Shown: positions 1 to 64,000 of the stretch, in pieces | Layout: every line of letters starts with the position of its first letter | How positions within the stretch are numbered: the first letter of the stretch is position 1 | Made by a program: the position numbers and the translations under genes | Origin: Escherichia coli | Lineage (GTDB): Bacteria > Pseudomonadota > Gammaproteobacteria > Enterobacterales > Enterobacteriaceae | Length of the DNA: 64,000 nucleotides | Direction: 5' to 3' (one strand) | NCBI RefSeq assembly: GCF_024700885.2 | Contig: NZ_CP117016.1 | Notes under the pieces: model-generated | Told to the model about the DNA's origin: nothing | The model's input: only the letters and a program-made list of their open reading frames with translations | Databases searched by the model: none

Positions 1-223
1 CGCGAAATACCGGCGCGGAAATCATCGACTTACGCATAGGCGCAAAGTTAAATGGCACGAGGATAATGGCCAGAGGCACCAGTACCCACGCCGACCACAG
101 ACCAGCAACGCCGAGGGCGGCTGTCCAGGCGAGCAAAATCAGACTGCTGATAAATAAGCTCACGCGGTGATAGAACAACGCGCCGAGCAGGACAACCGTA
201 GCGAGAATACTCAAAATCATCAT
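1..223 (-). CDS. fadE: acyl-CoA dehydrogenase, N-terminal part only (gene continues beyond window start)
   Basis: Minus-strand translation from ATG at 221-223 gives MMILSILATVVLLGALFYHRVSLF..., recognised as the FadE N-terminus; upstream of gmhA as in E. coli. Confidence 0.8.
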   Translation of the reverse strand, partial: MMILSILATVVLLGALFYHRVSLFISSLILLAWTAALGVAGLWSAWVLVPLAIILVPFNFAPMRKSMISAPVFR

Positions 224-462
224 AACGAAAAGCCCCTTACTTGTAGGAGGTCTGACCACTTGTGATGATATGGTTGTAGTGGATGTAAAAACATTTAGCA
301 ATGTGTTTACAATATAATTACAACAAAGCTCACATTGTTGCTGTTTTTATCCGCACTTCAGGTCAAAAAGTCCTGGTCATAGCACCTGCCCGTACTTCTC
401 GCTTTTGGCGGTATCCGGTACACTGCATTTTGTCTATTACATTTATGCTGAAGGATATCCTC

Positions 463-1041
463 ATGTACCAGGATCTTATTCGTAACGAACTGAACGAAGC
501 GGCGGAAACGCTGGCTAACTTTTTAAAAGATGACGCCAATATTCACGCCATTCAGCGCGCGGCGGTCCTGTTAGCAGACAGCTTTAAAGCCGGTGGCAAA
601 GTGCTTTCCTGCGGCAACGGCGGCTCCCATTGCGACGCTATGCACTTTGCCGAAGAGTTGACCGGTCGCTACCGTGAAAACCGTCCGGGCTACCCGGCGA
701 TTGCCATTTCTGACGTTAGTCATATTTCCTGCGTCGGTAACGATTTTGGTTTCAATGATATTTTCTCCCGTTACGTTGAAGCGGTAGGTCGCGAAGGCGA
801 TGTACTGCTGGGGATCTCCACCTCCGGTAACTCTGCAAACGTGATCAAAGCGATCGCGGCGGCGCGTGAGAAGGGGATGAAAGTGATCACCCTGACCGGT
901 AAAGACGGCGGTAAAATGGCTGGCACAGCGGATATCGAAATTCGTGTTCCGCACTTTGGTTATGCCGACCGCATTCAGGAGATCCACATTAAAGTGATCC
1001 ATATCCTGATCCAGTTAATTGAAAAAGAGATGGTTAAGTAA
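463..1041 (+). CDS. gmhA: phosphoheptose (sedoheptulose-7-phosphate) isomerase
   Basis: ORF 301..1041; start trimmed to [17 protein letters not shown] (192 aa); SIS-domain sequence recognised as GmhA/LpcA. Confidence 0.93.
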
Positions 1042-1048
1042 GGTCTTT

Positions 1049-1088
1049 TCTCCCTCTCCCTTTCAGGGAGAGGGCCGGGGTGAGGGTA
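1049..1088. repeat. short intergenic palindromic repeat (ccctctccc...gggagaggg...gggtgaggg)
   Basis: Inverted repeat tccctctccctttcagggagaggg followed by ggggtgaggg; a second copy lies at 10889-10928. Confidence 0.4.
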
Positions 1089-1162
1089 ACAGCCTGAACC
1101 TTTGTACTTTTTAATCAATCTTCGCCGGGGGCCATGTGCTCCCGCTGTTGTGGAGGTTACCC

Positions 1163-1930
1163 ATGTGCGAATTGCTCGGGATGAGCGCCAACGTCCCTAC
1201 CGATATCTGCTTTAGTTTCACCGGGCTTGTACAGCGTGGTGGTGGAACCGGGCCACATAAAGATGGCTGGGGCATCACCTTTTACGAAGGTAAAGGCTGT
1301 CGCACATTTAAAGATCCACAACCCAGCTTTAATTCCCCCATCGCCAAACTTGTCCAGGACTACCCGATAAAATCCTGTTCGGTGGTGGCTCATATTCGCC
1401 AGGCGAATCGGGGCGAGGTGGCGCTGGAAAATACTCACCCGTTTACCCGCGAGTTATGGGGGCGTAACTGGACTTATGCCCATAATGGGCAACTGACGGG
1501 CTATAAATCACTGGAAACCGGCAACTTCCGCCCGGTCGGTGAAACCGACAGCGAAAAAGCCTTCTGCTGGCTCCTGCATAAATTAACGCAGCGTTACCCG
1601 CGCACACCGGGCAACATGGCGGCAGTGTTTAAATATATCGCCTCACTGGCGGATGAACTGCGGCAGAAGGGCGTTTTCAACATGCTGCTTTCTGACGGGC
1701 GCTATGTAATGGCGTATTGCTCGACTAATTTACACTGGATCACCCGCCGCGCGCCGTTTGGCGTGGCAACGTTGCTGGATCAGGATGTGGAAATCGACTT
1801 CAGCTCGCAGACCACACCGAATGATGTGGTCACGGTGATTGCGACACAGCCGCTGACGGGCAATGAAACCTGGCAAAAGATTATGCCAGGCGAATGGCGC
1901 TTATTTTGCCTCGGGGAGCGTGTAGTTTGA
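1163..1930 (+). CDS. yafJ: class II (Ntn-type) glutamine amidotransferase
   Basis: ORF 1136..1930; start trimmed to MCELLGMS (Cys directly after Met, typical of Ntn amidotransferases); 255 aa. Confidence 0.85.
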
Positions 1931-2641
1931 TGCCAGCTGTGGCTGCACAACTTCGTGGCTTAACGGCTTGCTGACCACGTAACGACCATTGACCACAGAA
2001 ACGGTCGGTGGCTTACGGGTTTGCTCAAAGTAGTCGTAACCCGGCTTCAGCTGCTCCCAGAAGTCCTTAAAGTTGGAATATTTATGGCGCTTCATATTGG
2101 CGTCGGTCATGCGGAACGGGTAAATACTCACTTGCACGCTCGGCTGACCAAAAACCAGCGCACCAGTAACGAACTGGAAGATCTCATCAATACCCTGATT
2201 GGTCATCGCGTAGCAGCCGATGGAAACACAATCGCCGTGGATCATCAGATATTTCCCTTCATAACCATGCGCACGGTCATAGGCATTGGGGAATCCAATA
2301 TTAATCGCCTTGTAGTAACGGCTGTCTGGTTTTAACTGATTACGCTGGACGCTATAAAACCCTTCCGGGCTTTTGAAATCGCCCTGACGCTGTTTTGGCC
2401 CCAAGCCGCCGGAATATTTACAGATTTTATAGCTGTCGAGCAGTTGATATTGCTCGCCCATTTTGACGTAGAGATCGAGCGTACGTTCTTCCTTGAAGAT
2501 CTGGATGTAGACAGGGGATCCCATCAACTGCTGCTTATACTCTTTGCTCACTGGCGTGGTCGAGCTACTGCTGCCCAGCAAACCGGCAAACGAAACGCAC
2601 GGGATCAACAACATCGCAAGAATTAATGCGATTTTACGCAT
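1901..2641 (-). CDS. yafK: periplasmic L,D-transpeptidase-family protein (YkuD domain)
   Basis: 246-aa ORF with N-terminal signal peptide ([19 protein letters not shown]); position and sequence match YafK. Confidence 0.85.
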
Positions 2642-2932
2642 ACTGCTTATTCCTTGATAAAACGGTTACACACGCCAGGACGGCAAAATAGATCCCAAAT
2701 CGGAATAGTCTGGATTTGGAAGGCTCACATTATCACCAAAAGAGTTTTACGCAAGCCTGTCGGCGCAGGGTTTACAAATTTAGCACAGGGGCAGTTTTCA
2801 ATAGTCCGAAAAGCGCATGTATCATTTATTTCCTAAGATTATGAAACCTCAATAGTAATATGCAAATAAGCAATTAATAATCCCGTTTACTCCTCCGGTC
2901 TTTTAAAATTCTCACCTTCATTCAGCCGGTTT

Positions 2933-3691
2933 ATGTCCTTCATGTCTTCGTTCTTGCTCGGCAGATTTCTGCATCCAGGCGTGTTTTCGTTATGCGTTTT
3001 GCTCCCTTTACTCGCCAGCGCCACCACATCACATATCTCATTCAGCTACGCCGCCCGCCAGCGGATGCAAAACCGTGCGCGTTTATTAAAACAGTACCAA
3101 ACCCATCTGAAAAAACAGGCCAGCTATATTGTGGAAGGCAATGCCGAAAGCAGAAAGGCGCTGCGCCAGCACAACCGCGAACAGATAAAACAGCATCCAG
3201 AATGGTTTCCTGCGCCGCTCAAGGCAAGTGACAGACGCTGGCAGGCGCTGGCGGAGAACAACCATTTCTTAAGCAGCGACCATCTACACAACATCACCGA
3301 AGTGGCGATTCACCGCCTGGAGCAGCAGCTTGGCAAGCCTTACGTCTGGGGCGGCACGCGGCCCGATCAAGGCTTCGACTGTAGCGGGTTGGTTTTTTAT
3401 GCCTACAACAAGATCCTCGAGGCGAAGCTCCCGCGCACGGCCAATGAGATGTATCACTACCATCGGGCAACGATTGTGGCGAACAACGACCTGCGCCGGG
3501 GAGATTTGCTGTTTTTCCATATTCACAGCCGTGAAATTGCCGACCATATGGGCGTGTATCTGGGAGACGGTCAGTTTATCGAGTCGCCGCGCACGGGGGA
3601 AACCATTCGGGTAAGTCGGTTAGCTGAACCTTTCTGGCAGGATCATTTTTTAGGCGCGCGGCGGATTTTGACGGAGGAGACGATTTTGTAA
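2933..3691 (+). CDS. yafL: NlpC/P60-family peptidoglycan endopeptidase lipoprotein
   Basis: 252-aa ORF with signal/lipobox-like N-terminus and the GFDCSGLVFYAY cysteine peptidase motif. Confidence 0.8.
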   Translation: MSFMSSFLLGRFLHPGVFSLCVLLPLLASATTSHISFSYAARQRMQNRARLLKQYQTHLKKQASYIVEGNAESRKALRQHNREQIKQHPEWFPAPLKASDRRWQALAENNHFLSSDHLHNITEVAIHRLEQQLGKPYVWGGTRPDQGFDCSGLVFYAYNKILEAKLPRTANEMYHYHRATIVANNDLRRGDLLFFHIHSREIADHMGVYLGDGQFIESPRTGETIRVSRLAEPFWQDHFLGARRILTEETIL

Positions 3692-3717
3692 ATGGGTAAT
3701 ATTGACGAACTGGCAAA

Positions 3718-3745
3718 AGGTCGGATGCCACGCGGCATCCGACCT
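3718..3745. terminator. REP-like palindrome between convergent genes (likely bidirectional terminator)
   Basis: aggtcggatgccacgcggcatccgacct is a near-perfect palindrome between the yafL 3' end and the 3' end of the minus-strand gene at 3748. Confidence 0.5.
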
Positions 3746-3747
3746 GT

Positions 3748-4104
3748 TTACATCTGGGCTGAAAACTCACGTTCTAAGACATCAACAATGAGCTGGTTTT
3801 TTGAAATGGAATGTTGTCTGGCGACGATGGTCAGCCGCGAATCAATGTGATGAGGAACACGAAGCGTCAGGCGTTTTTGCTCTTCTTCTTCACGAAAAGG
3901 GGCAATACCGTCCTCTTCACAATCCGCCATCCACTCATCCAGCGCGCTTTCGCCTTCACGATATAATGCCTCAATACTTGTGGCTACAAAGTCACAATAA
4001 CCGTTTACATTGAGGAACTTGCCGCGAAATGCGTTGATATCGGCTTCAAATGTCACTGCGGCTGGTTGACCTTTAATTGTGATAATGTTCGATGCTTTAT
4101 TCAT
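3748..4104 (-). CDS. HicB-like antitoxin (RNase H-like fold plus C-terminal ribbon-helix-helix)
   Basis: 118 aa; C-terminal RLTLRVPHHIDSRLTIVARQHSISKNQLIVDVLEREF looks like an RHH DNA-binding tail; 8-nt overlap with the upstream small ORF. Confidence 0.5.
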   Translation of the reverse strand: MNKASNIITIKGQPAAVTFEADINAFRGKFLNVNGYCDFVATSIEALYREGESALDEWMADCEEDGIAPFREEEEQKRLTLRVPHHIDSRLTIVARQHSISKNQLIVDVLEREFSAQM

Positions 4105-4396
4105 AATCTACCCCTACACAGTTAACAAACCACTCCTTAAGACCTGCTACTGCGCCTTTATCCATCACATTCTTTGGATGTGGCTCATGTGTGCTGAATT
4201 TGGTCGTTCCAATCTGAAATTTTCGTCTGGAGCCGTTGTTATTTTTTATTGTTCCACCCACAGCTTTAATGAGTGCAACAACATCATCCCATTTAATTCC
4301 AGATTTTGGCGGCTCCGTCATTACATCGTCGAATGTTTTTCTATGACGAGAGCCTAGCGCGCTGACCTTAATCATACTATCAATCCATGACGTCAT
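4097..4396 (-). CDS. HicA-like toxin (putative mRNA interferase)
   Basis: 99 aa; segment GSRRKFQIGTTKFSTHEPHPKNVMDKGAVAGLKEW resembles the HicA core (GSH..F....HP.K); sits upstream of and overlapping its partner. Confidence 0.45.
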   Translation of the reverse strand: MTSWIDSMIKVSALGSRHRKTFDDVMTEPPKSGIKWDDVVALIKAVGGTIKNNNGSRRKFQIGTTKFSTHEPHPKNVMDKGAVAGLKEWFVNCVGVDYE

Positions 4397-4479
4397 TGTA
4401 TGGTGTCATCGTAGTCTCTTTGCAGTGTGACGTCAATTAATGGTGTCAGGTGCTGCAAAGCATGGAAAAGATTCCTCAA

Positions 4480-6573
4480 TCAACTCAACGCCCCCATAAT
4501 CTTCAACTCCAGCTCATCCGGCACTTCGTTATACGACAGCACATGCAGCCCCGGCGCAAACAATCTCGCATAGCGCGCCAGCAAAGGACGCAACTGCGGC
4601 GGCACCAGCAGCACCGGGTCTTTCCCCGCCGCTTTCATCTGCTCCTTCACCTGCGGCATCGTGATCTGAAACTGGTTGAGCATATTCGGGTCAACCGGTA
4701 CGCTGTCGAGCATCACTTTCCCGCCCTGTTGCGCCTGATTCACCACGTTGGTCAGCAGATTTTCCAGCTCATTATTCAGCGTATACACCGTCAGCTCCTG
4801 CTTGCGAACGAGCGGATGGGTAATGCTGCGCCGTAGCGCCAGGCGCACATCAGCTGCCAGCAGAATATGATCTTTGGTCACTGTGCTACTGGCGACCAGC
4901 ACGGTGGCGATGGTGACGATATCGCGCAGGGAAACGCCTTCAGTCAGTAGCGCCCGGTACACTTTCAGCAACTGGCTGTAATTGAGCGCCGCGCTCAAAT
5001 CTTCCGCCAGTCGCGGTGCCATCGACGACAAACGGTTATGCAGCTGAGTAATATCGTCATAGTTAAACAAATCAGGAATATAGCTGCGGACAATCTTGTT
5101 CACATGGGTGGCAATCACGCTGGCGCTGTCGATCACCTGATACCCCATATTCAGCGCCTTCGCTTTCTGCGCAGGCTGAATCCAGGTGACCGGCATCCCG
5201 TACGCCGGGTCGTTCCCCAATACGCCGTCTATCTCGCCGTAGGTTTCGCTGGAGGGCAGGGCCATCAGTTTATCCGCCGGAATATCCGCTTCATCAGCCT
5301 TAATGCCGTTGATGAAAATGGCGTACTGGCTGGGCTTGAGGCGGAAATTTTCCCGAATGCGGATCTCCGGCAGCAGCACGCCGTTGCCGTCGGAAATCAC
5401 CTGCCGCACGCCGCGAATCCGCTGGGTGAGCGGGTTACCTTGGGCTTTATCGACCAGCGCCACCAGCTTGTAGCCGAGGCTTAAGCTGATGGGCTCGATC
5501 AGCGGAATGGTTTCCCAACTGACCTGTTGCTCGCTGGTTTCAGTGATAGTGCGGGTCAGCGTTTCGAGACTTTTCTCTTCTGCCTCCGCCGCCTGCGGGC
5601 GTTTGCTCATCCGCCAGCCGGTAAAGCCAAGCAGGGCGCTGAACAGCAAAAACGGCAGATGCGGCATTCCCGGCACCACCGCCAGTACGAACATGATCCC
5701 GGTGGCGGTGTAGAGCACCGACGGGCTTGCCAGCAGCTGGTGGCGCACGTCATGGGCGATATCGCCGTTGTCGCTGACGCGGGTGACGATAATCGCCGCC
5801 GCGGTGGAAAGCAGCAGGGAAGGGATCTGCGCCACCAGGCCGTCGCCGATGGTCATCAGCACATATTGCTGGAAGGCGGCGTCGGCGCTCAGGTTGTATT
5901 TGAAGATCCCGATACAGACGCCGCCGATCAGGTTGATCGCCAGAATCATCATCCCGGCTATGGCATCCCCACGCACAAACTTCGATGCCCCGTCCATCGC
6001 GCCGTAGAAATCGGCCTCGCTGGCAACATCTTTACGCCGTGTTTGCGCCTGCGCCTGGTTGATCAACCCGGCGTTAAGATCGGCGTCAATCGCCATCTGT
6101 TTGCCGGGCATCGCGTCCAGGGTAAAGCGGGCGGAAACCTCGGAAATACGCTCGGCCCCTTTGGTGACGACGATAAAGTTGATGATCATCAGGATGATAA
6201 ACACCACGAAACCGACGACAAAGTTGCCGCCAATCACCACCTGACCAAATGACTCAATCACCTTACCTGCTGCGCCCGCGCCGAGATGCCCGTGCAGTAG
6301 CACCACGCGCGTAGAAGCAACGTTCAGCGTCAGGCGCATTAAGGTGGTGATCAGCAAAATGGTCGGGAACAGGCTGAATTCCAGCGGCCTTTTCGCCGAC
6401 ACCGCCACCAGCAGCACCATCACCGCCAGCACAATGTTGAAGGTGAACAGAATATCCAGCAGCGCAGGCGGCAGCGGCAAAATAACCATCGCCAGAATAC
6501 ACAGGATCACCAGCGGCACGCCGGGATTACCGCCGCGCAGTAGCGCGAGGAACGATTTAGTTGTTTTCGCCAT
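4480..6573 (-). CDS. lfhA: flagellar export apparatus protein FlhA homologue (Flag-2 lateral system)
   Basis: 697 aa, multi-TM N-terminus and large cytoplasmic domain typical of FlhA; first gene of the Flag-2 cluster next to yafL. Confidence 0.9.
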   Translation of the reverse strand: MAKTTKSFLALLRGGNPGVPLVILCILAMVILPLPPALLDILFTFNIVLAVMVLLVAVSAKRPLEFSLFPTILLITTLMRLTLNVASTRVVLLHGHLGAGAAGKVIESFGQVVIGGNFVVGFVVFIILMIINFIVVTKGAERISEVSARFTLDAMPGKQMAIDADLNAGLINQAQAQTRRKDVASEADFYGAMDGASKFVRGDAIAGMMILAINLIGGVCIGIFKYNLSADAAFQQYVLMTIGDGLVAQIPSLLLSTAAAIIVTRVSDNGDIAHDVRHQLLASPSVLYTATGIMFVLAVVPGMPHLPFLLFSALLGFTGWRMSKRPQAAEAEEKSLETLTRTITETSEQQVSWETIPLIEPISLSLGYKLVALVDKAQGNPLTQRIRGVRQVISDGNGVLLPEIRIRENFRLKPSQYAIFINGIKADEADIPADKLMALPSSETYGEIDGVLGNDPAYGMPVTWIQPAQKAKALNMGYQVIDSASVIATHVNKIVRSYIPDLFNYDDITQLHNRLSSMAPRLAEDLSAALNYSQLLKVYRALLTEGVSLRDIVTIATVLVASSTVTKDHILLAADVRLALRRSITHPLVRKQELTVYTLNNELENLLTNVVNQAQQGGKVMLDSVPVDPNMLNQFQITMPQVKEQMKAAGKDPVLLVPPQLRPLLARYARLFAPGLHVLSYNEVPDELELKIMGALS

Positions 6574-7696
6574 CCAGTTTAAGCACCTCTTTGGGAATGG
6601 AAATATGTCTGTTCAGGGCCGGGCGCGGCTGTGCGCCGTCGCGCCAGTGTTTCATTTGCAGGACGTAGGTCAGAACGTGGGCGATGGCCCGGTAAAGCTG
6701 AAACGGAATTTGCTGGTTCACCTGGGTGGTGTAGTAAACCGAGCGCGCCAGCCGCGGGAACTCGACCACTTCCACCTGATTCTCAGCAGCGACCTGACGA
6801 ATATAGAGGGCGATTTCATCGGTGCCTTTCGCCACCACAAACGGCGCGGCGGCGCGCGACTGGTCGTACTGCAACGCTACGGCGTAGTGGGTCGGGTTGG
6901 TGATCACCACGTTGGCTTTTGGCACCACTTTGCGGATTTGCCCCATCGCCAGCTGCCGTTGCAGCCGCCGCACGCGTGCCTTCACTTCCGGCTTGCCTTC
7001 CTGATTTTTGTACTCTTCTTTCAGCTCCTGCTTGGTCATCTTCAGTCCTTTGGTGAACAGGGCTTTCGCCAGCGGCACGTCGATTAACGCAAAGAAGATA
7101 AACAGGATGACAAAGTTGCGCATCACGCTGGCGTAGAGCGATAAACCGTCATTCATCGCCAGTTTGAACGGTAGTGCCTGCAGGCCGAGAAAGGCGGCAA
7201 AGTTATTGCGCAGGCTTACCCACAGCATCACCAGCACCACCACCGACTTCACCGTCATCTTTCCCGTTTCCGCCAGATGTTCGCTGGAAAACAGTCGCCC
7301 AATGCCTTTTAACGGGCTGATTTTGCTGAAATCCGGGAGGATTTTTTTCGGCAGAAACAGCCAGCCGCCGGGCACCAGCGAAGAGAGCAGCGCGGCGGCG
7401 GGCATCGGTAGCAAGGTAAGAATAAACTTGCCGAGAATTAACAGGTGATGGCGCAGAAACTGGCCGAGCACCTGCGGGTTATTAATCTCCTGCGCATACT
7501 GATGCACGCTGATAAAACTCTCGCGTACAAAATCGGCGTACCACGGAAAACTGCTGGAGATCACCACAAACGCCGCAAACAGGCTCGCCGCTAGCCCCAT
7601 ATCCTTCGAGCGCGGCAGTTGCCCCTCTTCACGCGCTTTACGCAGCTTTTGCGCCGAGGGTTTCTCTGTTTTTTCTTCGCTGCTGCTATCCGCCAT
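6557..7696 (-). CDS. lfhB: flagellar export apparatus protein FlhB homologue
   Basis: 379 aa with FlhB-like TM region and the conserved NPTH autocleavage motif (VVITNPTHYAVAL). Confidence 0.9.
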   Translation of the reverse strand: MADSSSEEKTEKPSAQKLRKAREEGQLPRSKDMGLAASLFAAFVVISSSFPWYADFVRESFISVHQYAQEINNPQVLGQFLRHHLLILGKFILTLLPMPAAALLSSLVPGGWLFLPKKILPDFSKISPLKGIGRLFSSEHLAETGKMTVKSVVVLVMLWVSLRNNFAAFLGLQALPFKLAMNDGLSLYASVMRNFVILFIFFALIDVPLAKALFTKGLKMTKQELKEEYKNQEGKPEVKARVRRLQRQLAMGQIRKVVPKANVVITNPTHYAVALQYDQSRAAAPFVVAKGTDEIALYIRQVAAENQVEVVEFPRLARSVYYTTQVNQQIPFQLYRAIAHVLTYVLQMKHWRDGAQPRPALNRHISIPKEVLKLDGENN

Positions 7697-8468
7697 AGTG
7701 ACCTTTCAGCGCGTCGAGTTGCTGCAACACAAAATTCGCCAGATGCAGATAGTGATCCGGCAGGTTGTAGAGCAGGGTGGCGAAGCAGACCAGCCCCGCC
7801 AGCATGTTGATGGGAAAGCCGAGCGAAAAGAGGTTCAGCGGCGGCGCGATGCGGTTGAGCAGGCCAAAGCAGCCCTGCACAATCAGCATGATAAAGGTGG
7901 TCGGCAGCGCCAGCAGCGATGCGGACGCCAGCACCCAGCTAAAGGCCAGTGCGATGGTGCGCAGGGGTTGCGGATGCAGCGCGTTGCCAATCGGCCAGTA
8001 GGTGAAGCCCTTATACAAAACACTCACCAGCAACAGATGCCCGTCCATGGCAAAAAACAGCAGGATTGCGTAGACGTTGATTAACTCCGCCAGCACGGTG
8101 GTCGATGCGCCGCTGCTCGGGTCGTTCATCACCGCCATGCTCATCCCCATATTGAACGAGAGAATTTGCCCGGCCAGTTGCAGCGCCAGAAACAGAAACT
8201 GAAACATCAGCCCGAACAACATGCCCCATAATATTTGCTCCACCGTCAGGATCAGGCTGTTGAGCGATAGCAGGTCGTGGGGAATGGGATGGGGGATCAA
8301 CGGCGTGATGATGATTGCCAGCGCCAGCGACAAAATGATCCGCACACGCACGGTCAGGGCGCTGTTATCCAGCACCGGCACATAGCGCAGAAACGCCATA
8401 ATGCGCACGAAGGGAAACCACAGCCCCATCGCCAGATCCATCAGTTGCGTAACGTCGCTTGTACGCAT
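7686..8468 (-). CDS. lfiR: flagellar export apparatus protein FliR homologue
   Basis: ORF 7686..8519; start trimmed to MRTSDVTQLM so it follows the lfiQ stop; polytopic membrane protein. Confidence 0.8.
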   Translation of the reverse strand: MRTSDVTQLMDLAMGLWFPFVRIMAFLRYVPVLDNSALTVRVRIILSLALAIIITPLIPHPIPHDLLSLNSLILTVEQILWGMLFGLMFQFLFLALQLAGQILSFNMGMSMAVMNDPSSGASTTVLAELINVYAILLFFAMDGHLLLVSVLYKGFTYWPIGNALHPQPLRTIALAFSWVLASASLLALPTTFIMLIVQGCFGLLNRIAPPLNLFSLGFPINMLAGLVCFATLLYNLPDHYLHLANFVLQQLDALKGHYGG

Positions 8469-8469
8469 C

Positions 8470-8742
8470 TTAATGCACCAGCAACGCGGCCTGGGTAAAC
8501 AGATGAATACACAGATCATGCAACTGGATAATCATCCATTTGCCGCACACGCCCAGCACCACCAGCGTGACAATCAGCCTCGGCAAAAAACTCAGGGTCT
8601 GTTCGTTAATCTGCGTCACCGCCTGGAACACGCTCACCAGCAGGCCAACCAGCAGGCTCGGCACTACCAGCACGGAAACCAGCAAAATCACCACTTTTAT
8701 GCCGCTCGCGACAATGTCGGCGGCTACGTCTACGGTCAACAT
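8470..8742 (-). CDS. lfiQ: flagellar export apparatus protein FliQ homologue
   Basis: 90 aa, two TM helices, FliQ-like sequence; tightly packed between lfiP and lfiR. Confidence 0.85.
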   Translation of the reverse strand: MLTVDVAADIVASGIKVVILLVSVLVVPSLLVGLLVSVFQAVTQINEQTLSFLPRLIVTLVVLGVCGKWMIIQLHDLCIHLFTQAALLVH

Positions 8743-8744
8743 AA

Positions 8745-9497
8745 TCAGCCCAGCCCCAGCCCGCGAATGCTGGTGGTGAGCGTACCGATTGTCAGCGACC
8801 AGCCGTCGATCAGCACAAACAGCATCAGTTTAAAGGGCAGCGAAACAATCAGCGGCGACAGCATCATCATCCCCATCGCCATCAATACGCTGGCGACAAT
8901 CAGGTCGATAACCAGAAACGGGATGTAAATCATAAAGCCAATCTGGAAGGCGGTTTTCAGCTCGCTCAACACATAGGCAGGCACCACGATGGAGAGATCC
9001 TGATCGGCGGCATTGCCCTTCGCGCCGCCGATGGTCATGATTTGCGCCATCGCTTTTTTGTCGGTCTGCGCCAGCATAAAGCGTTTGAGCGGCGTCGCGG
9101 CGGTGCTTAATGCATCGGTCAGGGTAATCTGATCGTTTTCGAACGGCACTACCGCGTGGTCGTAAATATTGAGCCAGATAGGGCGCATCACCAGCATAGT
9201 GAGTGAGAGCGCAATACCAATCAAAATGCGGTTTGGCGGCGTTTGTTGCAGCCCCAGCGCCTGGCGCAGCAGCGACAGCACGATAATAAAGCGCGTAAAG
9301 CAGGTCATCATCAGCACCATCGTCGGCAGCAAACCGACGAGGGTCATCAGAATCAGTACCTGAATTTTGACGCTGTACTCCTGAGTGTTGCCGTGGGTGA
9401 CCACGTTAAGCAGCGCAATATCGCCACCCTGGGCTAACGCCAGCGGCGCAAGCGCCAGCAGCCCAAGGCCCAGCGTCAGTTGAGTGCGGCGTTTCAT
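8745..9497 (-). CDS. lfiP: flagellar export apparatus protein FliP homologue
   Basis: 250 aa with signal peptide and FliP-like TM core. Confidence 0.88.
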   Translation of the reverse strand: MKRRTQLTLGLGLLALAPLALAQGGDIALLNVVTHGNTQEYSVKIQVLILMTLVGLLPTMVLMMTCFTRFIIVLSLLRQALGLQQTPPNRILIGIALSLTMLVMRPIWLNIYDHAVVPFENDQITLTDALSTAATPLKRFMLAQTDKKAMAQIMTIGGAKGNAADQDLSIVVPAYVLSELKTAFQIGFMIYIPFLVIDLIVASVLMAMGMMMLSPLIVSLPFKLMLFVLIDGWSLTIGTLTTSIRGLGLG

Positions 9498-9865
9498 GGT
9501 GCCAGGTCGTTGATATCGCGGGTGTTAAACTCCAGCACGCGCAGGCCGTACTTCTCGTTGACCACCACCACTTCTGCTTTGCCCAACAGGATATTGTTTA
9601 CTTTAATATCCAGCGGCTCCCCGGCGAGCTTATCCAGCTCAATCACCGTGTCGTCGTCGATGTTAAGGAGGTCGGCTAACATGATCTCTACTGATGACAC
9701 TTCCAGCGTTAAGGTCACCGGAATGCGTTTTAGCAGCGTCATCGAGTCGGAAAAACGGTCTTCCAGGCGGGTGACCAGCGTTTCAGCGTCGGCAGATTTC
9801 GCGACAGGCGCAACTTCATCGGTGAGGCCAAAATCCCCGGCTAAAATATCTTCTTGCTTACTCAT
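9494..9865 (-). CDS. lfiN: flagellar motor switch protein FliN homologue
   Basis: ORF 9494..9925; start trimmed to MSKQEDIL (123 aa) directly after the lfiM stop; SpoA-like C-terminus. Confidence 0.8.
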   Translation of the reverse strand: MSKQEDILAGDFGLTDEVAPVAKSADAETLVTRLEDRFSDSMTLLKRIPVTLTLEVSSVEIMLADLLNIDDDTVIELDKLAGEPLDIKVNNILLGKAEVVVVNEKYGLRVLEFNTRDINDLAP

Positions 9866-10709
9866 GGCTATTCTCATTTTTGCCCGCCAGCTCCGACAAA
9901 AACAGTTTGTCTTTGTCTTCCACAATCAGGGCGCTAAATAATTCAGATTGCCCAATCGCCACCGGGAACGTTTCTCCCAGCGAGATGGGTAAAATATCCC
10001 CGGCTTTTATCTGCGTGAGATCCGCGACATTCAGCGACAGCTCGGCGATTTTGACGTTCAGGGTCAGCGGCAGAGAGCGGATAATCTCTTTAATCAGGGC
10101 CGGTTTATTAACGGATTTCGCCACCTGCTGCGGTTTACTGTGCTCGCTGTGGCGGATCAGATTCAAAATAAAATCGGTGTGGGCGTCGTCGAGCAAAATA
10201 CGAAAACTGCTCTCTTCATCGCCCGCAAGGGTAAAGGTTAATTGATACGCCCAGTGGGTAATCACCGTGCTGCTATCCAGCTTTAATTTCAGCGCAATAC
10301 CGGAGGTTTGCAGATTAAATATCAGCGTGCAGATATCCAGCGCGAGTCGGTTTTTTAAACGAGTTTCGGTTTTGGTCGGCAGCCCGTTATGCGCTTTCGC
10401 CTCTTCAAGAGAGGACTCCAGACCATAAAAATTGCCCAGCAGCATTAACAATAAGGAGCGATCAATATCAAACGCCAGATGCCCGACCTGGGAAACCATC
10501 AGTTCGGCGTTTTTATTAATAATATCCATTTCGCAGCCAATCTTTTTTAAGGTGATATTGCTGCGATGCTTTTTGAGAAAGTAGCTGCCCAGATGCGAAT
10601 CAATCACGTCAAAATTCCCCGTAAACAGGGTCGGCAGGCGATGGTAGGGGCGTCCGAGCCGATTACCTTCTAATTTAAAGATGCCTGGCGTTTTACTGTA
10701 CTTCAGCAT
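9858..10709 (-). CDS. lfiM: flagellar motor switch protein FliM homologue
   Basis: 283 aa; operon position upstream of lfiN and FliM-like N-terminal region. Confidence 0.78.
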   Translation of the reverse strand: MLKYSKTPGIFKLEGNRLGRPYHRLPTLFTGNFDVIDSHLGSYFLKKHRSNITLKKIGCEMDIINKNAELMVSQVGHLAFDIDRSLLLMLLGNFYGLESSLEEAKAHNGLPTKTETRLKNRLALDICTLIFNLQTSGIALKLKLDSSTVITHWAYQLTFTLAGDEESSFRILLDDAHTDFILNLIRHSEHSKPQQVAKSVNKPALIKEIIRSLPLTLNVKIAELSLNVADLTQIKAGDILPISLGETFPVAIGQSELFSALIVEDKDKLFLSELAGKNENSHE

Positions 10710-10888
10710 GGCTTACTTTCTCTGCTGTAATGGTATGGGTGTTTCTGTGCACGCAAATCCGGCTGTGACACAAGGTGAGGTATTAAATAGAGGGGGAGTG
10801 AAAGGGGCAAATTATTAATAGGATGAAAAAATAATTAATCGATTAATTGCTTAATGGGAGTGATTTTCGCCAATCAGTCTGCGGTCTG

Positions 10889-10928
10889 TCCCCTCGCCCC
10901 ATCCGGGGAGAGGGTTAGGGTGAGGGGG
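10889..10928. repeat. short intergenic palindromic repeat (second copy)
   Basis: ccctcgccccatccggggagagggttagggtgaggg, same architecture as the repeat at 1049-1088. Confidence 0.4.
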
Positions 10929-11081
10929 CATCACAGATGTCCAAATTAACAGTATTAATATCTAACTAATTGTTTACCATCAAATAATATTTTTATTATC
11001 GTTTAATTCGAACTTGTTAATCCCGCCGGTGATACGCTTCAGAACATCCTGTTTTCTGTCGCTACTTATATCGTTCACCCT

Positions 11082-11349
11082 ATGTCTGAACTTATTGCAA
11101 CTGCCGCTTCCAGCATTAACGCTTTTACTCTGGCAAAGCGTGTCGCCGCATTTAACGTGCCGGTGCTCATTCAGGGCGAAACCGGCGCGGGCAAAGAATG
11201 CGTGGCAAAATATATTCACACCGTCGCCTTTGGTGAAAATGATAACGCGCCCTATATCGGCGTGAACTGCGCGGCGATCCCGGAAAACATGCTGGAAGCT
11301 ACATTATTTGGCTACGACAAAGGCGCATTTACCGGCGCAATTGCCAGCG
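11082..11349 (+). pseudogene. lafK: truncated sigma-54-dependent activator (Flag-2 regulator LafK-like), cut by IS1
   Basis: Translation contains the AAA+ Walker A GETGAGKE and sigma-54 activator-like sequence, then runs directly into the IS1 left end at 11350. Confidence 0.7.
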
Positions 11350-11404
11350 GGTGATGCTGCCAACTTACTGATTTAGTGTATGATGGTGTTTTTGAGGTGC
11401 TCCA

Positions 11405-11680
11405 GTGGCTTCTGTTTCTATCAGCTGTCCCTCCTGTTCAGCTACTGACGGGGTGGTGCGTAACGGCAAAAGCACCGCCGGACATCAGCGCTATCTCTGC
11501 TCTCACTGCCGTAAAACATGGCAACTGCAGTTCACTTACACCGCTTCTCAACCCGGTACGCACCAGAAAATCATTGATATGGCCATGAATGGCGTTGGAT
11601 GCCGGGCAACCGCCCGCATTATGGGCGTTGGCCTCAACACGATTTTCCGCCATTTAAAAAACTCAGGCCGCAGTCGGTAA
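11405..11680 (+). CDS. insA: IS1 InsA (transposition repressor)
   Basis: 91 aa [41 protein letters not shown]..., the zinc-finger InsA of IS1. Confidence 0.92.
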
Positions 11681-12102
11681 CCTCGCGCATACAGCCGGGC
11701 AGTGACGTCATCGTCTGCGCGGAAATGGACGAACAGTGGGGATACGTCGGGGCTAAATCGCGCCAGCGCTGGCTGTTTTACGCGTATGACAGGCTCCGGA
11801 AGACGGTTGTTGCGCACGTATTCGGTGAACGCACTATGGCGACGCTGGGGCGTCTTATGAGCCTGCTGTCACCCTTTGACGTGGTGATATGGATGACGGA
11901 TGGCTGGCCGCTGTATGAATCCCGCCTGAAGGGAAAGCTGCACGTAATCAGCAAGCGATATACGCAGCGAATTGAGCGGCATAACCTGAATCTGAGGCAG
12001 CACCTGGCACGGCTGGGACGGAAGTCGCTGTCGTTCTCAAAATCGGTGGAGCTGCATGACAAAGTCATCGGGCATTATCTGAACATAAAACACTATCAAT
12101 AA
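11599..12102 (+). CDS. insB: IS1 InsB reading frame (expressed as InsAB' transposase by -1 frameshift)
   Basis: Frame encodes ...[60 protein letters not shown]..., recognised as IS1 InsB. Confidence 0.88.
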
Positions 12103-12118
12103 GTTGGAGTCATTACCG

Positions 12119-12274
12119 GAATGCCTGACGGAAATGAAATTTGAAGATTTGCGCGGCATGAAAATATCCGCCATCCGCAAACTGATTTCTGATGCGCTAA
12201 AGAAAGATCTTCAGCGTCGCAAAATGAGCGCACCGTATAAGGATTTGCTGGTGAAAAAAGTGGTCTTCCAGTAA
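12119..12274 (+). pseudogene. 3' remnant of a gene truncated by the IS1-associated deletion
   Basis: Open frame immediately after the IS1 right end encodes a C-terminal tail (...KISAIRKLISDALKKDLQRRKMSAPYKDLLVKKVVFQ*) with no upstream start context. Confidence 0.35.
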
Positions 12275-12293
12275 TCACCAGGCGGATATAAAC

Positions 12294-13010
12294 ATGCTAC
12301 AGGACGTATTCGAGTCAGAAGAATTTGCTGCCGCGCCGGTATTAACCCCGCAGCAGGAGAGCCACTACTTGCAGGCCTATTTACCGTTGGTGCGTAAAGT
12401 GGTGCGGCAACTTGCCCCGCAGTGTAATTGCATTATTGATCGTCAGGATATGGAACAAATGGCGTTAATGGGGCTGCTTAATGCCATTCGTCGCTACGGG
12501 CTGCCGGACGAAGGTTTTGCGGGCTATGCCGTGCACCGTATTCGCGGCGCGATCCTGGATGAGCTGCGCGCTCTCGACTGGCGACCGCGCCAGCTGCGAC
12601 AGAAATATCATCAGATGAAAGATCTGATACGCGAAACGCGTAAAAAACTGGGGCACGAACCGGAGTGGTCAGAACTGGCCGTGGAAGGGATTTCGCATGA
12701 AGATTATATCGAATATCAGCAACTGGAAGGGGCGGAAACGCTCGCCAGCCTTGACGAACTGCTGAACGGCGAAGGGCCAGGCATTCCACTTGTTGGCAGG
12801 GAACTGGAAGATCAGTTTGTCACCCAGCAAATGCTGCAATACGCGCTTTCACTATTAAGCGAAAAAGAGCAACTGATCCTCTCCATGTATTACCAGCATG
12901 AGATGAATCTCAAAGAGATTGCGCTGGTATTAGGGCTAACCGAGGCCCGAATTTGTCAACTGAATAAACAGATCGCGCAGAAAATTCGTGATTTTGTCTA
13001 TCCGAATTAA
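12294..13010 (+). CDS. lafS: flagellar sigma factor (FliA/sigma-28 family), Flag-2 system
   Basis: 238 aa with sigma-70 regions 2 and 4 (C-terminal HTH LKEIALVLGLTEARICQL). Confidence 0.85.
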   Translation: MLQDVFESEEFAAAPVLTPQQESHYLQAYLPLVRKVVRQLAPQCNCIIDRQDMEQMALMGLLNAIRRYGLPDEGFAGYAVHRIRGAILDELRALDWRPRQLRQKYHQMKDLIRETRKKLGHEPEWSELAVEGISHEDYIEYQQLEGAETLASLDELLNGEGPGIPLVGRELEDQFVTQQMLQYALSLLSEKEQLILSMYYQHEMNLKEIALVLGLTEARICQLNKQIAQKIRDFVYPN

Positions 13011-13022
13011 AGTGAAGAAATC

Positions 13023-13886
13023 ATGCAAAAAATATTAGGTTTACTGGTGGTGCTCGGCTGCGTATTTGGCGGTTATTTTGAAGCGGGCGGGCAACTAGTG
13101 GCTATCTGGCAACCGGCGGAGATGATCATTATTTTGGGTGCCGGTTTCGGGGCGATGATTATTGGTAATCCGAAACATGTGCTGAAAGAGATTGCTCATC
13201 AAATTAAAGGCGTGATCAGTAAAAAACAGCTCGGGCCGGAGTTTCAGCGTCAGCTATTAATGTGCCTGTATGAGTTGCTCGAAATGGTACAAAACGGCGG
13301 CCTGCGCATGTTGGATCAGCATATTGAGCAGCCGGAAGAGAGCACCGTTTTCCAGAAATACCCGCTGGTGTTAACCCAGAAGCGGCTGGTGACCTTTATT
13401 GCCGATAACTTTCGCCTGATGGCGATGGGCAAAATCGACGCCCACGAACTGGAAGGCATTCTCGATCAGGAGCTGGATACCGCCGAAGAGTCGCTGCTCA
13501 CGCCGTCGCGCTCGCTGCAACGTACCGCCGAAGCGATGCCGGGATTTGGTATTTGCGCGGCGGTGCTGGGCATCATCATCACCATGCAGTCGATTGATGG
13601 ATCTATCGCCCTGATTGGCCTGAAAGTGGCGGCGGCTCTGGTGGGGACGTTTTTAGGCGTCTTTATCTGCTACTGCCTGATGGACCCGCTTGCCAACGCC
13701 ATGGAACAACAGGCGCGGGCGGAACATTCTTTGCTGGAATGTGTGCGTACCGTGCTGGTGGCGCAGGCGGGCGGTAAACCGACGCTGCTGGCGGTAGACG
13801 CCGGGCGTAAGCTGCTGCATCTAGCGTCCAAACCGACCTTCGCCAACCTCGACGCGTGGGTGAATGCGATGCTGGAGCAAGAATAA
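13023..13886 (+). CDS. lafT: flagellar stator protein MotA homologue
   Basis: 287 aa, four TM helices, MotA/TolQ/ExbB family pattern. Confidence 0.88.
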   Translation: MQKILGLLVVLGCVFGGYFEAGGQLVAIWQPAEMIIILGAGFGAMIIGNPKHVLKEIAHQIKGVISKKQLGPEFQRQLLMCLYELLEMVQNGGLRMLDQHIEQPEESTVFQKYPLVLTQKRLVTFIADNFRLMAMGKIDAHELEGILDQELDTAEESLLTPSRSLQRTAEAMPGFGICAAVLGIIITMQSIDGSIALIGLKVAAALVGTFLGVFICYCLMDPLANAMEQQARAEHSLLECVRTVLVAQAGGKPTLLAVDAGRKLLHLASKPTFANLDAWVNAMLEQE

Positions 13887-13888
13887 GC

Positions 13889-14812
13889 ATGAGAAAGACG
13901 GGCAACCGCCGCGAGCGTGGGGCAAAAACCACCATCGTCCGGCGGCAGATCAAAAAGAATCATGCCGGGCATCACGGCGGGGCGTGGAAGGTGGCGTTCG
14001 CCGACTTTACTTTGGCAATGATGGCGCTATTTATGACGCTGTGGATTGTCAACAGCGTCAGTAAATCCGAGCGTGAAAGCATTATCGCCGCGCTGCACGG
14101 GCAGTCGATTTTCAATGGCGGCGGGTTGTCGCCGTTAAATAAAATCAGCCCGTCTCATCCGCCAAAACCTGCCACCGTGGCGGTGCCGGAAGAGACGGAG
14201 AAAAAAGCGCGTGACGTCAATGAGAAAACGGCGCTGCTGAAGAAGAAATCAGCCACTGAGCTTGGCGAGCTGGCGACCAGTATCAACACCATTGCCCGTG
14301 ATGCACATATGGAAGCGAATCTGGAGATGGAGATTGTTCCCCAGGGACTGCGCGTGCTGATTAAAGATGACCAGAACCGCAATATGTTTGAACGCGGCAG
14401 CGCACAGATTATGCCGTTCTTTAAAACTTTGCTGGTGGAGCTCGCGCCAGTGTTCGACTCGCTCGATAACAAAATTATTATTACCGGGCATACCGATGCG
14501 ATGGCCTACAAAAACAATATCTACAACAACTGGAACCTTTCGGGCGATCGCGCGCTTTCGGCTCGTCGGGTGCTGGAAGAGGCCGGAATGCCGGAAGATA
14601 AAGTGATGCAGGTGAGCGCGATGGCGGACCAGATGCTGCTGGACGCGAAAAATCCGCAAAGCGCGGGCAACCGACGCATTGAGATTATGGTGCTGACCAA
14701 AAGTGCGTCCGATACGCTGTATCAATACTTTGGTCAGCATGGGGATAAAGTGGTGCAGCCGCTGGTGCAAAAGCTGGATAAGCAGCAGGTGCATTCGCAG
14801 CGAACGCGCTAG
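13889..14812 (+). CDS. lafU: flagellar stator protein MotB homologue (OmpA-like peptidoglycan-binding domain)
   Basis: ORF 13856..14812; start trimmed to MRKTGNRRE; single TM then OmpA-like C-terminal domain (NRRIEIMVL). Confidence 0.85.
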   Translation: MRKTGNRRERGAKTTIVRRQIKKNHAGHHGGAWKVAFADFTLAMMALFMTLWIVNSVSKSERESIIAALHGQSIFNGGGLSPLNKISPSHPPKPATVAVPEETEKKARDVNEKTALLKKKSATELGELATSINTIARDAHMEANLEMEIVPQGLRVLIKDDQNRNMFERGSAQIMPFFKTLLVELAPVFDSLDNKIIITGHTDAMAYKNNIYNNWNLSGDRALSARRVLEEAGMPEDKVMQVSAMADQMLLDAKNPQSAGNRRIEIMVLTKSASDTLYQYFGQHGDKVVQPLVQKLDKQQVHSQRTR

Positions 14813-14849
14813 ATGCTGAATCTTTACGCATTTCTCAAACCCTGAAATC

Positions 14850-14869
14850 ACTGTATACTTTACCAGTGT
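14850..14869 (+). promoter_or_regulatory. LexA (SOS) box upstream of dinB
   Basis: aCTGTatactttacCAGTgt matches the CTGT-N8-ACAG type LexA operator, about 15 bp upstream of the dinB start. Confidence 0.7.
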
Positions 14870-14882
14870 TGAGAGGTGAGCA

Positions 14883-15938
14883 ATGCGTAAAATCATTCAT
14901 GTGGATATGGACTGCTTTTTCGCAGCGGTGGAGATGCGCGACAATCCCGCCCTGCGCGATATCCCTATTGCTATTGGCGGCAGCCGCGAACGTCGGGGGG
15001 TGATCAGCACCGCCAATTATCCCGCGCGTAAATTTGGCGTACGTAGCGCTATGCCGACAGGGATGGCGCTCAAATTATGCCCACATCTCACCTTGCTTCC
15101 GGGGCGCTTTGACGCCTACAAAGAAGCCTCAAATCATATCCGTGAAATCTTCTCGCGCTACACCTCGCGTATTGAACCGTTGTCACTGGATGAAGCCTAT
15201 CTCGATGTCACTGATAGCGTCCATTGCCACGGTTCTGCGACCCTCATCGCCCAGGAAATCCGCCAGACGATTTTCAGCGAGCTGCAACTGACGGCGTCTG
15301 CGGGCGTGGCACCAGTAAAGTTTCTCGCCAAAATCGCCTCCGACATGAATAAACCCAACGGCCAGTTTGTGATTACGCCGGCAGAAGTTCCGGCATTTTT
15401 ACAAACCTTACCACTGGCAAAAATCCCCGGCGTCGGCAAAGTCTCGGCGGCAAAACTGGAAGCGATGGGGCTGCGGACCTGCGGTGATGTACAAAAGTGT
15501 GATCTGGTGATGCTGCTTAAACGCTTTGGCAAATTTGGCCGCATTTTGTGGGAGCGTAGTCAGGGGATTGACGAACGCGATGTTAACAGCGAACGGTTGC
15601 GAAAATCCGTCGGCGTGGAACGCACGATGGCGGAAGATATTCATCACTGGTCTGAATGTGAAGCGATTATCGAGCGGCTGTATCCGGAACTTGAACGCCG
15701 TCTGGCAAAGGTGAAACCTGATTTACTGATTGCTCGCCAGGGGGTGAAATTAAAGTTTGATGATTTTCAGCAAACCACTCAGGAGCACGTCTGGCCGCGG
15801 CTGAATAAAGCTGATCTAATCGCCACCGCGCGTAAAACCTGGGATGAACGCCGCGGCGGGCGCGGTGTGCGACTGGTGGGGCTGCATGTGACGTTGCTTG
15901 ACCCTCAAATGGAAAGACAACTGGTGCTGGGATTATGA
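14883..15938 (+). CDS. dinB: DNA polymerase IV (Y-family translesion polymerase)
   Basis: 351 aa starting [33 protein letters not shown]. Confidence 0.95.
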
Positions 15939-15989
15939 TGTATACTATTATGTCTATTCTGGTGTGCATTATTATGAGGGGATCACTGT

Positions 15990-16283
15990 ATGCATCGAAT
16001 TCTCGCTGAAAAATCGGTCAATATCACTGAGTTACGTAAAAACCCAGCTAAATACTTTATTGATCAACCGGTTGCGGTTCTTTCTAATAATCGCCCCGCA
16101 GGATATCTCTTAAGTGCCAGCGCATTCGAAGCGTTAATGGACATGCTTGCTGAACAAGAGGAGAAAAAACTGGTTAAGGCGCGCTTCCGTCCGAGTGCCG
16201 CAAGATTAGAGGAAATTACACGCCGCGCTGAACAATATCTTAATGATATGACGGATGATGATTTCAATGACTTTAAGGAATAA
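15990..16283 (+). CDS. yafN: YafN antitoxin (Phd/YefM family)
   Basis: 97 aa; operon position after dinB; Phd/YefM-like N-terminus. Confidence 0.85.
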   Translation: MHRILAEKSVNITELRKNPAKYFIDQPVAVLSNNRPAGYLLSASAFEALMDMLAEQEEKKLVKARFRPSAARLEEITRRAEQYLNDMTDDDFNDFKE

Positions 16284-16285
16284 GG

Positions 16286-16684
16286 ATGCGGGTATTCAAA
16301 ACAAAACTTATTTGCCTGCAACTTACAGCAGAGGAACTTGATGCGTTAACGGCGGATTTTATTTCCTATAAGCGTGACGGTGTTTTGCCAGATATATTTG
16401 GTCGCGATGCACTCTACGACGACTCGTTTACCTGGCCATTAATCAAATTTGAGCGAGTTGCTCATATTCATCTGGCAAATGTGAATAATCCATTTCCGCC
16501 ACAGTTGCGCCAATTCAGCAGAACGAATGACGAAGCGCATTTGGTATATTGTCAGGGTGCGTTTGATGAGCAAGCATGGTTGCTCATTGCCATTCTGAAA
16601 CCTGAACCTCATAAACTGGCTCGAGATAACAACCAAATGCATAAAATTGGGAAAATGGCAGAAGCGTTTCGCATGCGTTTTTGA
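16286..16684 (+). CDS. yafO: YafO toxin (ribosome-dependent mRNA interferase)
   Basis: 132 aa directly after yafN with 2-nt spacing. Confidence 0.85.
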   Translation: MRVFKTKLICLQLTAEELDALTADFISYKRDGVLPDIFGRDALYDDSFTWPLIKFERVAHIHLANVNNPFPPQLRQFSRTNDEAHLVYCQGAFDEQAWLLIAILKPEPHKLARDNNQMHKIGKMAEAFRMRF

Positions 16685-16693
16685 ATTTATATT

Positions 16694-17146
16694 ATGAATA
16701 ACATACAAATAAGAAACTATCAGCCTGGCGATTTTCAGCAACTATGCGCTATTTTCCTTAGAGCGGTTACGATGACCGCCAGTCAGCATTATTCACCACA
16801 ACAAATTGCCGCCTGGGCGCAGATTGACGAATCTCGCTGGAAGGAGAAACTCGCGAAATCACAAGTATGGGTTGCGATCATTAATGCACAACCGGTTGGT
16901 TTTATTTCCCGCATTGAACACTATATCGATATGTTATTTGTTGACCCTGAATACACCCGCCGTGGGGTTGCCAGCGCTTTGTTAAAACCTTTGATTAAGT
17001 CTGAATCCGAACTTACGGTGGACGCAAGCATAACCGCAAAACCCTTTTTTGAACGTTATGGTTTTCAGACAGTTAAGCAGCAGCGCGTTGAATGCAGGGG
17101 AGCGTGGTTTACTAATTTTTCTATGCGATATAAACCGCAACATTAA
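16694..17146 (+). CDS. yafP: GNAT-family N-acetyltransferase
   Basis: 150 aa; last gene of the dinB-yafNOP operon; GNAT motif region (RRGVASALL). Confidence 0.85.
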   Translation: MNNIQIRNYQPGDFQQLCAIFLRAVTMTASQHYSPQQIAAWAQIDESRWKEKLAKSQVWVAIINAQPVGFISRIEHYIDMLFVDPEYTRRGVASALLKPLIKSESELTVDASITAKPFFERYGFQTVKQQRVECRGAWFTNFSMRYKPQH

Positions 17147-17378
17147 ATTCAGCTTGCAATGAAAATAACACCCGCCTGGTATGTGCGCGTTTTCTTATTC
17201 CACAAACTGCAAGGAGGTAAATCATGACAAATCCTTTATCAATGACTCTTTGCAGACCTTTCCAGGATTAATTCTTTTTTCTTGCCCTGGATTCGTCTGC
17301 CATTTCCTGATTTTTATATTTATATACTCTAAATAATTCGAGTCGCAGTACATGCAACTTGAAGTATGACGAGTATAA

Positions 17379-17645
17379 ATGGGATGGTACATGGGCAAAT
17401 CTATTCGTCCCTTATCCGATGCGGTATTTACCATCGCATCTGATGGCCTGTGGATCGAGAGTTTAGCGATCCAACAATTACACACCACGGCAAATTTACC
17501 CAACATGCAGCGCGTAGTAGGGATGCCAGATTTACACCCCGGACGCGGCTACCCGATTGGCGCAGCGTTCTTCTCCGCAGGCCGTTTTTACCCGGCAAGA
17601 CGTCGCGGTAACGGTGCTGGAAACAGAAACGGGCCGCTACTCTGA
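17379..17645 (+). pseudogene. ykfJ: RtcB-like RNA ligase fragment (frameshifted/truncated)
   Basis: Only about 90 aa of RtcB-like N-terminal sequence (...[16 protein letters not shown]), continuing in another frame (17557..17811). Confidence 0.6.
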
Positions 17646-17687
17646 CACGCTGCGTTCGGCGCTGATTTCTCTGGATGGCGATAACGC

Positions 17688-17945
17688 ATGGGCATTAAGC
17701 GAAAGTTGGTGCGGCACTATTCAGTGGATTTGTCCGAGTCCGTATCGGCCTCATCATGGGCGCAAAAACTGGTTTCTGGGCATGCTAACAAGCGGCTGGC
17801 GCGATTGCTGATTGCCTGGAAGCTGGAACAACAGCAACAGGAAAATAGCGCGGCGCTGAAATCGCAGTGGCGAATGTTCCATCATCAAATTGAACGTGGC
17901 AACCCGCGACGGACATTTACAGGGATGGCTTTTATCGAAGGATAA
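17688..17945 (+). pseudogene. prfH: peptide chain release factor homologue fragment
   Basis: 85-aa C-terminal fragment in a third frame, adjacent to the rtcB-like remnant. Confidence 0.55.
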
Positions 17946-18001
17946 TGAAGGATGAAACTGCCGGAAGGCGATTAAACGCCATCCGGCAGCAAATCAAATA
18001 A

Positions 18002-19459
18002 TTACTTCGCCGGAATTTCTTTCAGCAGTTCAGTCAGCAGTGTCCAGTAATGACCAACGCTTTCGATATGAACCTGCTCATCCGGAGAGTGCGGACCGGT
18101 GATGGTTGGCCCGATAGAAACCATGTCCATTTCCGGATACGGTTTTTTAAACAGACCACATTCCAGGCCCGCGTGGATAATCTGGATGTTCGGCGTCTTG
18201 TTGAACAGACGCTGATAGGTTTCACGCACCAGGTGCATCACCGGAGAATTAGCGTCCGGCTGCCAGCCTGGATACGCGCCTTTCGCTTCGGTTTTCGCGC
18301 CAGCCAGTTTACCCAGCGAATCCAGCATGCTCACCACGTAGTCTTTACCGCTGTCGATCAGAGAACGGATCAGGCAGTGAATTTCTACGTTATTGTCAGT
18401 CATGGTCACCACACCGACGTTCAGGGAGGTTTCGACCACACCTTTTGCCACGTCGGAGTTGCGGATCACACCGTTCGGGGTAGCGTTCAGCAGACGAATA
18501 AAGGTATCGCGAGATTTCGCAATCAGGGCAGCTTTATCGTTCGCAACAGAGTCCAGCAGCAATGCCAGATTTTTCTCTTTCTCTGCCAGCTCGTTTTTCA
18601 GGATCTCCTGATAGGTATTCACCAGAGATTTCAGTGCGTCGACTTTATCAGCTGCGACAGCAATCGTCGCAAAGGCTTCACGCGGGATGGCGTTACGCAG
18701 TGTGCCACCGTTGAAATCGATAAGGCGCAGGTCCAGCTCTTCCGCATGACCCGCCAGGAAGCGCACCAGCAGTTTGTTGGCATTACCCAGGCCAACGTGG
18801 ATTTCACCGCCGGAGTGACCGCCTTTCAGGCCTTTTAAGGTTAACTTGAAGGTTTCAAAGCCAGCTGGAACCGCTTCACGATCTAAATGCAGGTTGGAGG
18901 TAAAGTCGATACCCCCCGCGCAACCCATGTAGATTTCACCTTCCTCTTCGGAGTCGGTGTTAATCAGAATATCAGCCTGCAACCAGTTGCTCTGTAAGCC
19001 AAAAGCACCATCCATACCGGCTTCTTCGGTCATGGTCAGCAGCACTTCCAGCGGGCCGTGAACCACGTTTTCGTCAGCCAGAACCGCCAGCGCAGACGCC
19101 ATACCAATGCCGTTATCCGCACCCAGCGTGGTGCCGCGCGCTTTAACCCATTCGCCATCAATATAAGGCTGGATAGGATCTTTAGTGAAGTCATGCACAG
19201 TGTCGTTATTTTTCTGCGGCACCATATCGAGGTGGGCCTGCAAGACGACCGGTTTACGATTTTCCATACCTGCGGTAGCAGGTTTACGAATCAGGATATT
19301 ACCTACCTGATCGCGTTCGACATGGAAACCTTTCTCTTTTGCCCAACCAACAATGTATTCAGCGAGTTGCTCTTCATGATAGGACGGGTGAGGAATAGAA
19401 CAGATTTTGGCAAAAATATCCCACAGCGGCTGTGGAGATAATTGAGACAGTTCAGACAC
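18002..19459 (-). CDS. pepD: cytosolic non-specific dipeptidase (aminoacyl-histidine dipeptidase)
   Basis: 485 aa M20-family peptidase starting MSELSQLSPQPLWDIFAKICSIPHPSYHEE. Confidence 0.95.
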   Translation of the reverse strand: MSELSQLSPQPLWDIFAKICSIPHPSYHEEQLAEYIVGWAKEKGFHVERDQVGNILIRKPATAGMENRKPVVLQAHLDMVPQKNNDTVHDFTKDPIQPYIDGEWVKARGTTLGADNGIGMASALAVLADENVVHGPLEVLLTMTEEAGMDGAFGLQSNWLQADILINTDSEEEGEIYMGCAGGIDFTSNLHLDREAVPAGFETFKLTLKGLKGGHSGGEIHVGLGNANKLLVRFLAGHAEELDLRLIDFNGGTLRNAIPREAFATIAVAADKVDALKSLVNTYQEILKNELAEKEKNLALLLDSVANDKAALIAKSRDTFIRLLNATPNGVIRNSDVAKGVVETSLNVGVVTMTDNNVEIHCLIRSLIDSGKDYVVSMLDSLGKLAGAKTEAKGAYPGWQPDANSPVMHLVRETYQRLFNKTPNIQIIHAGLECGLFKKPYPEMDMVSIGPTITGPHSPDEQVHIESVGHYWTLLTELLKEIPAK

Positions 19460-19719
19460 GTTAAGTCTCCTTGTCGATCACCCGCAAAACAGTATTGCAG
19501 GTCACAGGGTTAGCAGAAAATGTTGTCAACACAAGACAGGCTTGCGAGATATGTTTGAGAATACCACTTTATCCCGCGTCAGGGAGAGGCAGTGCGTAAA
19601 AAGACGCGGACTCATGTGAAATACTGGTTTTTAGTGCGCCAGATCTCTATAATCTCGCGCAACCTATTTTCCCCTCGAACACTTTTTAAGCCGTAGATAA
19701 ACAGGCTGGGACACTTCAC

Positions 19720-20178
19720 ATGAGCGAAAAATACATCGTCACCTGGGACATGTTGCAGATCCATGCACGTAAACTCGCAAGCCGACTGATGCCTTCTGAA
19801 CAATGGAAAGGCATTATTGCCGTAAGCCGTGGCGGTCTGGTACCGGGTGCGTTACTGGCGCGTGAACTGGGTATTCGTCATGTCGATACCGTTTGTATTT
19901 CCAGCTACGATCACGACAACCAGCGCGAGCTTAAAGTGCTGAAACGTGCAGAAGGCGATGGCGAAGGCTTCATCGTTATTGATGACCTGGTGGATACCGG
20001 TGGTACTGCGGTTGCGATTCGTGAAATGTATCCAAAAGCGCACTTTGTCACCATCTTCGCAAAACCGGCCGGTCGCCCGCTGGTTGATGATTATGTTGTT
20101 GATATCCCGCAAGATACCTGGATCGAACAGCCGTGGGATATGGGCGTCGTATTCGTCCCGCCAATCTCCGGTCGCTAA
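19720..20178 (+). CDS. gpt: xanthine-guanine phosphoribosyltransferase
   Basis: 152 aa starting [23 protein letters not shown] with PRTase motif [11 protein letters not shown]. Confidence 0.95.
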
Positions 20179-20269
20179 TCTTTTCAACGCCTGGCACTGC
20201 CGGGCGTTGTTCTTTTTAACTTCAGGCAGGTTACAATAGTTTCCAGTAAGTATTCTGGAGGCTGCATCC

Positions 20270-21514
20270 ATGACACAGGCAAACCTGAGCGAAACCCTGT
20301 TCAAACCCCGCTTTAAACATCCTGAAACCTCGACGCTAGTTCGCCGCTTTAATCACGGCGCACAACCGCCTGTGCAGTCGGCCCTTGATGGTAAAACCAT
20401 CCCTCACTGGTATCGCATGATTAACCGTCTGATGTGGATCTGGCGCGGCATTGACCCACGTGAAATCCTCGACGTCCAGGCACGTATTGTGATGAGCGAT
20501 GCCGAACGTACCGACGATGATTTATACGATACGGTGATTGGCTACCGCGGCGGCAACTGGATTTATGAGTGGGCTACCCAGGCGATGGTGTGGCAACAAA
20601 AAGCCTGTGCGGAAGAAGATCCGCAACTCAGTGGTCGTCACTGGCTGCATGCGGCTACGTTGTACAACATTGCCGCCTATCCTCATCTGAAAGGAGATGA
20701 CCTGGCCGAGCAAGCGCAGGCTTTGTCAAACCGCGCCTATGAAGAGGCCGCCCAGCGTCTGCCGGGCACCATGCGGCAGATGGAGTTTACCGTACCCGGC
20801 GGTGCGCCCATCACCGGCTTTTTGCATATGCCGAAAGGGGATGGCCCGTTCCCGACAGTATTAATGTGTGGTGGTCTGGATGCGATGCAGACGGACTATT
20901 ACAGCCTGTATGAACGTTATTTTGCGCCGCGCGGCATTGCGATGCTGACTATTGATATGCCGTCGGTGGGCTTTTCTTCAAAATGGAAGCTCACCCAGGA
21001 CTCCAGCCTGTTGCATCAGCACGTCTTAAAGGCGCTGCCTAACGTACCGTGGGTAGATCACACTCGCGTCGCGGCCTTTGGTTTCCGTTTCGGCGCTAAC
21101 GTTGCCGTACGTCTGGCATACCTTGAATCGCCGCGTCTGAAAGCGGTTGCCTGTCTTGGTCCGGTAGTTCATACCCTGTTGAGTGATTTTAAGTGCCAGC
21201 AACAGGTGCCGGAAATGTATCTTGACGTTCTGGCGAGTCGTTTGGGGATGCATGATGCTTCCGACGAAGCGTTGCGCGTGGAGCTGAATCGCTATTCATT
21301 AAAAGTGCAAGGATTGCTGGGACGTCGCTGCCCAACGCCAATGTTATCAGGCTACTGGAAGAACGATCCGTTCAGCCCGGAAGAGGACTCACGCTTAATC
21401 ACCTCATCATCTGCTGACGGTAAATTATTAGAGATCCCATTTAACCCAGTGTATCGGAATTTTGACAAAGGTCTTCAGGAAATCACCGACTGGATCGAAA
21501 AACGATTGTGTTAA
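20270..21514 (+). CDS. frsA: fermentation/respiration switch protein (alpha/beta hydrolase esterase)
   Basis: 414 aa; position between gpt and crl; alpha/beta-hydrolase core. Confidence 0.9.
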
Positions 21515-21973
<459 letters not shown>

Positions 21974-22011
21974 GTGAAATGTGCCGGATGCATCACATCC
22001 GGCAATATCCA

Positions 22012-23067
22012 TTAAAACTGATAGGTCATGCCAACCGCGACAATATCATCATTATTGATGTTCAGCTTATTATCGCTATCCAGTTGGTTTATTTTATAAT
22101 CAACAAATGCCGACATATTTTTGTTGAAATAATACGTAGCACCAACATCGATATAATTGACCAGATCTTCATCACCGATGCCTTCAATATCTTTCCCTTT
22201 CGATAAGACATAACCCAGCGACGGACGTAGACCAAAGTCAAACTGGTATTGGGCGACCGCTTCAAAGTTCTGTGTCTTATTGGCAAAGCCGCCAGTTATT
22301 GGCGTCATTTTGCGTGTTTCAGAATAGAAAGTTGCCAGATAAATATTATTGGCATCGTATTTCAGACCTGTTGCCCATGCTTCTGCACGCTTGCCTGTGC
22401 CACGGCTTTGCAGGTTCTGCTCGTTGGTGCGATCAGAGTTGGTATAGGCTCCACTGATGGCGAAATCGCTGCCACCAAAGTCATATGTCAATGACGTGCC
22501 GAAGCCATCGCCGTTTTGCTTTTTAACGTCGCGGTTTTCGTTTTTCCCTTGATATTGCAGGGTTAAGTTCAGACCATCGATAACGCCGAAGAAGTCGGTG
22601 TTCCTATACGTCGCCAGACCGCTGGCACGTTTGGTCATAAAGTTGTCGGTCTGTGCGGAGGAGTCGCCACCAAATTCCGGGAACATATCGGTCCAGGCTT
22701 CCACGTCATACAGCGCGCCCAGGTTACGACCATAATCGAAAGAACCCAAATCTTTATATTTCAACCCGGCAAAAGCGAGACGTGTTTTTTGCTGTGCAGT
22801 ATCACTCTCTGCTTTATTACCGGCAAACTCTGCTTCCCAGCGACCATAACCGGTCAATTGATCGTTAATTTGTGTTTCGCCTTTAAAACCAAAACGGATA
22901 TAACTCTGGTCGCCATCTTTACTGTCATTATCACTCATATAATGCATGGCTTTAACTTTGCCATAGACATCCAGTTTATTACCGTCTTTGTTATATATTT
23001 CTGCGGCCTGTACGGATGCAGATGCCACAATGCCCATCACCACTAATGCCAGAGTGCTCTTTTTCAT
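22012..23067 (-). CDS. phoE: phosphate-starvation outer-membrane porin PhoE
   Basis: ORF 22012..23073; start trimmed to [22 protein letters not shown]-terminal ...VGMTYQF beta-barrel signature. Confidence 0.93.
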
Positions 23068-23144
23068 TTTCATTCCTGATTTTAATTAACGCGCGAATAT
23101 TCAGCGGGAGAGTCCCGTTGAAAACAGGAAAGTTTTTAACCTGA

Positions 23145-23166
23145 GATTGTTAAAGATATATTACAG
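23145..23166 (-). promoter_or_regulatory. Pho box (PhoB binding site) in the phoE promoter
   Basis: Minus-strand reading CTGTAATATATCTTTAACAATC matches the tandem 7-bp CTGTAAT/CTTTAAC-type PhoB repeats about 80-100 bp upstream of phoE. Confidence 0.6.
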
Positions 23167-23354
23167 ATTAATAATATTCTTAAAATGTGGTAATTTATTA
23201 AATCTGTAATAAAAGCGTAAACAACTGCCGCTACGCTTGCTGATCCCGCGCAACAAAACGCCATGCTTTGCTCGCAGATGGTTGGCAACCGACGACAGTC
23301 CTGCTAAAACGTTCGTTTGATATCATTTTTCCTAAAATTGAATGGCAGAGAATC

Positions 23355-24458
23355 ATGAGTGACAGCCAGACGCTGGTGGTAAAACTCGGCACCAGTGTGC
23401 TAACAGGCGGATCGCGCCGTCTGAACCGTGCCCATATCGTTGAACTTGTTCGCCAGTGCGCGCAGTTACATGCCGCCGGGCATCGGATTGTTATTGTGAC
23501 GTCGGGCGCGATCGCCGCCGGACGTGAGCACCTGGGTTACCCGGAACTGCCAGCGACTATCGCCTCGAAACAACTGCTGGCGGCGGTAGGGCAGAGTCGA
23601 CTGATTCAACTGTGGGAACAGCTGTTTTCTATTTATGGCATTCACGTCGGGCAAATGCTGCTGACCCGTGCTGATATGGAAGACCGTGAACGCTTCCTGA
23701 ACGCCCGCGACACCCTGCGTGCGTTGCTCGATAACAATATCGTTCCGGTAATCAATGAGAACGATGCTGTCGCTACTGCAGAGATTAAGGTCGGCGATAA
23801 CGACAATCTTTCTGCGCTGGCGGCGATTCTGGCGGGTGCCGATAAACTGTTGCTGCTGACCGATCAAAAAGGTTTGTATACCGCTGACCCGCGCAGCAAT
23901 CCGCAGGCAGAACTGATTAAAGATGTTTACGGCATTGATGACGCACTGCGCGCGATTGCTGGCGACAGCGTTTCAGGCCTCGGAACTGGCGGCATGAGTA
24001 CCAAATTGCAGGCCGCAGACGTGGCTTGCCGTGCGGGTATCGACACCATTATTGCCGCGGGCAGCAAGCCGGGCGTTATTGGTGATGTGATGGAAGGCAT
24101 TTCCGTCGGTACGCTGTTCCATGCCCAGGCGACTCCGCTTGAAAACCGTAAACGCTGGATTTTCGGTGCACCACCTGCGGGTGAAATCACGGTAGATGAA
24201 GGGGCAACCGCCGCCATTCTTGAACGCGGCAGCTCCCTGTTGCCGAAAGGCATTAAGAGCGTAACTGGCAATTTCTCGCGTGGTGAAGTCATCCGCATTT
24301 GCAACCTCGAAGGTCGCGATATCGCCCACGGCGTCAGTCGTTACAACAGCGATGCATTACGCCGCATTGCCGGACACCACTCGCAAGAAATTGATGCAAT
24401 ACTGGGATATGAATATGGCCCGGTTGCCGTTCACCGTGATGACATGATTACCCGTTAA
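23355..24458 (+). CDS. proB: glutamate 5-kinase
   Basis: ORF 23268..24458; start trimmed to [19 protein letters not shown] (367 aa). Confidence 0.95.
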
Positions 24459-24469
24459 GGAGCAGGCTG

Positions 24470-25723
24470 ATGCTGGAACAAATGGGCATTGCCGCGAAGC
24501 AAGCCTCGTATAAATTAGCGCAACTCTCCAGCCGCGAAAAAAATCGCGTGCTGGAAAAAATCGCCGATGAACTGGAAGCACAGAGCGAAATCATCCTCAA
24601 CGCTAACGCCCAGGATGTTGCTGACGCGCGTGCCAATGGCCTTAGCGAAGCGATGATTGACCGTCTGGCACTGACGCCCGCACGGCTGAAAGGCATTGCC
24701 GATGATGTGCGCCAGGTGTGCAACCTCGCCGATCCGGTGGGGCAGGTAATCGATGGTGGCGTGCTGGACAGTGGCCTGCGTCTGGAGCGCCGTCGCGTGC
24801 CGCTGGGTGTGATTGGCGTGATTTATGAAGCGCGGCCGAACGTGACGGTTGATGTCGCTTCGCTGTGCCTGAAAACCGGTAACGCAGTGATCCTGCGTGG
24901 TGGCAAAGAAACCTGTCGCACTAACGCTGCAACGGTGGCGGTGATTCAGGACGCCCTGAAATCCTGCGATTTACCGGCAGGCGCAGTACAAGCGATTGAT
25001 AATCCTGACCGCGCGCTGGTCAGTGAAATGCTGCGTATGGATAAATACATCGACATGCTGATCCCGCGTGGTGGCGCTGGCCTGCATAAACTGTGCCGCG
25101 AACAGTCGACGATCCCGGTGATCACAGGTGGTATAGGCGTATGCCATATTTATGTTGATGAAAGTGCAGAGATCGCTGAAGCCCTGAAAGTAATCGTCAA
25201 CGCGAAAACCCAGCGTCCGAGCACATGTAATACGGTTGAAACGTTGCTGGTGAATAAAAACATCGCCGATAGCTTCCTGCCTGTGTTAAGCAAACAGATG
25301 GCTGAAAGCGGTGTGACGTTACACGCCGATGCTACCGCACTGACGCAATTGCAGGCAGGTCCCGCGAAGGTGGTTGCTGTTAAAGCTGAAGAGTATGACG
25401 ATGAGTTTCTGTCATTAGATTTGAACGTCAAAATCGTCAGCGATCTTGACGATGCCATCGCCCATATTCGTGAACACGGCACACAACACTCCGATGCGAT
25501 CCTGACCCGCGATATGCGCAACGCCCAGCGTTTTGTTAATGAAGTAGATTCATCCGCTGTTTACGTTAACGCCTCTACGCGTTTTACCGACGGCGGCCAG
25601 TTTGGACTGGGCGCGGAAGTGGCGGTAAGCACACAAAAACTCCACGCGCGTGGCCCAATGGGGCTGGAAGCGCTGACCACTTACAAGTGGATCGGCATTG
25701 GTGATTACACCATTCGTGCGTAA
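24470..25723 (+). CDS. proA: gamma-glutamyl phosphate reductase
   Basis: 417 aa aldehyde dehydrogenase-family protein directly after proB. Confidence 0.95.
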
Positions 25724-25837
25724 ATAAAACCGGGTGATGCAAAAGTAGCCATTTGATTCACAAGGCCATTGACGCATCGCCCGGTTAGTTTTAACCTTGT
25801 CCACCGTGATTCACGTTCGTGAACATGTCCTTTCAGG

Positions 25838-25913
25838 GCCGATATAGCTCAGTTGGTAGAGCAGCGCATTCGTAATGCGAAGGTCGTAGGTTCGACTCCT
25901 ATTATCGGCACCA
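25838..25913 (+). tRNA. thrW: tRNA-Thr (anticodon CGU)
   Basis: GCCGATATAGCTCAGTTGGTAGAGCAGCGCATTCGTAATGCGAAGGTCGTAGGTTCGACTCCTATTATCGGCACCA; cloverleaf with CGT anticodon; integration site for the downstream island. Confidence 0.95.
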
Positions 25914-26077
25914 TCACCTAGTTTTCCCAAGTCAACCCACATCAACAAAATCATTTAAAAACATATATATTACGTTGTTTTCATACGTTTGAGGTCAACC
26001 CTTGTCTCTTGAAATCAACACGCGGTTGGGGGCACAATCAGGGGCATGTTCTGTTCGGTCTAGGAAATGTGCCCCCA

Positions 26078-27268
26078 ATGATGCTGAATGCCCGCAAGGT
26101 TGAAGCTGCGAAAGGAAAAGAGAAGAGCTACAAGCTGTTTGATGGAGGTGGCCTATATCTTCAGGTCGAACCTAATGGCTCGCGTTACTGGCGTATGAAA
26201 TACCGTTTTGCTGGTAAAGAGAAACGATTGTCCTTTGGTGTTTATCCAACAGTCACACTTGCTGATGCCAGACAAAAACGAGAAGACGCGAAGAAACTAC
26301 TCGCAGCAGGTGAAGATCCCGGCGAAGTCAAAAAAGCCAAAAAGCAGGCTTTAAATGCAGCGATTGAGACACTTAACCCATTCAGAGAAGTGGCGTTAGA
26401 GTGGCACAAAATGAAATCACCCAAATGGTCTGAGGGCTATGCTTCCGACATCATTGAGGCATTCGAGAAAGACATTTTCCCGCATATTGGGCACAGACCT
26501 ATAGCTGATATTCAGCCCCTTGAACTGCTTGAAGTTCTGAGATTGATAGAAGCTCGAGGCGCTATGGAGAAAGCGAAGAAAGTCCGTCAGCGATGCGGTG
26601 AAGTTTTTCGCTATGCCATCGTAACGGGTAGGGCAATCTACAATCCGGCACCGGATCTTGCCAGTGCGATGCAAGGACATGAAGCAGTCCACTATCCATT
26701 CCTCAAAGCCAACGAACTACCGGAGTTCTTTAATGCCCTTAATTCTTATTCAGGAAGTCCAATTGTATTGTTGGGGGCGCATTTACTTATCCTGACAGGT
26801 CTACGAACTGGAGAACTACGAGCAGGTGAGTGGCGAGAGGTGGATTTTGATAATGCGGTGTGGGAGATCCCAAAAGAACGTATGAAAATGCGTAGGAGCC
26901 ATATTGTCCCGTTGTCAAAACAAGCATTATCCCATCTCAAAAGTTTGAAAGAACTAACTGGGAACTACCCGCTGATGTTCCCTGGACGCAACGATCCTAG
27001 CAAATTTATGAGTGAAGCAAGCATTAATCAGGTGTTTAAACGTATTGGATATGCAGGGCGTGTTACGGGGCATGGTTTCAGGCATACGATGAGTACAATC
27101 CTACATGAGAAAGGATTTAACAGCGCTTGGATTGAAACCCAGCTTGCTCATTCGGACAAAAACTCTATTCGTGGAATTTATAACCATGCCCAATATCTCG
27201 AAGGGAGAAGAGAAATGATGCAATGGTATGCTAATTATTTATCTGAGCTAATTGGTACTCATAAATGA
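26078..27268 (+). CDS. P4-type tyrosine integrase (tRNA-targeting)
   Basis: ORF 26009..27268; likely start at MMLNARK; C-terminal catalytic region with HGFRHT and conserved Tyr (RGIYNHAQYLEGRREMMQWY); directly beside thrW. Confidence 0.85.
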   Translation: MMLNARKVEAAKGKEKSYKLFDGGGLYLQVEPNGSRYWRMKYRFAGKEKRLSFGVYPTVTLADARQKREDAKKLLAAGEDPGEVKKAKKQALNAAIETLNPFREVALEWHKMKSPKWSEGYASDIIEAFEKDIFPHIGHRPIADIQPLELLEVLRLIEARGAMEKAKKVRQRCGEVFRYAIVTGRAIYNPAPDLASAMQGHEAVHYPFLKANELPEFFNALNSYSGSPIVLLGAHLLILTGLRTGELRAGEWREVDFDNAVWEIPKERMKMRRSHIVPLSKQALSHLKSLKELTGNYPLMFPGRNDPSKFMSEASINQVFKRIGYAGRVTGHGFRHTMSTILHEKGFNSAWIETQLAHSDKNSIRGIYNHAQYLEGRREMMQWYANYLSELIGTHK

Positions 27269-28089
27269 ATATTTTAAAAATTAATAATACTGATTCTCTG
27301 CTCAGAGATTACTACCAGTTGGATGAAGCTTCAGAAAAAATTGGTTGTAGTGAAAAGGATATACTCTGGTTTGCCAGAGAACGAGATGTAGAGCTATGCA
27401 TGGAATTCCATGATGATGAGTATGATGTTTCATGTGGTTTGAAGATTGATGGTCAAATGGATGAGTTCTTATCTAATCTGAAATATTTACCACGAGATAG
27501 AAATGGCAATATTATGTTGTCAGACTTAAGTTCTATAAGAATCCCTGATGAAGATAATTTAATTGATAAAAATGGTTTTATTCGATGTTTCATATCCGGT
27601 TTATGGGCTGTTGATTATGAATATAAAGATCTGTTAGTTAAGCATGAGGGGCAACCGGATTCCTGGCCTATTCATTTTCTACTGGCGGGTACGCCTAATA
27701 TAAATTGTAAGGTAATTCTTTATGTAAATTATGATGAAAAAGAAAATTATTATCTTTTTGAGGTTTTGTGGATTACAAAGGTACAGATTCAAAAATTCAT
27801 TGATATAGTCTTATGCGAACAAAAGCGGATAAAAAACGCCAATAAATATAAATCACAATCTGAGGCGCAAAAACAAAAACATGCTGTTCCTCGAGCTGAA
27901 ATACTCATGGCTATTATTTCGCTCTATCATCGTGATATGAGGCTAAGAAGAGAGAGTCCAGCAGCGATAGCTGATTATCTTTTTCAACATGCCAGTGAGT
28001 TCTGGCCTAAGACCGGAGAACCGCCTTTGAGCTATGATACTGTTGTTAGTTTGCTACGTAGTTGCATGAAAAACACTAAGTTTAACTAA
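27265..28089 (+). CDS. hypothetical protein (AT-rich island cargo, translationally coupled to integrase)
   Basis: 274-aa ORF whose ATG overlaps the integrase stop (ATGA); strongly AT-rich compared with flanking DNA; no recognisable motif. Confidence 0.55.
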   Translation: MNILKINNTDSLLRDYYQLDEASEKIGCSEKDILWFARERDVELCMEFHDDEYDVSCGLKIDGQMDEFLSNLKYLPRDRNGNIMLSDLSSIRIPDEDNLIDKNGFIRCFISGLWAVDYEYKDLLVKHEGQPDSWPIHFLLAGTPNINCKVILYVNYDEKENYYLFEVLWITKVQIQKFIDIVLCEQKRIKNANKYKSQSEAQKQKHAVPRAEILMAIISLYHRDMRLRRESPAAIADYLFQHASEFWPKTGEPPLSYDTVVSLLRSCMKNTKFN

Positions 28090-28214
28090 ATATTAACAAT
28101 TATTGTGGCTAATGATTTTGGATTTTTTTCATTAGTCACATTTTTCTCATTTATAACCTATGTTTTAATTTTCCGTGTTGAAGCCAATAGACTTAGATAA
28201 ACGGAGAATGATGA

Positions 28215-28421
28215 ATGTTATCTAAACATGATAATACTACTTTGCAACGACCTTCAATGGATTCTCTGATCGATATGAAGTTTATTACTTCCGATTGTTT
28301 ATTAAGTGATAAATGGATTTATCGATTGATTTCTCTGAATCGCTTTCCAAAACCTATAAAAATAGGTCGGATGTCACGATGGCGCGCTGCTGATTATTAT
28401 AAGTGGCGAGATGGGTTTTAA
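28215..28421 (+). CDS. alpA: AlpA/Vis-family phage transcriptional regulator (excisionase-like)
   Basis: 68 aa with the AlpA-like core ...RLISLNRFPKPIKIGRMSRWRAADYYKWRD. Confidence 0.7.
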   Translation: MLSKHDNTTLQRPSMDSLIDMKFITSDCLLSDKWIYRLISLNRFPKPIKIGRMSRWRAADYYKWRDGF

Positions 28422-28537
28422 GAAAACTCAGGTCAACATTTTGAGGGAATGAGAAATAAGGCAAGAGCAATTAATAAAGGGAATAGATTATCACCTACTC
28501 CCTAAGCCTTAATTGATAGTTAGTAATATTTAACTGA

Positions 28538-28711
28538 TTAGCCTTTAGGGTCAATCCCGCGTGATTGGAGTTCTTTGCGTAAAATTCTTTTAATCCAAGT
28601 TGCCAACGCGCTATCTCCATCTTTGCGCATTTCGTTTTCGAGTTGCAACCTAAAATCGTCGGTAAGACGCATTTGGAATGGTGGAGAACGTTTCTCTTGT
28701 GGTGTTGACAT
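28538..28711 (-). CDS. small Arc/MetJ-type (ribbon-helix-helix) DNA-binding protein, putative island repressor
   Basis: 57-aa minus-strand ORF (MSTPQEKRSPPFQMRLTDDFRLQLENEMRKDGDSALATWIKRILRKELQSRGIDPKG); below the ORF-track size cut-off; start codon overlaps the operator region. Confidence 0.45.
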   Translation of the reverse strand: MSTPQEKRSPPFQMRLTDDFRLQLENEMRKDGDSALATWIKRILRKELQSRGIDPKG

Positions 28712-28751
28712 GGTAATTACCCTAGAATATGATGACTACATGGTAATTACC
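28705..28751 (+). promoter_or_regulatory. sigma-70-like promoter (TTGACA-17-TATGAT) with two copies of the palindromic operator GGTAATTACC
   Basis: TTGACA at 28705-28710, 17-bp spacer, TATGAT at 28728-28733; catGGTAATTACC occurs at 28709-28721 and 28739-28751, 30 bp apart. Confidence 0.45.
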
Positions 28752-28842
28752 ATTGTAAGTATAGTTCGCTTGTAAAAGCAATGCCCGATTGTGCGGGAAC
28801 ACAAATCGGGCATTTAACCAACCGTTATAAGAGGTAACGAAG

Positions 28843-29019
28843 ATGGCTAAACAGAAGTGTACTTGGTTATTTGCGGCGATCAACCGCAGTCAACGCAATG
28901 CCCGTCCTGTGATGTTAAGGATCACCGCAGATAACGAGCGGTCAGCGCGGCGCAGACTTGCCCCGGACTATGTACTGAGCTTTGCCGGGCGCATTCCCTG
29001 CGGAGGTGAACATGCGTAA
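28843..29019 (+). CDS. small hypothetical protein (58 aa), first ORF of the rightward early transcript
   Basis: ATG with GAGG 8 nt upstream; MAKQKCTWLFAAINRSQRNARPVMLRITADNERSARRRLAPDYVLSFAGRIPCGGEHA; not in the ORF track (<60 aa). Confidence 0.3.
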   Translation: MAKQKCTWLFAAINRSQRNARPVMLRITADNERSARRRLAPDYVLSFAGRIPCGGEHA

Positions 29020-29371
29020 TTATCCGCACCCCGGCGAACGCTGGCAGCATGAACGTGGCTGGACGGTCACGATTATCCGATTAATAGAAGCATCGCCCTC
29101 TGTGGCACTGGTTAATCCTGAATTCAGCTGTGAAGTGCTGATACGTCATGACAGCGACAACCAGCTTTCTTCCTGCCCTCTGGCATGGTTTGAACAGCGG
29201 TATACGCGCCTGTTTGATGTACCGCTCTTTAAGCCTGCACCAGCTCCTGCAGGCGGTAGTGGTTCCGGCCCGCTGACACTGCATCCGTCTGTGCTATTTA
29301 TCCGCTGGCGGGAGCGTAGCATATGGCGTTCTGCTGAGCCTGACGACGGTCACTATTCAAAGTTTCTCTGA
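29012..29371 (+). CDS. hypothetical protein (island early region)
   Basis: ORF 28982..29371; ATG at 29012 with GGAGG 8 nt upstream; 119 aa, no recognisable motif. Confidence 0.4.
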   Translation: MRNYPHPGERWQHERGWTVTIIRLIEASPSVALVNPEFSCEVLIRHDSDNQLSSCPLAWFEQRYTRLFDVPLFKPAPAPAGGSGSGPLTLHPSVLFIRWRERSIWRSAEPDDGHYSKFL

Positions 29372-29402
29372 CAAAATACCGCTGAAAACGGAGTAATCCA
29401 CG

Positions 29403-29687
29403 ATGAATATTTCAAACGGGCACAACGGTGCTCAGGGCCACACTTTGCCTGAAAAACACAATACCGGTGCTTTTGCCTATGGGTTGTCAGAGGACAGTTT
29501 CGGAAAGCTGACCCGCGCAAGAAATGCCTGCGACATGCTCCAGCTTCTCTTTTCTGAATACCCGTCTCAGGCCGGAGCACTGGACGCTGGCTGTGCGCAT
29601 GGTGTCGCCGCGCTGATGGAGTACCTGCTGGCAGATTTGACGGATATTGCACACAGCTGCGCACTGATTGAAGGAGGTGCCAGATGA
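29403..29687 (+). CDS. hypothetical protein (island early region)
   Basis: 94-aa ORF, 4-nt overlap with the next ORF (operon-like). Confidence 0.4.
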   Translation: MNISNGHNGAQGHTLPEKHNTGAFAYGLSEDSFGKLTRARNACDMLQLLFSEYPSQAGALDAGCAHGVAALMEYLLADLTDIAHSCALIEGGAR

Positions 29688-30067
29688 ACCAGCCGCAGGT
29701 TTCCATTTTCCCGGCAGAAATGACCACCGCGCTTTACCGGCGGGCTATTGCTTCAGCATGGCGGCAGAAAATGCTGAACGAAACTGGCAGTGATCAGTAT
29801 GGTCCGCACAGCCTGACGGTGGAGCGTATTGAAATGGCCATTGCGCTGCATATCGAGTGCGTACTGATTAACGAGTACGGCGAAGTGCAGGGCGCCGCTG
29901 CCGCGCTGGCACTGCTGACTGACATGCTGGAGCCGTCACTGCTGACCGCGCCGCCGGTACTGACCGCGCGCGGCTGTGAAGTGATGGCGGAGATGTACCG
30001 CACGCTTCCGGCGGCCTTTGATGACTTCTGCAGTACCGGTGTGACGTTGTATGAGGGGGAAGTATGA
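29684..30067 (+). CDS. hypothetical protein (island early region, precedes primase)
   Basis: 127-aa ORF, 4-nt overlaps with both neighbours. Confidence 0.4.
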   Translation: MNQPQVSIFPAEMTTALYRRAIASAWRQKMLNETGSDQYGPHSLTVERIEMAIALHIECVLINEYGEVQGAAAALALLTDMLEPSLLTAPPVLTARGCEVMAEMYRTLPAAFDDFCSTGVTLYEGEV

Positions 30068-32736
30068 CAATACAGACGGTTACGCAGATTTCAGCCGCCG
30101 CACGGGGGAAATGGCCCGTTATTCTGCAGATGCTGCGTATTGATGTACCTGAAAACGGCAGGCACGGTCCCTGCCCGAAATGTGGGGGCAAGGATCGTTT
30201 TCGCCTTGATGACCTTGACGGGCGCGGGACGTGGATCTGCAGCCAGTGTGGCAATGGTGACGGTCTGGATCTGGTTAAGCTCGTAACCGGTTACAGCGTC
30301 AGAAAGGCTGCGCAGGAGGTGGCGCAGGTGCTTAATGTGCCGAATATGCAGGAACTGCCTGTTAAGCCTGCCAGACAAAAAGCCCCTAAACGCGACATGG
30401 GTCTTACCGTGGCGGCGCTGATGAAAGAGAGCCACACGGGAGAAAGCGCCTATCTGACAGGAAAAGGGTTCGCCGGATACCCGGCCTCTCTGACCGGAAG
30501 CGTGCAGCATATCAGCGGTAAGGATTTCCCTGCCGGTTCCCTGCTGTTACCACTCACGACCAACACCGGAGCCGTGACCGGTGCACAGCTTATCGCCCCG
30601 ACGGGTGAAAAAAGCATACTGCCCGGCAGCACGATGAAAGGCGCGTTTGTGTCGCTCAGCCCGTTACCGTCTGAACCACCGGTACAGGTGGTGATTACCG
30701 AAGGTTACGCTACGGCGCTGACGGTAAGTCAGCTCACTGCCGGATGCGTAGTGGCTGCCATATCTGCGGGCAACCTGCCCAATGTGGCGCAGTCGCTGCG
30801 GGCACGCTGGCCTGAGGTAAAAATTATCATCGCCGGTGATAACGATTTTCAGGACGGAGATGAGAATCCCGGCAGAGCCTTTGCTGAACGGGCGGCAAAA
30901 GCTGTTGGCGGCTGGATGACGCTGCCACCAGGAGAGATTAAGGCTGACTGGAATGACTTTCATCGGGAGCACGGTATTACCCGTGCCCGTGAAGCCTTTC
31001 GCAACGGTCTGGTACTGTGCGGGGAAGGCCGCACGCAACTGCCGCACGGGTTCCGTCTTACCCAGGAATATCTCTGGTATGAAAAGCAGGTACAGCGCAA
31101 CGGTGAGACGGAGATCCAGAACGTCAAAATATGCAGCCCGCTGCGCGTGACGGCAATCACCTGCGATGCCGATGGCGGTAACTTCGGACGACTGCTGGAA
31201 TGGGAAGATACGTGGGGTGAGTGTCGCCGCTGGGCGATGCCGATGGAAATGCTGAGCGGCAGTGGTGAGGAACTGCGCCGGGTACTGCTGGTTAACGGGC
31301 TGTCTTATATCAGCACCACCGGTGAGGCACGCGCACGCCTGATGGAATATATCTCACTGTGTAAACCGGAACGCCGCGTGACCTGCGTCAGTCGTACTGG
31401 CTGGCATGGTCAGGTTTACGTCCTGCAGGATGAGGTCAGCGGTGAAGGTGCAGAGGGTGTCATTCTCCAGACCACTTCCGTGCAGGGGCGTGATTTCCGC
31501 GTGTCGGGCACAACAGAGGAATGGCGGGAGCATGTATCCCGCTACTGTACCGGCAACTCCCGCGTGGCATTTGCTGTCAGCCTGGCCTTTGCTGCACCAC
31601 TGTTACGGCTGGTTGGTATGGACGGCGGCGGCTACCACCTCAAAGGGGAATCGACAGACGGTAAGACCACCACCATGAAAGCGGCAACCTCCGTCTGCGG
31701 CGGGCCTGACTACTGGCAGACATGGCGGGCCACCGGCAACGCGCTGGAGGGATGCGCCAGCCGCCGCAACGATGCCGCCATGATGCTTGATGAGATCCGG
31801 GAAGTTGACGGACGCGAGGCAGGCAATATCGCCTACATGCTGGCAAACGGTCAGGGCAAGGGCCGTGCCGGTACGGACGGTGAGCTGCGTACCCGTAAGC
31901 AGTGGCGCCTGTTGTTCTTTTCAACTGGCGAGTTGTCTCTGACCGAACATGCGGCAAAGGCCGGTGAGCGTACTTTTGCCGGGATGGAAGTCAGGATGAT
32001 CCAGATCCCCAGCGATTCCGGGAAGTTTGGCGTTTTTGAGGAGCTGCACGGCTTCGACAGCGGCAAGGCTCTGGCAGAGCATCTTGAATGGGCCACGTCC
32101 TGCTACTACGGTTCGCCGTTCCGGGAGTGGCTGAAAGCACTGACCGCTGATCTTAACGGACTAACGGCACAGGCAAAATCGCTGATGAAGGAATATGCTG
32201 CCGCCCTGACTCCGAAAGATGCAGGCAATCAGGTGGGCCGGGCTGTGAACCGCTTTGCTCTGGTGGCGATGGCAGGTGAACTGGCAACCCGTCTGGGTAT
32301 CACCGGCTGGCCTGAGGGTGAAGCACTGCGGGCAACCCGCGTCTGCCTGAACGCATGGCTGAAAGATCGCGGGCACACCGCCAATCAGGAAGATATCGCC
32401 GCACTGGAGCAGGTTCGCAGTTTCTTTACCGCGAATCAGTACAGCCGCTTTGCAGACTGGTATGACGAGCGCAACCGCCCCGGCAATATGGTGGGCTGGC
32501 GCAGGGTGGAGAAAGGCAGTACCGCGCAGGGCACGGAAGCTGTCACTACGTTCTATGTCATGCCGTCCGGCTGGAAAGAAATCTGCAGGGGATTTGACCC
32601 GCGCAAGGTGGCGCGTCTGTGCGCAGATCGTGGATACCTGCTGCCCTCCACAGATGGCAAACTCCAGACAACCATTCGCCCGCCAGAGATGAATCCCCGC
32701 AGGCTCTATGTCTTCAACAGCGAGGTGCCTGGTTAA
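30064..32736 (+). CDS. P4 alpha-type primase/helicase (zinc-binding primase domain, Toprim, P-loop NTPase)
   Basis: 890 aa; N-terminal Cys4 zinc motif (CPKCGGKDRF...CSQCGNGDG), Toprim-like acidic region, Walker A GESTDGKTT. Confidence 0.88.
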   Translation: MTIQTVTQISAAARGKWPVILQMLRIDVPENGRHGPCPKCGGKDRFRLDDLDGRGTWICSQCGNGDGLDLVKLVTGYSVRKAAQEVAQVLNVPNMQELPVKPARQKAPKRDMGLTVAALMKESHTGESAYLTGKGFAGYPASLTGSVQHISGKDFPAGSLLLPLTTNTGAVTGAQLIAPTGEKSILPGSTMKGAFVSLSPLPSEPPVQVVITEGYATALTVSQLTAGCVVAAISAGNLPNVAQSLRARWPEVKIIIAGDNDFQDGDENPGRAFAERAAKAVGGWMTLPPGEIKADWNDFHREHGITRAREAFRNGLVLCGEGRTQLPHGFRLTQEYLWYEKQVQRNGETEIQNVKICSPLRVTAITCDADGGNFGRLLEWEDTWGECRRWAMPMEMLSGSGEELRRVLLVNGLSYISTTGEARARLMEYISLCKPERRVTCVSRTGWHGQVYVLQDEVSGEGAEGVILQTTSVQGRDFRVSGTTEEWREHVSRYCTGNSRVAFAVSLAFAAPLLRLVGMDGGGYHLKGESTDGKTTTMKAATSVCGGPDYWQTWRATGNALEGCASRRNDAAMMLDEIREVDGREAGNIAYMLANGQGKGRAGTDGELRTRKQWRLLFFSTGELSLTEHAAKAGERTFAGMEVRMIQIPSDSGKFGVFEELHGFDSGKALAEHLEWATSCYYGSPFREWLKALTADLNGLTAQAKSLMKEYAAALTPKDAGNQVGRAVNRFALVAMAGELATRLGITGWPEGEALRATRVCLNAWLKDRGHTANQEDIAALEQVRSFFTANQYSRFADWYDERNRPGNMVGWRRVEKGSTAQGTEAVTTFYVMPSGWKEICRGFDPRKVARLCADRGYLLPSTDGKLQTTIRPPEMNPRRLYVFNSEVPG

Positions 32737-32769
32737 GGCTTTGCGTGAGTCTTATTTATTAAGGGTAAC

Positions 32770-32960
32770 AGGTGAAACAGGTGGAACAACCGTATTTTAC
32801 AGGGCTGAACCTGTTCCACCTTCTGAAATAGTGAGGTGGAACAGATGTAACGCCAGCCAATCCGCTGTTCCACCTTGTTACCCGCGATGTTCCACCGGTG
32901 CAGTGTATATAAATGCCTTATAAAACAAAGCCGTAACACATGTTTCACCTGTTCCACCGC
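32770..32960. repeat. iteron cluster (repeated GGTGGAACA/TGTTCCACC motif), candidate replication origin/crr
   Basis: At least six copies of the TGTTCCACC core in both orientations within about 190 bp directly downstream of the primase gene. Confidence 0.55.
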
Positions 32961-33046
32961 ATCAGGGACATAAAGCAGACTGAAACAGAGGGCATTTTTA
33001 TCTGGCTGGCTTTCATAGCCACGTCTGAATAACCGCAAGCGCCCGT

Positions 33047-33102
33047 TGTGCCAGCCACCACACACTGAACACCGATAGTGTGCTTGTGTCAGCCACGACA
33101 CA
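33047..33102 (+). promoter_or_regulatory. two TGT-N12-ACA dyads (Ogr/Delta-type activator sites), candidate late promoter
   Basis: TGTgccagccaccacACA (33047-33064) and TGTgtcagccacgacACA (33085-33102) upstream of the sid-like gene. Confidence 0.5.
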
Positions 33103-33136
33103 ATTGACGTAACGAACCAACCCGACAGGAGAAGTC

Positions 33137-33880
33137 ATGAACAATACCGCAGTAAATAACAACCTTTCCACTTTTCCGGCTGTAACGCAGCGGGCACTGG
33201 AAACCATGAACACAGCCAGAAACGCATGGCTTGAAGCACGTCGTCAGCAGAAAGCGGCAGCGGATAATATTGCGACAATCCGCCAGCGTCGCGCTGAAAT
33301 GGAAGCCACGACGAACACACTGAATGAGGAGTGGCGCACGCTGTTTCGTGAAAGTCAGGGCGTGATCTCAAAGGAAATGAAAAAACTGCGCACGGAAATT
33401 GCGCTGGGACGAGAAACGCTTGAGGATTTTGATGAGCTGCTGGCGGCTCAGGAAAGCGAAAATGCACTTTTGCCGCAGAAAGCTGCAGAATTAGCCGGAA
33501 AGTATATCCACGCGCATAACATTCTTGTGGATATTCGCGCAAAACAAATCTGGGAGGATTTTATGCAGTCGCATGGAAAAGTGCTTATTCAGACGCTGAG
33601 CCTGCTTAAATCCACAATGGGCCGGGAAGCCAGTGCCGTTGTGGGTGTGGTGAATTCAGTTAATGACCCGGACACAGTGCTGAAAGACTTTATTCATAAA
33701 TATATCACCAGACCGGCTCTGGCTAACGATGCGATGCCTGAGCAGGACCCGGTGTTTAAACTGGCGGGAGTTGCCCCGGATTATGCGGCGCGTCTGGATT
33801 TCAGTAATCAACTCTCTCCGGCAGCTATGCATAAAATTAAGGTTCGTCAGGAACTTGCTGAGAAGGAGAAAGCAGTATGA
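33137..33880 (+). CDS. Sid-like capsid size-determination (external scaffold) protein
   Basis: 247-aa helix-rich protein; first gene of the late operon downstream of the TGT-N12-ACA dyads and immediately upstream of the Psu-like gene; assignment by context and size. Confidence 0.45.
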   Translation: MNNTAVNNNLSTFPAVTQRALETMNTARNAWLEARRQQKAAADNIATIRQRRAEMEATTNTLNEEWRTLFRESQGVISKEMKKLRTEIALGRETLEDFDELLAAQESENALLPQKAAELAGKYIHAHNILVDIRAKQIWEDFMQSHGKVLIQTLSLLKSTMGREASAVVGVVNSVNDPDTVLKDFIHKYITRPALANDAMPEQDPVFKLAGVAPDYAARLDFSNQLSPAAMHKIKVRQELAEKEKAV

Positions 33881-34428
33881 CGGCCCGAGGCACGCCTGAC
33901 CAGGCACTTACCAGTTTTCGGAATGCCCGTATTCTGTGGGCCGGACATAATGAGAGCCGAAAAGCCGTTGAACAACAGATAACATCTCTCCTCGCTGCCA
34001 CAGAAAAACCAGCAGATTATGCCCGACAGCTCGAATTACTGCGGGAACGTCTGGATGTGCTGAAATGGCAAATTAACTGTGCTGCGCGCGAATGCATTTA
34101 CTCGCAGCATTTACTGATGGAGGCCTGCACAGAAGCCGCTCTCAGCAATTTTATGCAGGCGAATGGGGCAGCCCTGACATCTGCACTGGCTCCGTTCCTG
34201 AAGGGGCGCGGAGGGGTTGACGTTGCGTCCCGTATATTACGCAGTGCTCTGGTTCGCCAGCTGGCAATAACACCGCCTGAATTTGCCGGGGATTATCGTG
34301 AGATCCTGGATGAATCCGGTTTGATGCTTGACCCCGGGATGATTCGTGATTGCCAGGGTTCTTACACCCCGGCACAACATCTGCGTTTTCAGCAACGCCT
34401 GAATGACATTAACGATATACAGGAGTGA
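33877..34428 (+). CDS. Psu-like polarity-suppression / capsid-decoration protein
   Basis: 183 aa; motifs recalled from P4 Psu (LKWQINCAAR, HG.ALA.ALAP, TPAQHLRFQQR); 4-nt overlap with the sid-like gene. Confidence 0.65.
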   Translation: MTARGTPDQALTSFRNARILWAGHNESRKAVEQQITSLLAATEKPADYARQLELLRERLDVLKWQINCAARECIYSQHLLMEACTEAALSNFMQANGAALTSALAPFLKGRGGVDVASRILRSALVRQLAITPPEFAGDYREILDESGLMLDPGMIRDCQGSYTPAQHLRFQQRLNDINDIQE

Positions 34429-34433
34429 TATTA

Positions 34434-34706
34434 ATGGCACTTAAATGTCCGGAATGCGGTACAGTTGCACACGCCAGAACAGCAGCCTATGAAGCTCCGT
34501 CAGTTAAACGCTCGTGGTATCAGTGCCAGAATCTGGAATGTTCCTGCACATTTACGGCACTGGAGAGTGTGGATAAGATAATCATGAAACCCCGGCGCAA
34601 TGAACAGGAACCAGACAAATCACAAACCCCGGTAAAACAACAGCAAACGCTCAATCGCTATGGCTCCGCGTCAAAACTGTCAAGCCGTCAGCAGATTCCT
34701 GTCTGA
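34434..34706 (+). CDS. Ogr/Delta-family zinc-finger late transcriptional activator
   Basis: ORF 34425..34706; start trimmed to MALKCPECG with AGGAG upstream; Cys4 pattern CPECG...CQNLEC typical of Ogr/Delta. Confidence 0.75.
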   Translation: MALKCPECGTVAHARTAAYEAPSVKRSWYQCQNLECSCTFTALESVDKIIMKPRRNEQEPDKSQTPVKQQQTLNRYGSASKLSSRQQIPV

Positions 34707-34727
34707 TTAGAAAAAAAATGCCCACGT

Positions 34728-34753
34728 AATCCCGGTCGAGTACTGGGATTTTT
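34728..34753 (+). terminator. rho-independent terminator-like hairpin after the late operon
   Basis: aatccc-ggtcgagtact-gggatt stem-loop followed by a T run. Confidence 0.4.
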
Positions 34754-35289
34754 AACACCTTACCCCTGGCTGGCCTGAGAGCGCATGAGTGCATGTCTAT
34801 GGCGCATGAAAACGCATGAGTCTCATGCACCATTTTTGACGCGAAAGCCCTTGTGTGGTGGCTTCTGAGACGATTAATGAGGTGCATGAAAACCAGTCTG
34901 TTAAGTGAAGCGGGAAGGCGTGCGGGGCTGCGCACGTAGCAGGGTTAAATGGTCAATTCTGGCGCAGCTCACGACATTAAGTCAGCCTCAATAGATGTAC
35001 GTGTTGGTAGGGGTAATTCGCTACTTTTTTGTATCCTAAATTGTATGGTTTGATGCTGATCGTTTCTTCACCGCACCTGCAGAGATATCAATTCAATGTG
35101 GACAAAAATGAGTCTGGCTCTTTCCGTATCACTAGAATTGCCAGTATTGTTAGGGATGATGCCCATATCATACGGAGGGAGCCAGTGGGGGCGATTGCGC
35201 GTGGAAAGTGCTTTGGATTTATTCATCGGTTTTATGATTCTACATAAGGAGCAAAGGTACTTGTATCGTATGAAAAAAAATAGTATAGA

Positions 35290-35520
35290 TATAATGCTCC
35301 TTACGCGTTATGGCATAGTTATATGCTAGTCGGGCGATTAGCCAGACTCGAACTTATTGAACGGTATTAGGGTTGCGCTTGGTGTGCCTCTGGATTGCAC
35401 TCCATGCTGTCGCGCAATCCAGAGGCACACCAAGCGCTTCCTTTAGGTAAGTGAGTAAAAACAGCACCTTCTTCGATTTATGATGAAGGTGCTGCAATCG
35501 TAACGTTTTTTGTATACACG
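35290..35520 (+). ncRNA. candidate retron msr-msd non-coding RNA
   Basis: Non-coding stretch directly upstream of the effector-RT pair with a perfect 24-bp stem (35375-35398 / 35414-35437, 15-nt loop) and a second 10-bp stem (35462-35471 / 35485-35494); exact ends and a1/a2 repeats not resolved. Confidence 0.55.
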
Positions 35521-35529
35521 GATAGTATA

Positions 35530-36498
35530 GTGGCTGAGACATACGAAGATAAAGTTGCTAATCATGTTTCAGAGTGGGAAATGGAAAATTTCCGTGTATG
35601 TTATGATGATCAGGTTATTTTCTTATGTGGTGCGGAAGTACTTCCTCAAGGAAGTGTTCAGACTTCAATGAGAGGGCATTTTTATCACTATTGCCTGAAT
35701 AAAAATAAAGATATAGCTGATAAAATAATTCTTGCCGAAAACTTCAAAAAATATCTTCAAAATAATCATTATCCAGACTTAATAACTTTTGAGCATGATG
35801 TTGCAAGTATATCTAGTTTAGTTGTTATTTTCTTGGAAAGCAGTGGTTCAATTGCTGAGTTAGGTGTTTTCTGTAATATTAGTGATGTCAATAAAAAATT
35901 ATTGATATTTGTTCCATCAGATGAAGTTGAAGGTGACAAGAAAGAGTCTTTCATTTACTTAGGGCCTTTATTGTTTTTAAAAGAAAAGGTCAATGAAAAA
36001 GCATTTAAGATTTATCCAAAACCCACTAATGGTTCTGATTACTCCGAGCATTTAGAGATTATGGCTGATGACTTGGCTGAACTATTACCTAGAAGTGGTA
36101 AGTTTGAAAGCTTCGATCCTGACAATTTAGGGCATATAGCTTTTCTTATATGCAGAATTGTGCATTTAGTAATGCCTATTAAGCTAAAGGAAATATTAAA
36201 TTGTTTAAAAATAATAGGTATCAATAAATATACTCTGACTGAGGTTGAAAGAATTTTGTTTTTATTGGAAACATTGGGTTTTATAAATATTTATCCGTAT
36301 GGCGATTTAAAATACTATTATTCAATGCAAGCCAGGCAAAATCTTAAATTAGGGAAAAATAAAACCGGATTCACAATCGATGAGGCTGGTATTTTTACTG
36401 ATATTAGTGTTTTTATCAATGACAATAAATTATGTAGTGATAAAAAAAGACGGCTGGTTTTGAAAGGCATTAAGGAGAAGCATAATGGACATAATTAA
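35530..36498 (+). CDS. retron effector candidate: nucleoside 2-deoxyribosyltransferase-like (NDT-like) protein with C-terminal putative DNA-binding region
   Basis: 322 aa (GTG start in the ORF track); Rossmann-like N-terminus with ESSGSIAELG motif resembling the NDT-family catalytic Glu region; overlaps the RT gene by 14 nt; AT-rich. Confidence 0.6.
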   Translation: MAETYEDKVANHVSEWEMENFRVCYDDQVIFLCGAEVLPQGSVQTSMRGHFYHYCLNKNKDIADKIILAENFKKYLQNNHYPDLITFEHDVASISSLVVIFLESSGSIAELGVFCNISDVNKKLLIFVPSDEVEGDKKESFIYLGPLLFLKEKVNEKAFKIYPKPTNGSDYSEHLEIMADDLAELLPRSGKFESFDPDNLGHIAFLICRIVHLVMPIKLKEILNCLKIIGINKYTLTEVERILFLLETLGFINIYPYGDLKYYYSMQARQNLKLGKNKTGFTIDEAGIFTDISVFINDNKLCSDKKRRLVLKGIKEKHNGHN

Positions 36499-37417
36499 AA
36501 AAATCGCAGATGAAACTCTAATGCCGGTATCAAAAGTATCTGCTTTTATATTTACAGCCCCATATAGATATAAAGTATATCCCATCCCCAAAAGGAATGG
36601 TGGGTTTAGGGAGATTGCTCAACCGTCAAGGGCATTAAAGTTTATGCAAAGGATTGTTATTGCTGAACTAGAGAAAGTACTTAAGGTTCATGAAAACGCA
36701 TATGCTTATGTCAAAGGACGTAGTATAAAAGATAATGTGGAAAAGCATCAAAGAAACTCTTATATTTTGAAAGTTGATTTCTGCGACTTTTTTAATAGCA
36801 TAAACCCTTACGACCTTGAGTTATGTTTAAAAAACAATGGGTTAGACTCATTGTTAAGCTCACAAGAATTATTGAATAAACTTTTTTTCTATAAGAAAAG
36901 TAAAAGAGGTGCTTTATCAATGAGCATCGGGGCACCTAGTTCTCCATTTTTGTCAAATGCGATTATGTATAAGTTTGATTCAGTCATTAGTGATATGTGT
37001 TCAAATAAAAATATTACTTATACAAGATATGCTGATGATCTTACATTTTCTACTAATGAAAAAGGTATTTTGTATGAATTCATACATGAAATAGATAAAG
37101 TTCTTGAGGAGATAGATAGTCCTAAATTAAAACTAAATGATAAGAAAACCATATTTGCATCTAAAAAATGCAATCGTCATATAACAGGAATTGTTATTAA
37201 TAACGAAGAAAAACTTTCAATTGGTAGAGATAAAAAACGTTACTTAAGTAGTTTAATTCATAAATTCTCGCTTAATGCACTTAATGAGGAAGGAGTTGAA
37301 CATTTAAAAGGGTATTTGGCGTATGTAAATAAAATTGAACCTTCATTCATTAGCAGAATGAAAAGGAAATATGGAGTCGAAGTTGTCAACTCCATAATCA
37401 CATTTAATCCATTATAA
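36485..37417 (+). CDS. retron-type reverse transcriptase
   Basis: 310 aa; RT motifs YRYKVYPIPKRNGGFREIAQPSRALK, VDFCDFFNSI, GAPSSPFLSNAIM, TRYADDLTFS (YADD active site), HITGIVI; distant resemblance to the Ec86 RT. Confidence 0.9.
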   Translation: MDIIKKIADETLMPVSKVSAFIFTAPYRYKVYPIPKRNGGFREIAQPSRALKFMQRIVIAELEKVLKVHENAYAYVKGRSIKDNVEKHQRNSYILKVDFCDFFNSINPYDLELCLKNNGLDSLLSSQELLNKLFFYKKSKRGALSMSIGAPSSPFLSNAIMYKFDSVISDMCSNKNITYTRYADDLTFSTNEKGILYEFIHEIDKVLEEIDSPKLKLNDKKTIFASKKCNRHITGIVINNEEKLSIGRDKKRYLSSLIHKFSLNALNEEGVEHLKGYLAYVNKIEPSFISRMKRKYGVEVVNSIITFNPL

Positions 37418-37894
37418 ATGTGAACTTATTATATTTATAATGGTTGTGCTTTTTTCTTGTACCTTAGGGGTGTAAAAGAATGTCATCATGAAGATAATTA
37501 AAAAATGAATGGCAATAAGAGTAATAGGTAACATTTTTTCAATATCACTTAAATGGCGATGCCTTTTTTGTGTAATAACTTCCTCTTCTCTTTTGAAAGG
37601 AGTTATACCTATCTTGACCTCCATCTCCTGAATTACTGTAAACTTAGCAGCATTAATTCTTTTATAGGAAGTAATTAGATTTATCCAATAGATATTAATT
37701 ACGACTCCAGCGAGAGAGATTAAGATTACCCAAATAGGCTGTATTGTTGGCTTTAAAGAAAAATATCCAACAAGCGGTAAAATAGAAGAGTTTAAGGCTA
37801 ATAAAAATGTATTTGACTTAAGTCTTCGATCACTTATTCTATCCGCCATCTCAACGCATGTTTTATATATTTCTATGACTTTATCATCCGTCAC
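37412..37894 (-). CDS. small three-TM membrane protein of unknown function (candidate defence/abortive-infection effector)
   Basis: 160 aa with three predicted hydrophobic helices; AT-rich; convergent with the RT gene, its stop codon overlapping the RT's last codon. Confidence 0.55.
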   Translation of the reverse strand: MTDDKVIEIYKTCVEMADRISDRRLKSNTFLLALNSSILPLVGYFSLKPTIQPIWVILISLAGVVINIYWINLITSYKRINAAKFTVIQEMEVKIGITPFKREEEVITQKRHRHLSDIEKMLPITLIAIHFLIIFMMTFFYTPKVQEKSTTIINIISSHL

Positions 37895-38137
37895 TAATAG
37901 TATCCTTATAAATTTCTGAGTTGTTCAAATAAATGTTATCATATATTTTTATCAACGTAATATGTATTTTTACGTATTTTTAACTGTGAGAGATACATAG
38001 TGATTGTTGGGTGCATGTACAATCCTTGATACTTAACAATGAAAGCGTAGTTGTGGGGGGGGGGCATATTTGGGGGCATTACTATTTAATCTTTCTTGAT
38101 TTTTATTATAAAACAACTGGTTGTATTGATGTTTTGT

Positions 38138-38154
38138 TCCTATTATCGCACCAT
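38138..38154 (+). repeat. attR: degenerate direct repeat of the thrW 3' end (island right boundary)
   Basis: tcctattatcg-caccat matches the tRNA 3' end tcctattatcggcaccat with one missing G. Confidence 0.5.
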
Positions 38155-38280
38155 TTAAATCAAGTAGTTACCTCACATTCAATTACACCACATTTTCCTC
38201 CTGTGCCGTATTTGTGCCATTGTAACCCTGGCAATTCATCAAAATACTGTTCTGACATCAGGCAGTGCAGGTGCAGACAT

Positions 38281-38496
38281 TTAAGCCAATTGCTGCCGCC
38301 ATTCCTTGACGTGGTCAATCAGGGCGCGGAGCTTTGGTGCAATATTGCGACGCTGTGGGAAATACAGATAGAAGCCCGGAAATTGTGGAAGAAAGTCATC
38401 AAGCAGCGATACAAGCTTACCGCTTTCAATATATGGCCTGAAAGTTTCCTGAGTGGCAATTGTTATGCCTGCGCCGGCAAGAGCCAGCCTCAACAT
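38281..38496 (-). pseudogene. LysR-family regulator, C-terminal fragment only
   Basis: 71-aa ORF matching only the C-terminal effector-domain end of the LysR paralogues in this window (...FPGFYLYFPQRRNIAPKLRALIDHV); no HTH N-terminus. Confidence 0.55.
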
Positions 38497-38689
38497 CAGA
38501 CGCAGATCATTCTGCTAATCCCACCGATGCTTCGGTCTGGAGTGGTAAATTAATATTGGACACAGTTTTATTTTCTCTCTTTTTCGAGGGCTATATGAAC
38601 AGGAAGAATACATCCCTAAGCGGTTAATGCTGGCGTAATCAATAGACCAGCATTAATCACAGATGATTACCAATCAGACAGAAATGGTT

Positions 38690-38810
38690 AAATCGTCGAA
38701 TTCATATTTAATACGTTTTCTTACGCCGCTGAGCAACTTGAAAGCAGGAAAAGGATGTATATTTTAAATATCAGTGAAGTGAACAGTTTATTGCCGTTAT
38801 TAATAGAGAT
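38690..38810 (-). pseudogene. degraded duplicate of the rpmJ2 (ykgO) 3' end and ykgR
   Basis: Close nucleotide similarity to 57200-58160; ykgR-like frame disrupted by a deletion (C-terminal IVVFVAIVEYAYLFLHLY retained, N-terminus out of frame). Confidence 0.4.
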
Positions 38811-39079
38811 GGAGGAATAAATAGGCGTATTCTACTATTGCAACAAAAACAACGATAATGATCAGTTTTCATAATGAAGTAACCTGACAGATATAAAAAT
38901 GTTGATTGAGGCTAAATGCCCGGATGAAGGTTGTCGAGGGAGCCAGGTGGTTTTTTCTTTTGGGTGATCTCCATTGCTGGATAGTCCTCTCTTTCTCGCT
39001 CAAAGCAGACCCTGGAATTGAATGCAGAGGGACTACCTGACACAATTTTGCACAGTGAAGAGTCGGTCGTTATTAACGT

Positions 39080-39964
39080 TCAGATTTTCAATGTATCAAT
39101 GACCATCCGCAGGGCGGGGGAGACGTTGCGATGAGGGTAATAGAGAAACAATCCCTCCATTCGCAGGCTGTAACGCTGCAACACCCTGATAAGCTTACCG
39201 TGTTCTAAATCATCCGCGACCAGTTCAACAGGAACATAGGCCAATCCGAGGCCCAGCCGGGCTGCTTCTGCTTCCATATAGCTGTCGGATAAGGCCCATT
39301 GCCCTTCAGGGCGATGAGTGATTTTTTTATCATCCTGATTGAGTTCCCACTGGTATACGCTGCCGTCGGCAAACTGATAGGCGATACAGGGATGCGCCTT
39401 TAAATCCGCCGGGGTTTGCGGAAAACCATAGCGACGAAAATGTTCCGGAGTCCCCACAATTGCCATCTCCATATCGGGCGTGATGCGTACCGCGACCATA
39501 CCCTGGCCGACTTCAGGCCCCAGGCGGACACCTGCATCGAATCTTTCCTCGATGATATCGACGAACCGGCTCTCATTTATCAGTTCAAGCCGGATATCAG
39601 GATATCTCTGTTTAAATACCGCCAGCTTTGGCAGCAGGCATTTATCAATCGCGTGCTGGCTGGCATTGATACGCACCGTGCCGGAGGGCGTCTCTCGATA
39701 GTGCGCCAGCGTGGCAAGCCCAAGATCTAACATTTCAAATCCAGATGCCGTCTTCTGGTAGAGCTGCTCGCCTGCTTGTGTCAGCGACAGTTTACGCGTG
39801 GTGCGCACTAGCAGCTGGACGCCCAGCCTTTCTTCAAGCTCGCGAACAGAACGGCTGACTCCTGACTGAGCAAGACCCAGCCGCTGAGCCGCTGCGGTAA
39901 AGCTGCCTTCCCGCACCACCTGCATAAACAGGTACAGCTCGTTGTAGTTCTCCCTTTTCGCCAT
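39080..39964 (-). CDS. LysR-family transcriptional regulator
   Basis: 294 aa; N-terminal HTH (FTAAAQRLGLAQSGVSRSVRELEERLGVQLL) and LysR substrate-binding domain; divergent from the hydrolase gene. Confidence 0.85.
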   Translation of the reverse strand: MAKRENYNELYLFMQVVREGSFTAAAQRLGLAQSGVSRSVRELEERLGVQLLVRTTRKLSLTQAGEQLYQKTASGFEMLDLGLATLAHYRETPSGTVRINASQHAIDKCLLPKLAVFKQRYPDIRLELINESRFVDIIEERFDAGVRLGPEVGQGMVAVRITPDMEMAIVGTPEHFRRYGFPQTPADLKAHPCIAYQFADGSVYQWELNQDDKKITHRPEGQWALSDSYMEAEAARLGLGLAYVPVELVADDLEHGKLIRVLQRYSLRMEGLFLYYPHRNVSPALRMVIDTLKI

Positions 39965-40129
39965 TGAAACATCCCCCCTTCATGCCGGCAATCTCCGCAT
40001 TAATTTATAACAATATGGTATTAATCTTAGCATTAATCGCCCCCTAATCAGCACTAATTCTGCTCACTATAATGACCCCATCAAAGTAAAGCACCGCAGC
40101 GTTGTCCGTCGGAAACCTGTATCTCTCTG

Positions 40130-41279
40130 TTGTTTTTTATGGGGATTTTTATGAAAGCCTTCACCCGCACGCTAAAAACCGCGATGCCGACCATGCTGCT
40201 TTTCGCATCATTAAGTGGAGTCACGACAATGAGTTATGCTGATTCAACCAATCCTAATGCCCCTGTGTCCATGACAGATAAATGGGATAAAACGTTCGCC
40301 GAGAGCCAGAAAGTCGATCACCGTAAAGTCTCGTTCCCGAACCGATATGGCATCACCTTAGTGGGCGATCTTTACCTGCCTAAAGACCGTGGCGATCGCA
40401 AGCTGGCGGCGATTGCGGTCAGTGGGCCATTTGGCGCGGTGAAAGAGCAATCCAGCGGCTTGTATGCGCAGACGCTGGCGGAACGAGGGTTTGTTACCCT
40501 GGCGTTCGATCCTTCTTACACCGGGGAAAGCGGCGGCTATCCGCGAAACGTCGCCTCACCGGATATCAACACTGAAGATTTCAGCGCGGCGGTGGATTTC
40601 TTAGGGCTGCAAAAAGAGGTAGATCGCAACCGTATCGGGCTGCTCGGTATTTGTGGCTGGGGCGGCATGGCGCTGAACGACGTGGCGATGGATACCCGCG
40701 TTAAAGCGGTAGCTACCAGCGTGATGTATGACATGAGCCGGGCGATGGGTCATGGTGTGGGGGATGGCAAAGACCGTTATTCTACCGCCGACCGTCGTGC
40801 CGTTCTGCAATATCTGAATGAACAGCGCTGGAAGGATGCGCAGAGCGGAACGTTCGCTCACGGTGGTCATGATATTAATGTCGACAGCAACGGCAAGGTC
40901 AGTGCGGGCGAGCGCATTCTGCCAGAAACGCTGCCGGCAAATCCTCATCCGGTACTGAAAGAGTTCTTTGACTACTATCGCATGCCGCGCGGCTTCCACG
41001 AACGTTCCGTTAACTCTACCGGGGCGTGGACGGCAACGATGCCGCTGGAATATGCCGCTGTTGAGCTACGCCAGTGAAATCACCATCCCGACGCTGATTG
41101 TGACCGGTGAGAAAGCGCATTCACGCTATTTTGCTGAAGATGCTTACAAGGTGGTTGGCAGTAACGACAAAGAGCTGGTGGTGGTACCAGGGGCAAATCA
41201 CGTGGACCTGTACGATAACGTGGCCGGAAAAATACCTTTCGCGAAGTTCGAACAATTTTTCCAGACCAAACTGAAATAA
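40130..41279 (+). pseudogene. alpha/beta (dienelactone-type, Cys-nucleophile) hydrolase, frameshifted by a 13-bp duplication
   Basis: ORF 40130..41077 carries the N-terminal and core domain (GICGWGG elbow); the C-terminus with catalytic His (GANHVDLYD) continues in ORF 40968..41279 in another frame; tandem duplicate atgccgctg(gaat)atgccgctg at 41039-41060. Confidence 0.6.
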
Positions 41280-41354
41280 AACCTCTCCTGAATTGATGCA
41301 AAGCCACCGGCCATAGGCTGGTGGCTTTTATCCTGATCTTTGTGAAATTTCACT

Positions 41355-42548
41355 ATGTCGACACTAAGCCAAACACTATCACCTCATCATCAGCGCGCAT
41401 ACTGGGGCGGTATTTTTGCCATGACCCTGTGCGTGTTTGTGCTGATTGCTTCTGAATTTATGCCCGTCAGCCTGCTCACGCCGATTACCCGCGATTTAGG
41501 CGTGACGGAGGGGCTGGCAGGGCAGGGGATTGCTATCTCCGGCGCGCTGGCGGTTCTGACCAGCCTGACGCTTTCAACGCTAGCTGGAAAGATGAATCGT
41601 AAGTTCCTGCTGCTGGGGATGACGGTTCTGATGGCCGTATCGGGGCTTATTATTGCGCTGGCTTCCAGTTATCTGATGTATATGGTCGGTCGTGCGATGA
41701 TTGGTGTGGCTATTGGCGGATTCTGGTCGATGTCAGCGGCAACGGCGATTCGTCTGGTGCCGCAGCATCAGGTCACGCGTGCGCTGGCAATTTTCAACGC
41801 CGGTAATGCGCTGGCGACGGTCGTGGCCGCACCGCTGGGAAGCTATCTGGGGGCTACGGTCGGATGGCGAGGCGCTTTCTTGTGCCTGGTGCCCATCGCG
41901 GTTGTCGCCTTTATCTGGCAGTGCATCAGCCTGCCAAGCATGGATGCGAATAAAAGCCACACTTCATGTGGCGCGGTATTCCGCTTATTTAGCCGCCGCA
42001 TGGTTGTGGTCGGCATGATAGCCTGCTGCCTGTTTTTCATGGGGCAGTTTGCACTATTCACCTATGTGCGCCCGTTTCTGGAGTCGGTGACACGGGTTAA
42101 TTCCTTAGGCTTGTCGTTGATTTTGCTGATTATCGGCGTGGCCGGTTTTATTGGCACGCTGGTTGTTTCGGCATTTCTCAACAGAAAATTCTACCCCACG
42201 CTGATGGCCATACCCGGACTGATGGCCGTCATTGCTATCGGTCTGATGCTGACCGGGCATCACGTCTGGACGGTCTCGCTGCTGTTAGGACTCTGGGGCA
42301 TGCTGGCCACCGCCGCGCCAACCGGATGGTGGACATGGATTGCGCGTACGTTGCCTGACAACGCCGAAGCCGGAGGCGGGCTCATGGTCGCGGTGATTCA
42401 GCTCTCCATCGCCCTTGGATCAACAGCAGGAGGCATCGTATTTGACCGCCTTGGCTGGCAGAGCACGTTTGCTATGAGTAGCGTGCTGCTCCTTTGCGCT
42501 GGCGTACTGACCTTTGTTACCGCACGCCAGAAGGCCGGTGCGCTTTAG
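41355..42548 (+). CDS. MFS-family transporter
   Basis: 397 aa with 12 predicted TM helices. Confidence 0.85.
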   Translation: MSTLSQTLSPHHQRAYWGGIFAMTLCVFVLIASEFMPVSLLTPITRDLGVTEGLAGQGIAISGALAVLTSLTLSTLAGKMNRKFLLLGMTVLMAVSGLIIALASSYLMYMVGRAMIGVAIGGFWSMSAATAIRLVPQHQVTRALAIFNAGNALATVVAAPLGSYLGATVGWRGAFLCLVPIAVVAFIWQCISLPSMDANKSHTSCGAVFRLFSRRMVVVGMIACCLFFMGQFALFTYVRPFLESVTRVNSLGLSLILLIIGVAGFIGTLVVSAFLNRKFYPTLMAIPGLMAVIAIGLMLTGHHVWTVSLLLGLWGMLATAAPTGWWTWIARTLPDNAEAGGGLMVAVIQLSIALGSTAGGIVFDRLGWQSTFAMSSVLLLCAGVLTFVTARQKAGAL

Positions 42549-42727
42549 TCCGGCGAGGGCGCGCGTTGCTGAATAAGTTACACAAGGCGATGAGCGCCCA
42601 CTATGGGTTGGGTGCTCTTTTAAACGATTTAGGTGATTTTCTAAAACGGCTACTGCAGATTTTTCTCTTAATTTATGGGTATTTCCCCCGGAGGCGAGAA
42701 AGCGCTCTCCACGCCCGGCCGCAAGGA

Positions 42728-43684
42728 TCAGGACGACGGGGGCAGGCATGAATCCTCCTCCTGATGGAGACGTACAGAGGCGACTTCTGCCAGCACGGAG
42801 AGTGCCAGAGTATGCGCATCCCGGGCTTTGGGGAATATCCCGACGGGTGCCCGGATTTGCGCTGTCTCCTCCCTGGACCATCCCAGCTCGTGGAGCTTTT
42901 GCAGACGTAAAGTGTGGGTTCGATAGCTGCCCAATGCGCCGAGATAAAAGGGTTTTGCTTCTCGCGCGGCCTGCAACACTGGCAGCTCCCGGTTGAGATC
43001 ATGGCACAGCAAAATGACCGCCGTATCGGTATCGATCTGAGCGCTGGCTGAGGCCGGAAAAAGATCGAAGATATGGCTGTCATAGCCTGTGGCTGCTGCA
43101 AGACTCGCGGTTGCCTGCGCCTCAAGAGAACGTCCGTAAATCATCAGCCTGACGCATGGCCTGAACCCCACCTCAAAGCCATTGAGACTCCAGCCCGTCC
43201 GGGTTTGCGTGGGCAGGCACACCAGCGATTGAGCTTGCGGATCGTAGCGCAGACCCGCCGGTTTTCTCTGTTCCAGGCGGTTCAGCACGGCGAGCAGAGG
43301 CTGTGCCGAGCGTAGTTTATGGAGCGTCAGCGTGATCCCACCGCCGCAGGGCAGAACGATGTCAAACCACGGCGAACCTTCGCCATAGCGAACTTCGCGA
43401 TCGCGGCCTGAGCCCATCACCTCCAGCGCTTCAAAAGCGGCAGCGGCCTCCACGCAGCCGCCAGAGACAAAACCGCAGTAACGGCCATCTTCGCGCACCA
43501 CCATCTGCGCCCCGAGCGGGCGCGCCGCGCCGCCGCGTATCTCCACCAGCGTCACCAGCACCGCTCCTTTACCGGACATTAGCGCCTCTACGGCGAAGCG
43601 CAGAATGGTCCGGTGGTCATCGGTGAGAAACGCCTGCTCTGGCTTATGCCAGTGCTCGTCTTTATCAAAAAGCGAGTATGACAT
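42728..43684 (-). CDS. paoD: XdhC/CoxI-family molybdenum cofactor insertion chaperone
   Basis: 318 aa; last gene of the aldehyde oxidoreductase operon (yagQ position). Confidence 0.82.
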   Translation of the reverse strand: MSYSLFDKDEHWHKPEQAFLTDDHRTILRFAVEALMSGKGAVLVTLVEIRGGAARPLGAQMVVREDGRYCGFVSGGCVEAAAAFEALEVMGSGRDREVRYGEGSPWFDIVLPCGGGITLTLHKLRSAQPLLAVLNRLEQRKPAGLRYDPQAQSLVCLPTQTRTGWSLNGFEVGFRPCVRLMIYGRSLEAQATASLAAATGYDSHIFDLFPASASAQIDTDTAVILLCHDLNRELPVLQAAREAKPFYLGALGSYRTHTLRLQKLHELGWSREETAQIRAPVGIFPKARDAHTLALSVLAEVASVRLHQEEDSCLPPSS

Positions 43685-43693
43685 TGTTCCTCC

Positions 43694-45892
43694 TTAAACC
43701 ACATCCGGCAGTTTATCGAGCAGCTTATCCAGAGTGATGGGATAATCCCGTACCCGAATACCGGTGGCGTTATACACCGCGTTGGCGATAGCCGCGCTCA
43801 CGCCGCACAGGCCCAGCTCACCGACACCTTTGGCCTTCATCGGGGAGGAGATGGGGTCGGTATCATCCAGGAAAATCACCTCCTGTTTTGGGATATCCGC
43901 ATGAACCGGCACCTCATACCCCGCCATATCGTGATTAACGAAGTAGCCCAAACGGTCATCTACCGCCAGCTCCTCCATCAGTGCCGCGCCCATGCCCATA
44001 GTCATCGCGCCAATGACCTGGCTACGTGCAGTTTTCGGATTCAGGATGCGTCCTGCAGCACACACAGCGAGCATACGCCGGACCCGAACTTCTCCCGTCG
44101 CGCTATGCACGCCGACCTCCACAAAATGCCCGGCAAAGGTCGACTGCTGGTACTCCTTGCTCAGTGTTCCGAATTCAATGCTCTCTTCCGCTGTCAGTCT
44201 GCCGCCTGCGGTGGCCTCATGTAGCGTGGCGCTTCGGGTACCGTTGGTAATCTTGCCGTCGGCAAACTGCGACTGCTCAGGATCAAACCCGACTGCCGAG
44301 GCAATCATTTCGCGAAGTTTCACACAGGCGGCGTAAACGCCGGAGGTGGAGGTATTCGCGCCCCATTGTCCACCAGACCCCGCAGAAACCGGGAAACTGG
44401 AATCGCCGAGGTGAACCGCAACCTGCTCCAGCGGTACGCCAAGCATTTCCGCTGCCGTCTGGGCCAGAATGGTGTAGCTGCCAGTGCCAATATCGGTCAT
44501 GTCCGTTTCCACGGTAACGGTGCCGTTTTGTTCGAGATGAACCCGCGCACCCGATTTTTCCAGCAGATTATTGCGAAAGCCCGCCGCAACACCGTGGCCG
44601 ACTAGCCACTCCCCGTCGCGTACCTGTCCGGGTGTGGCGTTGCGCTGCTTCCAGCCAAATTTATCCGCTCCGGTGCGCAAGCACTCAATAAGCTGACGGC
44701 GAGAGAAGCGGCGCGTCGGGTCGGCGGGGTCAACCTGAGTGTCATTCAGGATGCGAAACTCGACGGGATCGATGCCCGCTTTTTCCGCCAGTTCATCGAT
44801 CGCGATTTCGAGCGCCATCAGACCGGGGGCTTCGCCGGGCGCACGCATGGCGTTCCCTTCCGGCAAATCAAGCGTGGCGAGCCGCAGGCCGGTATGACGA
44901 TTCGCCCCTGCGTAAAGAAATTCGCTTTGCTGTACCGCCGTTTCCGGCGTGCCGCCGGGCAGGTTTCCGGACCAGCTTTCATGTGAGATAGCAGTGATTT
45001 TCCCGCTCTGGTCGGCACCGATACGCAGGTGCTGAAGGGTGGCGGGGCGGTGCGTTGTGTTATTGGGAATAGTGGGGCGGGGGAGCATCACTTTAACCGG
45101 ACGTTTCACCGCACGGGCGGCGAGGGCCGCCAGCAGCGCATCGCTTCTCAGGAACAGCTTGCCGCCAAACCCTCCACCGATATACGGGGAGATAATACGC
45201 ACATTCTCCACGGGCACTTTCAGCGTTTTTGCCAGATCGGTGCGGCACCAGTCAATCATCTGATTTGAGGTCCAGAGGGTAAGCTTATTTCCATCCCAGA
45301 CGGCCATCGAGGCATGCGGCTCCATCGCCATATGGCTCTGGTCCGGGGTCGTGTAGGTAGCATCAATCTTCACCGCAGCGGAGGTGAAAGCCCCGTCAAA
45401 GTCACCAACATTTTTATCGGGCGTGTCTTCCGGCGGCTGACTGACGGCCTGTTTCTCGTCCGCCAGGGAGTAAGCTCCTTTATTACGGCGATAGTGCGCC
45501 TGCACCAGCGAGGCCGCCGCTCGTGCCTGTTCGAAGGTCTCGGCCACTACCAGCGCAATGGCCTGATGATAGTGCTCAATAGTGGGGCCGCCTAACAGCC
45601 TGGCGGTGTTTTTGTCGCCTTTGCCGAGCACCCCGGCGTTACTGGCGGTAATGACAGCCAGTACGCCCGGCGCTTTTTGCGCGGCGTCCGTATCGAGGGC
45701 GGTGAGGCATCCTTTGGCAATGGCGGAACCGACGATATAACCATAGGCGGCGTTGGGGGCTTCTTCATGCCATTCGTAGGCGTAGCGTGCCGTGCCGGTA
45801 GTTTTCAGCGGTCCGTCGATGCGGTCATGGGGACGACCGACAACCTTCAGCTGATCGATCGGGTTTTCCCCTGCGGGTTTATCAAATTTCAT
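43694..45892 (-). CDS. paoC: periplasmic aldehyde oxidoreductase, molybdopterin-binding large subunit
   Basis: 732 aa xanthine dehydrogenase-family Mo-binding subunit. Confidence 0.9.
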
Positions 45893-46845
45893 GCCTGTGC
45901 CCTCGCTTCAGCCAGTACGGAGGCAAGCGTTCGCTTCGCCAACAGGAGTTTAAAGGTGTTTTCAGCGGTGGGATGGGCGCTGGCGAACAGCGCGTCATAT
46001 ACGGCCTGCGCCCCCTGGGATAGCTGAGCATCCGCAGCCTCAATGCGCCAGGGCTTATGTGCTACTCCGCCCAGCGCGACGCGCCCGCTGCCGTCAGGCT
46101 GAATAATCGCTGCGACCGATACCAGGGCAAAGGCGTAGGAGGCGCGATCGCGCACCTTACGGTAAATATGTTTTCCGCCGAGCGGCGGAGGTAACGTCAC
46201 CGCAACGATAAGCTCACCGGGAAGCAGGGCGGTTTCAATGTGCGGCGTTTTTCCCGGAGGGTGATAAAAATCAGCCAGTGTGATACTGCGAGTCTTTCCC
46301 TCCGGCGTGATGGTTTCCACCACCGCATCCAGCAACCGCATTGCGACCGCCATATCGCTCGGATGGGTGGCAATGCAGGCTTCGCTTACGCCTACCACCG
46401 CGTGCTGACGGCTAAAGCCTTCAAGTGCCGCGCAGCCGCTCCCGGGCAGGCGCTTATTGCAGGGCTGATTGGTGTCGTAAAAATAGGGGCAGCGCGTGCG
46501 CTGGAGCAGATTACCTGCGGTGGTTGCCTGATTACGTAACTGACCAGACGCGCCAGCGAGCAGGGCGCGGGAGAGTACCGCGTAATCACGACGCACGCGC
46601 TCGTGAGCTGCCAGGTCGGTGTTCCGTACCAGTGCGCCGATGCGCAGCCCACCCGCGTCGGTCACTTCAATCTTATCGAGCCCGAGCCCGTTCACATCGA
46701 TAAGGTGGGTTGGCGTTTCAATTTCCAGCTTCATCAGGTCCAGCAGATTGGTCCCGCCCGCGATAAATTTTGCGCCGGGTACGCGCTGAGCGCTAAGTGC
46801 CGCCTCGGCCGGGGTGTTCACTCGTTCATAGGTAAACGCCTTCAT
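45889..46845 (-). CDS. paoB: periplasmic aldehyde oxidoreductase, FAD-binding subunit
   Basis: 318 aa FAD-binding (CO dehydrogenase medium-subunit-like) protein; 4-nt overlaps with neighbours. Confidence 0.88.
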
Positions 46846-47531
46846 GATTTTATCTCCCCCGCAGCGTCTTCAATGGCGGCAAGGATGTTAGCGTATGCTC
46901 CACAGCGACAGATGTTGCCGCTCATACGTTCACGGATCTCATCGGCAGTTCTTTCTGGAGGGGAAACCAAATCGACCGTGACGTGACTGGGAATGCCGTC
47001 CTGAATCTCTTTTAGCACCGCTACTGATGAGCAAATTTGCCCGGAGGTGCAGTAGCCGCACTGGAAGCCATCATGCTTGATAAAGGCCGCCTGCATGGGG
47101 TGAAGATTCTCTGGTGAACCCAGGCCTTCAATGGTGGTGATCTCGGCCCCCTGATGCATGACTGCAAGCGTCAGGCAGGCATTAAGCCTGCGACCATTGA
47201 CCAGCACGGTACAGGCTCCGCACTGTCCGTGATCGCAACCTTTCTTGGTACCGAACAGATGCAGATTTTCACGCAAAGCGTCCAGTAGCGTGGTTCGGGT
47301 ATCCACCTCAAGCTGCTCGGTTTTGCCGTTCACCTTAAGTGTCAGGGGCATTATCTCTGGCGCGGGTGTAGCTGCCGGAACGCTTGCTGCAAGCGTAGAA
47401 TGAGGATAAACCACGGCGGTCGCCGCCGTTGCGGCGCTGACTTTAATCAGATCGCGACGGGTCAAACTAAAATCGTGCGGCTCGTGCTTCCCAACCCGAT
47501 TATCTTCGGGGTATTCGCCTTGGTTGCTCAT
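46842..47531 (-). CDS. paoA: periplasmic aldehyde oxidoreductase, [2Fe-2S] iron-sulfur subunit (Tat signal)
   Basis: 229 aa; twin-arginine signal ([18 protein letters not shown]) and 2Fe-2S cysteine motifs ([18 protein letters not shown]). Confidence 0.9.
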
Positions 47532-47937
47532 ACCAGGCCTCCGGTATTCTAAAGGGGAAAATAAGAGAGCGTTGCGAGAGTGCTGATGCTTTTTTAAACG
47601 TTAAGCATAGTCGGTGAGAGCAGGAGGATTATTCTTAAAACGCGAATGCAGCTATGAGCCCGGCTAATTAATTCATATTCGCCGATGACGGGAGCTCGTT
47701 TATTGCTTTAGTTGTGCGATGCAAAAACCGATAAGGAAACCTGTGATTGTCAGCTCTGCATCACCCTACAAATCTTTGTCACTTCTAACATAAAAATAGG
47801 GAGAAATGATGGTGCTTATATTCATTGGCGATTAGGAAACTATCTTGTTATACAAAACAATACAGTTCTTTACATTTGTCTTGTTTTATGAATACTCCTG
47901 AAGAGGTGTATAACATAATGGTACAAGCAGGGTAGAT

Positions 47938-48552
47938 ATGAATATATTTGAACAAACTCCACCGAACCGCAGACGTTATGGTCTTGCTGCATTCATTGGG
48001 CTGATTGCTGGCGTTGTTTCCGCATTTGTGAAGTGGGGGGCTGAAGTTCCATTGCCGCCACGTAGCCCGGTGGATATGTTTAATGCAGCGTGTGGCCCGG
48101 AATCATTAATCAGGGCTGCTGGGCAAATTGATTGCTCCCGTAATTTTCTCAATCCTCCGTATGTTTTTCTTCGAGACTGGCTAGGGCTGACAGATCCCAA
48201 TGCGGCTGTTTATACCTTTGCCGGGCATGTCTTTAACTGGGTTGGCGTTACGCACATTATCTTTTCGATAGTGTTTGCTGTCGGTTATTGTGTGGTTGCT
48301 GAAGTATTTCCAAAAATTAAACTCTGGCAGGGCTTACTGGCAGGTGCTTTAGCCCAACTTTTTGTTCATATGATTTCATTCCCTCTCATGGGACTGACGC
48401 CACCTCTGTTTGATCTCCCGTGGTATGAGAATGTTTCTGAAATTTTTGGACATTTAGTCTGGTTCTGGTCCATTGAAATTATTCGCAGAGATTTACGAAA
48501 CAGAATTACTCATGAGCCAGACCCTGAGATCCCTTTAGGCTCAAACAGATAA
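47938..48552 (+). CDS. yagU: inner-membrane protein YagU (DUF1440 family)
   Basis: 204 aa, three to four TM helices; position between pao and ykgJ. Confidence 0.82.
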
Positions 48553-48800
48553 TGCATTGAATAATAAAAATGGCGCAAATGCAGCGCCATTTTTATAGGT
48601 TAAAAACATTGCTTTTTACTTTCTGAAGCAGATAGCCAGTGAGTACATCGCGCTACTTCAGGATGCTGTAGATCCGGAGAACACTATAGAGGAAGATGCA
48701 TTGTTGCTGGCAGATGGAAGAAGTTTCGGGTTTTGTTATCCCTGAAAAACGAAGCCCCGCGGTTATAGCTGGCGGGGCAGTGCAATTAATTATTGCATAT

Positions 48801-49130
48801 TTATAACGGTGTCAGCCCGTATTTAGCTCTTGCACGATTGCAAGCCTCATTGACGACTCCGTTCTCACCAGACATGGCGAATTCTCTGCACGTGGACGAT
48901 CGATTTTTATATATCGTGCAGCAGGCATTTTTGCCCGGTGTTCCTGCAAGGGCAATACATCGGGGGTTTTTCTGATTGGTACCGCTCATGCATCGGTGAA
49001 AAGGGGATATTTGTTCAGTGAGCCTGGCGGGAATGGTACCGCCAGCATCGTCGGCTTCGGCCCAGTAAAAAGAGACGCGGAAAAATGCACAACAGGCACC
49101 ACACGTCATGCATGGATTCAGATTGCTCAT
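48801..49130 (-). CDS. ykgJ: YkgJ-family zinc/iron-chelating cysteine cluster protein
   Basis: 109 aa with CxxC clusters ([21 protein letters not shown]). Confidence 0.8.
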
Positions 49131-49443
49131 AATTCACCAGTACAGCTATAAATCGTAAAGAGAACAACGGTACATCGTATGTAAGAACGTACCGCGGTTG
49201 GCTGGGGAACTTTCGATAGTGTGAGTATTGAATGATTTCCAGCCGTTACCGATTTTACGTACTAATTCGTGAATAAACCACTCGTTAGCAGGCTGCCTGG
49301 TACCTTTCCGTGTCTCCTGAACACTATGGTGTACATATGAGAAAGCCCATCGTTACAGGTGACATTGACGATCGCTTCCACATCATTTAATCGATTATTT
49401 GAGTCTCTGAGGTGGAATTCTTCCCTCGTCCGATGGATAAGTC

Positions 49444-50154
49444 TTAGTCCGCCGAAGGGGGCTTAGCAGGACAGGAATCGCTAATCTTAATGAATTTGTC
49501 GTTATAGACCAGATAATGATTCCCCGGCTGACGTAACTCAGGCTGATGAACCACGTCTCCCGGACGTAGATACCAGGCGTCGCCTTCCTCTTCGGTCGAA
49601 TCACATCCTGGTTTAATCAGTAGCTTAAACCACGTGTTGCCGGTGTTACTTACCGTTCCTTTCACCTGGTCGAAGGACCATCTAAACTGAACCTGACGAG
49701 GTCGTACTACCAGAATGGTATCCATCACCACCACCGGCTCCGTGCTGACCTCGCCGCCGGTCGGGCTACGTCTTGTCTGGTTGCGAGTGGGGACCTCGCG
49801 AAATGAGACCCGGTAGTAGCGCTCGCGGTTATCCCGTGGACCATGATAGTAAAATTTAAAATACTCGCTCTCACCAGCCTGCAACGCCAGCTGGCGGGGG
49901 GCGAAAAGCAGTTCACCATCCACCGGTCGGGTGCGCAATTCACTGCTGCCCGGGCTATCGATAGCACTGATGGCAATACGGTATATCCGTGCGCTTTTGT
50001 TGTTATTCACTACACGTTTGCTGACAAAGTCAGTCTCGGACGGCAGCGAAAATGTCAGATTGCCGACCGAAATCGCCTGTGTCAAAGGTGCCGCTAGCAT
50101 ACAGACCACTGTCAGCAGGGCCTTAGTTAATGTTACGCCACGTCGCCTGAACAT
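49444..50154 (-). CDS. ecpE: E. coli common pilus chaperone EcpE
   Basis: ORF 49444..50199; start trimmed to [14 protein letters not shown] (signal peptide); last gene of the ecp operon, overlapping the ecpD 3' end. Confidence 0.78.
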
Positions 50155-51766
50155 GAATTTCTCCTGAAGCGCTGACTTCGCCAAACCAGCCGTTATCATC
50201 TACCGTACGCAGCGAAATGGCGTTATCCATTGGAATCGAAAATTTGACAGTGGTCTTATCCATCTGCCCCACTTCGCCAGAGATATCAGTCCACGGTGTA
50301 GTCAGCCACAGCGCATCGGTCATATCCCGCCAGCTATCATCGCACCCGGCATCGTAGGTTTTTGTAGCTCCGTTGCGGGTAATAAAGGAAAGCGTCGCCG
50401 GGAACGGTACTTTCGCCTTACCGTCATCGGAGCTGAAGACACAATAGGAGCGCCCGCCAATCACCTGCGCGGGTCCGGTCACCTTGATCAGCACTTCGTC
50501 GGCAGCTGTTTTACCGCTGGTGGTTACGATATAGCCGAAATCGAGTGCCGACTCGCCGCTGCCGACATATCCCTCCCGCGACGGTGTCTGAGTATATTCA
50601 TCGGAGATAATACTGATGCTGAAATCACGGGGTTTGATAATCAGCGTGTTGGAGGTAGAAAATTCATACCAGCCAGACTCCGGTGATGTCGTGTTCTGAA
50701 AGCGAAAGTTGAATAGATCTTTGGTGTTGATATCGCTGATCCCGAGGTTCACCATCTGCTTAAAGAAGTTGCTCGAGAAGAAAACATAGATCGAGTCTGC
50801 GCTCTTCATCTCGTTGAAGGTGTAGTAATAGGCAGTATTGCTCACCGGTTTCCATGAACTGCCATTCAGACTGAACTGCATATCGTACGCCCCGACGGCC
50901 GAGGCTAACGACGAGTTGGCGATCGCCGGGAATATATGGATTGAGATGTTGCTGAGTCCGTTTGTTTGCAGGGTGTAGTTGACCATCTTACAACTTAATC
51001 CTGAAAGGCTGCCGATGGTTTGCGTCCGGCAGTCGGCGTTCCCTTCGCCCAGAGTCGGTACTCCGTCGCTGTTGATAAATACCTCCGCCAGCGAGTGGGT
51101 ATTTATTAACCGCAGATTTGCTGCTTTCGTATGGGTGACATTGCGAACATACCAGTTGCCGGAGGCCTGATCCTTACAACGCGCGCCGCTGCTGGCGTCA
51201 TAGTTCACAGAGGTCTGACAGGCATTGATGGTCATTGTAAAGCTGCTGCCGACGGGCATTTGTTGCATATACTGGTAAAACGCGTCTGACAACATGCCGT
51301 GCATCCACTTCGCGCCGCCGCTGGTCACCGTCGCGCCATAAAATCCACTGGCGTCGGTGGTTTGCGGCAGGATAAGACTGGTGGTCATATTACACCCTGC
51401 GTACCAGTTGATGCAGCGCAAGCCAGTTAAAGGAGATGAAACTGGTGAATTTTCCAGCCACATATCAAACTTCCAGTTGGTATAAAGGCCGGTGTTGTAA
51501 CCGTTATCAATGTAGCCGAGGCTTTGCTGATAGATGGTTCCTGAACCATTGTATTTTAAACCGGTCCAGCGGTTGGCACCGGTCAGGCGCGGATCCAGCG
51601 CCCCGCCAGGCGTGACGAAAAAGTTGTCGTCTGAGTTGTTTTCGACAAACACAAACTCGCTTGCCGGTGCATCCGCCCAGGTTGTTTTGCTCACTGCAGC
51701 TCTGAGCGCGGTTGCAGGCCAGATTAGCGCAAATATTATCATCGCTATCAGTAGGTTAACTCTCAT
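50123..51766 (-). CDS. ecpD: E. coli common pilus tip adhesin EcpD
   Basis: 547 aa with signal peptide; operon position after the usher. Confidence 0.85.
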
Positions 51767-54281
51767 TCTCTTCTCCTGTCTGCGTCACCGCCGCCCACGA
51801 TGAGAGGCCGCTGCAGACCACATCACCGACCCAGACGGCACCGCGCGCCTGGCTGAGTTCCAGTGCCACTTCGCAGGTTTTATTGCCACTGTAGCGAAAA
51901 TCGATAGTGGGGTATTTCTTATCCACGTCCATGACAAACTCGCCGTTTTCATCGGTTCGGGTTCGGCCGATATGGTTGTTAATCCGTGCGTTAGCCAGCA
52001 GTGTGCCGTCTTCCGCACGGATACGACCGGAGACGGTAACCATCTGCTTCACCTCTGGCTCAATGACAGCGACATTGCCTGGATAGAGAGTCAGATGACT
52101 TTTGCGACCGCTGACGATATCGTAACTGTCGAGTGAGTTTTTGCTGTTCTGTAACTCCACCTCATATCTTCCATAGGGAGAGAGCGGGAGATAGTTACGC
52201 TTGCCGTTAAGCGGGAAAATCCGCCCGTTGATTTTGGCGCTGATCTGACCGTCGTCCTCCAGCCCGGTGTTGAATATCACCCCAGCGTTGCCATCAGTCC
52301 GCCCGCTGGCAGCAATGTTTTTACCCTGCCAGCCGACGCTGCCATTGGCGGTCAAGTTGGTATTGACGTAGCCGTCCGCCGCGCTATTGATGTTCAGCGT
52401 TCCGCTGGCGTAACGAGCGTCGAACTGTGCATACGCTCCACCGCTGAGGGTTTTGTCATCACCGGTATCGCCGGAGATGGCTCGTGACAGATTGGCACCA
52501 ACAGTGCGAATGGTCCCTTCATCAAACTGCTTGCGTGCTGACAGGTTTGCCATGGTGTAGCCGTTTTGATGGGTCATCCCTGCGCTAAACCAGTTGCCCA
52601 GTGGTAGCGAGAGATCGAGAGCGATATATTTTCCTGTATTGGCGCTGCTGTCGCCGTTGTTATAGCGCTGAATACCGGCCCGCAGGCCAAGCGTACCAAA
52701 GGTACCGCTGTAGACACTTTGATAGTAATCTGCCGTGTAATAATGGCTGTTGTAACGGCGGTCATCATTGTAGCTGATGCTGAATGTGCCCAGCTTCGAC
52801 CACAGTGAGTTCAGGTTGAGTGTGCCGCCGATAGCACGGTTGTCGGCATCGCTACGTCGCAATTGATTGCCAATGCGGGTTTTTTCCTGATTAACCCACA
52901 GCGAACTAAAGCCTCCCGGTAGAGTGGCGCTGATGCTGCCGATGCTGCTCCATGAGCTGTCACTGGCCAGCATATTTTGCAGGTTAACGTTGATCGCTCC
53001 CCCAAGCGGCAGCGTCAGACGGGTTTCACCCACCGCCTGATTATCGTATCCATATCCCGTTGCCGCCCAGCTAAGCGTACTCAGTGAGCCGGAGGTCGAG
53101 GCACCTGCCAGCCAACTCTCTTTGGCTGGTCGCGTCTTTTTCCCGTTTTCCGACCAGCGATCCATATGAAAGCTACCGCCCCATATCTGCCACGCCAGTG
53201 GTGCACCGACGCCGCGCCCCCGGCTAAACAGCTTATTGACCCGTTGAGTGCGTTTGCTGATCACGCGACCGTTAACGATGACCTCAACTTCCACATCGTA
53301 AATACCGTACGGTAGACCCCGGGTATCCACTTCATGATTGCCCATGGTGAAGTTCTGAACGCTTAGTAGCCGCCCATCACGGGTGAGATGTACTTCGCCC
53401 GCCGCCGGTAAAAAGGCGATCACTGGCGTGGCTGACTGGCTGCTGTCGAAGATGGTGGAGCTGGCCTGGTTTCCCCAGGAAAGGCCGTAAATCTTCCCTG
53501 CTGAAATGGCGGTCATCGGCCCTAAGGACTGCAAGTTCCAGGTGTCGAGCATTCCACCGGCAAATCGGTGACCGGCAAAATCGCGTTCATACATCGCTTT
53601 ATATAATTCACTGTCCTGTTGACCGCTACCGATCCCGTACAGCGAGCCGTCGAGCACCACGTGATGTTCGCGCAGTGCAGTAACGTTATTCAGCGACAGA
53701 TAGCTGGATGTGTTGCTCCCGCCGTTACGCAACTGGTTGTTATAGACGCCGAAGTTATAGCTCAGATTACTGCTGAGGGTGTTAACACTGGACTGCCCGA
53801 TGTCTTCGCTACGTGAGCGTAGTACGGTGCCCAGCGCTTCGCGCTTGACCACTAGCTGCAGCAGCAGTTGGCGCAAGCTGAGATCCAGCTGCGCGTTGTC
53901 AGTCAGGGGGATGGTAAGGGCCTCATTGAACGGGGCGTTCGCCAGAGCCATCAGCTGCTGTCGAGTTTGTTCGCTGACACTGGCGTTATCTTCACTCTCT
54001 TCCAGCTGTATTTTCCGGATGCGTAGCTGTCCATCATCCAGCCAGATAAAAGCGCTGCCGATTCGCTGATCGTCCTGGCGACCCTGGCTACCGGCGAGAT
54101 GAATATAAAGCGGGACGCTCATGCCGTCCTGGAGCGCCTGACTGAAGGCCTGCGGAATAATCACCCCACCTATTTGCTGCGCACTTATGTCAGCAGCGCT
54201 GGCATCGGGCTGAACGAACAAAAAGACCATGCCGAAGGCAAACTGGGCTTTCAGTCCTGGGGAGAACCGTCGTAAAGGCAT
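51756..54281 (-). CDS. ecpC: E. coli common pilus outer-membrane usher EcpC
   Basis: 841-aa beta-barrel usher-size protein with signal peptide. Confidence 0.9.
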
Positions 54282-54306
54282 TGTCGTTATCCATCTGCAC
54301 AGCTAT

Positions 54307-54975
54307 CTATTTCACGGGAATGAACTTATCACCCTGCCAAAGTGCAACCCGTCCTTTGTTATCCGCCGTGTCCACGCGGGTAAAACGACGCGACTTGCCC
54401 GGCATCAGGTAGTAATTCTCTTTACACTCCTTACCATTGGCGGCTTTCAGGCAGGGGCCGTAGGCGAGGATCCGCAGCGTCGCATTTCCTGTATTTGTCA
54501 GGGAGCCGTTGGCGTACTGAAAGCGGTAGTTCGCCTGGCGGGGGGCGACGACCAGAATGGTGCCGATGCGGGCGGAAGCAGTGGCTACAGCGCTGCGGTT
54601 GGCATTATCGCGCTGCGCATCACTGAGGGCCTGATCGAACCAGACAATGCGGTAATAGCGCTCTTTCTCATCTACTGGTCCCTTATAGAAGAAGCGGATC
54701 ACTTCGCTGGCTTGGGCGGGTAGCAGCAAGCTAGCGGGAGTGAGTAGCAACTCATCCGGCTTGTCCATTGAGATAACCTGCCCGTCGTCAAGCGGTGAAG
54801 AGAGCCGTTCGAGACGGATATTGATGAGGCGGCCACTGTCGGTACTGTTTTGGATCGTTTTGCTCAGCGTGCTGCTGTCACTGTTCATAAACGATGATAT
54901 ATCGCCGACATCCAGCGCCTGGGCCGGAGATATTCCGGAAAACAGCAGAGCGAGAGGCAGAAGGTGCTTTTTCAT
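54307..54975 (-). CDS. ecpB: E. coli common pilus periplasmic chaperone EcpB
   Basis: 222 aa with signal peptide [20 protein letters not shown]. Confidence 0.88.
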
Positions 54976-55032
54976 AACAATTCCGTCCAGGAATAAAGCA
55001 GGGGGGCTACCCCTGCTGGTACATCAGAGAGA

Positions 55033-55620
55033 TTAACTGGTCCAGGTCGCGTCGAACTGTACGCTAACGTCGCCGCTCCAGATGCCTTCCGGTAGAGTGC
55101 TGTAATCGGTTACTGCGGTGGTACCATTGGTGGTGCCGCTGATGATGGTGAAGGTGAAACCATCCTGTGCGGTGGTACGATTGCTGGCATTGTAACCGTT
55201 AGCCAGCGGGCTAAGGTTGCCGCCCAGTACGCCGTTGGCGGTATCGATCATCACGGTATCGCCAGTTTTTTCGACTGCCGCGCCGTTATAATCCACGCCC
55301 ACATTCAGTGTGGAACCTGAGGTATCCAACTGGGTTAATGTGTTGGTGATAAGACGTGAGGTCAGTTTAAAGGCGGTAGCCGTTGAGTCACCTTCGATAG
55401 CCACGTCAAATAGACCTTTCTGTGAGTTAAAACCTTTAATGCCTTCGGCATACTGGAACGCCAGGCTACCGAGTGGCGTCACAACCAGCTTACTGGTGGT
55501 GTCTTTTTTGGCTGTTGCTGACCAGGTCGCTACAGCCTGAGCTGTTACGTCAGCAGCCTGCGCCACACCCATGCCGGTAAACACCGTTACCAGAGCTATT
55601 GCCAGAACCTTTTTTTTCAT
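55033..55620 (-). CDS. ecpA: E. coli common pilus (Mat fimbria) major subunit EcpA
   Basis: 195 aa; signal peptide [22 protein letters not shown] followed by pilin domain. Confidence 0.9.
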
Positions 55621-55693
55621 TGCTTTTCTTCCCGAGTTGAATTGAGGACATGAAGTCCCGGTGAGTCATTTTTAAAACTAACTTGCCTGGAGT

Positions 55694-56305
<612 letters not shown>

Positions 56306-57319
56306 TTACAGGTGCATTCAGTTTCCTTAGTAAACCGGAGGTAAATAAGATACGTAGTACATATCAATAAAGGTTAAACGAGATTAAGTTTAATTATTTT
56401 CGATTGGGCTTAAATTTATGTTTTTTTCCCGATGAGTGTCAATATGTGAACGGAAAAGGAATTCAATGGTTAAGTCAATATTTAGAAAAACTGAAAATAT
56501 TGCTTTTTTGATAAGAAGAAAAAGACATTTAGTTTCATAAGGTTATTGGCAATATAACGTTCATTTCTTACTTGCATTTTATATTGGTCAGGAACTTTGC
56601 CCTGAAGTGTTAGGAATAGTCTTAATGCGCTGTGTGATGGACTAGTAAAAAAACAAGTTTTAAGGGTAAGGGATAGAATATAAAACTATTATGAGCTGTC
56701 ATTGAAGATGATTTGCCAATCAGTAAGATATTTTAATGGATTAACATGCCGCACAAAATGGTTATAGGTGTTCATTACAATAAGTGATGGAAAATTGAAC
56801 GGGTATAAGTACGTCATCTGTTCGGTAAGTCCCCCAAGAGCCAAATTAAGTGAAGTTAAACGAAGGCTGCCAGCTGTCACAGGAACGATGGCCTCTTTGT
56901 CAGGGCACTGCATTCAGTCATCTGTGCGCATTACTCTAACTGGCACTCGAACGTCAGCGACGGGGTTACCGGTGGATCAGGCTGTTCCTGTGGCGTAAAC
57001 GTTTTTATGTTAGTACCAACAGATTTACCACATTTATCATCTTAACAGTTTGAGTGAAAATGCAGGCTGCGCCGCAAAGGGAGGAGACTGATGGCGTGTT
57101 CAGTCTAAAAGAGGGTTGATGCCAGCATACAGGGGCGAAGCTGGTCAACACGTCAACATTAATATAATGGAATATTCGGAGAGAAACGTCAGGCAGTTGA
57201 CCTTAAATGAACAGGAAGATACATCCCCAGGAAAATTAATGCTGGTGTAATAAATACACCAACATTAATCCGGTCTGATTATTAATCAGACAAATATCGT
57301 TAATTCGTCGAATTTTAAA

Positions 57320-57460
57320 TCAACGTTTTTTCTTACGACCCTGAACGGCCTTAAAACGTGGATTAGATTTACAAATCACATACAGCCGTCCTTTTCGCTT
57401 CACAATCTGACAGTCTGGATGGCGTTCTTTTGCGGTACGCAGAGAGTTAAGGACTTTCAT
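57320..57460 (-). CDS. rpmJ2: 50S ribosomal protein L36 paralogue (zinc-independent type B)
   Basis: 46 aa [46 protein letters not shown]; start overlaps the rpmE2 stop; not in the ORF track (<60 aa). Confidence 0.85.
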
Positions 57461-57726
57461 CATGCCTCCTTTTTCGTGCTAACAAAACGACCAAAACGTT
57501 GGGTGAACCGTGCAACATTTCCTTCTGATGCCACTGTTCTCAGCTTCCCTGTATAGAACGGGTGCGATTTCGAAGAGACATCAATTGTTACGTACGGATA
57601 CGTTACGCCATCCAGCTCAATCTCACGGTCTGTTTTGATAGTCGAGCCGATTTTAAAGTACTCATCAACACTGGTGTCATGGAACACCACAGTACGATAC
57701 TCAGGATGGATATTGGGTTTCATCAT
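57460..57726 (-). CDS. rpmE2: 50S ribosomal protein L31 paralogue (zinc-independent type B)
   Basis: 88 aa [61 protein letters not shown]... Confidence 0.9.
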
Positions 57727-57732
57727 TTTTAC

Positions 57733-57754
57733 CGGTTATGTTATAACATAACCG
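57733..57754. promoter_or_regulatory. Zur box upstream of rpmE2-rpmJ2
   Basis: cGGTTATGTTATAACATAACCg is a perfect palindrome of the Zur operator type, immediately upstream of the rpmE2 start. Confidence 0.6.
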
Positions 57755-58087
57755 CAAAGATACATGCTCATCCGGATCATTTCAACACCCAATCCCTGTG
57801 ACTATTTGTAGGATGTGGAATTTCCGCAACGGAGAAGTCTGGTATTGTTAGCAGCCATTGGCGACGCTCTCATAAACGCCTGGATGAGTGATTGATGATG
57901 GTTTCGCTGAGAGTATGAATTTTTCGAGAATGGAGGCTATCTCCACTTTACTGGCCGATGATTTATCGCAGTTTGATTGATTACCTGACAGCGTGTATTC
58001 CTCTCCCACGGATATAATAATTACTTACAAAAAAGGGAGAGGATGCATATTTTAAATATCACTGCAGTGAACAGTTTATTGCCGTTA

Positions 58088-58189
58088 TTAATAGAAATGG
58101 AGAAATAAATAGGCGTATTCTACAATTGCGACAAAAACAACGATATTAATCAGTTTATGACTGATTTGCTGTACTTTATTCTCTTTCAT
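58088..58189 (-). CDS. ykgR: small membrane protein YkgR (33 aa)
   Basis: Minus-strand ORF MKENKVQQISHKLINIVVFVAIVEYAYLFLHFY; below the ORF-track size cut-off. Confidence 0.55.
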   Translation of the reverse strand: MKENKVQQISHKLINIVVFVAIVEYAYLFLHFY

Positions 58190-58661
58190 TGGTACTTCCT
58201 CGCTTTAAAAAAGAGTGCACTTCGTAAGTGCCCTTATATAAATAACGAGTTTGGTCAACCAATTTTTTGATATGTATCACAAATTTGAATAGATGTATTA
58301 CATCGGCTATCTTTTATTGCCCCAACGTCATTGATATATGTCGCCTGAAGTCAGTCCGGGAATGAGTCTGATCTCAAAACTGGCCCAGTCCGGGCGTTGA
58401 TTGGTGCTGAGGAGCATATCGCATCTCATCATAATGTCGTATCTCCTGGGGTGTTATACAAGATATCGTTGTTGGTGACCTGGGCGAGGAATTGAGTTCT
58501 ATTAAACCGTCAACTATGCTGGATACATACTGGATTACACTGCAGGCACGCCTTACGAGAGAACGTGCCGCAGTGACGGGTTAATTATCTGAAAGAATTT
58601 GCGAGACTGTATCGGTTACTCATTGATTTGATAGTTTTACTCTCGGGAGAGTAATAGATAT

Positions 58662-59804
58662 TTAATCTATTAACGGAAACCAGCCAGTTCCTTTCGATGC
58701 CTGAATTTGATCCCATAGTTTATCCGGAATGGTTAATTCAGGAACAAGTTGTGGATTAAGGGTTGTTTGAATTTCATGGCCTCTACCTGATTCAGCTAAA
58801 GTCACCCATTCTGGATTTATCACCAGCCCTTTACCGATCGCAACAAGTGGCAGGCCAGTGGAAATTGCTTCTTGAGCCTGAGACGGTGTGCGTATTTTAC
58901 CTGCAGCGATTACCGGCACTCTGCCTGCAATATGATTTAAAATCAATTCAATAGTTCGGGGGCCATTTGGCGACTCAACAGGGTAGCTATCGTTAATACT
59001 GACCAGCGAGGTATGTATATACGAAATACCGGATGAAATGAGCCGATCAAGGAGTTTATAAGTATCCTCTATCCGCAGCCCCCCTGTTACAGATTCTTCA
59101 GGAGATATTCTGTAACCGATAGCAAAGGGCTTTGTCGCATATTCATAGACTACATTTTTTACTTCCTGTAATACGGCCAGCGGGAAGCGCATACGTCCTT
59201 CAAGATCTCCTCCCCATCGGTCATTACGCTGGTTAAATAGAGGGGAGAAGAAATTCTGCAGAAGGAATCCGTGCGCACCATGAAGTTCAACGCCATCAAA
59301 ACCTGCTTTAATCGCCCTTTTTGTGACATCTCCGAATGCTCTAATGGTTTCCTGAATTTCGTTTTCAGTCATTTCCCTGCTTTGTACCACTCTCTTCATA
59401 AAGTCACCAGATTTTACGCTTGATGCGCTGGCACTAATAACATCGTTATTTGGTACAAGCTCCGGGATGGCTTTATTACCGGCGTGGAAAATCTGCAAAA
59501 TAGCCGGAGCCCCCCCACTTTGGGCTGCCGCTGCTAACTTTTCAAGGCTGTTAATGAAACGGTCGTCATATGCGGCAAATTCATGAGTAAACCCAATGCC
59601 GCTTGGCGTGACATAGGTACATCCTGTTATTACTAAACCAACATTTTGTGAGCGGCGTTTATAAAATTCGAGTTCTTGCTCAGAGATGGTTCCATCAGGA
59701 TTCGCTGACCAGGTCGTCATAGGGGCCATAACGATACGATTACGTAGCTTTATTTTTTCTGTCAGCATAAAAGGAGAAAACAATGATGGGTGTTTATTTG
59801 TCAT
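58662..59804 (-). CDS. NADH:flavin oxidoreductase (Old Yellow Enzyme family)
   Basis: 380 aa TIM-barrel OYE-like sequence (PMTTWSANPDG..., HGAHGFLLQNFFSPLFNQRNDRWGG). Confidence 0.85.
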   Translation of the reverse strand: MTNKHPSLFSPFMLTEKIKLRNRIVMAPMTTWSANPDGTISEQELEFYKRRSQNVGLVITGCTYVTPSGIGFTHEFAAYDDRFINSLEKLAAAAQSGGAPAILQIFHAGNKAIPELVPNNDVISASASSVKSGDFMKRVVQSREMTENEIQETIRAFGDVTKRAIKAGFDGVELHGAHGFLLQNFFSPLFNQRNDRWGGDLEGRMRFPLAVLQEVKNVVYEYATKPFAIGYRISPEESVTGGLRIEDTYKLLDRLISSGISYIHTSLVSINDSYPVESPNGPRTIELILNHIAGRVPVIAAGKIRTPSQAQEAISTGLPLVAIGKGLVINPEWVTLAESGRGHEIQTTLNPQLVPELTIPDKLWDQIQASKGTGWFPLID

Positions 59805-60048
59805 AACAATACCTCAAATGTTTATCTGATTTTGATGCGTATGTTTTAACTGGTTAGTTGTTGCCAGCTTTGGAACCAAGATTTCTGGCTTTATTTATAA
59901 TCCCTTCAAAGGGTTTCTAATAATCTTAATAATTGAGTTGCTGCTTTTTTGTTTCTTTAATGAAATTTCTTTTTGAGTAATTTTATTATTGTTGTGTAGT
60001 CAATAAAGGATAAATGTCAGGGAGATAAGGAATCTCCCTGTAAAATTA

Positions 60049-60969
60049 TTACAAATGTGTTTTATAAAAAGGAATTAATTTATCGAGTGCCTGTTTCACA
60101 GGTTCTGGCTTATCATACAGGTCGTAATGTGAATAACCTTCAACCACGACCAGCTCTTTATGTTTTGAGGCAGCGCGGCCAATAATTTCGCAGCCGTCAC
60201 GGTAGGCACCAAATGCGCCCACTCTATCGCCCACCACAACCATTATTGGTTGAGTTAACAGGACTTCTGCAAGATGAAATGCATCCCAACCCACGGCAAC
60301 AGTCTGATGTGAGAATAGCGAACGATTTACCCCATTAGGTGCACAGCCTCGTGGCGAACGATAATATTCTGTGGCTTCAAAAAGGTCTATTTCTGTTAAT
60401 CCCGCTTCAAGAGCTGCATCCGGAGAAGAGGGGAGTAAATCATCTACGCGAAGTTTTGCGCCGTTAGCTTCGTCTGTTCTTTGTTGCGCCATTGCTTCGA
60501 GTGCTCCGATAGGATTAAACGCTGTAAATCCCTCACGCATAAGACGCCCGTAGTTTGCACCCGTGACAGTACCAATAGCTTTAATTCGACGTTCTGTCAT
60601 TGCGGCATTAATGGCATATCCACCTCCACCACAAATACCCAGTACACCAATACGCCCGGCATCAACGTAAGGTAAGGTGGTAAGGTAATCAACGACAATG
60701 CTGAAGTCTTTTACTCGCATTGTTGGATCTTCCAGATAACGCGGTTCCCCACCGCTGCTTCCCTGAAAACTGGCATCAAAAGCAATGACGATAAAGCCAG
60801 CTTTTGCCAGGGCGGCACCATACACACTACCCGATGTCTGTTCTTTGCAGCTTCCAATTGGATGGGCGCTGATAATGGCAGGATACTTTTTTTCACTATT
60901 AAAATCGTCAGGGAAATAGATATCAGCAGCTATATCCCAGTAAGTGTGTTTTATCGAAACAGTTTTCAT
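60049..60969 (-). CDS. alpha/beta (dienelactone-type, Cys-nucleophile) hydrolase
   Basis: 306 aa; GICGGGG elbow and C-terminal His (YSHYDLYD); paralogue of the frameshifted gene at 40130. Confidence 0.8.
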   Translation of the reverse strand: MKTVSIKHTYWDIAADIYFPDDFNSEKKYPAIISAHPIGSCKEQTSGSVYGAALAKAGFIVIAFDASFQGSSGGEPRYLEDPTMRVKDFSIVVDYLTTLPYVDAGRIGVLGICGGGGYAINAAMTERRIKAIGTVTGANYGRLMREGFTAFNPIGALEAMAQQRTDEANGAKLRVDDLLPSSPDAALEAGLTEIDLFEATEYYRSPRGCAPNGVNRSLFSHQTVAVGWDAFHLAEVLLTQPIMVVVGDRVGAFGAYRDGCEIIGRAASKHKELVVVEGYSHYDLYDKPEPVKQALDKLIPFYKTHL

Positions 60970-61125
60970 TTCAAGCTCCGGGGATTTGCCTAAACAGATT
61001 TAAATATCATTTCTATTATCCGCAACTGGCATTCGTGTTCATATCGAGAACGGCGTAATAGTATGACTTGTATTGGTTATCATCAATGGTCTAATATCTA
61101 TCACAGTGTTAAGTTAAGGTTTACA

Positions 61126-62052
61126 ATGATGAAAATAGAGCCTTCAATTTTGCCTTCTCTTGCCTGGTTTGCGCATATTGTTCGTGCCGGCAGTTTTTCC
61201 AGAGCCGCTTCTGAAATGGGTATTACGCGGGCCGCATTGTCCCAGAATTTAAAATCTCTTGAGGAACGTCTTAACACCAAGCTGATATACCGTACGACCC
61301 GCAATATGTCGCTTACTGAGGAAGGACTGCGTCTGTATGAAGTGCTGGTGTCGGCTTTGGGGCAAATTGATGATGCTTTGAAAGATGTTGGTGATACCCA
61401 ACTTGAACCTACAGGCCTGTTGAGAATAAATTCCTCCCGTGTTGCAGCAAGGATGCTTATTGAGCCTCATATTGGCGAGTTTCTTACTCGTTACCCCAAA
61501 ACAAAGATAGAACTCATTATGGATGACGGTTTATCTAACATTATTGCGGACGGCTGTGATGTGGGCATACGTCTTGAGCAAGGACTGGATGAGCATATGA
61601 CTGCCGTTCCTGTTTCTCCGCTTATTAAACTGGTTACTGTGGCATCGCCAGATTATTTAAAAGAACACGGTATTCCTGAAACGCCTCAGGAACTGAGTAA
61701 CCATAATTGCCTTCGGTTGCGGCATAAAAGTAGCGGTGCACTCTCTGCATGGGAGTTTTCTAATGTTGCGGGCGGGAATGAAGAGTTCGAAATAGAGGTT
61801 TCAGGTAAGTATATTTCTAATGATGACGAAAGCATGATACGAATGGCGCTGAATGGAACGGGTATCATTCAACATCTGGATTTTGCAATCGCTGAACATA
61901 TCAATGCGGGCAAGTTACAGCCGATTCTTGAGGATTGGGCCGTTTCATTTCCTGGGTTTTATATATATGTTTCATCACGGGTGAGAATGCCCTCTAAAGT
62001 TCGTGCTTTTATTGATTTTATGGTGGAGAAAAGAGTAAAAATAGAAAGTTAA
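61126..62052 (+). CDS. LysR-family transcriptional regulator
   Basis: ORF 61063..62052; start trimmed to MMKIEPS; HTH FSRAASEMGITRAALSQNLKSLEERL; divergent from the hydrolase gene. Confidence 0.85.
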   Translation: MMKIEPSILPSLAWFAHIVRAGSFSRAASEMGITRAALSQNLKSLEERLNTKLIYRTTRNMSLTEEGLRLYEVLVSALGQIDDALKDVGDTQLEPTGLLRINSSRVAARMLIEPHIGEFLTRYPKTKIELIMDDGLSNIIADGCDVGIRLEQGLDEHMTAVPVSPLIKLVTVASPDYLKEHGIPETPQELSNHNCLRLRHKSSGALSAWEFSNVAGGNEEFEIEVSGKYISNDDESMIRMALNGTGIIQHLDFAIAEHINAGKLQPILEDWAVSFPGFYIYVSSRVRMPSKVRAFIDFMVEKRVKIES

Positions 62053-62134
62053 TGATGTGTGTCAGAATATCGGTAAGAAGAATGGCACAATCGTGAGGAT
62101 ACGTTTATTCATAATAAATCTCCTGAAAGTTTAG

Positions 62135-64000
<1,866 letters not shown>

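What the first reader, a model, noticed from the sequence alone, without database searches (positions are those of the whole stretch)
3748..4396. HicAB-like toxin-antitoxin pair between yafL and the Flag-2 cluster
Two overlapping small minus-strand genes: a 99-aa protein with a HicA-like core and a 118-aa protein with a C-terminal ribbon-helix-helix. This occupies the position where E. coli K-12 carries different content, so it is a strain-variable toxin-antitoxin insertion near the SOS-regulated dinB region.
Basis: partly seen in the sequence, partly recalled or inferred. Interest (0 to 1): 0.3.

Follow-up and report, generated by a model that had tools for sequence, protein, structure and literature searches.

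The report
Known HicAB toxin-antitoxin cassette
This is an ordinary two-gene HicA/HicB toxin-antitoxin cassette that about a quarter of E. coli strains carry at this exact spot; it is already annotated in RefSeq and listed in a published HicA survey, though nobody has tested it experimentally.

Summary
Two overlapping minus-strand genes lie between yafL and lfhA: hicB (3748-4104, 118 aa) and hicA (stop at 4097). Both pass Pfam's curated cut-offs (HicA_toxin, HicB). AlphaFold models have solved HicA and HicB structures as their best matches. One correction: hicA starts at ATG 4375 (92 aa), not 4396 (99 aa). Homologues, the RefSeq annotation, a conserved Shine-Dalgarno sequence and the promoter layout all agree on this.

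The cassette is strain-variable. It is present in 1479 of 5426 complete E. coli genomes and sits at this same site in at least the 1369 where this was checked. The alternatives are the rayT/REP cassette of K-12 (3564 genomes) or a REP-only site. It is not new: RefSeq names both genes, and Gerdes 2024 (mBio, Table S1) lists this exact protein pair as "Class 4 hicAB, RHH".

Two details are added here. First, the promoter carries four TGACGTCA-like boxes in two pairs, and their positions are conserved in seven diverged lineages; this is the likely HicB operator. Second, this HicA clade has Arg where characterised HicAs have the catalytic His, and instead keeps a near-invariant H-x-P-H motif.

No LexA box links the cassette to SOS. 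Toxicity is untested. Low interest.

The parts
4097..4375 (-). hicA, the toxin gene: 92 aa plus a stop codon at 4097-4099. It has an N-terminal extra helix (residues 9-19) followed by an alpha-beta-beta-beta-alpha core like a double-stranded-RNA-binding domain (residues ~27-87).
4376..4396 (-). Seven in-frame codons from the upstream ATG 4396, which produce the 99-aa reading. They are probably not translated; the ATG is part of operator box 4.
   Evidence: Of 24 aligned homologues, 20 start at the Met8 equivalent and one at the longer N-terminus. The RefSeq start agrees. The predicted transcription start (~4401) and the Shine-Dalgarno GGAT (4386-4383) both serve ATG 4375.
3748..4104 (-). hicB, the antitoxin and repressor gene: 118 aa. 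The N-terminal domain is beta-beta-beta(-beta)-alpha (residues ~7-65). The C-terminal part is a ribbon-helix-helix (residues ~76-117).
   Evidence: Pfam HicB PF05534, 40.5 bits against a cut-off of 21, residues 60-110. AlphaFold2 mean pLDDT 85. The eight best Foldseek PDB hits are all HicB or TTHA0281 (6g26_A/B, 4p7d, 6u0i, 4p78_A, 2dsy), and the C-terminus also matches Arc, ParG and VapB. A profile of the family matches the AmrZ ribbon-helix-helix weakly.
4097..4104 (-). 8-nt overlap between the hicA stop and the hicB start (ATGAATAA). An AGGGG Shine-Dalgarno-like sequence lies at 4115-4111. The layout suggests translational coupling.
   Evidence: Read directly from the sequence. The identical 8-nt overlap occurs in all homologous loci.
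4408..4436 (-). Predicted sigma-70 promoter: -35 TTGACG (4436-4431), a 17-nt spacer, and -10 TACGAT (4413-4408).
   Evidence: Consensus scan. The same layout is seen in the homologous loci: the -35 TTGACG/TTGAGG lies inside box 2, and the -10 (TAGAAT, TAAAAT, TATTAT) lies just 5' of box 3. No transcription start has been measured.
4388..4448 (-). Putative HicB operator. Four 8-bp boxes, palindromic or nearly so: TGACACCA (4448-4441), TGACGTCA (4435-4428), TGACACCA (4408-4401) and TGACGTCA (4395-4388). They form two pairs, 13 bp apart within a pair and 40 bp between pairs. The first pair covers the -35 hexamer and the second covers the start-site region.
   Evidence: The composite pattern occurs twice in the 64 kb, both times here, against 0.00 expected by chance. 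Boxes at the same positions (about -73, -60, -33 and -20 from the ATG) occur in seven diverged lineages whose upstream DNA is otherwise unalignable. HicB binding itself is inferred.
3713..3751 (-). Stable hairpin immediately after the hicB stop codon, followed by UUUUG. It lies between the convergent genes yafL and hicB and is probably a transcription terminator.
   Evidence: Inverted repeat of 15 nt, 93% complementary. RNA fold energy -27.1 kcal/mol, z-score -4.6. It does not meet the scan's strict criterion of at least 5 T.
3692..4484 (.). The strain-variable segment, running from the yafL stop to the lfhA stop. Here it holds hicAB. In K-12 it holds REP-rayT-REP, and in NCTC9022 only a REP array.
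   Evidence: Homology with K-12 breaks at window 3690 and resumes at 4485. Junction alignment. GC content is 41-46% in the segment against 55-60% in the flanks.

Best explanation
This is a classical type II HicAB toxin-antitoxin operon with the toxin gene first (Class 4 in Gerdes' scheme). One promoter transcribes hicA and then hicB, and the 8-nt overlap couples their translation. HicA (92 aa) has the HicA fold, which resembles a double-stranded-RNA-binding domain. By analogy with characterised HicAs, it arrests growth by cleaving RNA without needing the ribosome. The N-terminal domain of HicB binds and masks HicA. Its C-terminal ribbon-helix-helix dimerises and binds the four TGACGTCA-like boxes that overlap the -35 hexamer and the start-site region, so the operon represses itself. 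The cassette is low in GC and was horizontally acquired. It occupies the REP-rich gap between yafL and lfhA as an alternative to the rayT cassette. Shown here: the genes, family membership, predicted folds, the conserved box architecture and the population distribution. Inferred: RNase activity, toxicity, neutralisation by HicB and operator binding.
For: Both proteins pass Pfam's gathering cut-offs. The models are confident (pLDDT 96.8 and 85.1). Their best structural matches are solved HicA chains and solved HicB chains. RefSeq annotates the pair as HicA and HicB in 1479 genomes. The identical protein pair is listed as Class 4 hicAB with a ribbon-helix-helix in Gerdes 2024, Table S1 (class definitions). 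Gene order, the 92-aa length and the 8-nt overlap are conserved in Salmonella colicin-plasmid-like contigs, Providencia, a Xenorhabdus prophage and metagenomes. Purifying selection is evident: dN is 0.19-0.45 against a saturated dS. The four-box promoter architecture is conserved in seven lineages and is absent by chance. It parallels the two HicB3 operators that flank the Yersinia pestis hicA3 promoter, as described in review PMC11594946. The low GC content and the plasmid and prophage homologues fit a mobile addiction or defence cassette.
Against: No experiment on this pair or on any member of its HicA clade turned up in the searches run, which looked for this pair and locus and did not target the clade. 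The residue aligned with the catalytic His of characterised HicAs (Burkholderia pseudomallei His24, Y. pestis His28) is Arg here, and in 58 of 80 clade members. RNase chemistry identical to the model HicAs therefore cannot be assumed. Sequence searches of the single proteins against PDB chains found no HicA or HicB. A narrow profile also found no HicA, and the broader clade profile reaches B. pseudomallei HicA only at E = 0.0012. Foldseek E-values for HicA are not significant on their own (0.27). PADLOC and NCBIfam give no hit. Frameshifted and truncated hicA alleles exist in E. coli, which shows the toxin is dispensable.
Confidence: 0.85

Rival explanations
1. The module belongs to the HicAB family, but its toxin does not use the canonical active site. 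Either it has relocated the catalytic His to the H-x-P-H motif at the end of strand beta-3, or it acts by binding RNA without cleaving it. On this reading the mechanism differs in detail from the E. coli K-12, Burkholderia and Yersinia HicAs.
For: The clade profile aligns G-S-R with G-S-H(24) of B. pseudomallei HicA and with G-S-H of Y. pestis HicA3 and 9svk. At that position Arg occurs in 58 of 80 clade members; none of the six most frequent residues is His, so at most 5 of the 80 could carry it. H63 (76/80), P65 (78/80) and H66 (79/80) are near-invariant. In the AlphaFold model, beta-2 (residues 50-55) and beta-3 (58-63) form a hairpin, so R50 and H63 are cross-strand neighbours (the pairing register is inferred). 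The importance of the canonical His is documented in review PMC11594946.
Against: This is a refinement of the main explanation rather than an alternative to it. H66 aligns with the His of the 'PHP' motif that B. pseudomallei HicA also has, so part of the motif is not specific to this clade.
Confidence: 0.45
2. The cassette is a decaying selfish remnant. HicB still represses the promoter, but this HicA allele is attenuated or non-toxic and the pair has no physiological role in this strain.
For: Several frameshifted or truncated hicA variants occur in E. coli. Many arise at the A6 run in codons I-K-N, and some clusters have 7-20 member sequences. About 110 of the 1479 carrier genomes hold only a partial copy. 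PADLOC recognises no defence system.
Against: The copy in this window is intact and retains every clade-invariant residue. It is identical to the commonest allele: 1013 genomes are at least 99% identical. The promoter, Shine-Dalgarno sequences, boxes and overlap are all intact. dN is far below dS between lineages.
Confidence: 0.12
3. The two ORFs are chance reading frames or mis-annotated non-coding DNA.
For: The ORF list is purely mechanical. The ORFs are short and low in GC.
Against: Both pass Pfam cut-offs. The models are confident and have the HicA and HicB folds. The pair is conserved as a pair across genera.
Confidence: 0.01

Closest known systems
Class 4 hicAB operons (Gerdes 2024, mBio 15:e03293-23): hicA upstream of a hicB that carries a C-terminal ribbon-helix-helix
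   Same: Gene order, close linkage or overlap, and a HicB with a partial RNase-H-like N-domain followed by a ribbon-helix-helix. This exact E. coli protein pair (UIV62394.1 / UIV62393.1) appears in that paper's Table S1 as Class 4.
   Different: Nothing in architecture. The paper is a bioinformatic catalogue and reports no functional test of this pair.
Burkholderia pseudomallei HicAB (PDB 6g26, 4c26) and Yersinia pestis HicA3B3 (PDB 4p78, 4p7d)
   Same: These are among the best structural matches for both proteins. Their HicB also has a ribbon-helix-helix. In Y. pestis, two operators flank or overlap the single promoter upstream of hicA, comparable to the two box pairs here.
   Different: Sequence identity is only 11-18%. 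This HicA is 92 aa rather than ~60, with an extra N-terminal helix and a conserved proline-containing linker. It has Arg where those toxins have the catalytic His24 or His28. This HicB is shorter: 118 aa against ~135.
E. coli K-12 HicAB (hicA/yncN and hicB/ydcQ; PDB 6hpb, 6u0i)
   Same: Same family, same folds and the same toxin-first order.
rayT (yafM) REP-associated tyrosine transposase cassette of K-12
   Same: It occupies exactly the same gap between the yafL stop and the lfhA stop, as the alternative allele.
   Different: The content is unrelated: a tyrosine transposase flanked by REP elements. The relationship is one of position only.

Membership tests
HicA toxin family (Pfam PF07927) | The sequence matches the family profile above the curated gathering score | tested here: met
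   30.2 bits against a cut-off of 27, residues 36-84 of the 99-aa reading. The margin is small. The clade profile reaches B. pseudomallei HicA at E = 0.0012.
HicA toxin family (Pfam PF07927) | [quoted passage not shown] | tested here: met
HicA toxin family (Pfam PF07927) | A catalytic His at the start of beta-2 (the G-S-H motif: His24 in B. pseudomallei, His28 in Y. pestis, His23 in E. coli K-12) | tested here: not met
   The aligned residue is Arg (G-S-R), both here and in 58 of 80 clade members. Near-invariant H63 and H66 are candidate substitutes. This bears on the mechanism more than on family membership, which rests on homology and fold.
HicA toxin family (Pfam PF07927) | Growth arrest and RNA cleavage on expression, reversed by the cognate HicB | not testable with these tools
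   This needs an expression and rescue assay. The library searches made for this pair returned no such report.
HicB antitoxin family (Pfam PF05534; Class 4 with ribbon-helix-helix) | The sequence matches the family profile above the curated gathering score | tested here: met
   40.5 bits against a cut-off of 21, residues 60-110.
HicB antitoxin family (Pfam PF05534; Class 4 with ribbon-helix-helix) | An N-terminal partial RNase-H-like domain (beta-beta-beta-alpha) that binds HicA | tested here: met
   The model has E7-10, E13-20, E25-30, E38-41 and H44-65. The top eight Foldseek hits are HicB or TTHA0281, with probabilities of 0.92-1.00. HicA binding itself was not tested.
HicB antitoxin family (Pfam PF05534; Class 4 with ribbon-helix-helix) | A C-terminal ribbon-helix-helix DNA-binding domain | tested here: met
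   Two C-terminal helices (85-97 and 102-117) follow the conserved segment LTLRVP. The fold matches Arc, ParG and VapB, and the profile matches AmrZ. Gerdes' Table S1 lists it as RHH. The ribbon strand forms only in the dimer and is not seen in the monomer model.
Type II toxin-antitoxin operon (autoregulated) | Adjacent co-oriented genes with an antitoxin-bound palindromic operator at the promoter | tested here: inconclusive
   The 8-nt overlap and the single upstream promoter are shown. Four conserved palindromic boxes overlap the promoter in seven lineages. Binding by HicB is inferred, not shown.
   No match with up to one mismatch falls in 4376-4480, while the same scan recovers the dinB box at 14851. 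The full 20-mer consensus has no match with up to three mismatches.

The most novel reading that the evidence does not exclude
The long-HicA clade to which this toxin belongs has about 361 representative clusters at 50% identity. It is marked by an extra N-terminal helix, an invariant proline linker, Arg at the canonical catalytic-His position and a near-invariant H-x-P-H motif. It may be an uncharacterised catalytic variant of HicA in which the essential His has moved from beta-2 to the neighbouring end of beta-3. Its cognate HicB may read a fixed four-box TGACGTCA operator that is conserved from E. coli to homologues only 43% identical. No experimentally validated HicA named in the 2024 review is shown to belong to this clade.
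Probability: 0.4. Interest if true: 0.3.

Novelty: already known. Interest (0 to 1): 0.1.

Why it matters
It matters little beyond correct annotation. The cassette is one more chromosomal HicAB module and is already named in RefSeq and in a published survey. It has three modest uses. It is a clean, single-site presence/absence marker (hicAB, rayT or REP-only) for E. coli population genetics at the Flag-2/dinB locus. The conserved four-box operator gives a ready-made, testable HicB binding site. The Arg-for-His substitution identifies a widespread HicA clade whose catalytic residues have not been mapped.

Tried and rejected
1. A toxin-antitoxin 'swap' (hicAB replacing dinJ-yafQ, which this window lacks) is rejected. 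dinJ-yafQ (3340 genomes) and the junction without dinJ (2084 genomes) are mutually exclusive alleles. However, a chimeric query shows that 1123 genomes carry both dinJ-yafQ and hicAB, so the two cassettes assort independently.

2. SOS control is rejected: there is no LexA box at the hicAB promoter.

3. Membership of a recognised anti-phage system found no support: PADLOC gives no hit, and the neighbours are yafL and flagellar genes, not a defence island.

4. NCBIfam gives no meaningful hit.

5. Single-sequence phmmer searches against PDB found no HicA or HicB for either protein. The narrow enterobacterial HicA profile also missed HicA. Only the broader clade profile reached it.

6. Literature searches found nothing for HicA + Flag-2, for the RefSeq accession numbers, or for hicAB + phylogroup as it concerns this locus.

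7. The 99-aa start is rejected in favour of 92 aa.

8. Quantitative dN/dS failed for most pairs because dS is saturated, so only a qualitative statement is made.

9. The two other TGACGTCA sites in the window (11703 and 14212) are isolated. Four exact copies in 64 kb was reached by 1 of 100 shuffles, so these two are treated as chance.

Full report
**Observation.** The ORF list confirms two minus-strand ORFs at the stated coordinates: 3748..4104 (118 aa) and 4097..4396 (99 aa). They overlap by 8 nt, ATGAATAA, in which the second gene's ATG lies inside the first gene's last codons. The neighbours are yafL (2933..3691, +) and a full-length lfhA/FlhA homologue (4480..6573, -).

**Family assignment.**
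- The upstream protein matches Pfam HicA_toxin at 30.2 bits (cut-off 27). The downstream protein matches Pfam HicB (PF05534) at 40.5 bits (cut-off 21) over residues 60-110.
- NCBIfam and PADLOC give nothing useful. Single-sequence searches against PDB chains find no HicA or HicB.
- For HicA, AlphaFold2 was run on an 80-sequence alignment of the clade and gave a very confident model (pLDDT 96.8). It has an extra N-terminal helix followed by helix, three strands and helix.
- The HicB model (pLDDT 85.1) has a four-stranded sheet plus a long helix, then two C-terminal helices. Its eight best Foldseek hits are all HicB or TTHA0281 structures. The C-terminal part also matches Arc, ParG and VapB ribbon-helix-helix proteins. 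A profile of the family weakly matches the AmrZ ribbon-helix-helix.

**Already known.**
- The 788-bp segment occurs in 1479 of 5426 complete E. coli genomes, once per genome, and RefSeq annotates it as 'type II toxin-antitoxin system HicB family antitoxin | HicA family toxin'.
- Table S1 of Gerdes 2024 (mBio 15:e03293-23) lists an E. coli pair, UIV62394.1 and UIV62393.1. The 92-aa HicA is identical to the protein encoded at 4375..4100. The 118-aa HicB differs only at the penultimate residue. The pair is classified there as 'Class 4 hicAB', with a ribbon-helix-helix (class definitions).
- No experimental work on this pair turned up in the searches made for it.

**Start codon.**
- Of the 24 aligned HicA homologues, 20 are 92-94 aa and begin MIK. 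Only one shares the longer N-terminus. RefSeq calls a 279-nt CDS.
- In every homologous locus a GGA(T/A) Shine-Dalgarno sequence lies 7-9 nt before that ATG.
- The upstream ATG at 4396 is the 'aTG' of an operator box (aTGACGTCA). It would lie only about 5 nt from the predicted transcription start.
- hicA is therefore best placed at 4097..4375 (92 aa).

**Promoter and operator (added here).**
- The consensus scan finds -35 TTGACG (4436-4431), a 17-nt spacer and -10 TACGAT (4413-4408) on the minus strand.
- Around it lie two copies of a 21-bp unit, TGACACCA-N5-TGACGTCA, at 4448-4428 and 4408-4388. The composite pattern occurs nowhere else in the 64 kb and is expected 0.00 times by chance.
- I fetched homologous hicAB loci from Salmonella (colicin-plasmid-like contigs), two metagenomic enterobacterial contigs, Providencia, a Xenorhabdus prophage and a homologue only 43% identical. 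Their upstream DNA is otherwise unalignable.
- All carry TGAC(G/A/T)TCA boxes at about -73, -60, -33 and -20 from the ATG. The -35 hexamer lies inside box 2, and an AT-rich -10 lies just 5' of box 3.
- This is a phylogenetic footprint of a four-box operator. It is what a ribbon-helix-helix HicB oligomer would be expected to bind.
- It resembles the two HicB3 operators at the Y. pestis hicA3 promoter, one of which overlaps the -10 (review PMC11594946). Binding here is inferred, not shown.
- A stable hairpin (-27.1 kcal/mol, z -4.6) followed by UUUUG lies right after the hicB stop, between the convergent genes yafL and hicB.

**Active site (added here).**
- An exhaustive HMMER search of 1.84 billion cluster representatives finds 361 relatives at E <= 0.001. 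Most are 84-100 aa, with consensus KHxKTLxxIFxxPxxxxIxWxD...GSRxxxxL...HxPHP.
- A profile of this clade aligns its G-S-R with G-S-H of B. pseudomallei HicA (the solved entries carry H24A), Y. pestis HicA3 and 9svk. That His is the residue shown to be required for toxicity or RNase activity in characterised HicAs (PMC11594946).
- In the clade this position is Arg in 58 of 80 sequences; the next most frequent residues are A, M, G, V and S. By contrast, H63 (76/80), P65 (78/80), H66 (79/80) and P22 (80/80) are near-invariant.
- In the model, beta-2 (50-55) and beta-3 (58-63) form a hairpin. R50 and H63 should therefore be cross-strand neighbours (the register is my inference).
- A relocated catalytic His is plausible but untested. 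This lowers confidence in 'identical chemistry', not in family membership.

**Population and origin.**
- Homology with K-12 stops at the yafL stop (window 3690) and resumes at the lfhA stop (4485). K-12 carries REP-rayT-REP in that gap.
- Across 5426 genomes, 1369 have yafL-hicBA-lfhA contiguous. A further ~110 have partial copies. The rayT cassette is in 3564 genomes. A few, such as NCTC9022, have only a REP array.
- The cassette has 41-46% GC against 55-60% in the flanks.
- Relatives sit on plasmids of several genera (Piscirickettsia, Deinococcus, Salmonella and others), next to colicin genes and next to prophage lysis genes. This fits a horizontally acquired module that landed in a REP-rich recombination spot.
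- The window also lacks dinJ-yafQ, but that is independent: 1123 genomes have both cassettes.
- Frameshifted or truncated hicA alleles occur in E. coli, many at the A6 run in codons I-K-N. This is typical of chromosomal toxin decay. The copy here is intact.

**SOS claim.** dinB lies at 14883..15938, 10.5 kb away. A LexA-box scan recovers the dinB box at 14851 and finds nothing at the hicAB promoter. The proximity is positional only.

**Verdict.** This is a real, intact, classical HicAB module (Class 4). It is strain-variable at a fixed site and is already annotated and catalogued. Novelty: already known. Interest is low. The corrected start codon, the conserved four-box operator and the Arg-for-His clade feature are modest refinements that would be easy to test.

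Noticed in passing
window 4480-14812: The 'Flag-2 cluster' here is only a remnant. On the left are lfhA, lfhB, lfiR, lfiQ, lfiP and FliN- and FliM-like genes. Next comes a 90-aa fragment of a sigma-54 activator (11082-11354), cut off by an IS1 element (insA/insB, 11405-12102). After that come a sigma-28-like factor, MotA-like (13023-13886) and MotB-like lafU (13856-14812) genes. Only ~7.85 kb (6192 to 14041) separates the K-12 deletion end-points.
   Followed up: partly
window 2642-2932 (dpaA-yafL gap): The dinJ-yafQ toxin-antitoxin pair of K-12 is absent here. dinJ-yafQ occurs in 3340 of 5426 genomes and the junction without it in 2084, so together they account for almost all genomes. This allele assorts independently of hicAB: 1123 genomes have both cassettes.
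   Followed up: yes
window 3006-3690 (yafL): yafL is only 92.4% identical to K-12, and its first ~70 nt do not align, whereas the flanking genes are 97-98.7% identical. The junction without dinJ itself splits into two identity classes: 824 genomes at 95% or more and 1231 at 90-95%. This suggests old diverged haplotypes around yafL.
   Followed up: no
window 4242-4247 (the A6 run on the hicA coding strand, codons I-K-N): Database variants of E. coli hicA are frameshifted at or near this homopolymer (P0036-P0039) or otherwise truncated (P0021, P0028, P0033). Some of these clusters have 7-20 member sequences. This may be recurrent toxin inactivation, although some single-member cases could be assembly errors.
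   Followed up: partly
L010:573-3125 (Xenorhabdus bovienii contig): A prophage region holds three toxin-antitoxin pairs side by side: a canonical short hicAB (59 + 138 aa), a RelE/HTH pair, and a homologue of this long hicAB. The cluster lies between a NinX-like gene and the lysis genes (LysC, DUF2570).
   Followed up: no
L003:3001-5953, L004, L005 (Salmonella enterica contigs): The homologous hicAB sits directly next to a DNase colicin/cloacin gene with its immunity and lysis genes. ParA-like and SprT-like genes lie upstream. This looks like a colicin-plasmid context, where the module would act as a plasmid addiction system.
   Followed up: no
L012:700-975 (E. coli NCTC9022) and L002:4462-5363 (K-12): Where hicAB is absent, the yafL-lfhA gap is filled by tandem REP elements, with or without rayT. 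The hicAB allele has none of these REPs, only its own terminator hairpin.
   Followed up: partly
NZ_AP023206.1 (hit H56): A 404-kb E. coli record in the plasmid collection carries a hicAB copy whose HicA is 100% identical. In total, 3 of the 1479 places in E. coli genomes lie on records typed as plasmids. These could be chromosome-derived replicons or misassigned contigs.
   Followed up: no
window 11703-11710 and 14212-14219: Two further exact TGACGTCA palindromes lie outside the hicAB promoter. They are isolated and not paired, and are probably chance.
   Followed up: no

Follow-up and report, generated by a model that had tools for sequence, protein, structure and literature searches.

We analyzed a 64-kb stretch of an E. 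coli chromosome (the window) in which yafP and pepD flank pieces of the genes encoding RtcB2, the PrfH-coupled RNA ligase, and PrfH, a release factor homologue. Translation and alignment to intact loci identified three operon pieces in two frames, with two junctions, at positions 17379-17945. The gene order around the remnant is lafU, dinB, yafN, yafO, yafP, remnant, pepD, gpt, frsA, and the yafNO toxin-antitoxin pair (15990-16684) adjoins dinB. The initial annotation had outlined this interval correctly, as position 17379 is the ATG of an open reading frame (ORF) and 17943-17945 is the stop codon of the prfH remnant. The features of the locus, other than those of the leader described below, are as follows.

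16694-17146: yafP
17321-17377: short repeat, which we take to be ERIC-like, between the leader and the rtcB2 start
17379-17645, plus strand: ykfJ-type ORF of 88 codons, opening at an in-frame ATG upstream of the RtcB2 start
17391-17597, plus strand: RtcB2 N-terminal fragment, residues 1-69 of 379
17589-17597: deletion junction 1, where one copy of an imperfect 9-bp direct repeat survives (TACCCGGCA)
17593-17784, plus strand: PrfH residues 32-95, read in the +1 frame with respect to the RtcB2 fragment
17780-17783: deletion junction 2, GCAT microhomology of 4 bp
17781-17945, plus strand: PrfH C-terminal fragment, residues 151-202 with two further codons and the stop, in the frame of the RtcB2 fragment
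17958-17989: palindrome CTGCCGGAAGGCG-ATTAAA-CGCCATCCGGCAG, presumably REP-like, between the prfH remnant and the end of pepD
18002-19459, minus strand: pepD, convergent with the prfH remnant

Fragments of RtcB2 and PrfH

The intact references were M18 (rtcB2 of 379 aa and prfH of 204 aa, with overlapping stop and start codons), EcPF15 and Escherichia sp. E1V33. Further comparison loci were taken from Klebsiella, Citrobacter and Salmonella, and both multiple and pairwise alignments were made. The initial annotation had proposed that the region is what an internal deletion left of an ancestral RtcB-PrfH pair, and had named alignment to intact loci of the Enterobacteriaceae as the check. That alignment confirms a remnant of an ancestral rtcB2-prfH pair.

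The first fragment descends from rtcB2, as it occupies the same locus directly upstream of prfH and is identical to intact RtcB2 at 65 of 69 residues, with four amino-acid changes. NCBIfam model NF007153 matches it at model positions 1-69 of 379 only (E=3e-30), and TIGR03073 ('release factor H-coupled RtcB') likewise matches at positions 1-69. The NF007153 score of 105 bits falls below the cut-off of 407, compared with 643 bits for the intact M18 protein. Residues 70-379 are deleted, and with them the ligase core and the catalytic histidine H294, so the fragment does not qualify as an RtcB2 ligase. The 88-codon ORF that contains the fragment continues out of frame into prfH DNA, and its length equals that of ykfJ (b0235) in K-12 MG1655.

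The two remaining fragments both derive from prfH. The middle fragment is identical to intact PrfH at 63 of 64 residues and matches TIGR03072 (PrfH) at positions 31-93 (E=4e-26, 91.8 bits). The C-terminal fragment is identical at 50 of 52 residues and matches the same model at positions 150-200 (E=9e-15, 54.8 bits). Neither reaches the TIGR03072 cut-off of 166.65 (model length 200) that a full-length member would. The GGQ peptidyl-tRNA hydrolysis motif (residues 120-122, including Q122) lies inside a 169-bp deletion, and the pieces therefore do not amount to a PrfH release factor. The 3' end is conserved, as intact prfH of Escherichia sp. E1V33 ends in IEG and a stop, as does the prfH remnant in the window.

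Scores under the NF007153, TIGR03073 and TIGR03072 cut-offs arise because the pieces are fragments. With Pfam, the RtcB match to the first fragment was sub-threshold and no match was obtained for the two PrfH fragments. In total, 82% of RtcB2 and 43% of PrfH are missing from the window. The initial annotation had described an RtcB-like fragment running through two frames, followed by a release-factor-like C-terminal fragment. The latter is present as PrfH residues 151-202, but a second PrfH piece had been missed. RtcB2 residues 1-69 lie in one frame, and what had been read as RtcB in a second frame is PrfH residues 32-95. The remnant occupies two frames because the second deletion lies inside prfH and not inside the RtcB fragment.

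Deletion junctions and their distribution

The internal deletion suggested earlier is real, but there are two, one of 1027 bp and one of 169 bp. In intact EcPF15 the direct repeat pair TACCCGGCA...TACCCGACA (9 bp, matching at 8 of 9 positions) brackets the segment missing at junction 1. The flanking sequences there are ...CGTTTTTACCCGGCActgg on the left and ...gaagcTACCCGACAagacg on the right, where the window has CGTTTTTACCCGGCAAGACG. The 1027 bp lost at this junction encode RtcB2 residues 70-379 and PrfH residues 1-31. This first deletion joined rtcB2 codon 69 out of frame to prfH codon 32. The junction (...CGTTTTTACCCGGCAAGACG...) is identical in the window, K-12 and PT109, which identifies the allele as K-12-type. 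It is the '~1000 nucleotide deletion' described in K-12 and O157:H7 by Baranov et al. 2006 (PMC1586002).

At junction 2, K-12 and M18 read CTGGGCATTGG...GTCAGCATGCT and the window reads CTGGGCATGCT. The 169 bp lost encode PrfH residues 96-150, including the GGQ at 120-122, and the frame shifts at this point because 169 is not a multiple of three. K-12 does not carry the second deletion, and its prfH part runs unbroken from residue 32 to the stop codon, unlike that of the window. Replication slippage or illegitimate recombination between short direct repeats is the probable origin of both deletions.

The direction of change is that of loss. The order dinB-yafP-rtcB2-prfH-pepD is found in Escherichia, Klebsiella, Citrobacter and an Enterobacteriaceae metagenome-assembled genome (MAG), and dinB-rtcB2-prfH-pepD is found in Salmonella, Kosakonia and Cronobacter. 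Since the intact operon occupies the same locus in other genera, the remnant was derived from it by loss.

The spacer between the prfH remnant and pepD contains the palindrome at 17958-17989, which is presumably REP-like by comparison with the E. coli REP consensus. The palindrome is the same in the intact locus of Escherichia sp. E1V33 and similar in Citrobacter. In M18 and EcPF15, 882 bp separate prfH from pepD and comprise a YdjM-family membrane protein gene and a 93-residue ORF (positions 5000-5807 of locus L004 and 6056-6863 of locus L003), both absent from window 17938-17998. A third deletion of 882 bp in the window was considered and is ruled out, as prfH adjoins pepD in intact E1V33, Citrobacter, Klebsiella and the MAG. 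Given this arrangement in E1V33 and other genera, alignment identifies the YdjM-family gene and the small ORF as an insertion in some Escherichia lineages that replaced the REP-like hairpin. By the same comparison the REP-like spacer reads as the ancestral type and not as a deletion scar.

Each state was counted in 5426 complete E. coli genomes. Of these, 2677 retain the operon's central part, as judged by a match to 80% or more of the 981 bp lost at junction 1, and 2672 are of the junction-1 type, with both remnant halves adjacent. The junction-1 deletion is thus common to K-12 and about half of E. coli. A 50-mer across junction 2, built so that undeleted genomes cannot seed a match, was found in 659 genomes (~12%). 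The carriers of junction 2 that were looked at closely (the window/MLI114, PT109 and Br_112_kylling) also carry junction 1, and the double-deletion allele is a derived sub-allele of the K-12 type (659/5426). The complete genomes are consequently split into approximately 49% intact, 37% single-deletion and 12% double-deletion alleles.

The short repeat at 17321-17377, presumably ERIC-like from its resemblance to the ERIC consensus, varies among the loci. K-12 and PT109 have 72 extra internal bases in this repeat, at 17342/17343, and EcPF15, Klebsiella and Citrobacter are without the element. Additional ERIC-like copies were seen elsewhere in genomes. All four combinations of the 72 bases and the 169-bp deletion, present or absent, exist among strains, with K-12, PT109, the window and YJ6-like strains as examples. 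The match in YJ6 spans 1021 bp (852 + 169), consistent with neither the ERIC extra bases nor the second deletion. The existence of all four combinations indicates local recombination or recurrent events within ~450 bp.

Two strains have the same remnant sequence. Strain 1190 is 100% identical to window 17150-18001, and MLI114 is 100% identical to window 9000-20000. The records of both strains carry PGAP pseudogene annotations at the positions corresponding to window 17391-17597 ('RNA ligase RtcB family protein', incomplete) and 17593-17945 (prfH, 'frameshifted; incomplete; missing N-terminus').

We noted several further features elsewhere in the window. An IS1B element at ~11405-12102 is flanked by truncated genes for a sigma-54 regulator and a FliL-family protein (window ~11082-12274), where an IS1-associated deletion has removed the middle of the Flag-2 lateral flagellar cluster. 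This deletion sets window 1-12117 apart from strain 1190, and among complete genomes only MLI114 matches the full 11-kb stretch across it at 100% identity. Between yafL and the Flag-2 flhA-like gene, a hicA/hicB toxin-antitoxin pair lies at ~3748-4375 on the minus strand. Integrated at tRNA-Thr (25838-25913) is a P4-like satellite or island (25838-37900) with genes for an integrase, an Icd-like protein and a TOPRIM/DUF927 primase as well as psu and ogr/delta-like genes. Part of its cargo is a retron, with an Rfam msr match at 35296-35365 and ORFs for a St85-family effector (35530-36498) and a reverse transcriptase (36485-37417). An Rfam match to the IS009 RNA family (190.7 bits) was found at 48558-48758 near yagU/ykgJ. 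Finally, a repeat of ~120 bp with ~91% identity is present at 38746-38868 and 58034-58156. One copy is at ykgR, its counterpart at a partial ykgR copy close to the thrW island edge, and the repeat may mark a past recombination boundary.

A conserved leader upstream of rtcB2

The region between yafP and the RtcB2 fragment contains a short upstream ORF (uORF) and a putative structured RNA leader, preceded by a promoter-like site.

17154-17182, plus strand: promoter-like site, TTGCAA-17 nt-TGGTAT, conserved by position only
17207-17393, plus strand: leader RNA with three mutually exclusive predicted helices (RNAalifold consensus)
17207-17216 with 17246-17255: helix H1, in which the Shine-Dalgarno region CUGCAAGGAG pairs with CUCUUUGCAG inside the uORF
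17211-17218: perfect Shine-Dalgarno sequence of the uORF, AAGGAGGT
17224-17271, plus strand: candidate leader peptide, a 15-codon uORF (MTNPLSMTLCRPFQD followed by a stop), intact in the window
17252-17266 with 17286-17300: helix H2, in which GCAGAC...CCAGG pairs with CCUGG...GUCUGC
17294-17307 with 17381-17393: helix H3, in which CGUCUGCCAUUUCC pairs with GGAAUGGUAYAUG, the rtcB2 ribosome-binding site and AUG

Each of the 13 taxa examined, a set that spans Escherichia to Pseudomonas, has an ORF of 13-15 codons with a GGAG-type Shine-Dalgarno sequence at this position upstream of rtcB2-prfH. It has 15 codons in Escherichia, Klebsiella, Citrobacter, the MAG, Salmonella, Kosakonia, Cronobacter, Limnobaculum, Leminorella and Proteus, 14 in Providencia and 13 in Pseudomonas sp. 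YH-1. The N-terminal half of the peptide is variable, and the conserved part corresponds to the RNA element CUUUGC(A/G)G(A/G)C.

The three predicted helices compete for the same nucleotides. GCAG is common to H1 and H2, and GUCUGC to H2 and H3, so that each of these pairs is mutually exclusive. H3 includes the pairing CCAUUUCC/GGAAUGG. The z-score of the leader fold is -2.9. Mean duplex energies are -13.9 kcal/mol for H1 and -15.0 kcal/mol for H2, compared with -7.8 and -7.3 kcal/mol for shuffled sequences, and both helices are far more stable than shuffles in nearly all taxa. The mean for H3 (-13.7 kcal/mol against -10.2 shuffled) is only marginally better than that of shuffles.

The outer stem of H2 shows compensatory changes. 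It is GCAGAC:GUCUGC in E. coli, GCAGGC:GCCUGC in Limnobaculum, Leminorella and Pseudomonas, GCGGAC:GUCCGC in Proteus and GCGGGC:GCCCGC in Providencia. As these changes turn an arginine of the peptide into glycine, it appears from the alignment that the RNA pairing, rather than the peptide, is under constraint in the uORF.

The -10-like hexamer of the promoter-like site is TGGTAT in the three remnant alleles compared (window, K-12 and PT109) and TAGTAT, TACTAT or TAATAT in intact loci, a comparison of only 3 remnant and about 15 intact sequences. The change from A to G at position 2 is a suggestion of promoter decay in the remnant alleles. A sigma-70 consensus scan called no promoter upstream of the remnant, nor at the homologous site of an intact locus. 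Because the scan misses the site in the intact locus too, it cannot be used as an argument for promoter loss.

No Rfam family matches the remnant region, and we found no account of an E. coli rtcB2 leader or its uORF peptide in the searchable literature. A related arrangement has been described in Pseudomonas aeruginosa, where ribosome stalling on the leader peptide PA5471.1 governs the homologous armZ-PA5470 operon (PMC12057347, PMC13041342). In that system armZ is RtcB-like and PA5470 is prfH, and, as in E. coli, a short uORF with a strong Shine-Dalgarno sequence lies upstream together with alternative RNA pairings. The 13-codon uORF of Pseudomonas sp. YH-1 has the ...LCR core and the CUUUGCAG element in common with that of E. 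coli. The leader also resembles erm-type and trp-type attenuation. The uORF leader probably corresponds, in enterobacteria, to PA5471.1 of P. aeruginosa. However, PA5471.1 is described as acting by transcription attenuation with terminators, whereas the Enterobacterales leader has a third helix over the rtcB2 ribosome-binding site and AUG and no following U-run, which suggests translational control.

This arrangement can be drawn as a switch. In intact strains, H3 would hide the rtcB2 ribosome-binding site as long as no stalling takes place. Early stalling on the uORF would free GCAGAC to pair with GUCUGC (H2), H3 would open, and the repair genes would be turned on. Ribosomes damaged by colicin E3 have been reported to stall at start codons (PMC13166195). 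We consider the chances to be about even that the leader of intact strains works by such stall-switched helices and that the window retains the intact leader-peptide sensor as an orphan before dead genes.

Comparison with known loci and function of the remnant

PrfH recognizes ribosomes that have been cut in the 16S rRNA between A1493 and G1494 and frees the nascent peptide by means of its GGQ motif. RtcB2 then ligates the rRNA cut, which is made by colicin E3 or CdiA-CT, and RtcB2 H294N and PrfH Q122E served as inactive controls (PMC9304027). E. coli ATCC25922, with an intact operon, resists colicin E3, but BW25113, which carries the K-12 remnant, is sensitive. The truncated operon of BW25113 is non-functional and knockouts of the remnant had no colicin E3 phenotype (PMC9223846).

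The locus in the window is orthologous to the intact RtcB2-PrfH module of ATCC25922 and CFT073 (PMC9223846, PMC9304027), with 93-98% identity in the retained segments and the leader region and genomic position in common. However, with 82% of RtcB2 and 43% of PrfH gone it cannot work likewise, as the catalytic residues H294 and Q122 both lie within the missing segments. From their absence we infer that the locus is inactive and the strain without RtcB2-PrfH defence. The remnant should yield no active protein, and the strain should be unable to repair damage of the colicin E3 type. Some transcript or peptide could still be made, as the 88-codon chimeric ORF and the leader are intact.

The closest known relatives are the ykfJ (b0235) and prfH (b0236) pseudogenes of K-12 MG1655. 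They share with the window the locus between yafP and pepD, the 1027-bp junction, the length of the 88-codon chimeric ORF, the 3' end and the REP-like spacer. The window differs from K-12 in its extra 169-bp deletion, the absence of the 72 internal ERIC bases and a sequence difference of ~2.5%. The remnant is thus a further-decayed form of the K-12 pseudogenes, and as such it is ordinary, previously known and annotated. The leader is the only potentially novel lead at this locus.

The broken frames could in principle be errors of sequencing or assembly that conceal an intact locus. This is extremely improbable, as the missing stretches are of 1027 and 169 bp and are not single-base indels. An intact single reading frame, which the initial annotation expected of resequencing if there were no remnant, is contradicted by independently assembled complete genomes, of which 659, produced by many laboratories, share the identical 169-bp junction and 2672 have the 1027-bp type. 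Release factor 2 genes, such as prfB, use a +1 programmed frameshift, and as PrfH is a release factor homologue the frame change in prfH could be read in the same manner, with functional PrfH still being made. We give this no more credence than an assembly error. The change of frame coincides with the loss of 169 bp encoding residues 96-150, including the GGQ motif, and the N-terminal 31 residues and start codon of PrfH are also gone. Furthermore, intact prfH is a single uninterrupted ORF in at least 15 loci.

A third possibility is that the remnant has been re-used, with the 88-residue chimeric ORF or the leader transcript having a function of its own and being kept in half of E. coli for that reason. 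The ORF at 17379-17645 has the same length as K-12 ykfJ, the uORF and helices are unchanged, and the remnant persists in 2672 genomes. However, the conserved -10-like hexamer has lost its A at position 2 in the remnant alleles, and the lineage of the window has accumulated four amino-acid changes in 69 RtcB2 codons and later lost another 169 bp. The K-12 remnant knockouts were without a colicin E3 phenotype (PMC9223846), and neutral DNA of ~550 bp is expected to persist. We therefore regard re-use as very unlikely, if somewhat less so than the other two alternatives.

The fragment identities, the junctions, the direction of change as loss and the population frequencies were established in this analysis. 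Together with the comparison to intact loci, they make it nearly certain that what survives here of the enterobacterial rtcB2-prfH operon is a non-functional pseudogene remnant, decayed by two deletions. The allele places the strain with K-12 and about half of E. coli among those without this defence against ribotoxins that attack the decoding centre, such as colicin E3 and CdiA-CT. The three allele states (intact, single deletion and double deletion) are useful for predicting colicin sensitivity and for strain typing. If the proposed function of the leader is correct, it would explain how an operon for ribosome repair senses ribosome damage.

What the first reader, a model, noticed from the sequence alone, without database searches (positions are those of the whole stretch)
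25838..38154. About 12.2 kb P4-like satellite integrated at tRNA-Thr (thrW), with attL/attR and compositional mosaicism
Directly 3' of thrW lies an integrase gene, and a degenerate copy of the tRNA 3' end (tcctattatcg-caccat, 38138-38154) marks the far boundary. In between are the hallmark P4-like genes (AlpA, alpha-type primase/helicase, Sid-like, Psu-like, Ogr/Delta) plus AT-rich cargo. In E. coli K-12 this tRNA carries the unrelated CP4-6 prophage, so this is a different occupant of the same integration hotspot. Gene order (int ... primase ... sid-psu-delta ... cargo ... attR) puts the cargo between the late module and att-int in the circular form, which is where P4-like satellites are reported to carry defence systems.
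Basis: partly seen in the sequence, partly recalled or inferred. Interest (0 to 1): 0.6.

Follow-up and report, generated by a model that had tools for sequence, protein, structure and literature searches.

The report
P4-like satellite carrying a retron
This is a 12.2-kb P4-type phage satellite inserted at the thrW tRNA gene of E. coli whose variable cargo slot holds a complete anti-phage retron; it is a well-supported but ordinary example of a known kind of element.

Summary
tRNA-Thr(CGU) lies at 25838-25913. Its 3' end (25897-25914) is repeated, one base short, at 38138-38154, and K-12 chromosomal homology resumes exactly there. Between the repeats are a P4-type integrase, an AlpA-like HTH gene, an Icd-like gene, a DUF5375 gene, a primase/helicase, Sid, Psu and Ogr/Delta homologues. 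I also found P4-like ori iterons, two TGT-N12-ACA late-promoter dyads and a candidate cos site.

- The AT-rich cargo is a complete type II-A1 (St85/Sen2-family) retron: msr-msd RNA, NDT-like toxin and RT. A convergent 8xMP membrane-protein gene follows it.
- Only the N-terminal primase domain resembles P4 alpha. The helicase half is DUF927/Cch-type.
- No epsilon homologue was found.
- All genes are co-directional, unlike P4.

Sibling elements with 99% identical backbones at thrW carry DRT3 or DprA-PRTase in the same slot, and they diverge right at the candidate cos. This matches the published P4 defence hotspot. The identical element occurs in about 21 complete E. coli genomes and is already annotated gene by gene.

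Mobility is untested. alpA carries a nonsense codon and attR is eroded.

The verdict is a new member of a known kind, of low-to-moderate interest. The most novel lead is the conserved pairing of 8xMP genes with retron RTs.

The parts
25838..25913 (+). thrW, tRNA-Thr(CGU); integration target
   Evidence: ARAGORN; Rfam tRNA 71.8 bits
25897..25914 (+). attL core TCCTATTATCGGCACCAT (3' end of the tRNA)
26078..27268 (+). P4-family tyrosine integrase (396 aa from the RefSeq start; the ORF opens at 26009)
   Evidence: phrog_1 2e-74 and NF007246 1e-87; 43% identity to P4 Int over 388 aa
27265..28089 (+). orf274, an AT-rich gene of unknown function. Its start overlaps the int stop. It sits in the position P4 cII occupies but is not homologous to cII
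28215..28421 (+). AlpA-like HTH regulator/excisionase homologue, cut to 68 aa by a TAA at 28419-28421 (96 aa in sibling elements)
   Evidence: phrog_66 1.3e-5; Pfam Phage_AlpA i-E 2.5e-4; alignment to EC0900
28538..28711 (-). 57-aa ORF with a weak Arc-like repressor match
   Evidence: phrog_228 0.003; annotated as a hypothetical protein in RefSeq
28843..29019 (+). Icd-like cell-division inhibitor (matches P4 DNA at 8192-8329)
   Evidence: NF033153 5.5e-24; 54% identity to the P4 region
29012..29687 (+). Two small early genes (119 aa and 94 aa) of unknown function, in the position of P4 epsilon and ORF151
   Evidence: phrog_30862 and phrog_14861; no similarity to P4 epsilon
29684..30067 (+). 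DUF5375 protein, homologue of P4 ORF106
   Evidence: phrog_5991; 40% identity to P4 ORF106
30064..32736 (+). Primase/helicase: zinc ribbon plus Toprim (P4-alpha-like, residues 6-316) fused to a DUF927/Cch-type helicase
   Evidence: phrog_1139 2e-183; Pfam Zn_Ribbon_Prim, Toprim_3 and DUF927 3e-90; 39% identity to P4 alpha in the N-terminal part only; NF047345 Cch1 helicase 1e-16
32771..32958 (.). Candidate replication origin: 6 copies of TGTTCCACC plus 2 of TGTTTCACC, on both strands
   Evidence: Only one other copy of TGTTCCACC in the 64-kb window; the P4 type-1 ori iteron is TGTTCACC
33047..33102 (+). Two TGT-N12-ACA dyads (TGTGCCAGCCACCACACA and TGTGTCAGCCACGACACA) 35-90 nt upstream of sid; candidate Ogr/Delta-activated late promoter
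   Evidence: about 0.1 expected by chance in the 441-nt gap. The motif's link to P2/P4 late promoters is from my own knowledge
33137..33880 (+). Sid homologue (capsid size determination)
   Evidence: phrog_6165 1e-91, the family of P4 Sid itself; PDB 7jw1_E Sid 1.1e-9
33877..34428 (+). Psu homologue (capsid decoration, Rho inhibitor)
   Evidence: phrog_6366 9e-69; PDB 3rx6 Psu 5e-13; 29% identity to P4 Psu
34434..34706 (+). Single-domain Ogr/Delta zinc-finger late activator
   Evidence: NF007241 5e-16; 43% identity to the N-terminal domain of P4 Delta
34908..34936 (+). Candidate cos: AAGCGGGAAGGCGTGCGGGGCTGCGCAC (compare P4 AAGCGGGCGGGCGAGGCGGGGAAAGCAC). Sibling elements diverge from GGGGCTG onward
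   Evidence: the canonical P2/P4 19-mer is absent at up to 3 mismatches
35065..35187 (-). Remnant of the 3' end of a P2-like portal gene Q, about 130 nt to the right of the candidate cos, as in P2
   Evidence: blastn to Fels-2 Q 7e-7; tblastx to P2 Q, 44% over 41 aa, 4.5e-6
35295..35461 (+). Retron ncRNA: a1/a2 stem, msr (35296-35365) and msd hairpin (35375-35437)
   Evidence: Rfam msr 53.4 bits (gathering score 52); STnc400-like msd 53 bits; fold -83.4 kcal/mol, z -8.0
35530..36498 (+). Retron effector: NDT-like toxin of the St85/STM3845 (RcaT) family
   Evidence: NF038232 224.5 bits (cut-off 100); PADLOC NDT_II-A 2e-79; distant match to the Ec86 effector 7v9x
36485..37417 (+). Retron reverse transcriptase (St85 family, clade 1)
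   Evidence: NF038233 347 bits (cut-off 235); PADLOC RT_II-A 7e-123; PDB Ec78 RT 3e-77
37412..37894 (-). 8xMP / RipA-family membrane protein, convergent with the RT; the two gene ends overlap by 6 nt
   Evidence: Pfam PF24838 1.8e-28; the same synteny recurs in diverged homologues
38136..38154 (+). attR: GTTC-CTATTATCG-CACCAT, an eroded copy of the tRNA 3' end (1-nt deletion shared with siblings, plus a 5-nt deletion)

Best explanation
The interval is an integrated P4-like phage satellite of about 12.24 kb at thrW.

What the sequence shows:
- A P4-family tyrosine integrase sits next to the tRNA, and the element is bounded by a direct repeat of the tRNA 3' end.
- An early operon runs alpA-like, icd-like, small ORFs, DUF5375, primase/helicase, and ends at a cluster of P4-like iterons.
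- A late operon, sid-psu-delta, is preceded by two TGT-N12-ACA dyads.
- A cos-like sequence follows delta.
- Beyond cos lies a swappable cargo slot. In this strain it holds a complete type II-A1 (St85/Sen2-family) retron and an 8xMP membrane-protein gene.

Inferred mechanism, by homology with P4 and Retron-Sen2:
- On infection or induction of a P2-like helper, Delta and the helper's Ogr switch on the late genes.
- Sid forces the helper's capsid protein into small capsids.
- Psu decorates the capsid and blocks Rho.
- The helper terminase cuts at cos and packages the 12-kb genome.
- In the lysogen, the retron RT copies msd into msDNA, and the RT-msDNA complex holds the NDT-like toxin inactive.
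- Phage factors that disturb the msDNA release the toxin and abort the infection. This protects the host population, the satellite and possibly its helper.

This particular copy may be poorly mobile or immobile, because alpA carries a nonsense codon and attR is eroded.
For: - Boundaries.
- P4 homology gene by gene: int 43%, icd 54%, ORF106 40%, alpha N-terminus 39%, psu 29%, delta 43%. Sid and Psu match the solved P4 proteins and P4's own PHROG families.
- Candidate ori: eight iterons that differ from the P4 iteron by one extra base.
- Late-promoter dyads.
- Candidate cos: similar to the P4 cos, it is the exact point where sibling cargos diverge, and it is followed by a P2 gpQ remnant.
- Cargo swapping on about 99% identical backbones at the same site: retron, DRT3a/b, DprA+PRTase.
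- A sister element with the same architecture at leuX carries a different St85-family retron.
- Retron parts: msr reaches the Rfam gathering score, and the RNA fold has z -8. Both proteins score far above the NCBIfam cut-offs. PADLOC assigns type II-A.
- Literature: P4-like hotspot adjacent to cos, including retrons (PMC9122126). Retron-Eco3 inside the P2-mobilised phiR73 (PMC6868368). Retron-Sen2 as a tripartite toxin/antitoxin (bioRxiv 10.1101/2020.06.22.160168 and .160242). Type II-A1 definition (PMC7736814).
Against: - No epsilon homologue was detected.
- The helicase half of the primase is unrelated by sequence to P4 alpha.
- The canonical P2/P4 cos 19-mer is absent. The candidate 19-mer was found in only one IMG/VR contig, which is itself a satellite, so no matching helper is known.
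- Rfam found no P4 cI/C4-type immunity RNA.
- The gene order is not among those listed for P4-like elements in PMC8628076.
- alpA is truncated and attR carries two deletions.
- All retron-bearing copies that I inspected share the same unusual right flank. This fits vertical descent rather than repeated integration.
- Nothing about expression, msDNA, excision or packaging can be tested in silico.
Confidence: 0.85

Rival explanations
1. The element is a decayed, immobile remnant of a satellite, in effect a fixed chromosomal defence islet. It is kept only for its retron and inherited vertically or by flanking homologous recombination.
For: - There is a nonsense codon in alpA: 68 aa here against 96 aa in siblings.
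- attR has a 1-nt deletion and an extra 5-nt deletion compared with EC0900.
- The retron-bearing copies inspected all have the same truncated yagP and the same 3.7-kb flank block.
- Frankly degraded derivatives exist in which the int N-terminus is fused to delta.
- alpA pseudogenes are reported as frequent in P4-like elements (PMC8628076).
Against: - All other backbone ORFs are intact, and the backbone is 99-100% conserved across about 60 genomes.
- The HTH part of AlpA is retained.
- int, sid, psu, delta, the primase, the iterons and cos are all present.
- The 12.2-kb size fits a small P2-derived capsid (P4 is 11.6 kb).
- The three different cargos on one backbone show recent exchange at cos.
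Confidence: 0.35
2. The element is a PICI-type island (EcCI) rather than a P4-like satellite. PICIs have an int-alpA-primase layout and hijack lambdoid helpers.
For: - The order int, AlpA-like gene, then a primase fused to a DUF927/Cch-type helicase, all co-directional, resembles Gram-negative PICIs (my own knowledge).
- A P22/Sf-like prophage shares the thrW site in one strain.
Against: - Sid, Psu and Ogr/Delta homologues are present, and two match solved P4 proteins.
- The iterons are P4-like.
- There is a P2/P4-like cos with a P2 gpQ remnant beside it.
- No PICI packaging-redirection genes appeared in the family searches.
Confidence: 0.05
3. The attR repeat is the ancient thrW scar (ptwF-type) left by an earlier occupant, and the satellite's real right end lies elsewhere. 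In that case the retron and 8xMP cargo would be chromosomal island DNA and not satellite cargo.
For: K-12 has a 47-bp thrW repeat at the same chromosomal position, next to yagP, at the end of CP4-6.
Against: - There is no other copy of the att core in the window.
- Sibling elements keep the backbone and change only the DNA between cos and this repeat.
- An IMG/VR contig and the L012-L016 derivatives carry delta, cos, retron, 8xMP and the att core as one 93-98% identical block in other contexts.
- The shared 1-nt deletion distinguishes this attR from the K-12 repeat.
Confidence: 0.05

Closest known systems
Satellite phage P4 (NC_001609)
   Same: - It has a homologous integrase, an Icd/kil-region gene, ORF106 (DUF5375), the primase N-terminal domain, Sid, Psu and Delta.
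- Its ori iterons are TGTTCACC, against TGTTCCACC here.
- It has a GC-rich cos downstream of the late operon, with accessory genes beyond cos.
- It integrates at the 3' end of a tRNA gene, and it is about 12 kb long.
   Different: - Order and orientation differ. The P4 prophage runs att-int-cII-(beta,gop)-cos-(psu,delta,sid)<- ->alpA..alpha-att. Here every gene is co-directional: att-int-orf274-alpA..primase-sid-psu-delta-cos-cargo-att.
- The late genes run sid-psu-delta, not sid-delta-psu.
- Delta has one domain here (90 aa against 166 aa).
- The helicase half is DUF927, not the P4 alpha C-terminus.
- There is no epsilon and no recognisable cI RNA.
- The target is thrW, not leuX.
- The cargo is a retron rather than gop/beta/cII.
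Retronphage phiR73 carrying Retron-Eco3 (Ec73), a P4-like element at selC
   Same: It is a P4-like satellite whose cargo is a type II-A1 retron with the accessory ORF between msr-msd and the RT. It was shown to be mobilised by P2 (PMC6868368; PMC7736814 Table 1).
   Different: It uses a different tRNA target (selC). No 8xMP gene is mentioned for Ec73 in the papers read.
Defence hotspot of P4-like satellites (Rousset et al. 2022, PMC9122126)
   Same: It is a variable slot directly next to cos that holds retrons, RM systems and other defences, with a different system on otherwise similar satellites. Here the slot holds a retron, DRT3 or DprA+PRTase.
   Different: That survey extracted genes between psu and an integrase found within 10 genes downstream. 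In this architecture the integrase is at the other end of the prophage and attR closes the slot. Such copies would be captured only if another integrase happened to lie downstream.
Retron-Sen2 (St85) of Salmonella and Retron-Vmi1
   Same: The organisation is the same: msr-msd, a roughly 320-aa NDT-like effector (RcaT/STM3845 family), then the RT. The msd hairpin resembles Rfam STnc400. Both proteins pass the NCBIfam St85 models.
   Different: This is a different allele in a different genomic context (satellite cargo). It carries an additional convergent 8xMP gene that is not part of the described tripartite system.
CP4-6 cryptic prophage of E. coli K-12
   Same: It occupies the same thrW site and is bounded on the right by a thrW repeat next to yagP.
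   Different: It is an unrelated 34-kb element with a 47-bp repeat, and its integrase (intF) lies at the distal end.

Membership tests
P4-like satellite (core set of de Sousa & Rocha, PMC8628076: int, psu, delta, sid, alpA, epsilon, alpha) | P4-type integrase | tested here: met
   43% identity to P4 Int over 388 aa, E 1e-102
P4-like satellite (core set of de Sousa & Rocha, PMC8628076: int, psu, delta, sid, alpha, epsilon, alpA) | Sid homologue | tested here: met
   phrog_6165 1e-91, the same family as P4 Sid; PDB 7jw1_E 1.1e-9
P4-like satellite (core set of de Sousa & Rocha, PMC8628076: int, psu, delta, sid, alpA, epsilon, alpha) | Psu homologue | tested here: met
   phrog_6366 9e-69; PDB 3rx6 5e-13
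P4-like satellite (core set of de Sousa & Rocha, PMC8628076: int, psu, delta, sid, alpA, epsilon, alpha) | Delta (Ogr-type zinc finger) | tested here: met
   NF007241 5e-16; 43% identity to the P4 Delta N-terminal domain
P4-like satellite (core set of de Sousa & Rocha, PMC8628076: int, psu, delta, sid, alpA, epsilon, alpha) | AlpA homologue | tested here: met
   The match is weak: Pfam Phage_AlpA i-E 2.5e-4, phrog_66 1.3e-5. The gene carries a premature stop compared with siblings
P4-like satellite (core set of de Sousa & Rocha, PMC8628076: int, psu, delta, sid, alpA, epsilon, alpha) | Epsilon (helper derepression protein) | tested here: not met
   P4 epsilon belongs to phrog_10016, while the ORFs in that position hit phrog_14861 and phrog_30862. 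BLASTP gave no alignment and Pfam gave nothing. The authors' own HMM was not available
P4-like satellite (core set of de Sousa & Rocha, PMC8628076: int, psu, delta, sid, alpA, epsilon, alpha) | Alpha (primase/helicase) | tested here: inconclusive
   Residues 6-316 are 39% identical to P4 alpha. The remaining roughly 570 residues (DUF927) show no similarity to alpha
P4-like satellite (core set of de Sousa & Rocha, PMC8628076: int, psu, delta, sid, alpA, epsilon, alpha) | Conserved P4 gene order (int-psu-delta-sid-alpA-epsilon-alpha, or the listed variants) | tested here: not met
   The order here is int-alpA-primase-sid-psu-delta, all on one strand. The same order is found at leuX in strain ESY002
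P4-like satellite (core set of de Sousa & Rocha, PMC8628076: int, psu, delta, sid, alpA, epsilon, alpha) | cos site shared with P2-type helpers, and helper-dependent packaging | tested here: inconclusive
   A cos-like sequence lies at 34908-34936 with a gpQ remnant beside it. The canonical 19-mer is absent and no matching helper was found. Packaging itself cannot be tested with these tools
Type II-A1 retron (St85/Sen2 family; Mestre et al., PMC7736814) | Retron-type RT of clade 1 | tested here: met
   NF038233 347.4 bits against a cut-off of 235; PADLOC RT_II-A 7e-123
Type II-A1 retron (St85/Sen2 family; Mestre et al., PMC7736814) | Contiguous msr-msd ncRNA with an a1/a2 stem and an msd hairpin | tested here: met
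   Rfam msr 53.4 bits (gathering score 52). The minimum-free-energy fold shows the closing stem, two msr hairpins and a 24-bp msd hairpin, with z -8.0
Type II-A1 retron (St85/Sen2 family; Mestre et al., PMC7736814) | NDT-like effector gene between the ncRNA and the RT | tested here: met
   NF038232 224.5 bits against a cut-off of 100; PADLOC NDT_II-A 2e-79
Type II-A1 retron (St85/Sen2 family; Mestre et al., PMC7736814) | msDNA synthesis, toxin neutralisation and phage defence | not testable with these tools
   Needs an msDNA gel, toxicity assays and plaque assays
PICI (Gram-negative phage-inducible chromosomal island) | No P4 late genes; own packaging-redirection module; lambdoid helper | tested here: not met
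   Sid, Psu, Delta and a P2-type cos context are present
8xMP octameric membrane protein family (Pfam PF24838) | Match to the family profile | tested here: met
   i-E 1.8e-28, covering 134 of 136 model positions

The most novel reading that the evidence does not exclude
The 8xMP (RipA-family) membrane protein gene at 37412-37894 may be more than a bystander. It could be a conserved fourth component, or a co-travelling single-gene partner, of one sublineage of clade-1 (II-A1/I-A) retrons. The 8xMP family as a whole could be an unrecognised membrane effector of anti-phage systems.

Evidence:
- The convergent arrangement, with the gene ends overlapping the RT, persists in homologues only 44%, 43% and 33% identical, in unrelated flanks (L017, L018-20, L026).
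- In other bacteria 8xMP genes sit directly downstream of short ThsB-like TIR genes (five independent loci) or an NB-ARC gene.
- PADLOC v2 has no model for the family, and I found no paper linking it to defence.

A lesser novelty is the co-directional architecture (int-alpA-primase[DUF927]-sid-psu-delta-cos-cargo-att, without epsilon). It looks like a common but undescribed architectural subtype of P4-like satellites in E. coli.
Probability: 0.35. Interest if true: 0.55.

Novelty: new member of a known kind. Interest (0 to 1): 0.3.

Why it matters
The element adds little that is new. P4-like satellites with defence hotspots, and a retron riding in a P4-like satellite (phiR73), have been known for years. 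This exact element is present and annotated gene by gene in about 21 complete E. coli genomes.

It is useful in three ways:
- It is a clean worked example in which three defence systems swap at the cos junction on a single thrW backbone.
- It shows that a co-directional, epsilon-less architecture with a DUF927 helicase exists at thrW and leuX. Searches of the form 'psu followed by int' can miss this architecture.
- It points to the 8xMP family as a candidate defence-linked membrane protein that could be tested cheaply.

Tried and rejected
- The canonical P2/P4 cos 19-mer GGCGAGGCGGGGAAAGCAC has no match at up to 3 mismatches. A cos-like variant was found by eye and by comparing siblings instead.
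- An exact scan of IMG/VR for the candidate 19-mer found one contig, itself a satellite, so no helper was identified.
- Megablast of the whole element against phage genomes matched only the tRNA/att segment. Distant blastn gave only the Fels-2 Q fragment and one unrelated small hit.
- Rfam at E<=1 gave no P4 cI/C4 or IsrK-type RNA. The weak symR, miRNA and plastid hits were dismissed as chance or as the msd hairpin.
- Epsilon was sought with tblastn, BLASTP, PHROGs and Pfam, and nothing was found.
- The generic sigma-70 promoter and terminator scan was no better than shuffles and was not used.
- The phiR73 paper (PMC208067) is not held, so I could not compare gene order with phiR73.
- Literature searches for '8xMP', 'RipA octameric' and the RefSeq protein accessions found nothing relevant.
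- The PICI reading was rejected because Sid, Psu and Delta are present.
- The 'ancient scar' reading of attR was rejected because the cargo travels with the backbone and with the att core in other contexts.

Full report
**1. Observation**

ARAGORN finds a single tRNA in the window, tRNA-Thr(CGT), at 25838-25913. Rfam agrees. The tRNA's last 18 bases, TCCTATTATCGGCACCAT (25897-25914), recur one G short at 38138-38154. The pattern has no other match in 64 kb and none in 100 shuffles.

BLAST against the K-12 thrW region shows that chromosomal homology (the yagP flank) starts exactly at 38138 and runs to 38511 at 96%. The repeat is therefore the right junction, and the insert is 12,241 bp long. 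In K-12 the same site holds the unrelated 34-kb CP4-6, bounded by a 47-bp thrW repeat next to yagP.

**2. Backbone anatomy**

All backbone genes lie on the + strand.

- The integrase (26078-27268) is 43% identical to P4 Int.
- A 274-aa AT-rich ORF overlaps the int stop codon. It has no match in NCBIfam, PHROGs, PADLOC, Pfam or PDB sequences.
- Next come a weak AlpA-family HTH gene, an Icd-like gene that matches P4 DNA at 8192-8329, two small ORFs, and a DUF5375 gene homologous to P4 ORF106.
- The 890-aa primase/helicase matches P4 alpha only over residues 6-316 (39% identity). The rest is a DUF927 domain with a Cch-type helicase signature.
- Directly after the primase, TGTTCCACC occurs six times and TGTTTCACC twice within 190 bp. 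There is only one other copy of TGTTCCACC in the window, and the P4 ori iteron is TGTTCACC. I read this cluster as the origin.
- Two near-identical TGT-N12-ACA dyads lie 35-90 nt upstream of sid. This is the spacing I know from Ogr/Delta-dependent late promoters (own knowledge).
- The 247-aa protein is a Sid homologue. It falls in the same PHROG family as P4 Sid and matches the PDB Sid chain 7jw1_E at 1e-9.
- The 183-aa protein is Psu (PDB 3rx6, 5e-13).
- The 90-aa protein is a single-domain Ogr/Delta.
- No epsilon homologue was found.

**3. cos and the cargo junction**

The canonical P2/P4 cohesive end is absent. However, AAGCGGGAAGGCGTGCGGGGCTGCGCAC at 34908-34936 resembles the P4 sequence AAGCGGGCGGGCGAGGCGGGGAAAGCAC.

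About 130 nt to its right, on the minus strand, lies a remnant of the 3' end of a P2-type portal gene Q. It matches Fels-2 by blastn (7e-7) and P2 by tblastx (44% over 41 aa). This is the arrangement found at the left end of P2.

Sibling elements stay 98-99% identical up to ...GGCGTGCGGGGCTG and then differ. The swap point is therefore at cos, as reported for P4-like hotspots (PMC9122126).

**4. Cargo**

- Rfam finds msr at 35296-35365 (53.4 bits; gathering score 52), followed by an msd-like hairpin.
- The 186-nt RNA folds into a closing a1/a2 stem, two msr hairpins and a long msd hairpin (z -8.0).
- The 322-aa protein is a St85/STM3845-family NDT-like effector, and the 310-aa protein is a St85-family RT. 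Both score far above the NCBIfam cut-offs, and PADLOC assigns type II-A.
- The closest solved RT is Ec78. The effector is distantly related to the Ec86 effector.
- The layout (ncRNA, effector, RT) is that of Retron-Sen2, Retron-Vch2 and Retron-Eco3, which is type II-A1 (PMC7736814).
- Convergent with the RT, with the two gene ends overlapping by 6 nt, is a 160-aa 8xMP/RipA-family membrane protein gene (Pfam PF24838).

**5. Relatives**

- The full element is 99.9-100% identical in 21 complete E. coli genomes. One further genome has a 92%-identical copy covering 93% of the query. RefSeq already names the retron genes, psu and ogr/delta.
- The backbone alone covers at least 80% of the query in 60 of 5,426 genomes.
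- At the same thrW site, backbones 98.6-99.2% identical carry Drt3a/Drt3b (EC0900, PEC1003) or DprA plus a phosphoribosyltransferase (PSJ-36) in place of the retron.
- The block from icd to cos, at about 98.7% identity, is also joined to a different integrase at leuX. That element has the same co-directional order and a different St85-family retron.
- Judging from evenly spaced rows of the ranking, roughly 300 genomes hold this block.
- In strain elppa4 a P22/Sf-like prophage lies between thrW and the satellite.
- Derivatives with the int N-terminus fused to delta still keep delta, cos, retron, 8xMP and att at 93.5% identity.

**6. Comparison with P4**

The P4 prophage order is att-int-cII-(beta,gop)-cos-(psu,delta,sid) leftward, then alpA...alpha rightward, then att. 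Here the order is att-int-orf274-alpA...primase-sid-psu-delta-cos-cargo-att. The linear order, however, is not one of those listed for P4-like elements in PMC8628076. The psu-to-int extraction used in PMC9122126 would not reach the integrase in this layout.

By the seven-gene core definition the element has five clear components, a partial alpha and no epsilon. It works like P4 and belongs to the P4-like satellites in the broad sense, as an architectural variant.

**7. Mechanism**

Integration at thrW, the gene content and the cargo swapping are shown by sequence. Helper dependence, capsid size reduction by Sid, Rho inhibition by Psu, cos cleavage, msDNA synthesis and toxin release on infection are all inferred from P4 and from Retron-Sen2 and Retron-Eco3 (PMC6868368; bioRxiv 10.1101/2020.06.22.160168 and .160242).

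There are signs of decay in this copy. A TAA codon shortens AlpA from 96 to 68 aa. attR lacks one G, as in the sibling elements, and also lacks five further bases. In the two retron-bearing strains whose flanks I inspected, 1190 and elppa4, the right flank is the same, which fits vertical descent.

**8. Side finding: 8xMP**

The 8xMP family has 1,893 representatives at E<=1e-3. Homologues 44%, 43% and 33% identical to the window protein are again convergent with, and overlap, the end of a clade-1 retron RT. Their flanks are unrelated.

Other members lie directly downstream of short ThsB-like TIR genes in five independent loci, and one lies downstream of an NB-ARC gene. PADLOC has no model for the family, and I found no paper that links it to defence. 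This is a lead and has not been demonstrated.

**9. Verdict**

The element is a new member of a known kind, of low-to-moderate interest.

Noticed in passing
window 37412-37894 (-); also L017, L018-L020, L026, L024/L025, L028-L031, L035: The 8xMP/RipA-family membrane protein gene is convergent with the retron RT, and the gene ends overlap. The same arrangement recurs in homologues 33-44% identical. Elsewhere the family sits just downstream of short TIR genes or an NB-ARC gene. It is absent from PADLOC v2.
   Followed up: partly
window 27265-28089 (+): An AT-rich (0.32-0.34 GC) 274-aa ORF is translationally coupled to int through an ATGA overlap. Its family is restricted to Enterobacterales and always follows this integrase type. 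It has no family, PDB or fold assignment. It occupies the slot that cII holds in P4 but is not homologous to cII.
   Followed up: partly
window 35065-35187 (-): A fragment of the 3' end of a P2-type portal gene Q, with an internal stop, sits just right of the candidate cos. It looks like a scar of recombination between a P2-like helper and the satellite at cos.
   Followed up: yes
window 28419-28421: A TAA codon replaces the GAA seen in sibling elements and shortens the AlpA-like protein from 96 to 68 aa. It is present in the retron-bearing variant.
   Followed up: yes
window 32771-32958: A dense cluster of TGTTCCACC/TGTTTCACC iterons (8 copies, both orientations) lies right after the primase gene. 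The motif is one base longer than the P4 ori iteron TGTTCACC, even though the helicase/DNA-binding half of the primase shows no similarity to P4 alpha.
   Followed up: partly
window 38512-~42400: K-12 homology (truncated yagP) stops at 38511. A block of about 3.7 kb follows before paoD: a ykgR fragment, a LysR regulator at 39080-39964 (-), an alpha/beta hydrolase and an MFS transporter. K-12 and the DRT3 and DprA-PRTase strains inspected lack this block.
   Followed up: partly
L012-L016 (loci around P0020): These are degraded derivatives of the same satellite lineage. A deletion fuses the integrase N-terminus to Ogr/Delta, yet delta, cos, retron, 8xMP and the att core are kept at 93.5% identity, next to another integrase and IS elements.
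   Followed up: partly
L033 (E. coli elppa4) 1-4200: A P22/Sf-like prophage end (tailspike and O-antigen acyltransferase genes) lies between thrW and the satellite. thrW can therefore hold tandem occupants.
   Followed up: no
window 28422-28843: The gap between alpA and icd holds the best sigma-70-like promoter match of the element (28705-28733, 11 of 12 positions) and a minus-strand 57-aa Arc-like ORF. In P4 and P1 an immunity RNA precedes icd/kil, but Rfam found no such RNA here.
   Followed up: no

What the first reader, a model, noticed from the sequence alone, without database searches (positions are those of the whole stretch)
27265..28089. Unassigned AT-rich 274-aa gene translationally coupled to the integrase
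Its ATG overlaps the integrase stop codon (ATGA at 27265-27268), so it is co-expressed with int. The DNA is strikingly AT-rich and the protein has no motif I recognise. A gene in this position is not part of the canonical P4 backbone, making it a second candidate cargo or defence gene, or a recombination directionality or host-takeover factor.
Basis: inference. Interest (0 to 1): 0.5.

Follow-up and report, generated by a model that had tools for sequence, protein, structure and literature searches.

The report
Integrase-coupled variable gene of P4-type satellites
The AT-rich gene fused to the end of the integrase gene is real and under selection; it is the fixed middle gene of an old integrase–X–AlpA module in phage satellites rather than swappable defence cargo, it differs sharply between close relatives, and its function has never been studied.

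Summary
ORF 27265-28089 (+, 274 aa) starts in an ATGA overlap with the integrase stop. Its GC is 0.35, against 0.45 for int and 0.59 for the primase. It matches no Pfam, NCBIfam, PADLOC or PHROG family.

The "cargo or defence" reading does not hold. In 18 of 18 contexts examined, relatives sit between a P4-type integrase and an AlpA/Vis-like gene. These contexts span several satellite backbones. The family is small: 43 clusters among 1.84 billion representative proteins.

The gene is selected (dN/dS 0.11). It also forms a sharply bounded divergent cassette: Int 93-94% identical, AlpA 78-83%, X only 26-33%. A terminator-like hairpin follows it, so int-X looks bicistronic.

The AlphaFold model (pLDDT 90) shows three parts:
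- a MerR/excisionase-like winged helix, apparently split by a variable insert of about 115 aa
- a basic linker
- a conserved C-terminal helical domain

My best guess (0.38) is an allele-specific regulator or specificity factor of the satellite's integration/induction switch, made together with Int. The main rival (0.25) is a lysogen-expressed exclusion protein. The function is untested.

The parts
25838..25913 (+). tRNA-Thr (CGU), thrW; the attachment-site side (attL) of the satellite
   Evidence: ARAGORN and Rfam tRNA at 71.8 bits. proBA lies upstream. The same layout is annotated in the related E. coli locus L007.
26078..27268 (+). P4-type tyrosine integrase, first gene of the int-X unit
   Evidence: Pfam Arm-DNA-bind_3, Phage_int_M and Phage_integrase. 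RefSeq annotation of the identical locus.
27265..28089 (+). Gene X (the finding): a 274-aa protein. Residues ~1-50 plus ~166-184 form a winged-helix-like domain, apparently split by a variable insert (~51-165). A basic linker follows (185-210), then a conserved C-terminal helical domain (211-274).
28104..28140 (+). Hairpin 15 nt after the X stop, followed by a U-rich tract; a likely intrinsic terminator closing the int-X transcript
   Evidence: dG -15 kcal/mol, z -4.1, 0 of 200 shuffles as stable. Equivalent hairpins with different stem sequences follow X in L002, L006, L007 (then U6), L010 and L014 (z -3.4 to -5.5). The consensus scan missed it because the loop is 13 nt.
28215..28421 (+). AlpA/Vis-like small HTH gene, third gene of the int-X-alpA triad
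   Evidence: Pfam Phage_AlpA E=2e-4 and PHROG 'excisionase and transcriptional regulator'. It aligns with K-12 AlpA and P4 Vis, with invariant F-P, W and W.
28538..28711 (-). Small reverse-strand gene (57 aa, weakly Arc/RHH-like); the last gene of the swappable left module
   Evidence: ORF. PHROG Arc-like repressor E=0.003. A gene of the same size and place occurs in L002, L003, L006, L012, L018 and L019.
28780..28814 (.). Right boundary of the AT-rich swappable module (int 3' end, X, alpA, reverse gene); an 11-bp inverted repeat sits here
   Evidence: 332 E. coli genomes match the backbone from window ~28783/28817 onward at 97-99%. Only 60 also match the left module. Inverted repeat I8. GC rises here.

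Best explanation
Gene X is the middle gene of an old three-gene module, P4-type integrase, X, then an AlpA/Vis-like regulator. This module forms the integration end of a clade of phage satellites and islands in Enterobacterales and related bacteria.

Shown:
- X is made from the same transcript as Int. Its start overlaps or abuts the int stop, and a terminator-like hairpin follows X.
- It is under purifying selection.
- Its alleles are exchanged as a sharply bounded cassette between conserved int and alpA.

Partly shown:
- The protein has three parts. The first is a MerR/excisionase-type winged helix whose wing carries a variable insert of about 115 residues. The second is a basic linker or long helix. 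The third is a conserved helical domain of about 65 residues with the motif ERHA..RE.VL.AAI...WA...A..FWP....PPLS.

Inferred:
- X is an allele-specific regulator or specificity factor of the satellite's integration/excision or induction switch. It would be present whenever Int is made. The conserved ends would contact the conserved partners (regulatory DNA, Int or AlpA). The variable insert would set what it responds to, for example a helper-phage or rival-satellite protein.
For: - Fixed synteny int-X-alpA in 18 of 18 contexts. These cover P4 sid/psu/delta backbones, capsid-encoding backbones and D5- or Bro-N-type islands.
- Conserved coupling to int and a conserved hairpin after X.
- The block int, X, alpA and the small reverse gene is swapped as a unit between satellites that are 97-99% identical elsewhere. 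The argW-module X' is a family member (hhalign 99.4%).
- dN/dS is 0.11; the N and C domains (0.07, 0.04) are tighter than the middle (0.19).
- Across the family the ends are conserved and the middle is variable.
- The secondary-structure order beta-alpha-alpha-beta ... beta-alpha matches the HTH_17/MerR topology.
- HTH_17 is the Pfam family most often weakly hit by members (5 of 22). A spliced construct from the L007 allele matches HTH_17 positions 2-45 of 51 (E=0.0015) and MerR_1.
Against: - No sequence test for an HTH family reaches significance. All are below the Pfam cut-off, and hhalign against an AlpA/Vis alignment is null.
- The winged-helix-like domain is acidic (pI 4.5; family median 5.0). 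That is unusual for a DNA-binding surface; only the linker is basic.
- No candidate operator shared by the module's intergenic regions was found.
- A likely repressor (RHH-like reverse gene with paired GGTAATTACC repeats over a strong promoter) and a likely excisionase/activator (AlpA) are already present. No obvious regulatory job is left vacant.
- Most sibling satellites with the same backbone, such as the leuX module L018, carry an unrelated 212-aa gene in this slot. X is therefore not needed by the backbone itself.
Confidence: 0.38

Rival explanations
1. X is a lysogen-expressed exclusion or interference protein. It would be a moron-like function made with Int in the resting state. It would act against helper phages, other phages or rival satellites that compete for the same tRNA site, and its variable insert would recognise the target.
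For: - GC is 0.33-0.37 in every host, including Pantoea and Erwinia, and lower than both neighbours.
- It is a sharply bounded divergent cassette. DNA identity falls from 80-95% in int to 35-50% across X and returns to about 80% in alpA. Int is 93-96% identical against 25-33% for X. This is the pattern of specificity or arms-race loci.
- The protein is acidic overall, with no clear DNA-binding charge.
- It is dispensable: an IS1 insertion in one genome (H23) and a frameshift in L026.
- The same slot holds an unrelated gene in sibling satellites.
Against: - No PADLOC or other defence-family hit.
- No recognisable effector (nuclease, ATPase, membrane or NADase domain) in the sequence or the model.
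- Defence hotspots hold unrelated systems. Here one family keeps one slot through integrase divergence down to 40%.
- Close alleles show purifying, not positive, selection.
- The satellite already has its cargo slot, filled by a retron, at the far end.
Confidence: 0.25
2. X is an accessory recombination factor for its integrase. It would be a large excisionase-like or architectural protein that helps or steers Int at the attachment site, while AlpA acts mainly as the transcriptional activator.
For: - Translational coupling to int is typical of int-xis pairs.
- X travels in the block that sets site specificity: thrW, argW and other modules each carry their own X allele.
Against: - Integrases 93-96% identical, at the same thrW site, work beside X alleles only 25-33% identical. 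A close partnership with Int or with att DNA is therefore unlikely.
- Obligatory co-production of a directionality factor with Int would hinder stable integration (inference from lambda and P4 biology).
- The AlpA/Vis homologue next door already fits the excisionase role.
- X is 3-4 times larger than known excisionases, and its winged-helix-like domain is acidic.
Confidence: 0.15
3. The ORF is a spurious or decaying reading frame in AT-rich spacer DNA.
For: AT-rich DNA; no known domain.
Against: - Full-length conservation across genera.
- dN/dS 0.11.
- A confident AF2 model, pLDDT 89.7.
- The exact protein occurs on at least 1000 contigs.
Confidence: 0.01

Closest known systems
P4 Vis / E. coli AlpA / KplE1 TorI (small HTH_17-type excisionase-regulators of P4-type integrase elements)
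   Same: - It sits in the integrase module of a P4-type element.
- Its secondary-structure order is the same winged-helix pattern.
- HTH_17 is the family most often weakly hit.
   Different: - It is 3-4 times larger.
- The wing carries an insert of about 115 aa, and there is an extra conserved C-terminal domain.
- Profile comparison with an AlpA/Vis alignment is null.
- The domain is acidic.
- A true AlpA homologue is encoded right next to it.
MerR-family transcription regulators (PbrR, SoxR, MerR, TipA)
   Different: - Scores are weak.
- No Pfam MerR hit for the native protein.
- The long helix is replaced by Gly/Pro-rich linkers in distant members.
- No metal- or drug-binding motif.
- The C-terminal domain is unrelated.
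SaPI Stl master repressors
   Same: By analogy only: an int-proximal gene of a phage satellite of about 250-280 aa, with an N-terminal HTH-like domain plus a variable part. Alleles are highly divergent between otherwise similar satellites.
   Different: - No sequence or structure comparison could be made here.
- X is co-directional with the downstream operon, not divergent from it.
- A separate small RHH-like candidate repressor is present.
- Repressor activity is untested.
P4 cII (gene immediately downstream of int in P4; part of the gop-beta-cII set)
   Same: Same position relative to int and similar size (264 aa against 274 aa).
   Different: - No similarity (hhalign probability 0.4%).
- cII homologues occur elsewhere in the same elements that carry X (L003, L010).

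Membership tests
Canonical P4 backbone genes (int, vis/alpA, cI, epsilon, alpha, cnr/orf106, sid, delta, psu, gop-beta-cII) | Detectable homology to a gene of phage P4 | tested here: not met
   tblastn against 50,697 phage records including NC_001609 gives no match. hhalign against P4 cII gives probability 0.4%. hhalign against an AlpA/Vis alignment is null.
HTH_17 / MerR-superfamily winged helix (excisionase, AlpA, MerR N-domain) | Significant profile match (Pfam HTH_17, Phage_AlpA or MerR at gathering score) | tested here: not met
   The best native match is HTH_17 at E=0.018, seen in 5 of 22 members. A spliced construct of one allele reaches 19.2 bits against a cut-off of 27.
HTH_17 / MerR-superfamily winged helix (excisionase, AlpA, MerR N-domain) | Topology strand-helix-turn-helix-strand-strand-helix, with structural similarity to solved members | tested here: inconclusive
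HTH_17 / MerR-superfamily winged helix (excisionase, AlpA, MerR N-domain) | Positively charged DNA-binding face; demonstrated DNA binding | tested here: not met
   The N-domain pI is 4.5, family median 5.0. Actual binding cannot be tested here.
Known anti-phage defence systems | Match to a defence-protein model | tested here: not met
   PADLOC-DB gives 0 families at E<=1.
Known anti-phage defence systems | Location in a variable cargo hotspot holding unrelated systems in sibling elements | tested here: not met
   X keeps the int-alpA slot in 18 of 18 contexts. The variable cargo (retron, SMC/AAA, NACHT, cII, KwaA) lies after delta/psu. One sibling module does hold an unrelated 212-aa gene in the slot.
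Recombination directionality factors (excisionases) | Small (about 55-120 aa) basic winged-helix protein encoded beside int | tested here: not met
   Adjacency to int is met. Size (274 aa) and charge (pI 5.4) are not.
Recombination directionality factors (excisionases) | Stimulates excision and inhibits integration by its cognate integrase | not testable with these tools
   This needs recombination assays.
Satellite master repressors (SaPI Stl type) | Represses the satellite's early operon and is released by a helper-phage protein | not testable with these tools
   Only positional and architectural analogy is available. No operator candidate was found.

The most novel reading that the evidence does not exclude
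X is the helper- or rival-sensing specificity switch of P4-type satellites, a Gram-negative functional counterpart of SaPI Stl. Its conserved ends would hold the integration/induction module in the resting state. Its variable, cassette-exchanged insert domain would bind a particular phage or satellite protein. The X allele would then decide which helper induces the satellite, or which competitor it excludes.
Probability: 0.15. Interest if true: 0.8.

Novelty: new variant of a known kind. Interest (0 to 1): 0.45.

Why it matters
P4-like satellites occur in a large share of Enterobacterales genomes and carry many defence systems. Their own control circuits, however, are known almost only from P4 itself.

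This work shows that a whole clade uses a different integration end, int-X-alpA. Its middle gene belongs to no described family and is co-made with the integrase. It is also the most divergent, cassette-exchanged gene of the module. Such loci usually encode specificity, such as immunity, induction or exclusion.

If X sets helper or competitor specificity, it would explain how near-identical satellites sharing one tRNA site stay distinct. It would also give a handle for predicting satellite-helper pairings from sequence.

If X proves to be only a minor accessory protein, the practical result still stands: genes next to int in these elements should not be scored as defence cargo by position alone.

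Tried and rejected
- **Family scans of the window protein.** Pfam, PHROGs, PADLOC and NCBIfam gave nothing significant.
- **PDB sequence searches.** Profiles A1, A3 and the spliced domain A5 gave nothing. The antibody hits at E about 0.1 are noise.
- **Fold searches.**
  - Foldseek against BFVD had no hit at E<=0.001.
  - The AFDB library was not available.
- **Homology to P4 cII**, the gene after int in P4: rejected.
- **Homology to K-12 YfjH**, the gene between intA and alpA in CP4-57: rejected.
- **Relation of the N-domain to AlpA/Vis** by profile-profile comparison: null, both for the native protein and after removing the insert.
- **EcCIMP1_002**, a PICI gene between int and alpA (PMC11773190): about a tenth the size of UvrB and not comparable.
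- **Literature.** No paper holds the RefSeq accession. The P4 hotspot papers describe no int-alpA slot.
- **RNA immunity.** No P4 cI or C4-type RNA was found by Rfam in 25000-40000.
- **Shared operator motifs** in the module's intergenic DNA: none convincing.
- **Consensus folding of the post-X hairpin.** It failed because loop lengths differ, so the hairpins were folded one by one.
- **attR.** No second copy of the thrW 3' end exists in the window.
- **Phage records.** Distant family members also have no tblastn match.

Full report
**1. The observation**

Its ATG overlaps the integrase TGA as ATGA. The upstream gene is a P4-type tyrosine integrase with Arm-DNA-bind_3, Phage_int_M and Phage_integrase domains. 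It lies directly after tRNA-Thr (thrW, 25838-25913) and proBA.

The DNA is AT-rich. GC is 0.35 for the ORF, 0.45 for int and 0.59 for the primase. The AT-rich block is larger than the gene. It runs from about 27200 to 28800 and includes the next two genes.

The protein has no significant match in Pfam, PHROGs, PADLOC, NCBIfam or PDB sequences.

**2. The setting**

An identical locus in RefSeq shows a P4-like satellite. The genes, left to right, are:

- int
- X
- an AlpA-like HTH gene (28215-28421)
- a 57-aa reverse gene (28538-28711)
- an icd-like gene
- three small genes, including a DUF5375 gene
- the TOPRIM/DUF927 alpha primase (30064-32736)
- a sid-like 247-aa gene
- psu
- delta

A retron St85 follows (msr RNA at 35296-35365, effector, reverse transcriptase) in the known cargo hotspot.

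The small gene after X aligns with K-12 AlpA and P4 Vis. P4 itself has no X. No phage record matches. P4's own gene after int, cII, is unrelated.

**3. It is a real, selected gene of a small family**

- Word-seeded search found 18 clusters, 54-61% identical over the full length, in Pantoea, Erwinia and Citrobacter, with closer copies (84-94%) in Enterobacter and others.
- An exhaustive profile search of 1.84 billion representative proteins found only 43 clusters at E<=0.001. Most of the full-length ones are 250-326 aa.
- None has a Pfam domain.
- Nine of 33 members weakly match an unannotated PHROG, phrog_7144.
- Against a ~93% identical E. coli allele, dN/dS is 0.11. The N domain is 0.07, the middle 0.19 and the C domain 0.04. 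For comparison, int is 0.05 and alpha 0.035.
- The exact protein is on at least 1000 contigs.
- The window allele is in 69 of 5426 complete E. coli genomes, an argW-module allele in 66, and a third allele in 11.

**4. It is not cargo: the slot is fixed**

In all 18 contexts examined, X lies directly between a P4-type integrase and a small AlpA/HTH_17 gene.

| Contexts |
|---|
| The window itself |
| L002, L003, L006 |
| L007 |
| L010, L012, L013, L014, L015 |
| L019 |
| L021-L026 |
| L027-L029 |

The rest of the element varies. Some are P4 sid/psu/delta backbones. Some carry a P2-type capsid gene and an ASH gene. Others have D5-type primases, Bro-N or KilA-N genes.

The junction with int is overlapping or abutting in most loci: ATGA here, TAAATG or TGAATG in Pantoea and Erwinia, and 4-11 nt overlaps elsewhere. 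In the more distant members the gap is 30-180 nt.

The variable cargo of these elements (retron, SMC/AAA, NACHT, cII, KwaA) sits at the far end.

**5. int-X looks like a two-gene transcript**

Fifteen bases after the X stop there is a 12-bp-stem hairpin at 28104-28140. Its dG is -15 kcal/mol and z is -4.1, and a U-rich tract follows. Hairpins at the same place, with different stem sequences, follow X in five of six related loci tested. In L007 the hairpin is followed by U6. I saw no good Shine-Dalgarno sequence before the X start in the window (my reading). X translation therefore probably depends on ribosomes finishing int; this step is inference.

**6. The module is swapped as a block, and X is its most divergent part**

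- 332 E. coli genomes share the backbone from about 28783/28817 onward at 97-99% identity. Only 60 share the left block.
- Sibling satellites at leuX and argW carry different blocks with the same layout: int, a gene, alpA, a small reverse gene.
- The argW gene is a family member at about 15% identity (hhalign 99.4%). The leuX 212-aa gene is unrelated.
- Among thrW elements the contrast is sharp. The table gives amino-acid identities.

| Comparison | Int | AlpA | alpha | X |
|---|---|---|---|---|
| window vs L007 | 94% | 78% | 67% | 33% |
| L007 vs L014 | 93% | 83% | 89% | 26% |

- Five of the six further loci from the genome scan give Int 84-96%, AlpA 79-83% and X 25-31%. The sixth, L021, carries the window's own allele (X 93%).
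- At the DNA level, identity falls from 80-95% to 35-50% within the last ~50 nt of int. It stays low across X and returns to about 80% inside alpA.
- X is 0.33-0.37 GC in every host but one (L015, 0.45) and always below its neighbours.

This is the pattern of an exchanged specificity cassette. Close alleles nonetheless show purifying selection.

**7. The protein**

Across the family the N-terminal ~50 residues and the C-terminal ~75 residues are conserved, and the middle is not. Identity to the query, averaged over family members, is 34% for the N-terminal part, 19% for the middle and 37% for the C-terminal part.

The family consensus is:

- N-terminal: YY.l.eAA..LGC...Di
- before the linker: kGlW ... 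dLWIt..dl..l
- C-terminal: ERHA..RE.VL.AAI....P..C.....WA......A..FWP....PPLS..I..LL

AlphaFold with the 33-sequence alignment gives pLDDT 89.7 and pTM 0.69. The model runs strand 16-18, helices 19-26 and 30-39, strand 45-48, then an alpha/beta insert. It continues with strand 168-171 and a helix from 172, and ends in a helical bundle.

I read this as an HTH_17/MerR-type winged helix whose wing hairpin carries the insert. The support is modest:

- HTH_17 is the family most often weakly hit (5 of 22 members, best E 0.018).
- Splicing out the insert makes one allele match HTH_17 positions 2-45 of 51 (E 0.0015) and MerR_1, but not the other nine constructs.

Against DNA binding, this domain is acidic (pI 4.5). 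Only the 185-210 linker is basic (pI 10.4). In distant members the linker is Gly/Pro-rich rather than helical. The insert and the C-terminal domain have no structural relatives.

**8. Interpretation**

The reading that fits most facts is a module-specific regulator or specificity factor, made with Int. Its conserved ends would meet conserved partners and its variable insert would set what it responds to (0.38).

- **Exclusion or interference protein (0.25).** This explains the AT-richness, the cassette behaviour and the acidity. It does not explain the fixed family, the lack of an effector domain, or the separate cargo slot.
- **Int accessory or directionality factor (0.15).** This fits the coupling and the excisionase-like fold. 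But near-identical integrases sit beside very different X alleles, and an AlpA/Vis homologue is already present.
- **Spurious ORF.** Excluded by the conservation and selection data.

The remaining probability is for functions I cannot name.

**9. Novelty and score**

The family is uncharacterised. Every source calls it hypothetical, and no paper I could find mentions it. What is new is the int-X-alpA triad, the apparent split winged helix, and the cassette-like divergence.

I rate it a new variant of a known kind: an HTH-type accessory protein in an integrase module. Interest is moderate at 0.45. It is a clear, testable lead on satellite specificity, but no mechanism is shown.

Noticed in passing
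window 35296-37417: A retron St85 system lies in the satellite's far-end cargo hotspot. It comprises msr RNA (Rfam RF00170, 53.4 bits, 35296-35365), an effector ORF (35530-36498) and a reverse transcriptase (36485-37417). Sibling elements carry other cargo at this position: SMC/AAA, NACHT, cII or KwaA.
   Followed up: partly
window 28705-28753: Two exact copies of ACATGGTAATTACC, each containing the palindrome GGTAATTACC, lie 30 nt apart. They overlap the strongest sigma-70-like promoter in the region (TTGACA-17-TATGAT, 28705-28733), which faces the icd-like operon. The 57-aa RHH-like reverse gene is next to them. This looks like the satellite's operator and repressor pair.
   Followed up: no
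window 28780-28814: A perfect 11-bp inverted repeat (AATGCCCGATT / AATCGGGCATT) sits where similarity to about 270 sibling satellites begins. It may be a recombination boundary or a leader hairpin before the icd-like gene.
   Followed up: no
window 26026-26078: A perfect 11-bp inverted repeat (TTGGGGGCACA / TGTGCCCCCAA) ends at the int start codon. It may be a regulatory site or a 5' leader hairpin for int-X.
   Followed up: no
window 25892-25913 and the rest of the window: No second copy of the thrW 3' end exists anywhere in the 64 kb, allowing up to 3 mismatches in 22 nt. The identical RefSeq locus has truncated LysR pseudogenes just beyond the retron. The satellite may lack an intact attR and so be unable to excise.
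   Followed up: partly
L007 16319-22772; also L010 and L014: Sibling thrW elements share the integrase at 87-94% but carry a P2-family major capsid gene, a ~285-aa gene before it and an ASH-domain gene. They also have a DUF927 primase and an Ogr/Delta gene, and lack sid and psu. This satellite type brings its own capsid protein.
   Followed up: no
L001 1-18491 (strain elppa4): In one genome a P22-like prophage (terminase, portal, tailspike, acyltransferase) sits directly upstream of the satellite's integrase. Two elements are therefore stacked in tandem at thrW.
   Followed up: no
H23 (NZ_CP128592.1) and L026 6001-6718: X is interrupted by an IS1 in one E. coli genome and is frameshifted in Citrobacter youngae CCUG 30791. 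Loss of X is therefore tolerated by the host.
   Followed up: no
L018 5346-5984: The leuX-module siblings of this satellite carry an unrelated 212-aa gene with no known domain in the same slot between int and alpA. It may be a functional analogue of X.
   Followed up: partly

What the first reader, a model, noticed from the sequence alone, without database searches (positions are those of the whole stretch)
28538..29019. Compact genetic switch: Arc-like repressor, two palindromic GGTAATTACC operators and a near-consensus rightward promoter
A 57-aa ribbon-helix-helix-like ORF on the minus strand starts inside a plus-strand TTGACA-17 bp-TATGAT promoter. The 13-bp element catGGTAATTACC occurs twice exactly 30 bp apart, one copy in the spacer and one at the predicted transcription start. 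This looks like the immunity/early switch controlling the operon leading to the primase, and differs from the RNA-based immunity of classical P4.
Basis: seen in the sequence. Interest (0 to 1): 0.4.

Follow-up and report, generated by a model that had tools for sequence, protein, structure and literature searches.

The report
Satellite early-operon switch: repressor plus antisense RNA
A P4-like phage satellite in E. coli guards its early (replication) operon with a tiny Arc-like repressor bound to twin palindromes and, very probably, a previously undescribed small antisense RNA; the same cassette sits unannotated in well-studied Gram-negative PICI satellites, for which one of the papers read here says no master repressor is established.

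Summary
A 57-aa ORF (28538-28711, minus) starts inside TTGACA of an 11/12 promoter (TTGACA-17-TATGAT). ACATGGTAATTACC occurs twice, 30 bp apart: once in the spacer and once at the predicted start.

Comparative data support a repressor-operator pair. The ORF is under purifying selection. Its model matches almost only ribbon-helix-helix structures. Across about 45 related loci the palindromes keep their positions, and their outer bases co-vary with the protein's N-terminal strand.

P4's CI (C4) RNA and its isrK-like target are absent here, while P4 itself scores strongly. Between operator 2 and the Icd-like gene lies a conserved ~77-nt minus-strand RNA (28848 to ~28772), antisense to that gene's Shine-Dalgarno and start codon. 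It shows strong covariation, a G-U strand bias, a U-rich tail and a fixed TAnnnT -10. Its expression is not shown.

The cassette is portable. It occurs in 442 of 5426 complete E. coli genomes, including an unannotated copy in the O157:H7 PICI. Some loci carry it upstream of a C4 RNA. In CFT073 a different small repressor and repeats replace it.

The closest analogue is the P22 immI region. I rate it a new variant of a known kind.

The parts
28538..28711 (-). 57-aa ribbon-helix-helix (Arc/Mnt-like) protein gene, proposed repressor
28478..28503 (-). terminator-like hairpin plus T-run downstream of the repressor gene
28705..28733 (+). rightward early promoter P_R (TTGACA-17-TATGAT), predicted +1 at about 28740
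   Evidence: 11 of 12 matches. TTGACA overlapping the repressor's ATG is conserved in nearly all related loci. The Pasteurella copy is also 11 of 12.
28710..28721 (.). operator O1 (ATGGTAATTACC) in the P_R spacer; on the other strand it lies across the repressor's own ribosome-binding region
28740..28753 (.). operator O2 (ATGGTAATTACCAT, perfect 14-bp palindrome) at +1 to +14 of P_R and next to the -10 of the leftward promoter
   Evidence: identical in the Pasteurella element Pmp8
28752..28781 (-). putative leftward promoter P_L for the repressor gene: TTGCTT (28781-28776), 18 bp, TACAAT (28757-28752); predicted start about 28744; Shine-Dalgarno AGGG at 28724-28721
   Evidence: Read from the sequence; 8 of 12, so below the scanner's cut-off in the window. 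The homologous site in the O157:H7 island was called independently as TTGATT-16-TACAAT, 9 of 12. Inferred, not shown.
28772..28848 (-). predicted cis-antisense small RNA (~77 nt). 5' AGCCAU is antisense to the ATG; a 5-bp stem-loop (28839-28823) carries the anti-Shine-Dalgarno loop CCUCUUA; then the conserved linker UUGGUUAAA; then a 14-bp terminator hairpin (28814-28780) followed by GCUUUU
   Evidence: Covariation: 89.3% of cells paired, 15 of 19 pairs changed on both sides, score 0.44 vs 0.19 for shuffles (0/500) and at most 0.19 for slid controls. 68 G-U vs 8 A-C cells place the RNA on the minus strand. RNAalifold predicts a structure only for the minus orientation. Covariance model R1 scores 78.7 bits here and hits once beside almost every repressor locus. 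MFE -28.5 kcal/mol, z -5.05.
28856..28883 (-). putative antisense-RNA promoter inside the first codons of the Icd-like gene: TTGATC (28883-28878), 16 bp, TACACT (28861-28856)
   Evidence: A TAnnnT hexamer lies 7 nt upstream of AGCCAT in 32 of 39 non-identical loci; in several of the remaining loci, which have a shorter N-terminus, I read an equivalent hexamer nearer the start codon. This holds despite different N-terminal coding sequences. Inferred, not shown.
28843..29019 (+). Icd-like small ORF (58 aa), first gene of the rightward operon and target of the antisense RNA
   Evidence: NCBIfam NF033153, 84 bits against a cut-off of 25. 54% identical to the C-terminal part of the P4 'cI ORF'. An Icd-like gene follows the cassette in most related loci.
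28215..28421 (+). AlpA/Vis-like gene upstream (context)
   Evidence: Pfam Phage_AlpA, 21.6 bits against a cut-off of 21; PHROG excisionase/regulator
30064..32736 (+). alpha-type primase (TOPRIM plus DUF927), distal gene of the controlled operon (context)

Best explanation
This is a two-layer control cassette for the early (replication) operon of a P4-like satellite integrated at tRNA-Thr.

Layer 1 is a protein repressor. The 57-aa ribbon-helix-helix protein binds as dimers to the palindromes O1 and O2. O1 lies between the -35 and -10 of the strong rightward promoter P_R. O2 lies at +1 to +14. Binding occludes RNA polymerase and shuts off Icd-like -> ... -> primase. O2 also abuts the -10 and start of the weak leftward promoter, and O1 overlies the repressor's own leader. 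The protein should therefore autoregulate. The two promoters face each other with starts about 5 bp apart and should be mutually exclusive.

Layer 2 is an RNA. A constitutive ~77-nt RNA is transcribed leftward from a promoter in the first codons of the Icd-like gene and ends at an intrinsic terminator just before the repressor's promoter. It is fully complementary to the P_R leader. Its loop (CCUC) faces the Shine-Dalgarno loop (GAGG) of the mRNA. It would block translation of the Icd-like gene from leaky transcripts. By analogy with P1 c4/icd, this could also reduce expression of downstream genes.

Shown here: the sequence anatomy, conservation, operator-protein covariation, RNA covariation and its strand. 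Inferred: DNA binding, repression, RNA expression and its effect, and how the helper phage lifts repression.
For: Anatomy.

Protein:
- 85 homologues; purifying selection.
- RHH assignment from hhalign against a Mnt-like protein, E 2.7e-5, register PPFQMRL ~ PQFNLRL.
- Pfam Arc in 12 of 36 members; PHROG 'Arc-like repressor', E 0.003.

Operators:
- Fixed at +7 and +37/38 from the start of the -35 in most loci.
- RSP(P/Q)(F/Y)QMR proteins pair with GGTAATTACC (31 loci).
- K(T/S)(D/Q)QYQ(M/I/L)R proteins pair with TGTAATTACA (8 loci).
- A third protein type pairs with different repeats.
- The Pasteurella copy has a compensated palindromic O1, GGTATATACC.
- CFT073 keeps the architecture with a different small protein and two GTGGGCCACACCT repeats in the same two positions.

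Antisense RNA.

Leftward promoter: called independently in the O157 copy.

Absence of P4-type RNA: with the positive control.
Against: - There is no experimental evidence of binding, repression or antisense transcription.
- The window protein itself reaches no Pfam or NCBIfam threshold.
- AF2 shows only the two helices (pLDDT 73.6). A single-chain dimer model failed (pLDDT 53, no strands), so the beta-ribbon dimer is unconfirmed.
- Foldseek hits are non-significant (E 3.7).
- The antisense promoter has a weak -35 and its -10 overlaps a conserved protein motif, so coding constraint could contribute.
- The window's terminator has only four U's.
- The leftward promoter is 8 of 12 in the window.
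Confidence: 0.62

Rival explanations
1. The repressor-operator-promoter switch is real, but there is no separate antisense RNA. The conserved leftward RNA element is the 5' leader of the repressor's own mRNA. The repressor would then be transcribed from the promoter inside the Icd-like gene, and the hairpin with its U-run would act as an attenuator rather than a full terminator.
For: The RNA element is always on the repressor's strand and immediately upstream of it. The window's U-tract is short. The leftward promoter next to O2 is only 8 of 12 in the window (one search did not list it).
Against: 22 of 32 loci have at least 6 T's right after a 14-bp GC-rich stem. A separate TTGATT-16-TACAAT promoter lies between the hairpin and the repressor gene in the O157 copy. 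In CFT073 the RNA element is retained next to a different repressor gene, so it tracks the Icd-like gene rather than the repressor.
Confidence: 0.14
2. The hairpins work in the rightward mRNA leader, for example as a stability element, an RNase III site or a translational control structure. No leftward RNA would matter.
For: The plus-strand RNA also folds well (-25 kcal/mol, z -3.97), and Watson-Crick covariation is strand-symmetric.
Against: Non-Watson-Crick cells are 68 G-U against 8 A-C when read on the minus strand. On the plus strand the 68 would be C-A mismatches. One pair is G-U in 31 of 32 sequences. RNAalifold finds no consensus structure for the plus orientation. The U-rich tail exists only for the minus strand, 22 of 32 against 0 of 32. 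A -10-like hexamer sits at a fixed distance on the minus strand.
Confidence: 0.08
3. The small protein is not the maintenance (immunity) repressor. It could be an accessory autoregulator or an antitoxin-like partner of the potentially toxic Icd-like protein, with AlpA or another factor holding real control of the satellite cycle.
For: AlpA is the demonstrated activator of Gram-negative PICI induction (PMC6092414; bioRxiv 10.1101/2022.09.08.507074). Some loci with the cassette still carry isrK and C4 immunity RNAs downstream. Many RHH proteins are antitoxins.
Against: The protein is only 57 aa, with no C-terminal toxin-binding extension. It is transcribed divergently from the Icd-like gene, not co-transcribed with it as type II antitoxins usually are (my own knowledge, not checked here). 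Its sites cover the core of the only strong promoter upstream of the replication genes.
Confidence: 0.12
4. The palindromes are chance matches or sites for another factor, and the small ORF is not a gene.
For: The ORF is annotated only as 'hypothetical' and is not annotated at all in O157:H7.
Against: Purifying selection, 85 homologues, and operator-protein covariation at fixed positions.
Confidence: 0.02

Closest known systems
Phage P22 immunity I region (mnt, Pant/Pmnt, arc, sar RNA, ant)
   Same: Both have small ribbon-helix-helix repressors acting on a symmetric operator within a strong promoter. Both have opposed, overlapping promoters, with the repressor gene reading away from the controlled operon. 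Both have a short cis-antisense RNA complementary to the ribosome-binding site of the regulated gene. The components (mnt and arc repressors, sar antisense RNA) are as summarised in PMC2629481; the promoter geometry is from my own knowledge. The best profile match of the protein family is a P22-type Mnt-like protein.
   Different: Here the regulated first gene is Icd-like, not an antirepressor. There is one repressor, Arc-sized and without Mnt's C-terminal tetramerisation helix. There are two separate palindromes 30 bp apart. No Rfam family other than a sub-threshold SymR match scores on the antisense region. The host elements are satellites (P4-like and PICIs), where the cassette heads the replication operon.
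Satellite phage P4 immunity (PLE, seqA/isrK, CI RNA = C4 family, seqC)
   Same: The promoter has the same genomic position, between vis/alpA and the Icd-like 'cI ORF' homologue and upstream of DUF5375 and the primase. An RNA pairing with the leader of the early transcript is the proposed logic in both.
   Different: P4's RNA is processed from the sense transcript and acts on repeated target sites. Here C4, isrK and c4-a1b1 are absent (compare P4). The RNA is a cis-encoded antisense transcript, and a protein repressor with operators is added. P4 has no hit to the new RNA model. Some relatives carry both systems in series.
Phage P1/P7 immunity I (c4 RNA, icd, ant)
   Same: An Icd-family leader gene has its translation initiation region targeted by a small RNA. 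In P1 this also controls transcription of the downstream gene (my own knowledge: Citron & Schuster 1990, cited in PMC3632133; Biere et al. 1992).
   Different: C4 acts in trans or from the same transcript and belongs to Rfam RF01695, which is absent here. No RHH repressor-operator pair sits at the P1 promoter.
SaPI/PICI master repressor Stl (Rpr) of Gram-positive PICIs
   Same: A repressor gene is transcribed divergently from the excision-replication operon of a phage satellite (PMC6092414).
   Different: From my own knowledge, Stl proteins are larger helix-turn-helix proteins. There is no homology, and no antisense RNA is mentioned for Stl in the papers read here. Whether a helper-phage protein inactivates the RHH protein is unknown.
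SymR/SymE-type type I toxin-antitoxin
   Same: A ~77-nt cis-antisense RNA with a 5' stem-loop and terminator covers the Shine-Dalgarno sequence and AUG of a small, potentially toxic protein. This is the only Rfam resemblance (31.6 bits).
   Different: The score is far below the gathering score (61). The target protein family is unrelated.

Membership tests
Ribbon-helix-helix repressors of the Arc/Mnt type (Pfam PF03869) | Sequence match to the family profile at its curated threshold | tested here: inconclusive
   The window protein has no Pfam or NCBIfam hit. 12 of 36 homologues hit PF03869 below threshold, best E 1.5e-4. PHROG 228 'Arc-like repressor' gives E 0.003. hhalign against a Mnt-like protein gives Prob 74%, E 2.7e-5, in the expected strand/helix-A register.
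Ribbon-helix-helix repressors of the Arc/Mnt type (Pfam PF03869) | Strand-helix-helix fold | tested here: met
Ribbon-helix-helix repressors of the Arc/Mnt type (Pfam PF03869) | Obligate dimer with an antiparallel two-stranded ribbon | tested here: inconclusive
   The single-chain dimer AF2 model has pLDDT 53 and no strands.
Ribbon-helix-helix repressors of the Arc/Mnt type (Pfam PF03869) | Binds symmetric or tandem operators that overlap the regulated promoter | not testable with these tools
   Binding cannot be measured here. In-silico support is strong: fixed operator positions and operator-protein covariation.
P4-type RNA immunity (C4/CI RNA RF01695 with isrK/seqA RF01394) | CI (C4-family) RNA encoded downstream of the early promoter | tested here: not met
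   No C4 hit at E<=1 in 25500-36000. P4 control scores 74.9 bits. Relatives L012, L019 and L066 do have it.
P4-type RNA immunity (C4/CI RNA RF01695 with isrK/seqA RF01394) | isrK/seqA-type target in the leader | tested here: not met
   No hit. P4 control scores 60.8 bits.
P22 immI-type control (RHH repressor plus cis-antisense RNA) | Small cis-antisense RNA with its own promoter and terminator covering the target's ribosome-binding site | tested here: met
   Structure, covariation, strand bias, U-tail and a fixed -10. Expression was not tested.
P22 immI-type control (RHH repressor plus cis-antisense RNA) | Homology of the RNA to sar, and an antirepressor (ant) as the regulated gene | tested here: not met
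   No Rfam family other than a sub-threshold SymR match covers the antisense-RNA region. The regulated gene is Icd-like.
Icd-like host cell division inhibitor (NCBIfam NF033153), for the regulated gene | Profile match above the curated cut-off | tested here: met
   84 bits against a cut-off of 25. Whether it inhibits cell division was not tested.
SymR antitoxin RNA (RF01809) | Score at or above Rfam's gathering score | tested here: not met
   31.6 bits against 61.
P4-like satellite (host element) | Core genes int, alpA/vis, alpha primase, sid, psu and delta next to a tRNA | tested here: met
   tRNA-Thr 25838-25910. The RefSeq annotation of an identical copy lists integrase, an HTH regulator, a TOPRIM/DUF927 primase, psu and ogr/Delta. 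The sid-like ORF at 33137-33880 is assigned by position only.

The most novel reading that the evidence does not exclude
The cassette may be the missing master switch of Gram-negative phage satellites. It comprises a small exchangeable repressor, twin operators in and just after a strong promoter, a cis-antisense RNA and an Icd-like leader gene. It is shared horizontally between P4-like elements and PICIs, including the model islands EcCIEDL933 (same RHH, unannotated) and EcCICFT073 (different repressor, same RNA). Helper phages would induce these satellites by neutralising the small repressor, as they do Stl in Gram-positive PICIs. The antisense RNA would set the threshold and protect the host from the Icd-like protein.
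Probability: 0.3. Interest if true: 0.75.

Novelty: new variant of a known kind. Interest (0 to 1): 0.58.

Why it matters
Satellites such as P4 and the PICIs must stay silent until a helper phage arrives. P4 does this with the CI RNA, and Gram-positive PICIs do it with the Stl repressor. [quoted passage not shown]

The cassette found here is a concrete, testable candidate for that role. It is present in 442 of 5426 complete E. coli genomes and in Pasteurellaceae and other Enterobacterales. It sits in the well-studied O157:H7 island, where the repressor gene is not annotated.

It also adds a candidate RNA family (covariance model R1) that Rfam 15 does not match at threshold. Finally, it shows how repressor-operator specificity is swapped while the RNA and Icd-like part stays constant. 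That is useful for predicting cross-immunity between satellites.

Tried and rejected
- **Family searches on the window protein.** Pfam and NCBIfam gave nothing.
- **PDB sequence-profile search.** It returned only designed helical-repeat proteins, which are compositional matches to the two helices and uninformative.
- **Single-chain dimer AF2 model.** Built to see the beta-ribbon, it had low confidence and was discarded.
- **P4-type CI RNA in the window.** Rejected by Rfam, with P4 as positive control.
- **SymR membership.** Rejected as sub-threshold.
- **Mutual exclusivity of the RHH cassette and C4 RNA.** Rejected, because three loci have both.
- **Hairpin as a plus-strand leader structure.** Rejected on G-U strand bias and the U-tail.
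- **Simple terminator scanner.** It does not call the SL2 hairpin because of the hairpin's bulge and mismatches, so terminator status rests on my reading plus covariation.
- **Literature.** Searches for the cassette, for its sequences and for a PICI repressor found no description. The library does not cover all journals.
- **Repeat GCAATGCCCG (28778 and 28895).** Considered as a P4 seqA/seqC analogue but left unexplained, because it is only seen in the closely related Icd-like alleles.

Full report
**Context**

The window is an E. coli chromosome. proB and proA (23268-25723) are followed by tRNA-Thr (25838-25910), and then by a P4-like satellite. Its genes, in order, are:
- integrase, 26009-27268;
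- an unknown 274-aa ORF;
- an AlpA/Vis-like gene, 28215-28421;
- the small minus-strand ORF;
- an Icd-like ORF, 28843-29019;
- two unknown ORFs;
- DUF5375;
- a TOPRIM/DUF927 primase, 30064-32736;
- a sid-like ORF, psu and an ogr/delta gene;
- a retron.

These come and the RefSeq annotation of an identical copy. The finding therefore sits where P4 has its early promoter PLE and its immunity region (P4 annotation). The window's Icd-like ORF is 54% identical to the C-terminal part of P4's historical 'cI ORF'.

**Observation**

- The 57-aa ORF runs 28538-28711 on the minus strand.
- TTGACA is at 28705-28710, followed by 17 bp and TATGAT at 28728-28733. This gives 11 of 12 matches and is the best promoter-like site in 28100-29500.
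- The repeat is 14 nt (ACATGGTAATTACC), at 28708-28721 and 28738-28751. The second copy is a perfect 14-bp palindrome.
- GGTAATTACC occurs exactly only at these two places in 64 kb.

**Is the ORF a gene, and what kind?**

A search found 85 homologues (54-98% identity) across Enterobacterales, Pasteurellaceae and Gilliamella. Most are unnamed and two are called 'Arc family DNA-binding protein'. Codon comparisons show more synonymous than nonsynonymous differences in nearly all comparisons, for example 26 against 8 for L007, so the ORF is a protein under purifying selection.

The window protein reaches no Pfam or NCBIfam threshold. The other evidence points the same way:
- 12 of 36 family members hit Pfam Arc, best E 1.5e-4.
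- PHROG 228 'Arc-like repressor' hits at E 0.003.
- hhalign of the family profile against the Mnt-like 'Arc family' protein of a neighbouring P22-like prophage gives Prob 74%, E 2.7e-5. It aligns RSPPFQMRLTDDFRLQLENEMRKDGD with DDPQFNLRLPYELKEKLKQRAKSNGR, which is the DNA-reading strand plus helix A.
- The AF2 monomer has two helices, pLDDT 73.6.
- A single-chain dimer model failed, so the dimeric ribbon is unconfirmed.

**Are the palindromes its operators?**

A scan of viral contigs gave 67 loci. In essentially all intact ones the repressor's ATG overlaps TTGACA. One palindrome follows immediately, in the spacer, and a second lies just after the -10.

The palindrome sequence changes with the protein:
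- RSP(P/Q)(F/Y)QMR proteins go with GGTAATTACC (31 loci).
- K(T/S)(D/Q)QYQ(M/I/L)R proteins go with TGTAATTACA (8 loci).
- A further protein type goes with unrelated repeats.

A 15-kb Pasteurella element (Pmp8) has the same module at 70% DNA identity. Its O2 is identical and its O1 is changed to another palindrome, GGTATATACC. This is the signature of a cognate repressor-operator pair. Binding itself is inferred.

**P4-type RNA immunity**

Rfam finds C4 (74.9 bits), isrK and c4-a1b1 in P4. It finds none of them in 25500-36000 of the window at E<=1. However, three related loci (L012, L019, L066) carry isrK and C4 downstream of the same repressor cassette. The cassette is therefore an add-on module, not a strict replacement.

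Downstream of O2, all loci share a long hairpin, a conserved CTAACCA, and a 5-bp hairpin that presents the Shine-Dalgarno sequence.

The covariation is strong. In 32 sequences, 89.3% of cells are paired and 15 of 19 pairs change on both sides. The covariation score is 0.44, against 0.19 for shuffles (0 of 500 reach it) and at most 0.19 for slid controls.

Four observations put the RNA on the minus strand:
- There are 68 G-U cells against 8 A-C cells.
- One pair is G-U in 31 of 32 sequences.
- RNAalifold predicts a structure for the minus orientation only.
- A T-rich run follows the long hairpin only on the minus strand, in 22 of 32 loci against 0 of 32.

On that strand, a TAnnnT hexamer lies 7 nt upstream of AGCCAT (the complement of ATGGCT) in 32 of 39 non-identical loci. 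In several of the rest, which have a shorter N-terminus, I read an equivalent hexamer nearer the start codon. This holds although the N-terminal coding sequences differ.

The simplest reading is a ~77-nt cis-antisense RNA. In the window it runs from 28848 to about 28772. It consists of:
- a 5' end antisense to the start codon;
- a stem-loop with the anti-Shine-Dalgarno loop CCUCUUA;
- the linker UUGGUUAAA;
- a terminator hairpin followed by GCUUUU.

Its MFE is -28.5 kcal/mol, z -5.05. A covariance model (R1) scores 78.7 bits in the window. It hits once beside almost every repressor locus, always on the repressor's strand, and does not hit P4. The only Rfam resemblance is a sub-threshold match to SymR, another cis-antisense RNA of similar architecture. 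Expression has not been shown.

**The repressor's own promoter**

Between the terminator and O2, the minus strand reads TTGCTT-18-TACAAT (28781-28752). This is 8 of 12 in the window. The homologous TTGATT-16-TACAAT in the O157:H7 copy was called independently by the scanner. Its predicted start (about 28744) lies inside O2, about 5 bp from the predicted P_R start (28740). The two promoters therefore face each other and share the operators. A terminator-like hairpin follows the repressor gene (28503-28478).

**Portability**

The module matches 442 of 5426 complete E. coli genomes at 80% coverage or more.

In O157:H7 it sits in the island beside potAB-pepT-roxA, which I take to be the capsid-forming island called EcCIEDL933 in the literature. 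There the repressor ORF is not annotated, and an Icd-like pseudogene is called on the opposite strand.

In the CFT073 island beside phoQ, which I take to be EcCICFT073, the antisense-RNA element (60 bits) and the Icd-like gene are retained. The divergent gene there encodes a different small protein (YlcI/YnfO family), and the promoter carries two GTGGGCCACACCT repeats in the same two positions.

In most related loci the first downstream gene is Icd-like.

**Comparison with known systems**

- *P22 immI.* This is the closest analogue in logic. It has RHH repressors (mnt, arc), a strong promoter with a symmetric operator, and the sar antisense RNA over the ant ribosome-binding site (components summarised in PMC2629481). 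The RNA, the regulated gene and the host elements differ.
- *P1 immI (c4-icd-ant) and P4 (seqA-CI-seqC).* These share the Icd-family leader gene and RNA control. They use a processed sense-strand RNA of the C4 family (PMC3632133), which is absent here.
- *Gram-negative PICIs.* The papers I read describe AlpA as activator, state that a global repressor is unclear (PMC6092414), and mention C4/isrK RNAs in the variable zone (PMC10111431). None describes this repressor or this antisense RNA. My search does not cover the whole literature.

**Verdict**

The feature is a compact, two-layer, horizontally shared control cassette. I rate it a new variant of a known kind, with moderate-to-good interest. 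It supplies a testable candidate for satellite silencing in Gram-negative bacteria and a new candidate RNA family.

Noticed in passing
window 35296-36498 and beyond: A retron sits just after the satellite's delta gene. It shows Rfam msr (53.4 bits, above the gathering score of 52) at 35296-35365, then a sub-threshold STnc400 match at 35368-35486 that is probably the msd region. An identical RefSeq copy annotates a 'retron St85 family effector' (35530-36498) and a reverse transcriptase. This fits the known defence hotspot of P4-like satellites (PMC9122126, seen in the result list but not read).
   Followed up: partly
L071 (E. coli CFT073 NC_004431) 473-1052: The CFT073 PICI keeps the antisense-RNA element (R1, 60 bits, 769-851 minus) and the Icd-like gene. 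It pairs them with a different 59-aa divergent protein (YlcI/YnfO family) and two GTGGGCCACACCT repeats, one in the promoter spacer and one after the -10. The architecture is the same and the specificity is swapped.
   Followed up: partly
L072 (E. coli O157:H7 strain 4276) about 7004-7174, minus strand: The RHH repressor ORF is present but not annotated in the O157:H7 PICI. PGAP instead calls an 'Icd-like pseudogene' on the opposite strand (6558-7151).
   Followed up: partly
L012 931-1116; L019 3520-3723; L066 297-502 and 2062-2148: Some elements with the RHH cassette also carry isrK-like and C4 (P4 CI-type) RNAs downstream. In L012 they lie within a long ORF that has one Icd-like segment before them and one after. 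This suggests the C4 cassette has been inserted or lost within Icd-like genes.
   Followed up: partly
window 28772-28787 and 28889-28904 (also 28897-28911): The direct repeat GCAATGCCCG occurs in the hairpin arm and again inside the Icd-like ORF. The second copy is 80% complementary to the other hairpin arm (D2 and I3). It could be a second pairing site, like P4 seqA/seqC, or it could be chance. It is seen only in closely related alleles.
   Followed up: no
L072 7340-7360, plus strand: A terminator-like hairpin with a T-run lies about 40 nt inside the first ORF of the O157:H7 island's early operon. It may be a premature termination site like the one P4 uses. No equivalent was seen in the window.
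   Followed up: no
window 27265-28089: A 274-aa ORF between the integrase and alpA genes has no Pfam, NCBIfam or PHROG match. It may be accessory cargo.
   Followed up: no
L040 6365-6430; L048 6454-6520: The Rfam int-alpA RNA motif (RF02996) is present in the Pasteurellaceae elements that carry the cassette.
   Followed up: no
L001 1008-1259: In strain elppa4 a P22-like prophage with its own Mnt-like 'Arc family' gene lies directly upstream of the satellite. I used it as the comparison sequence for hhalign.
   Followed up: yes
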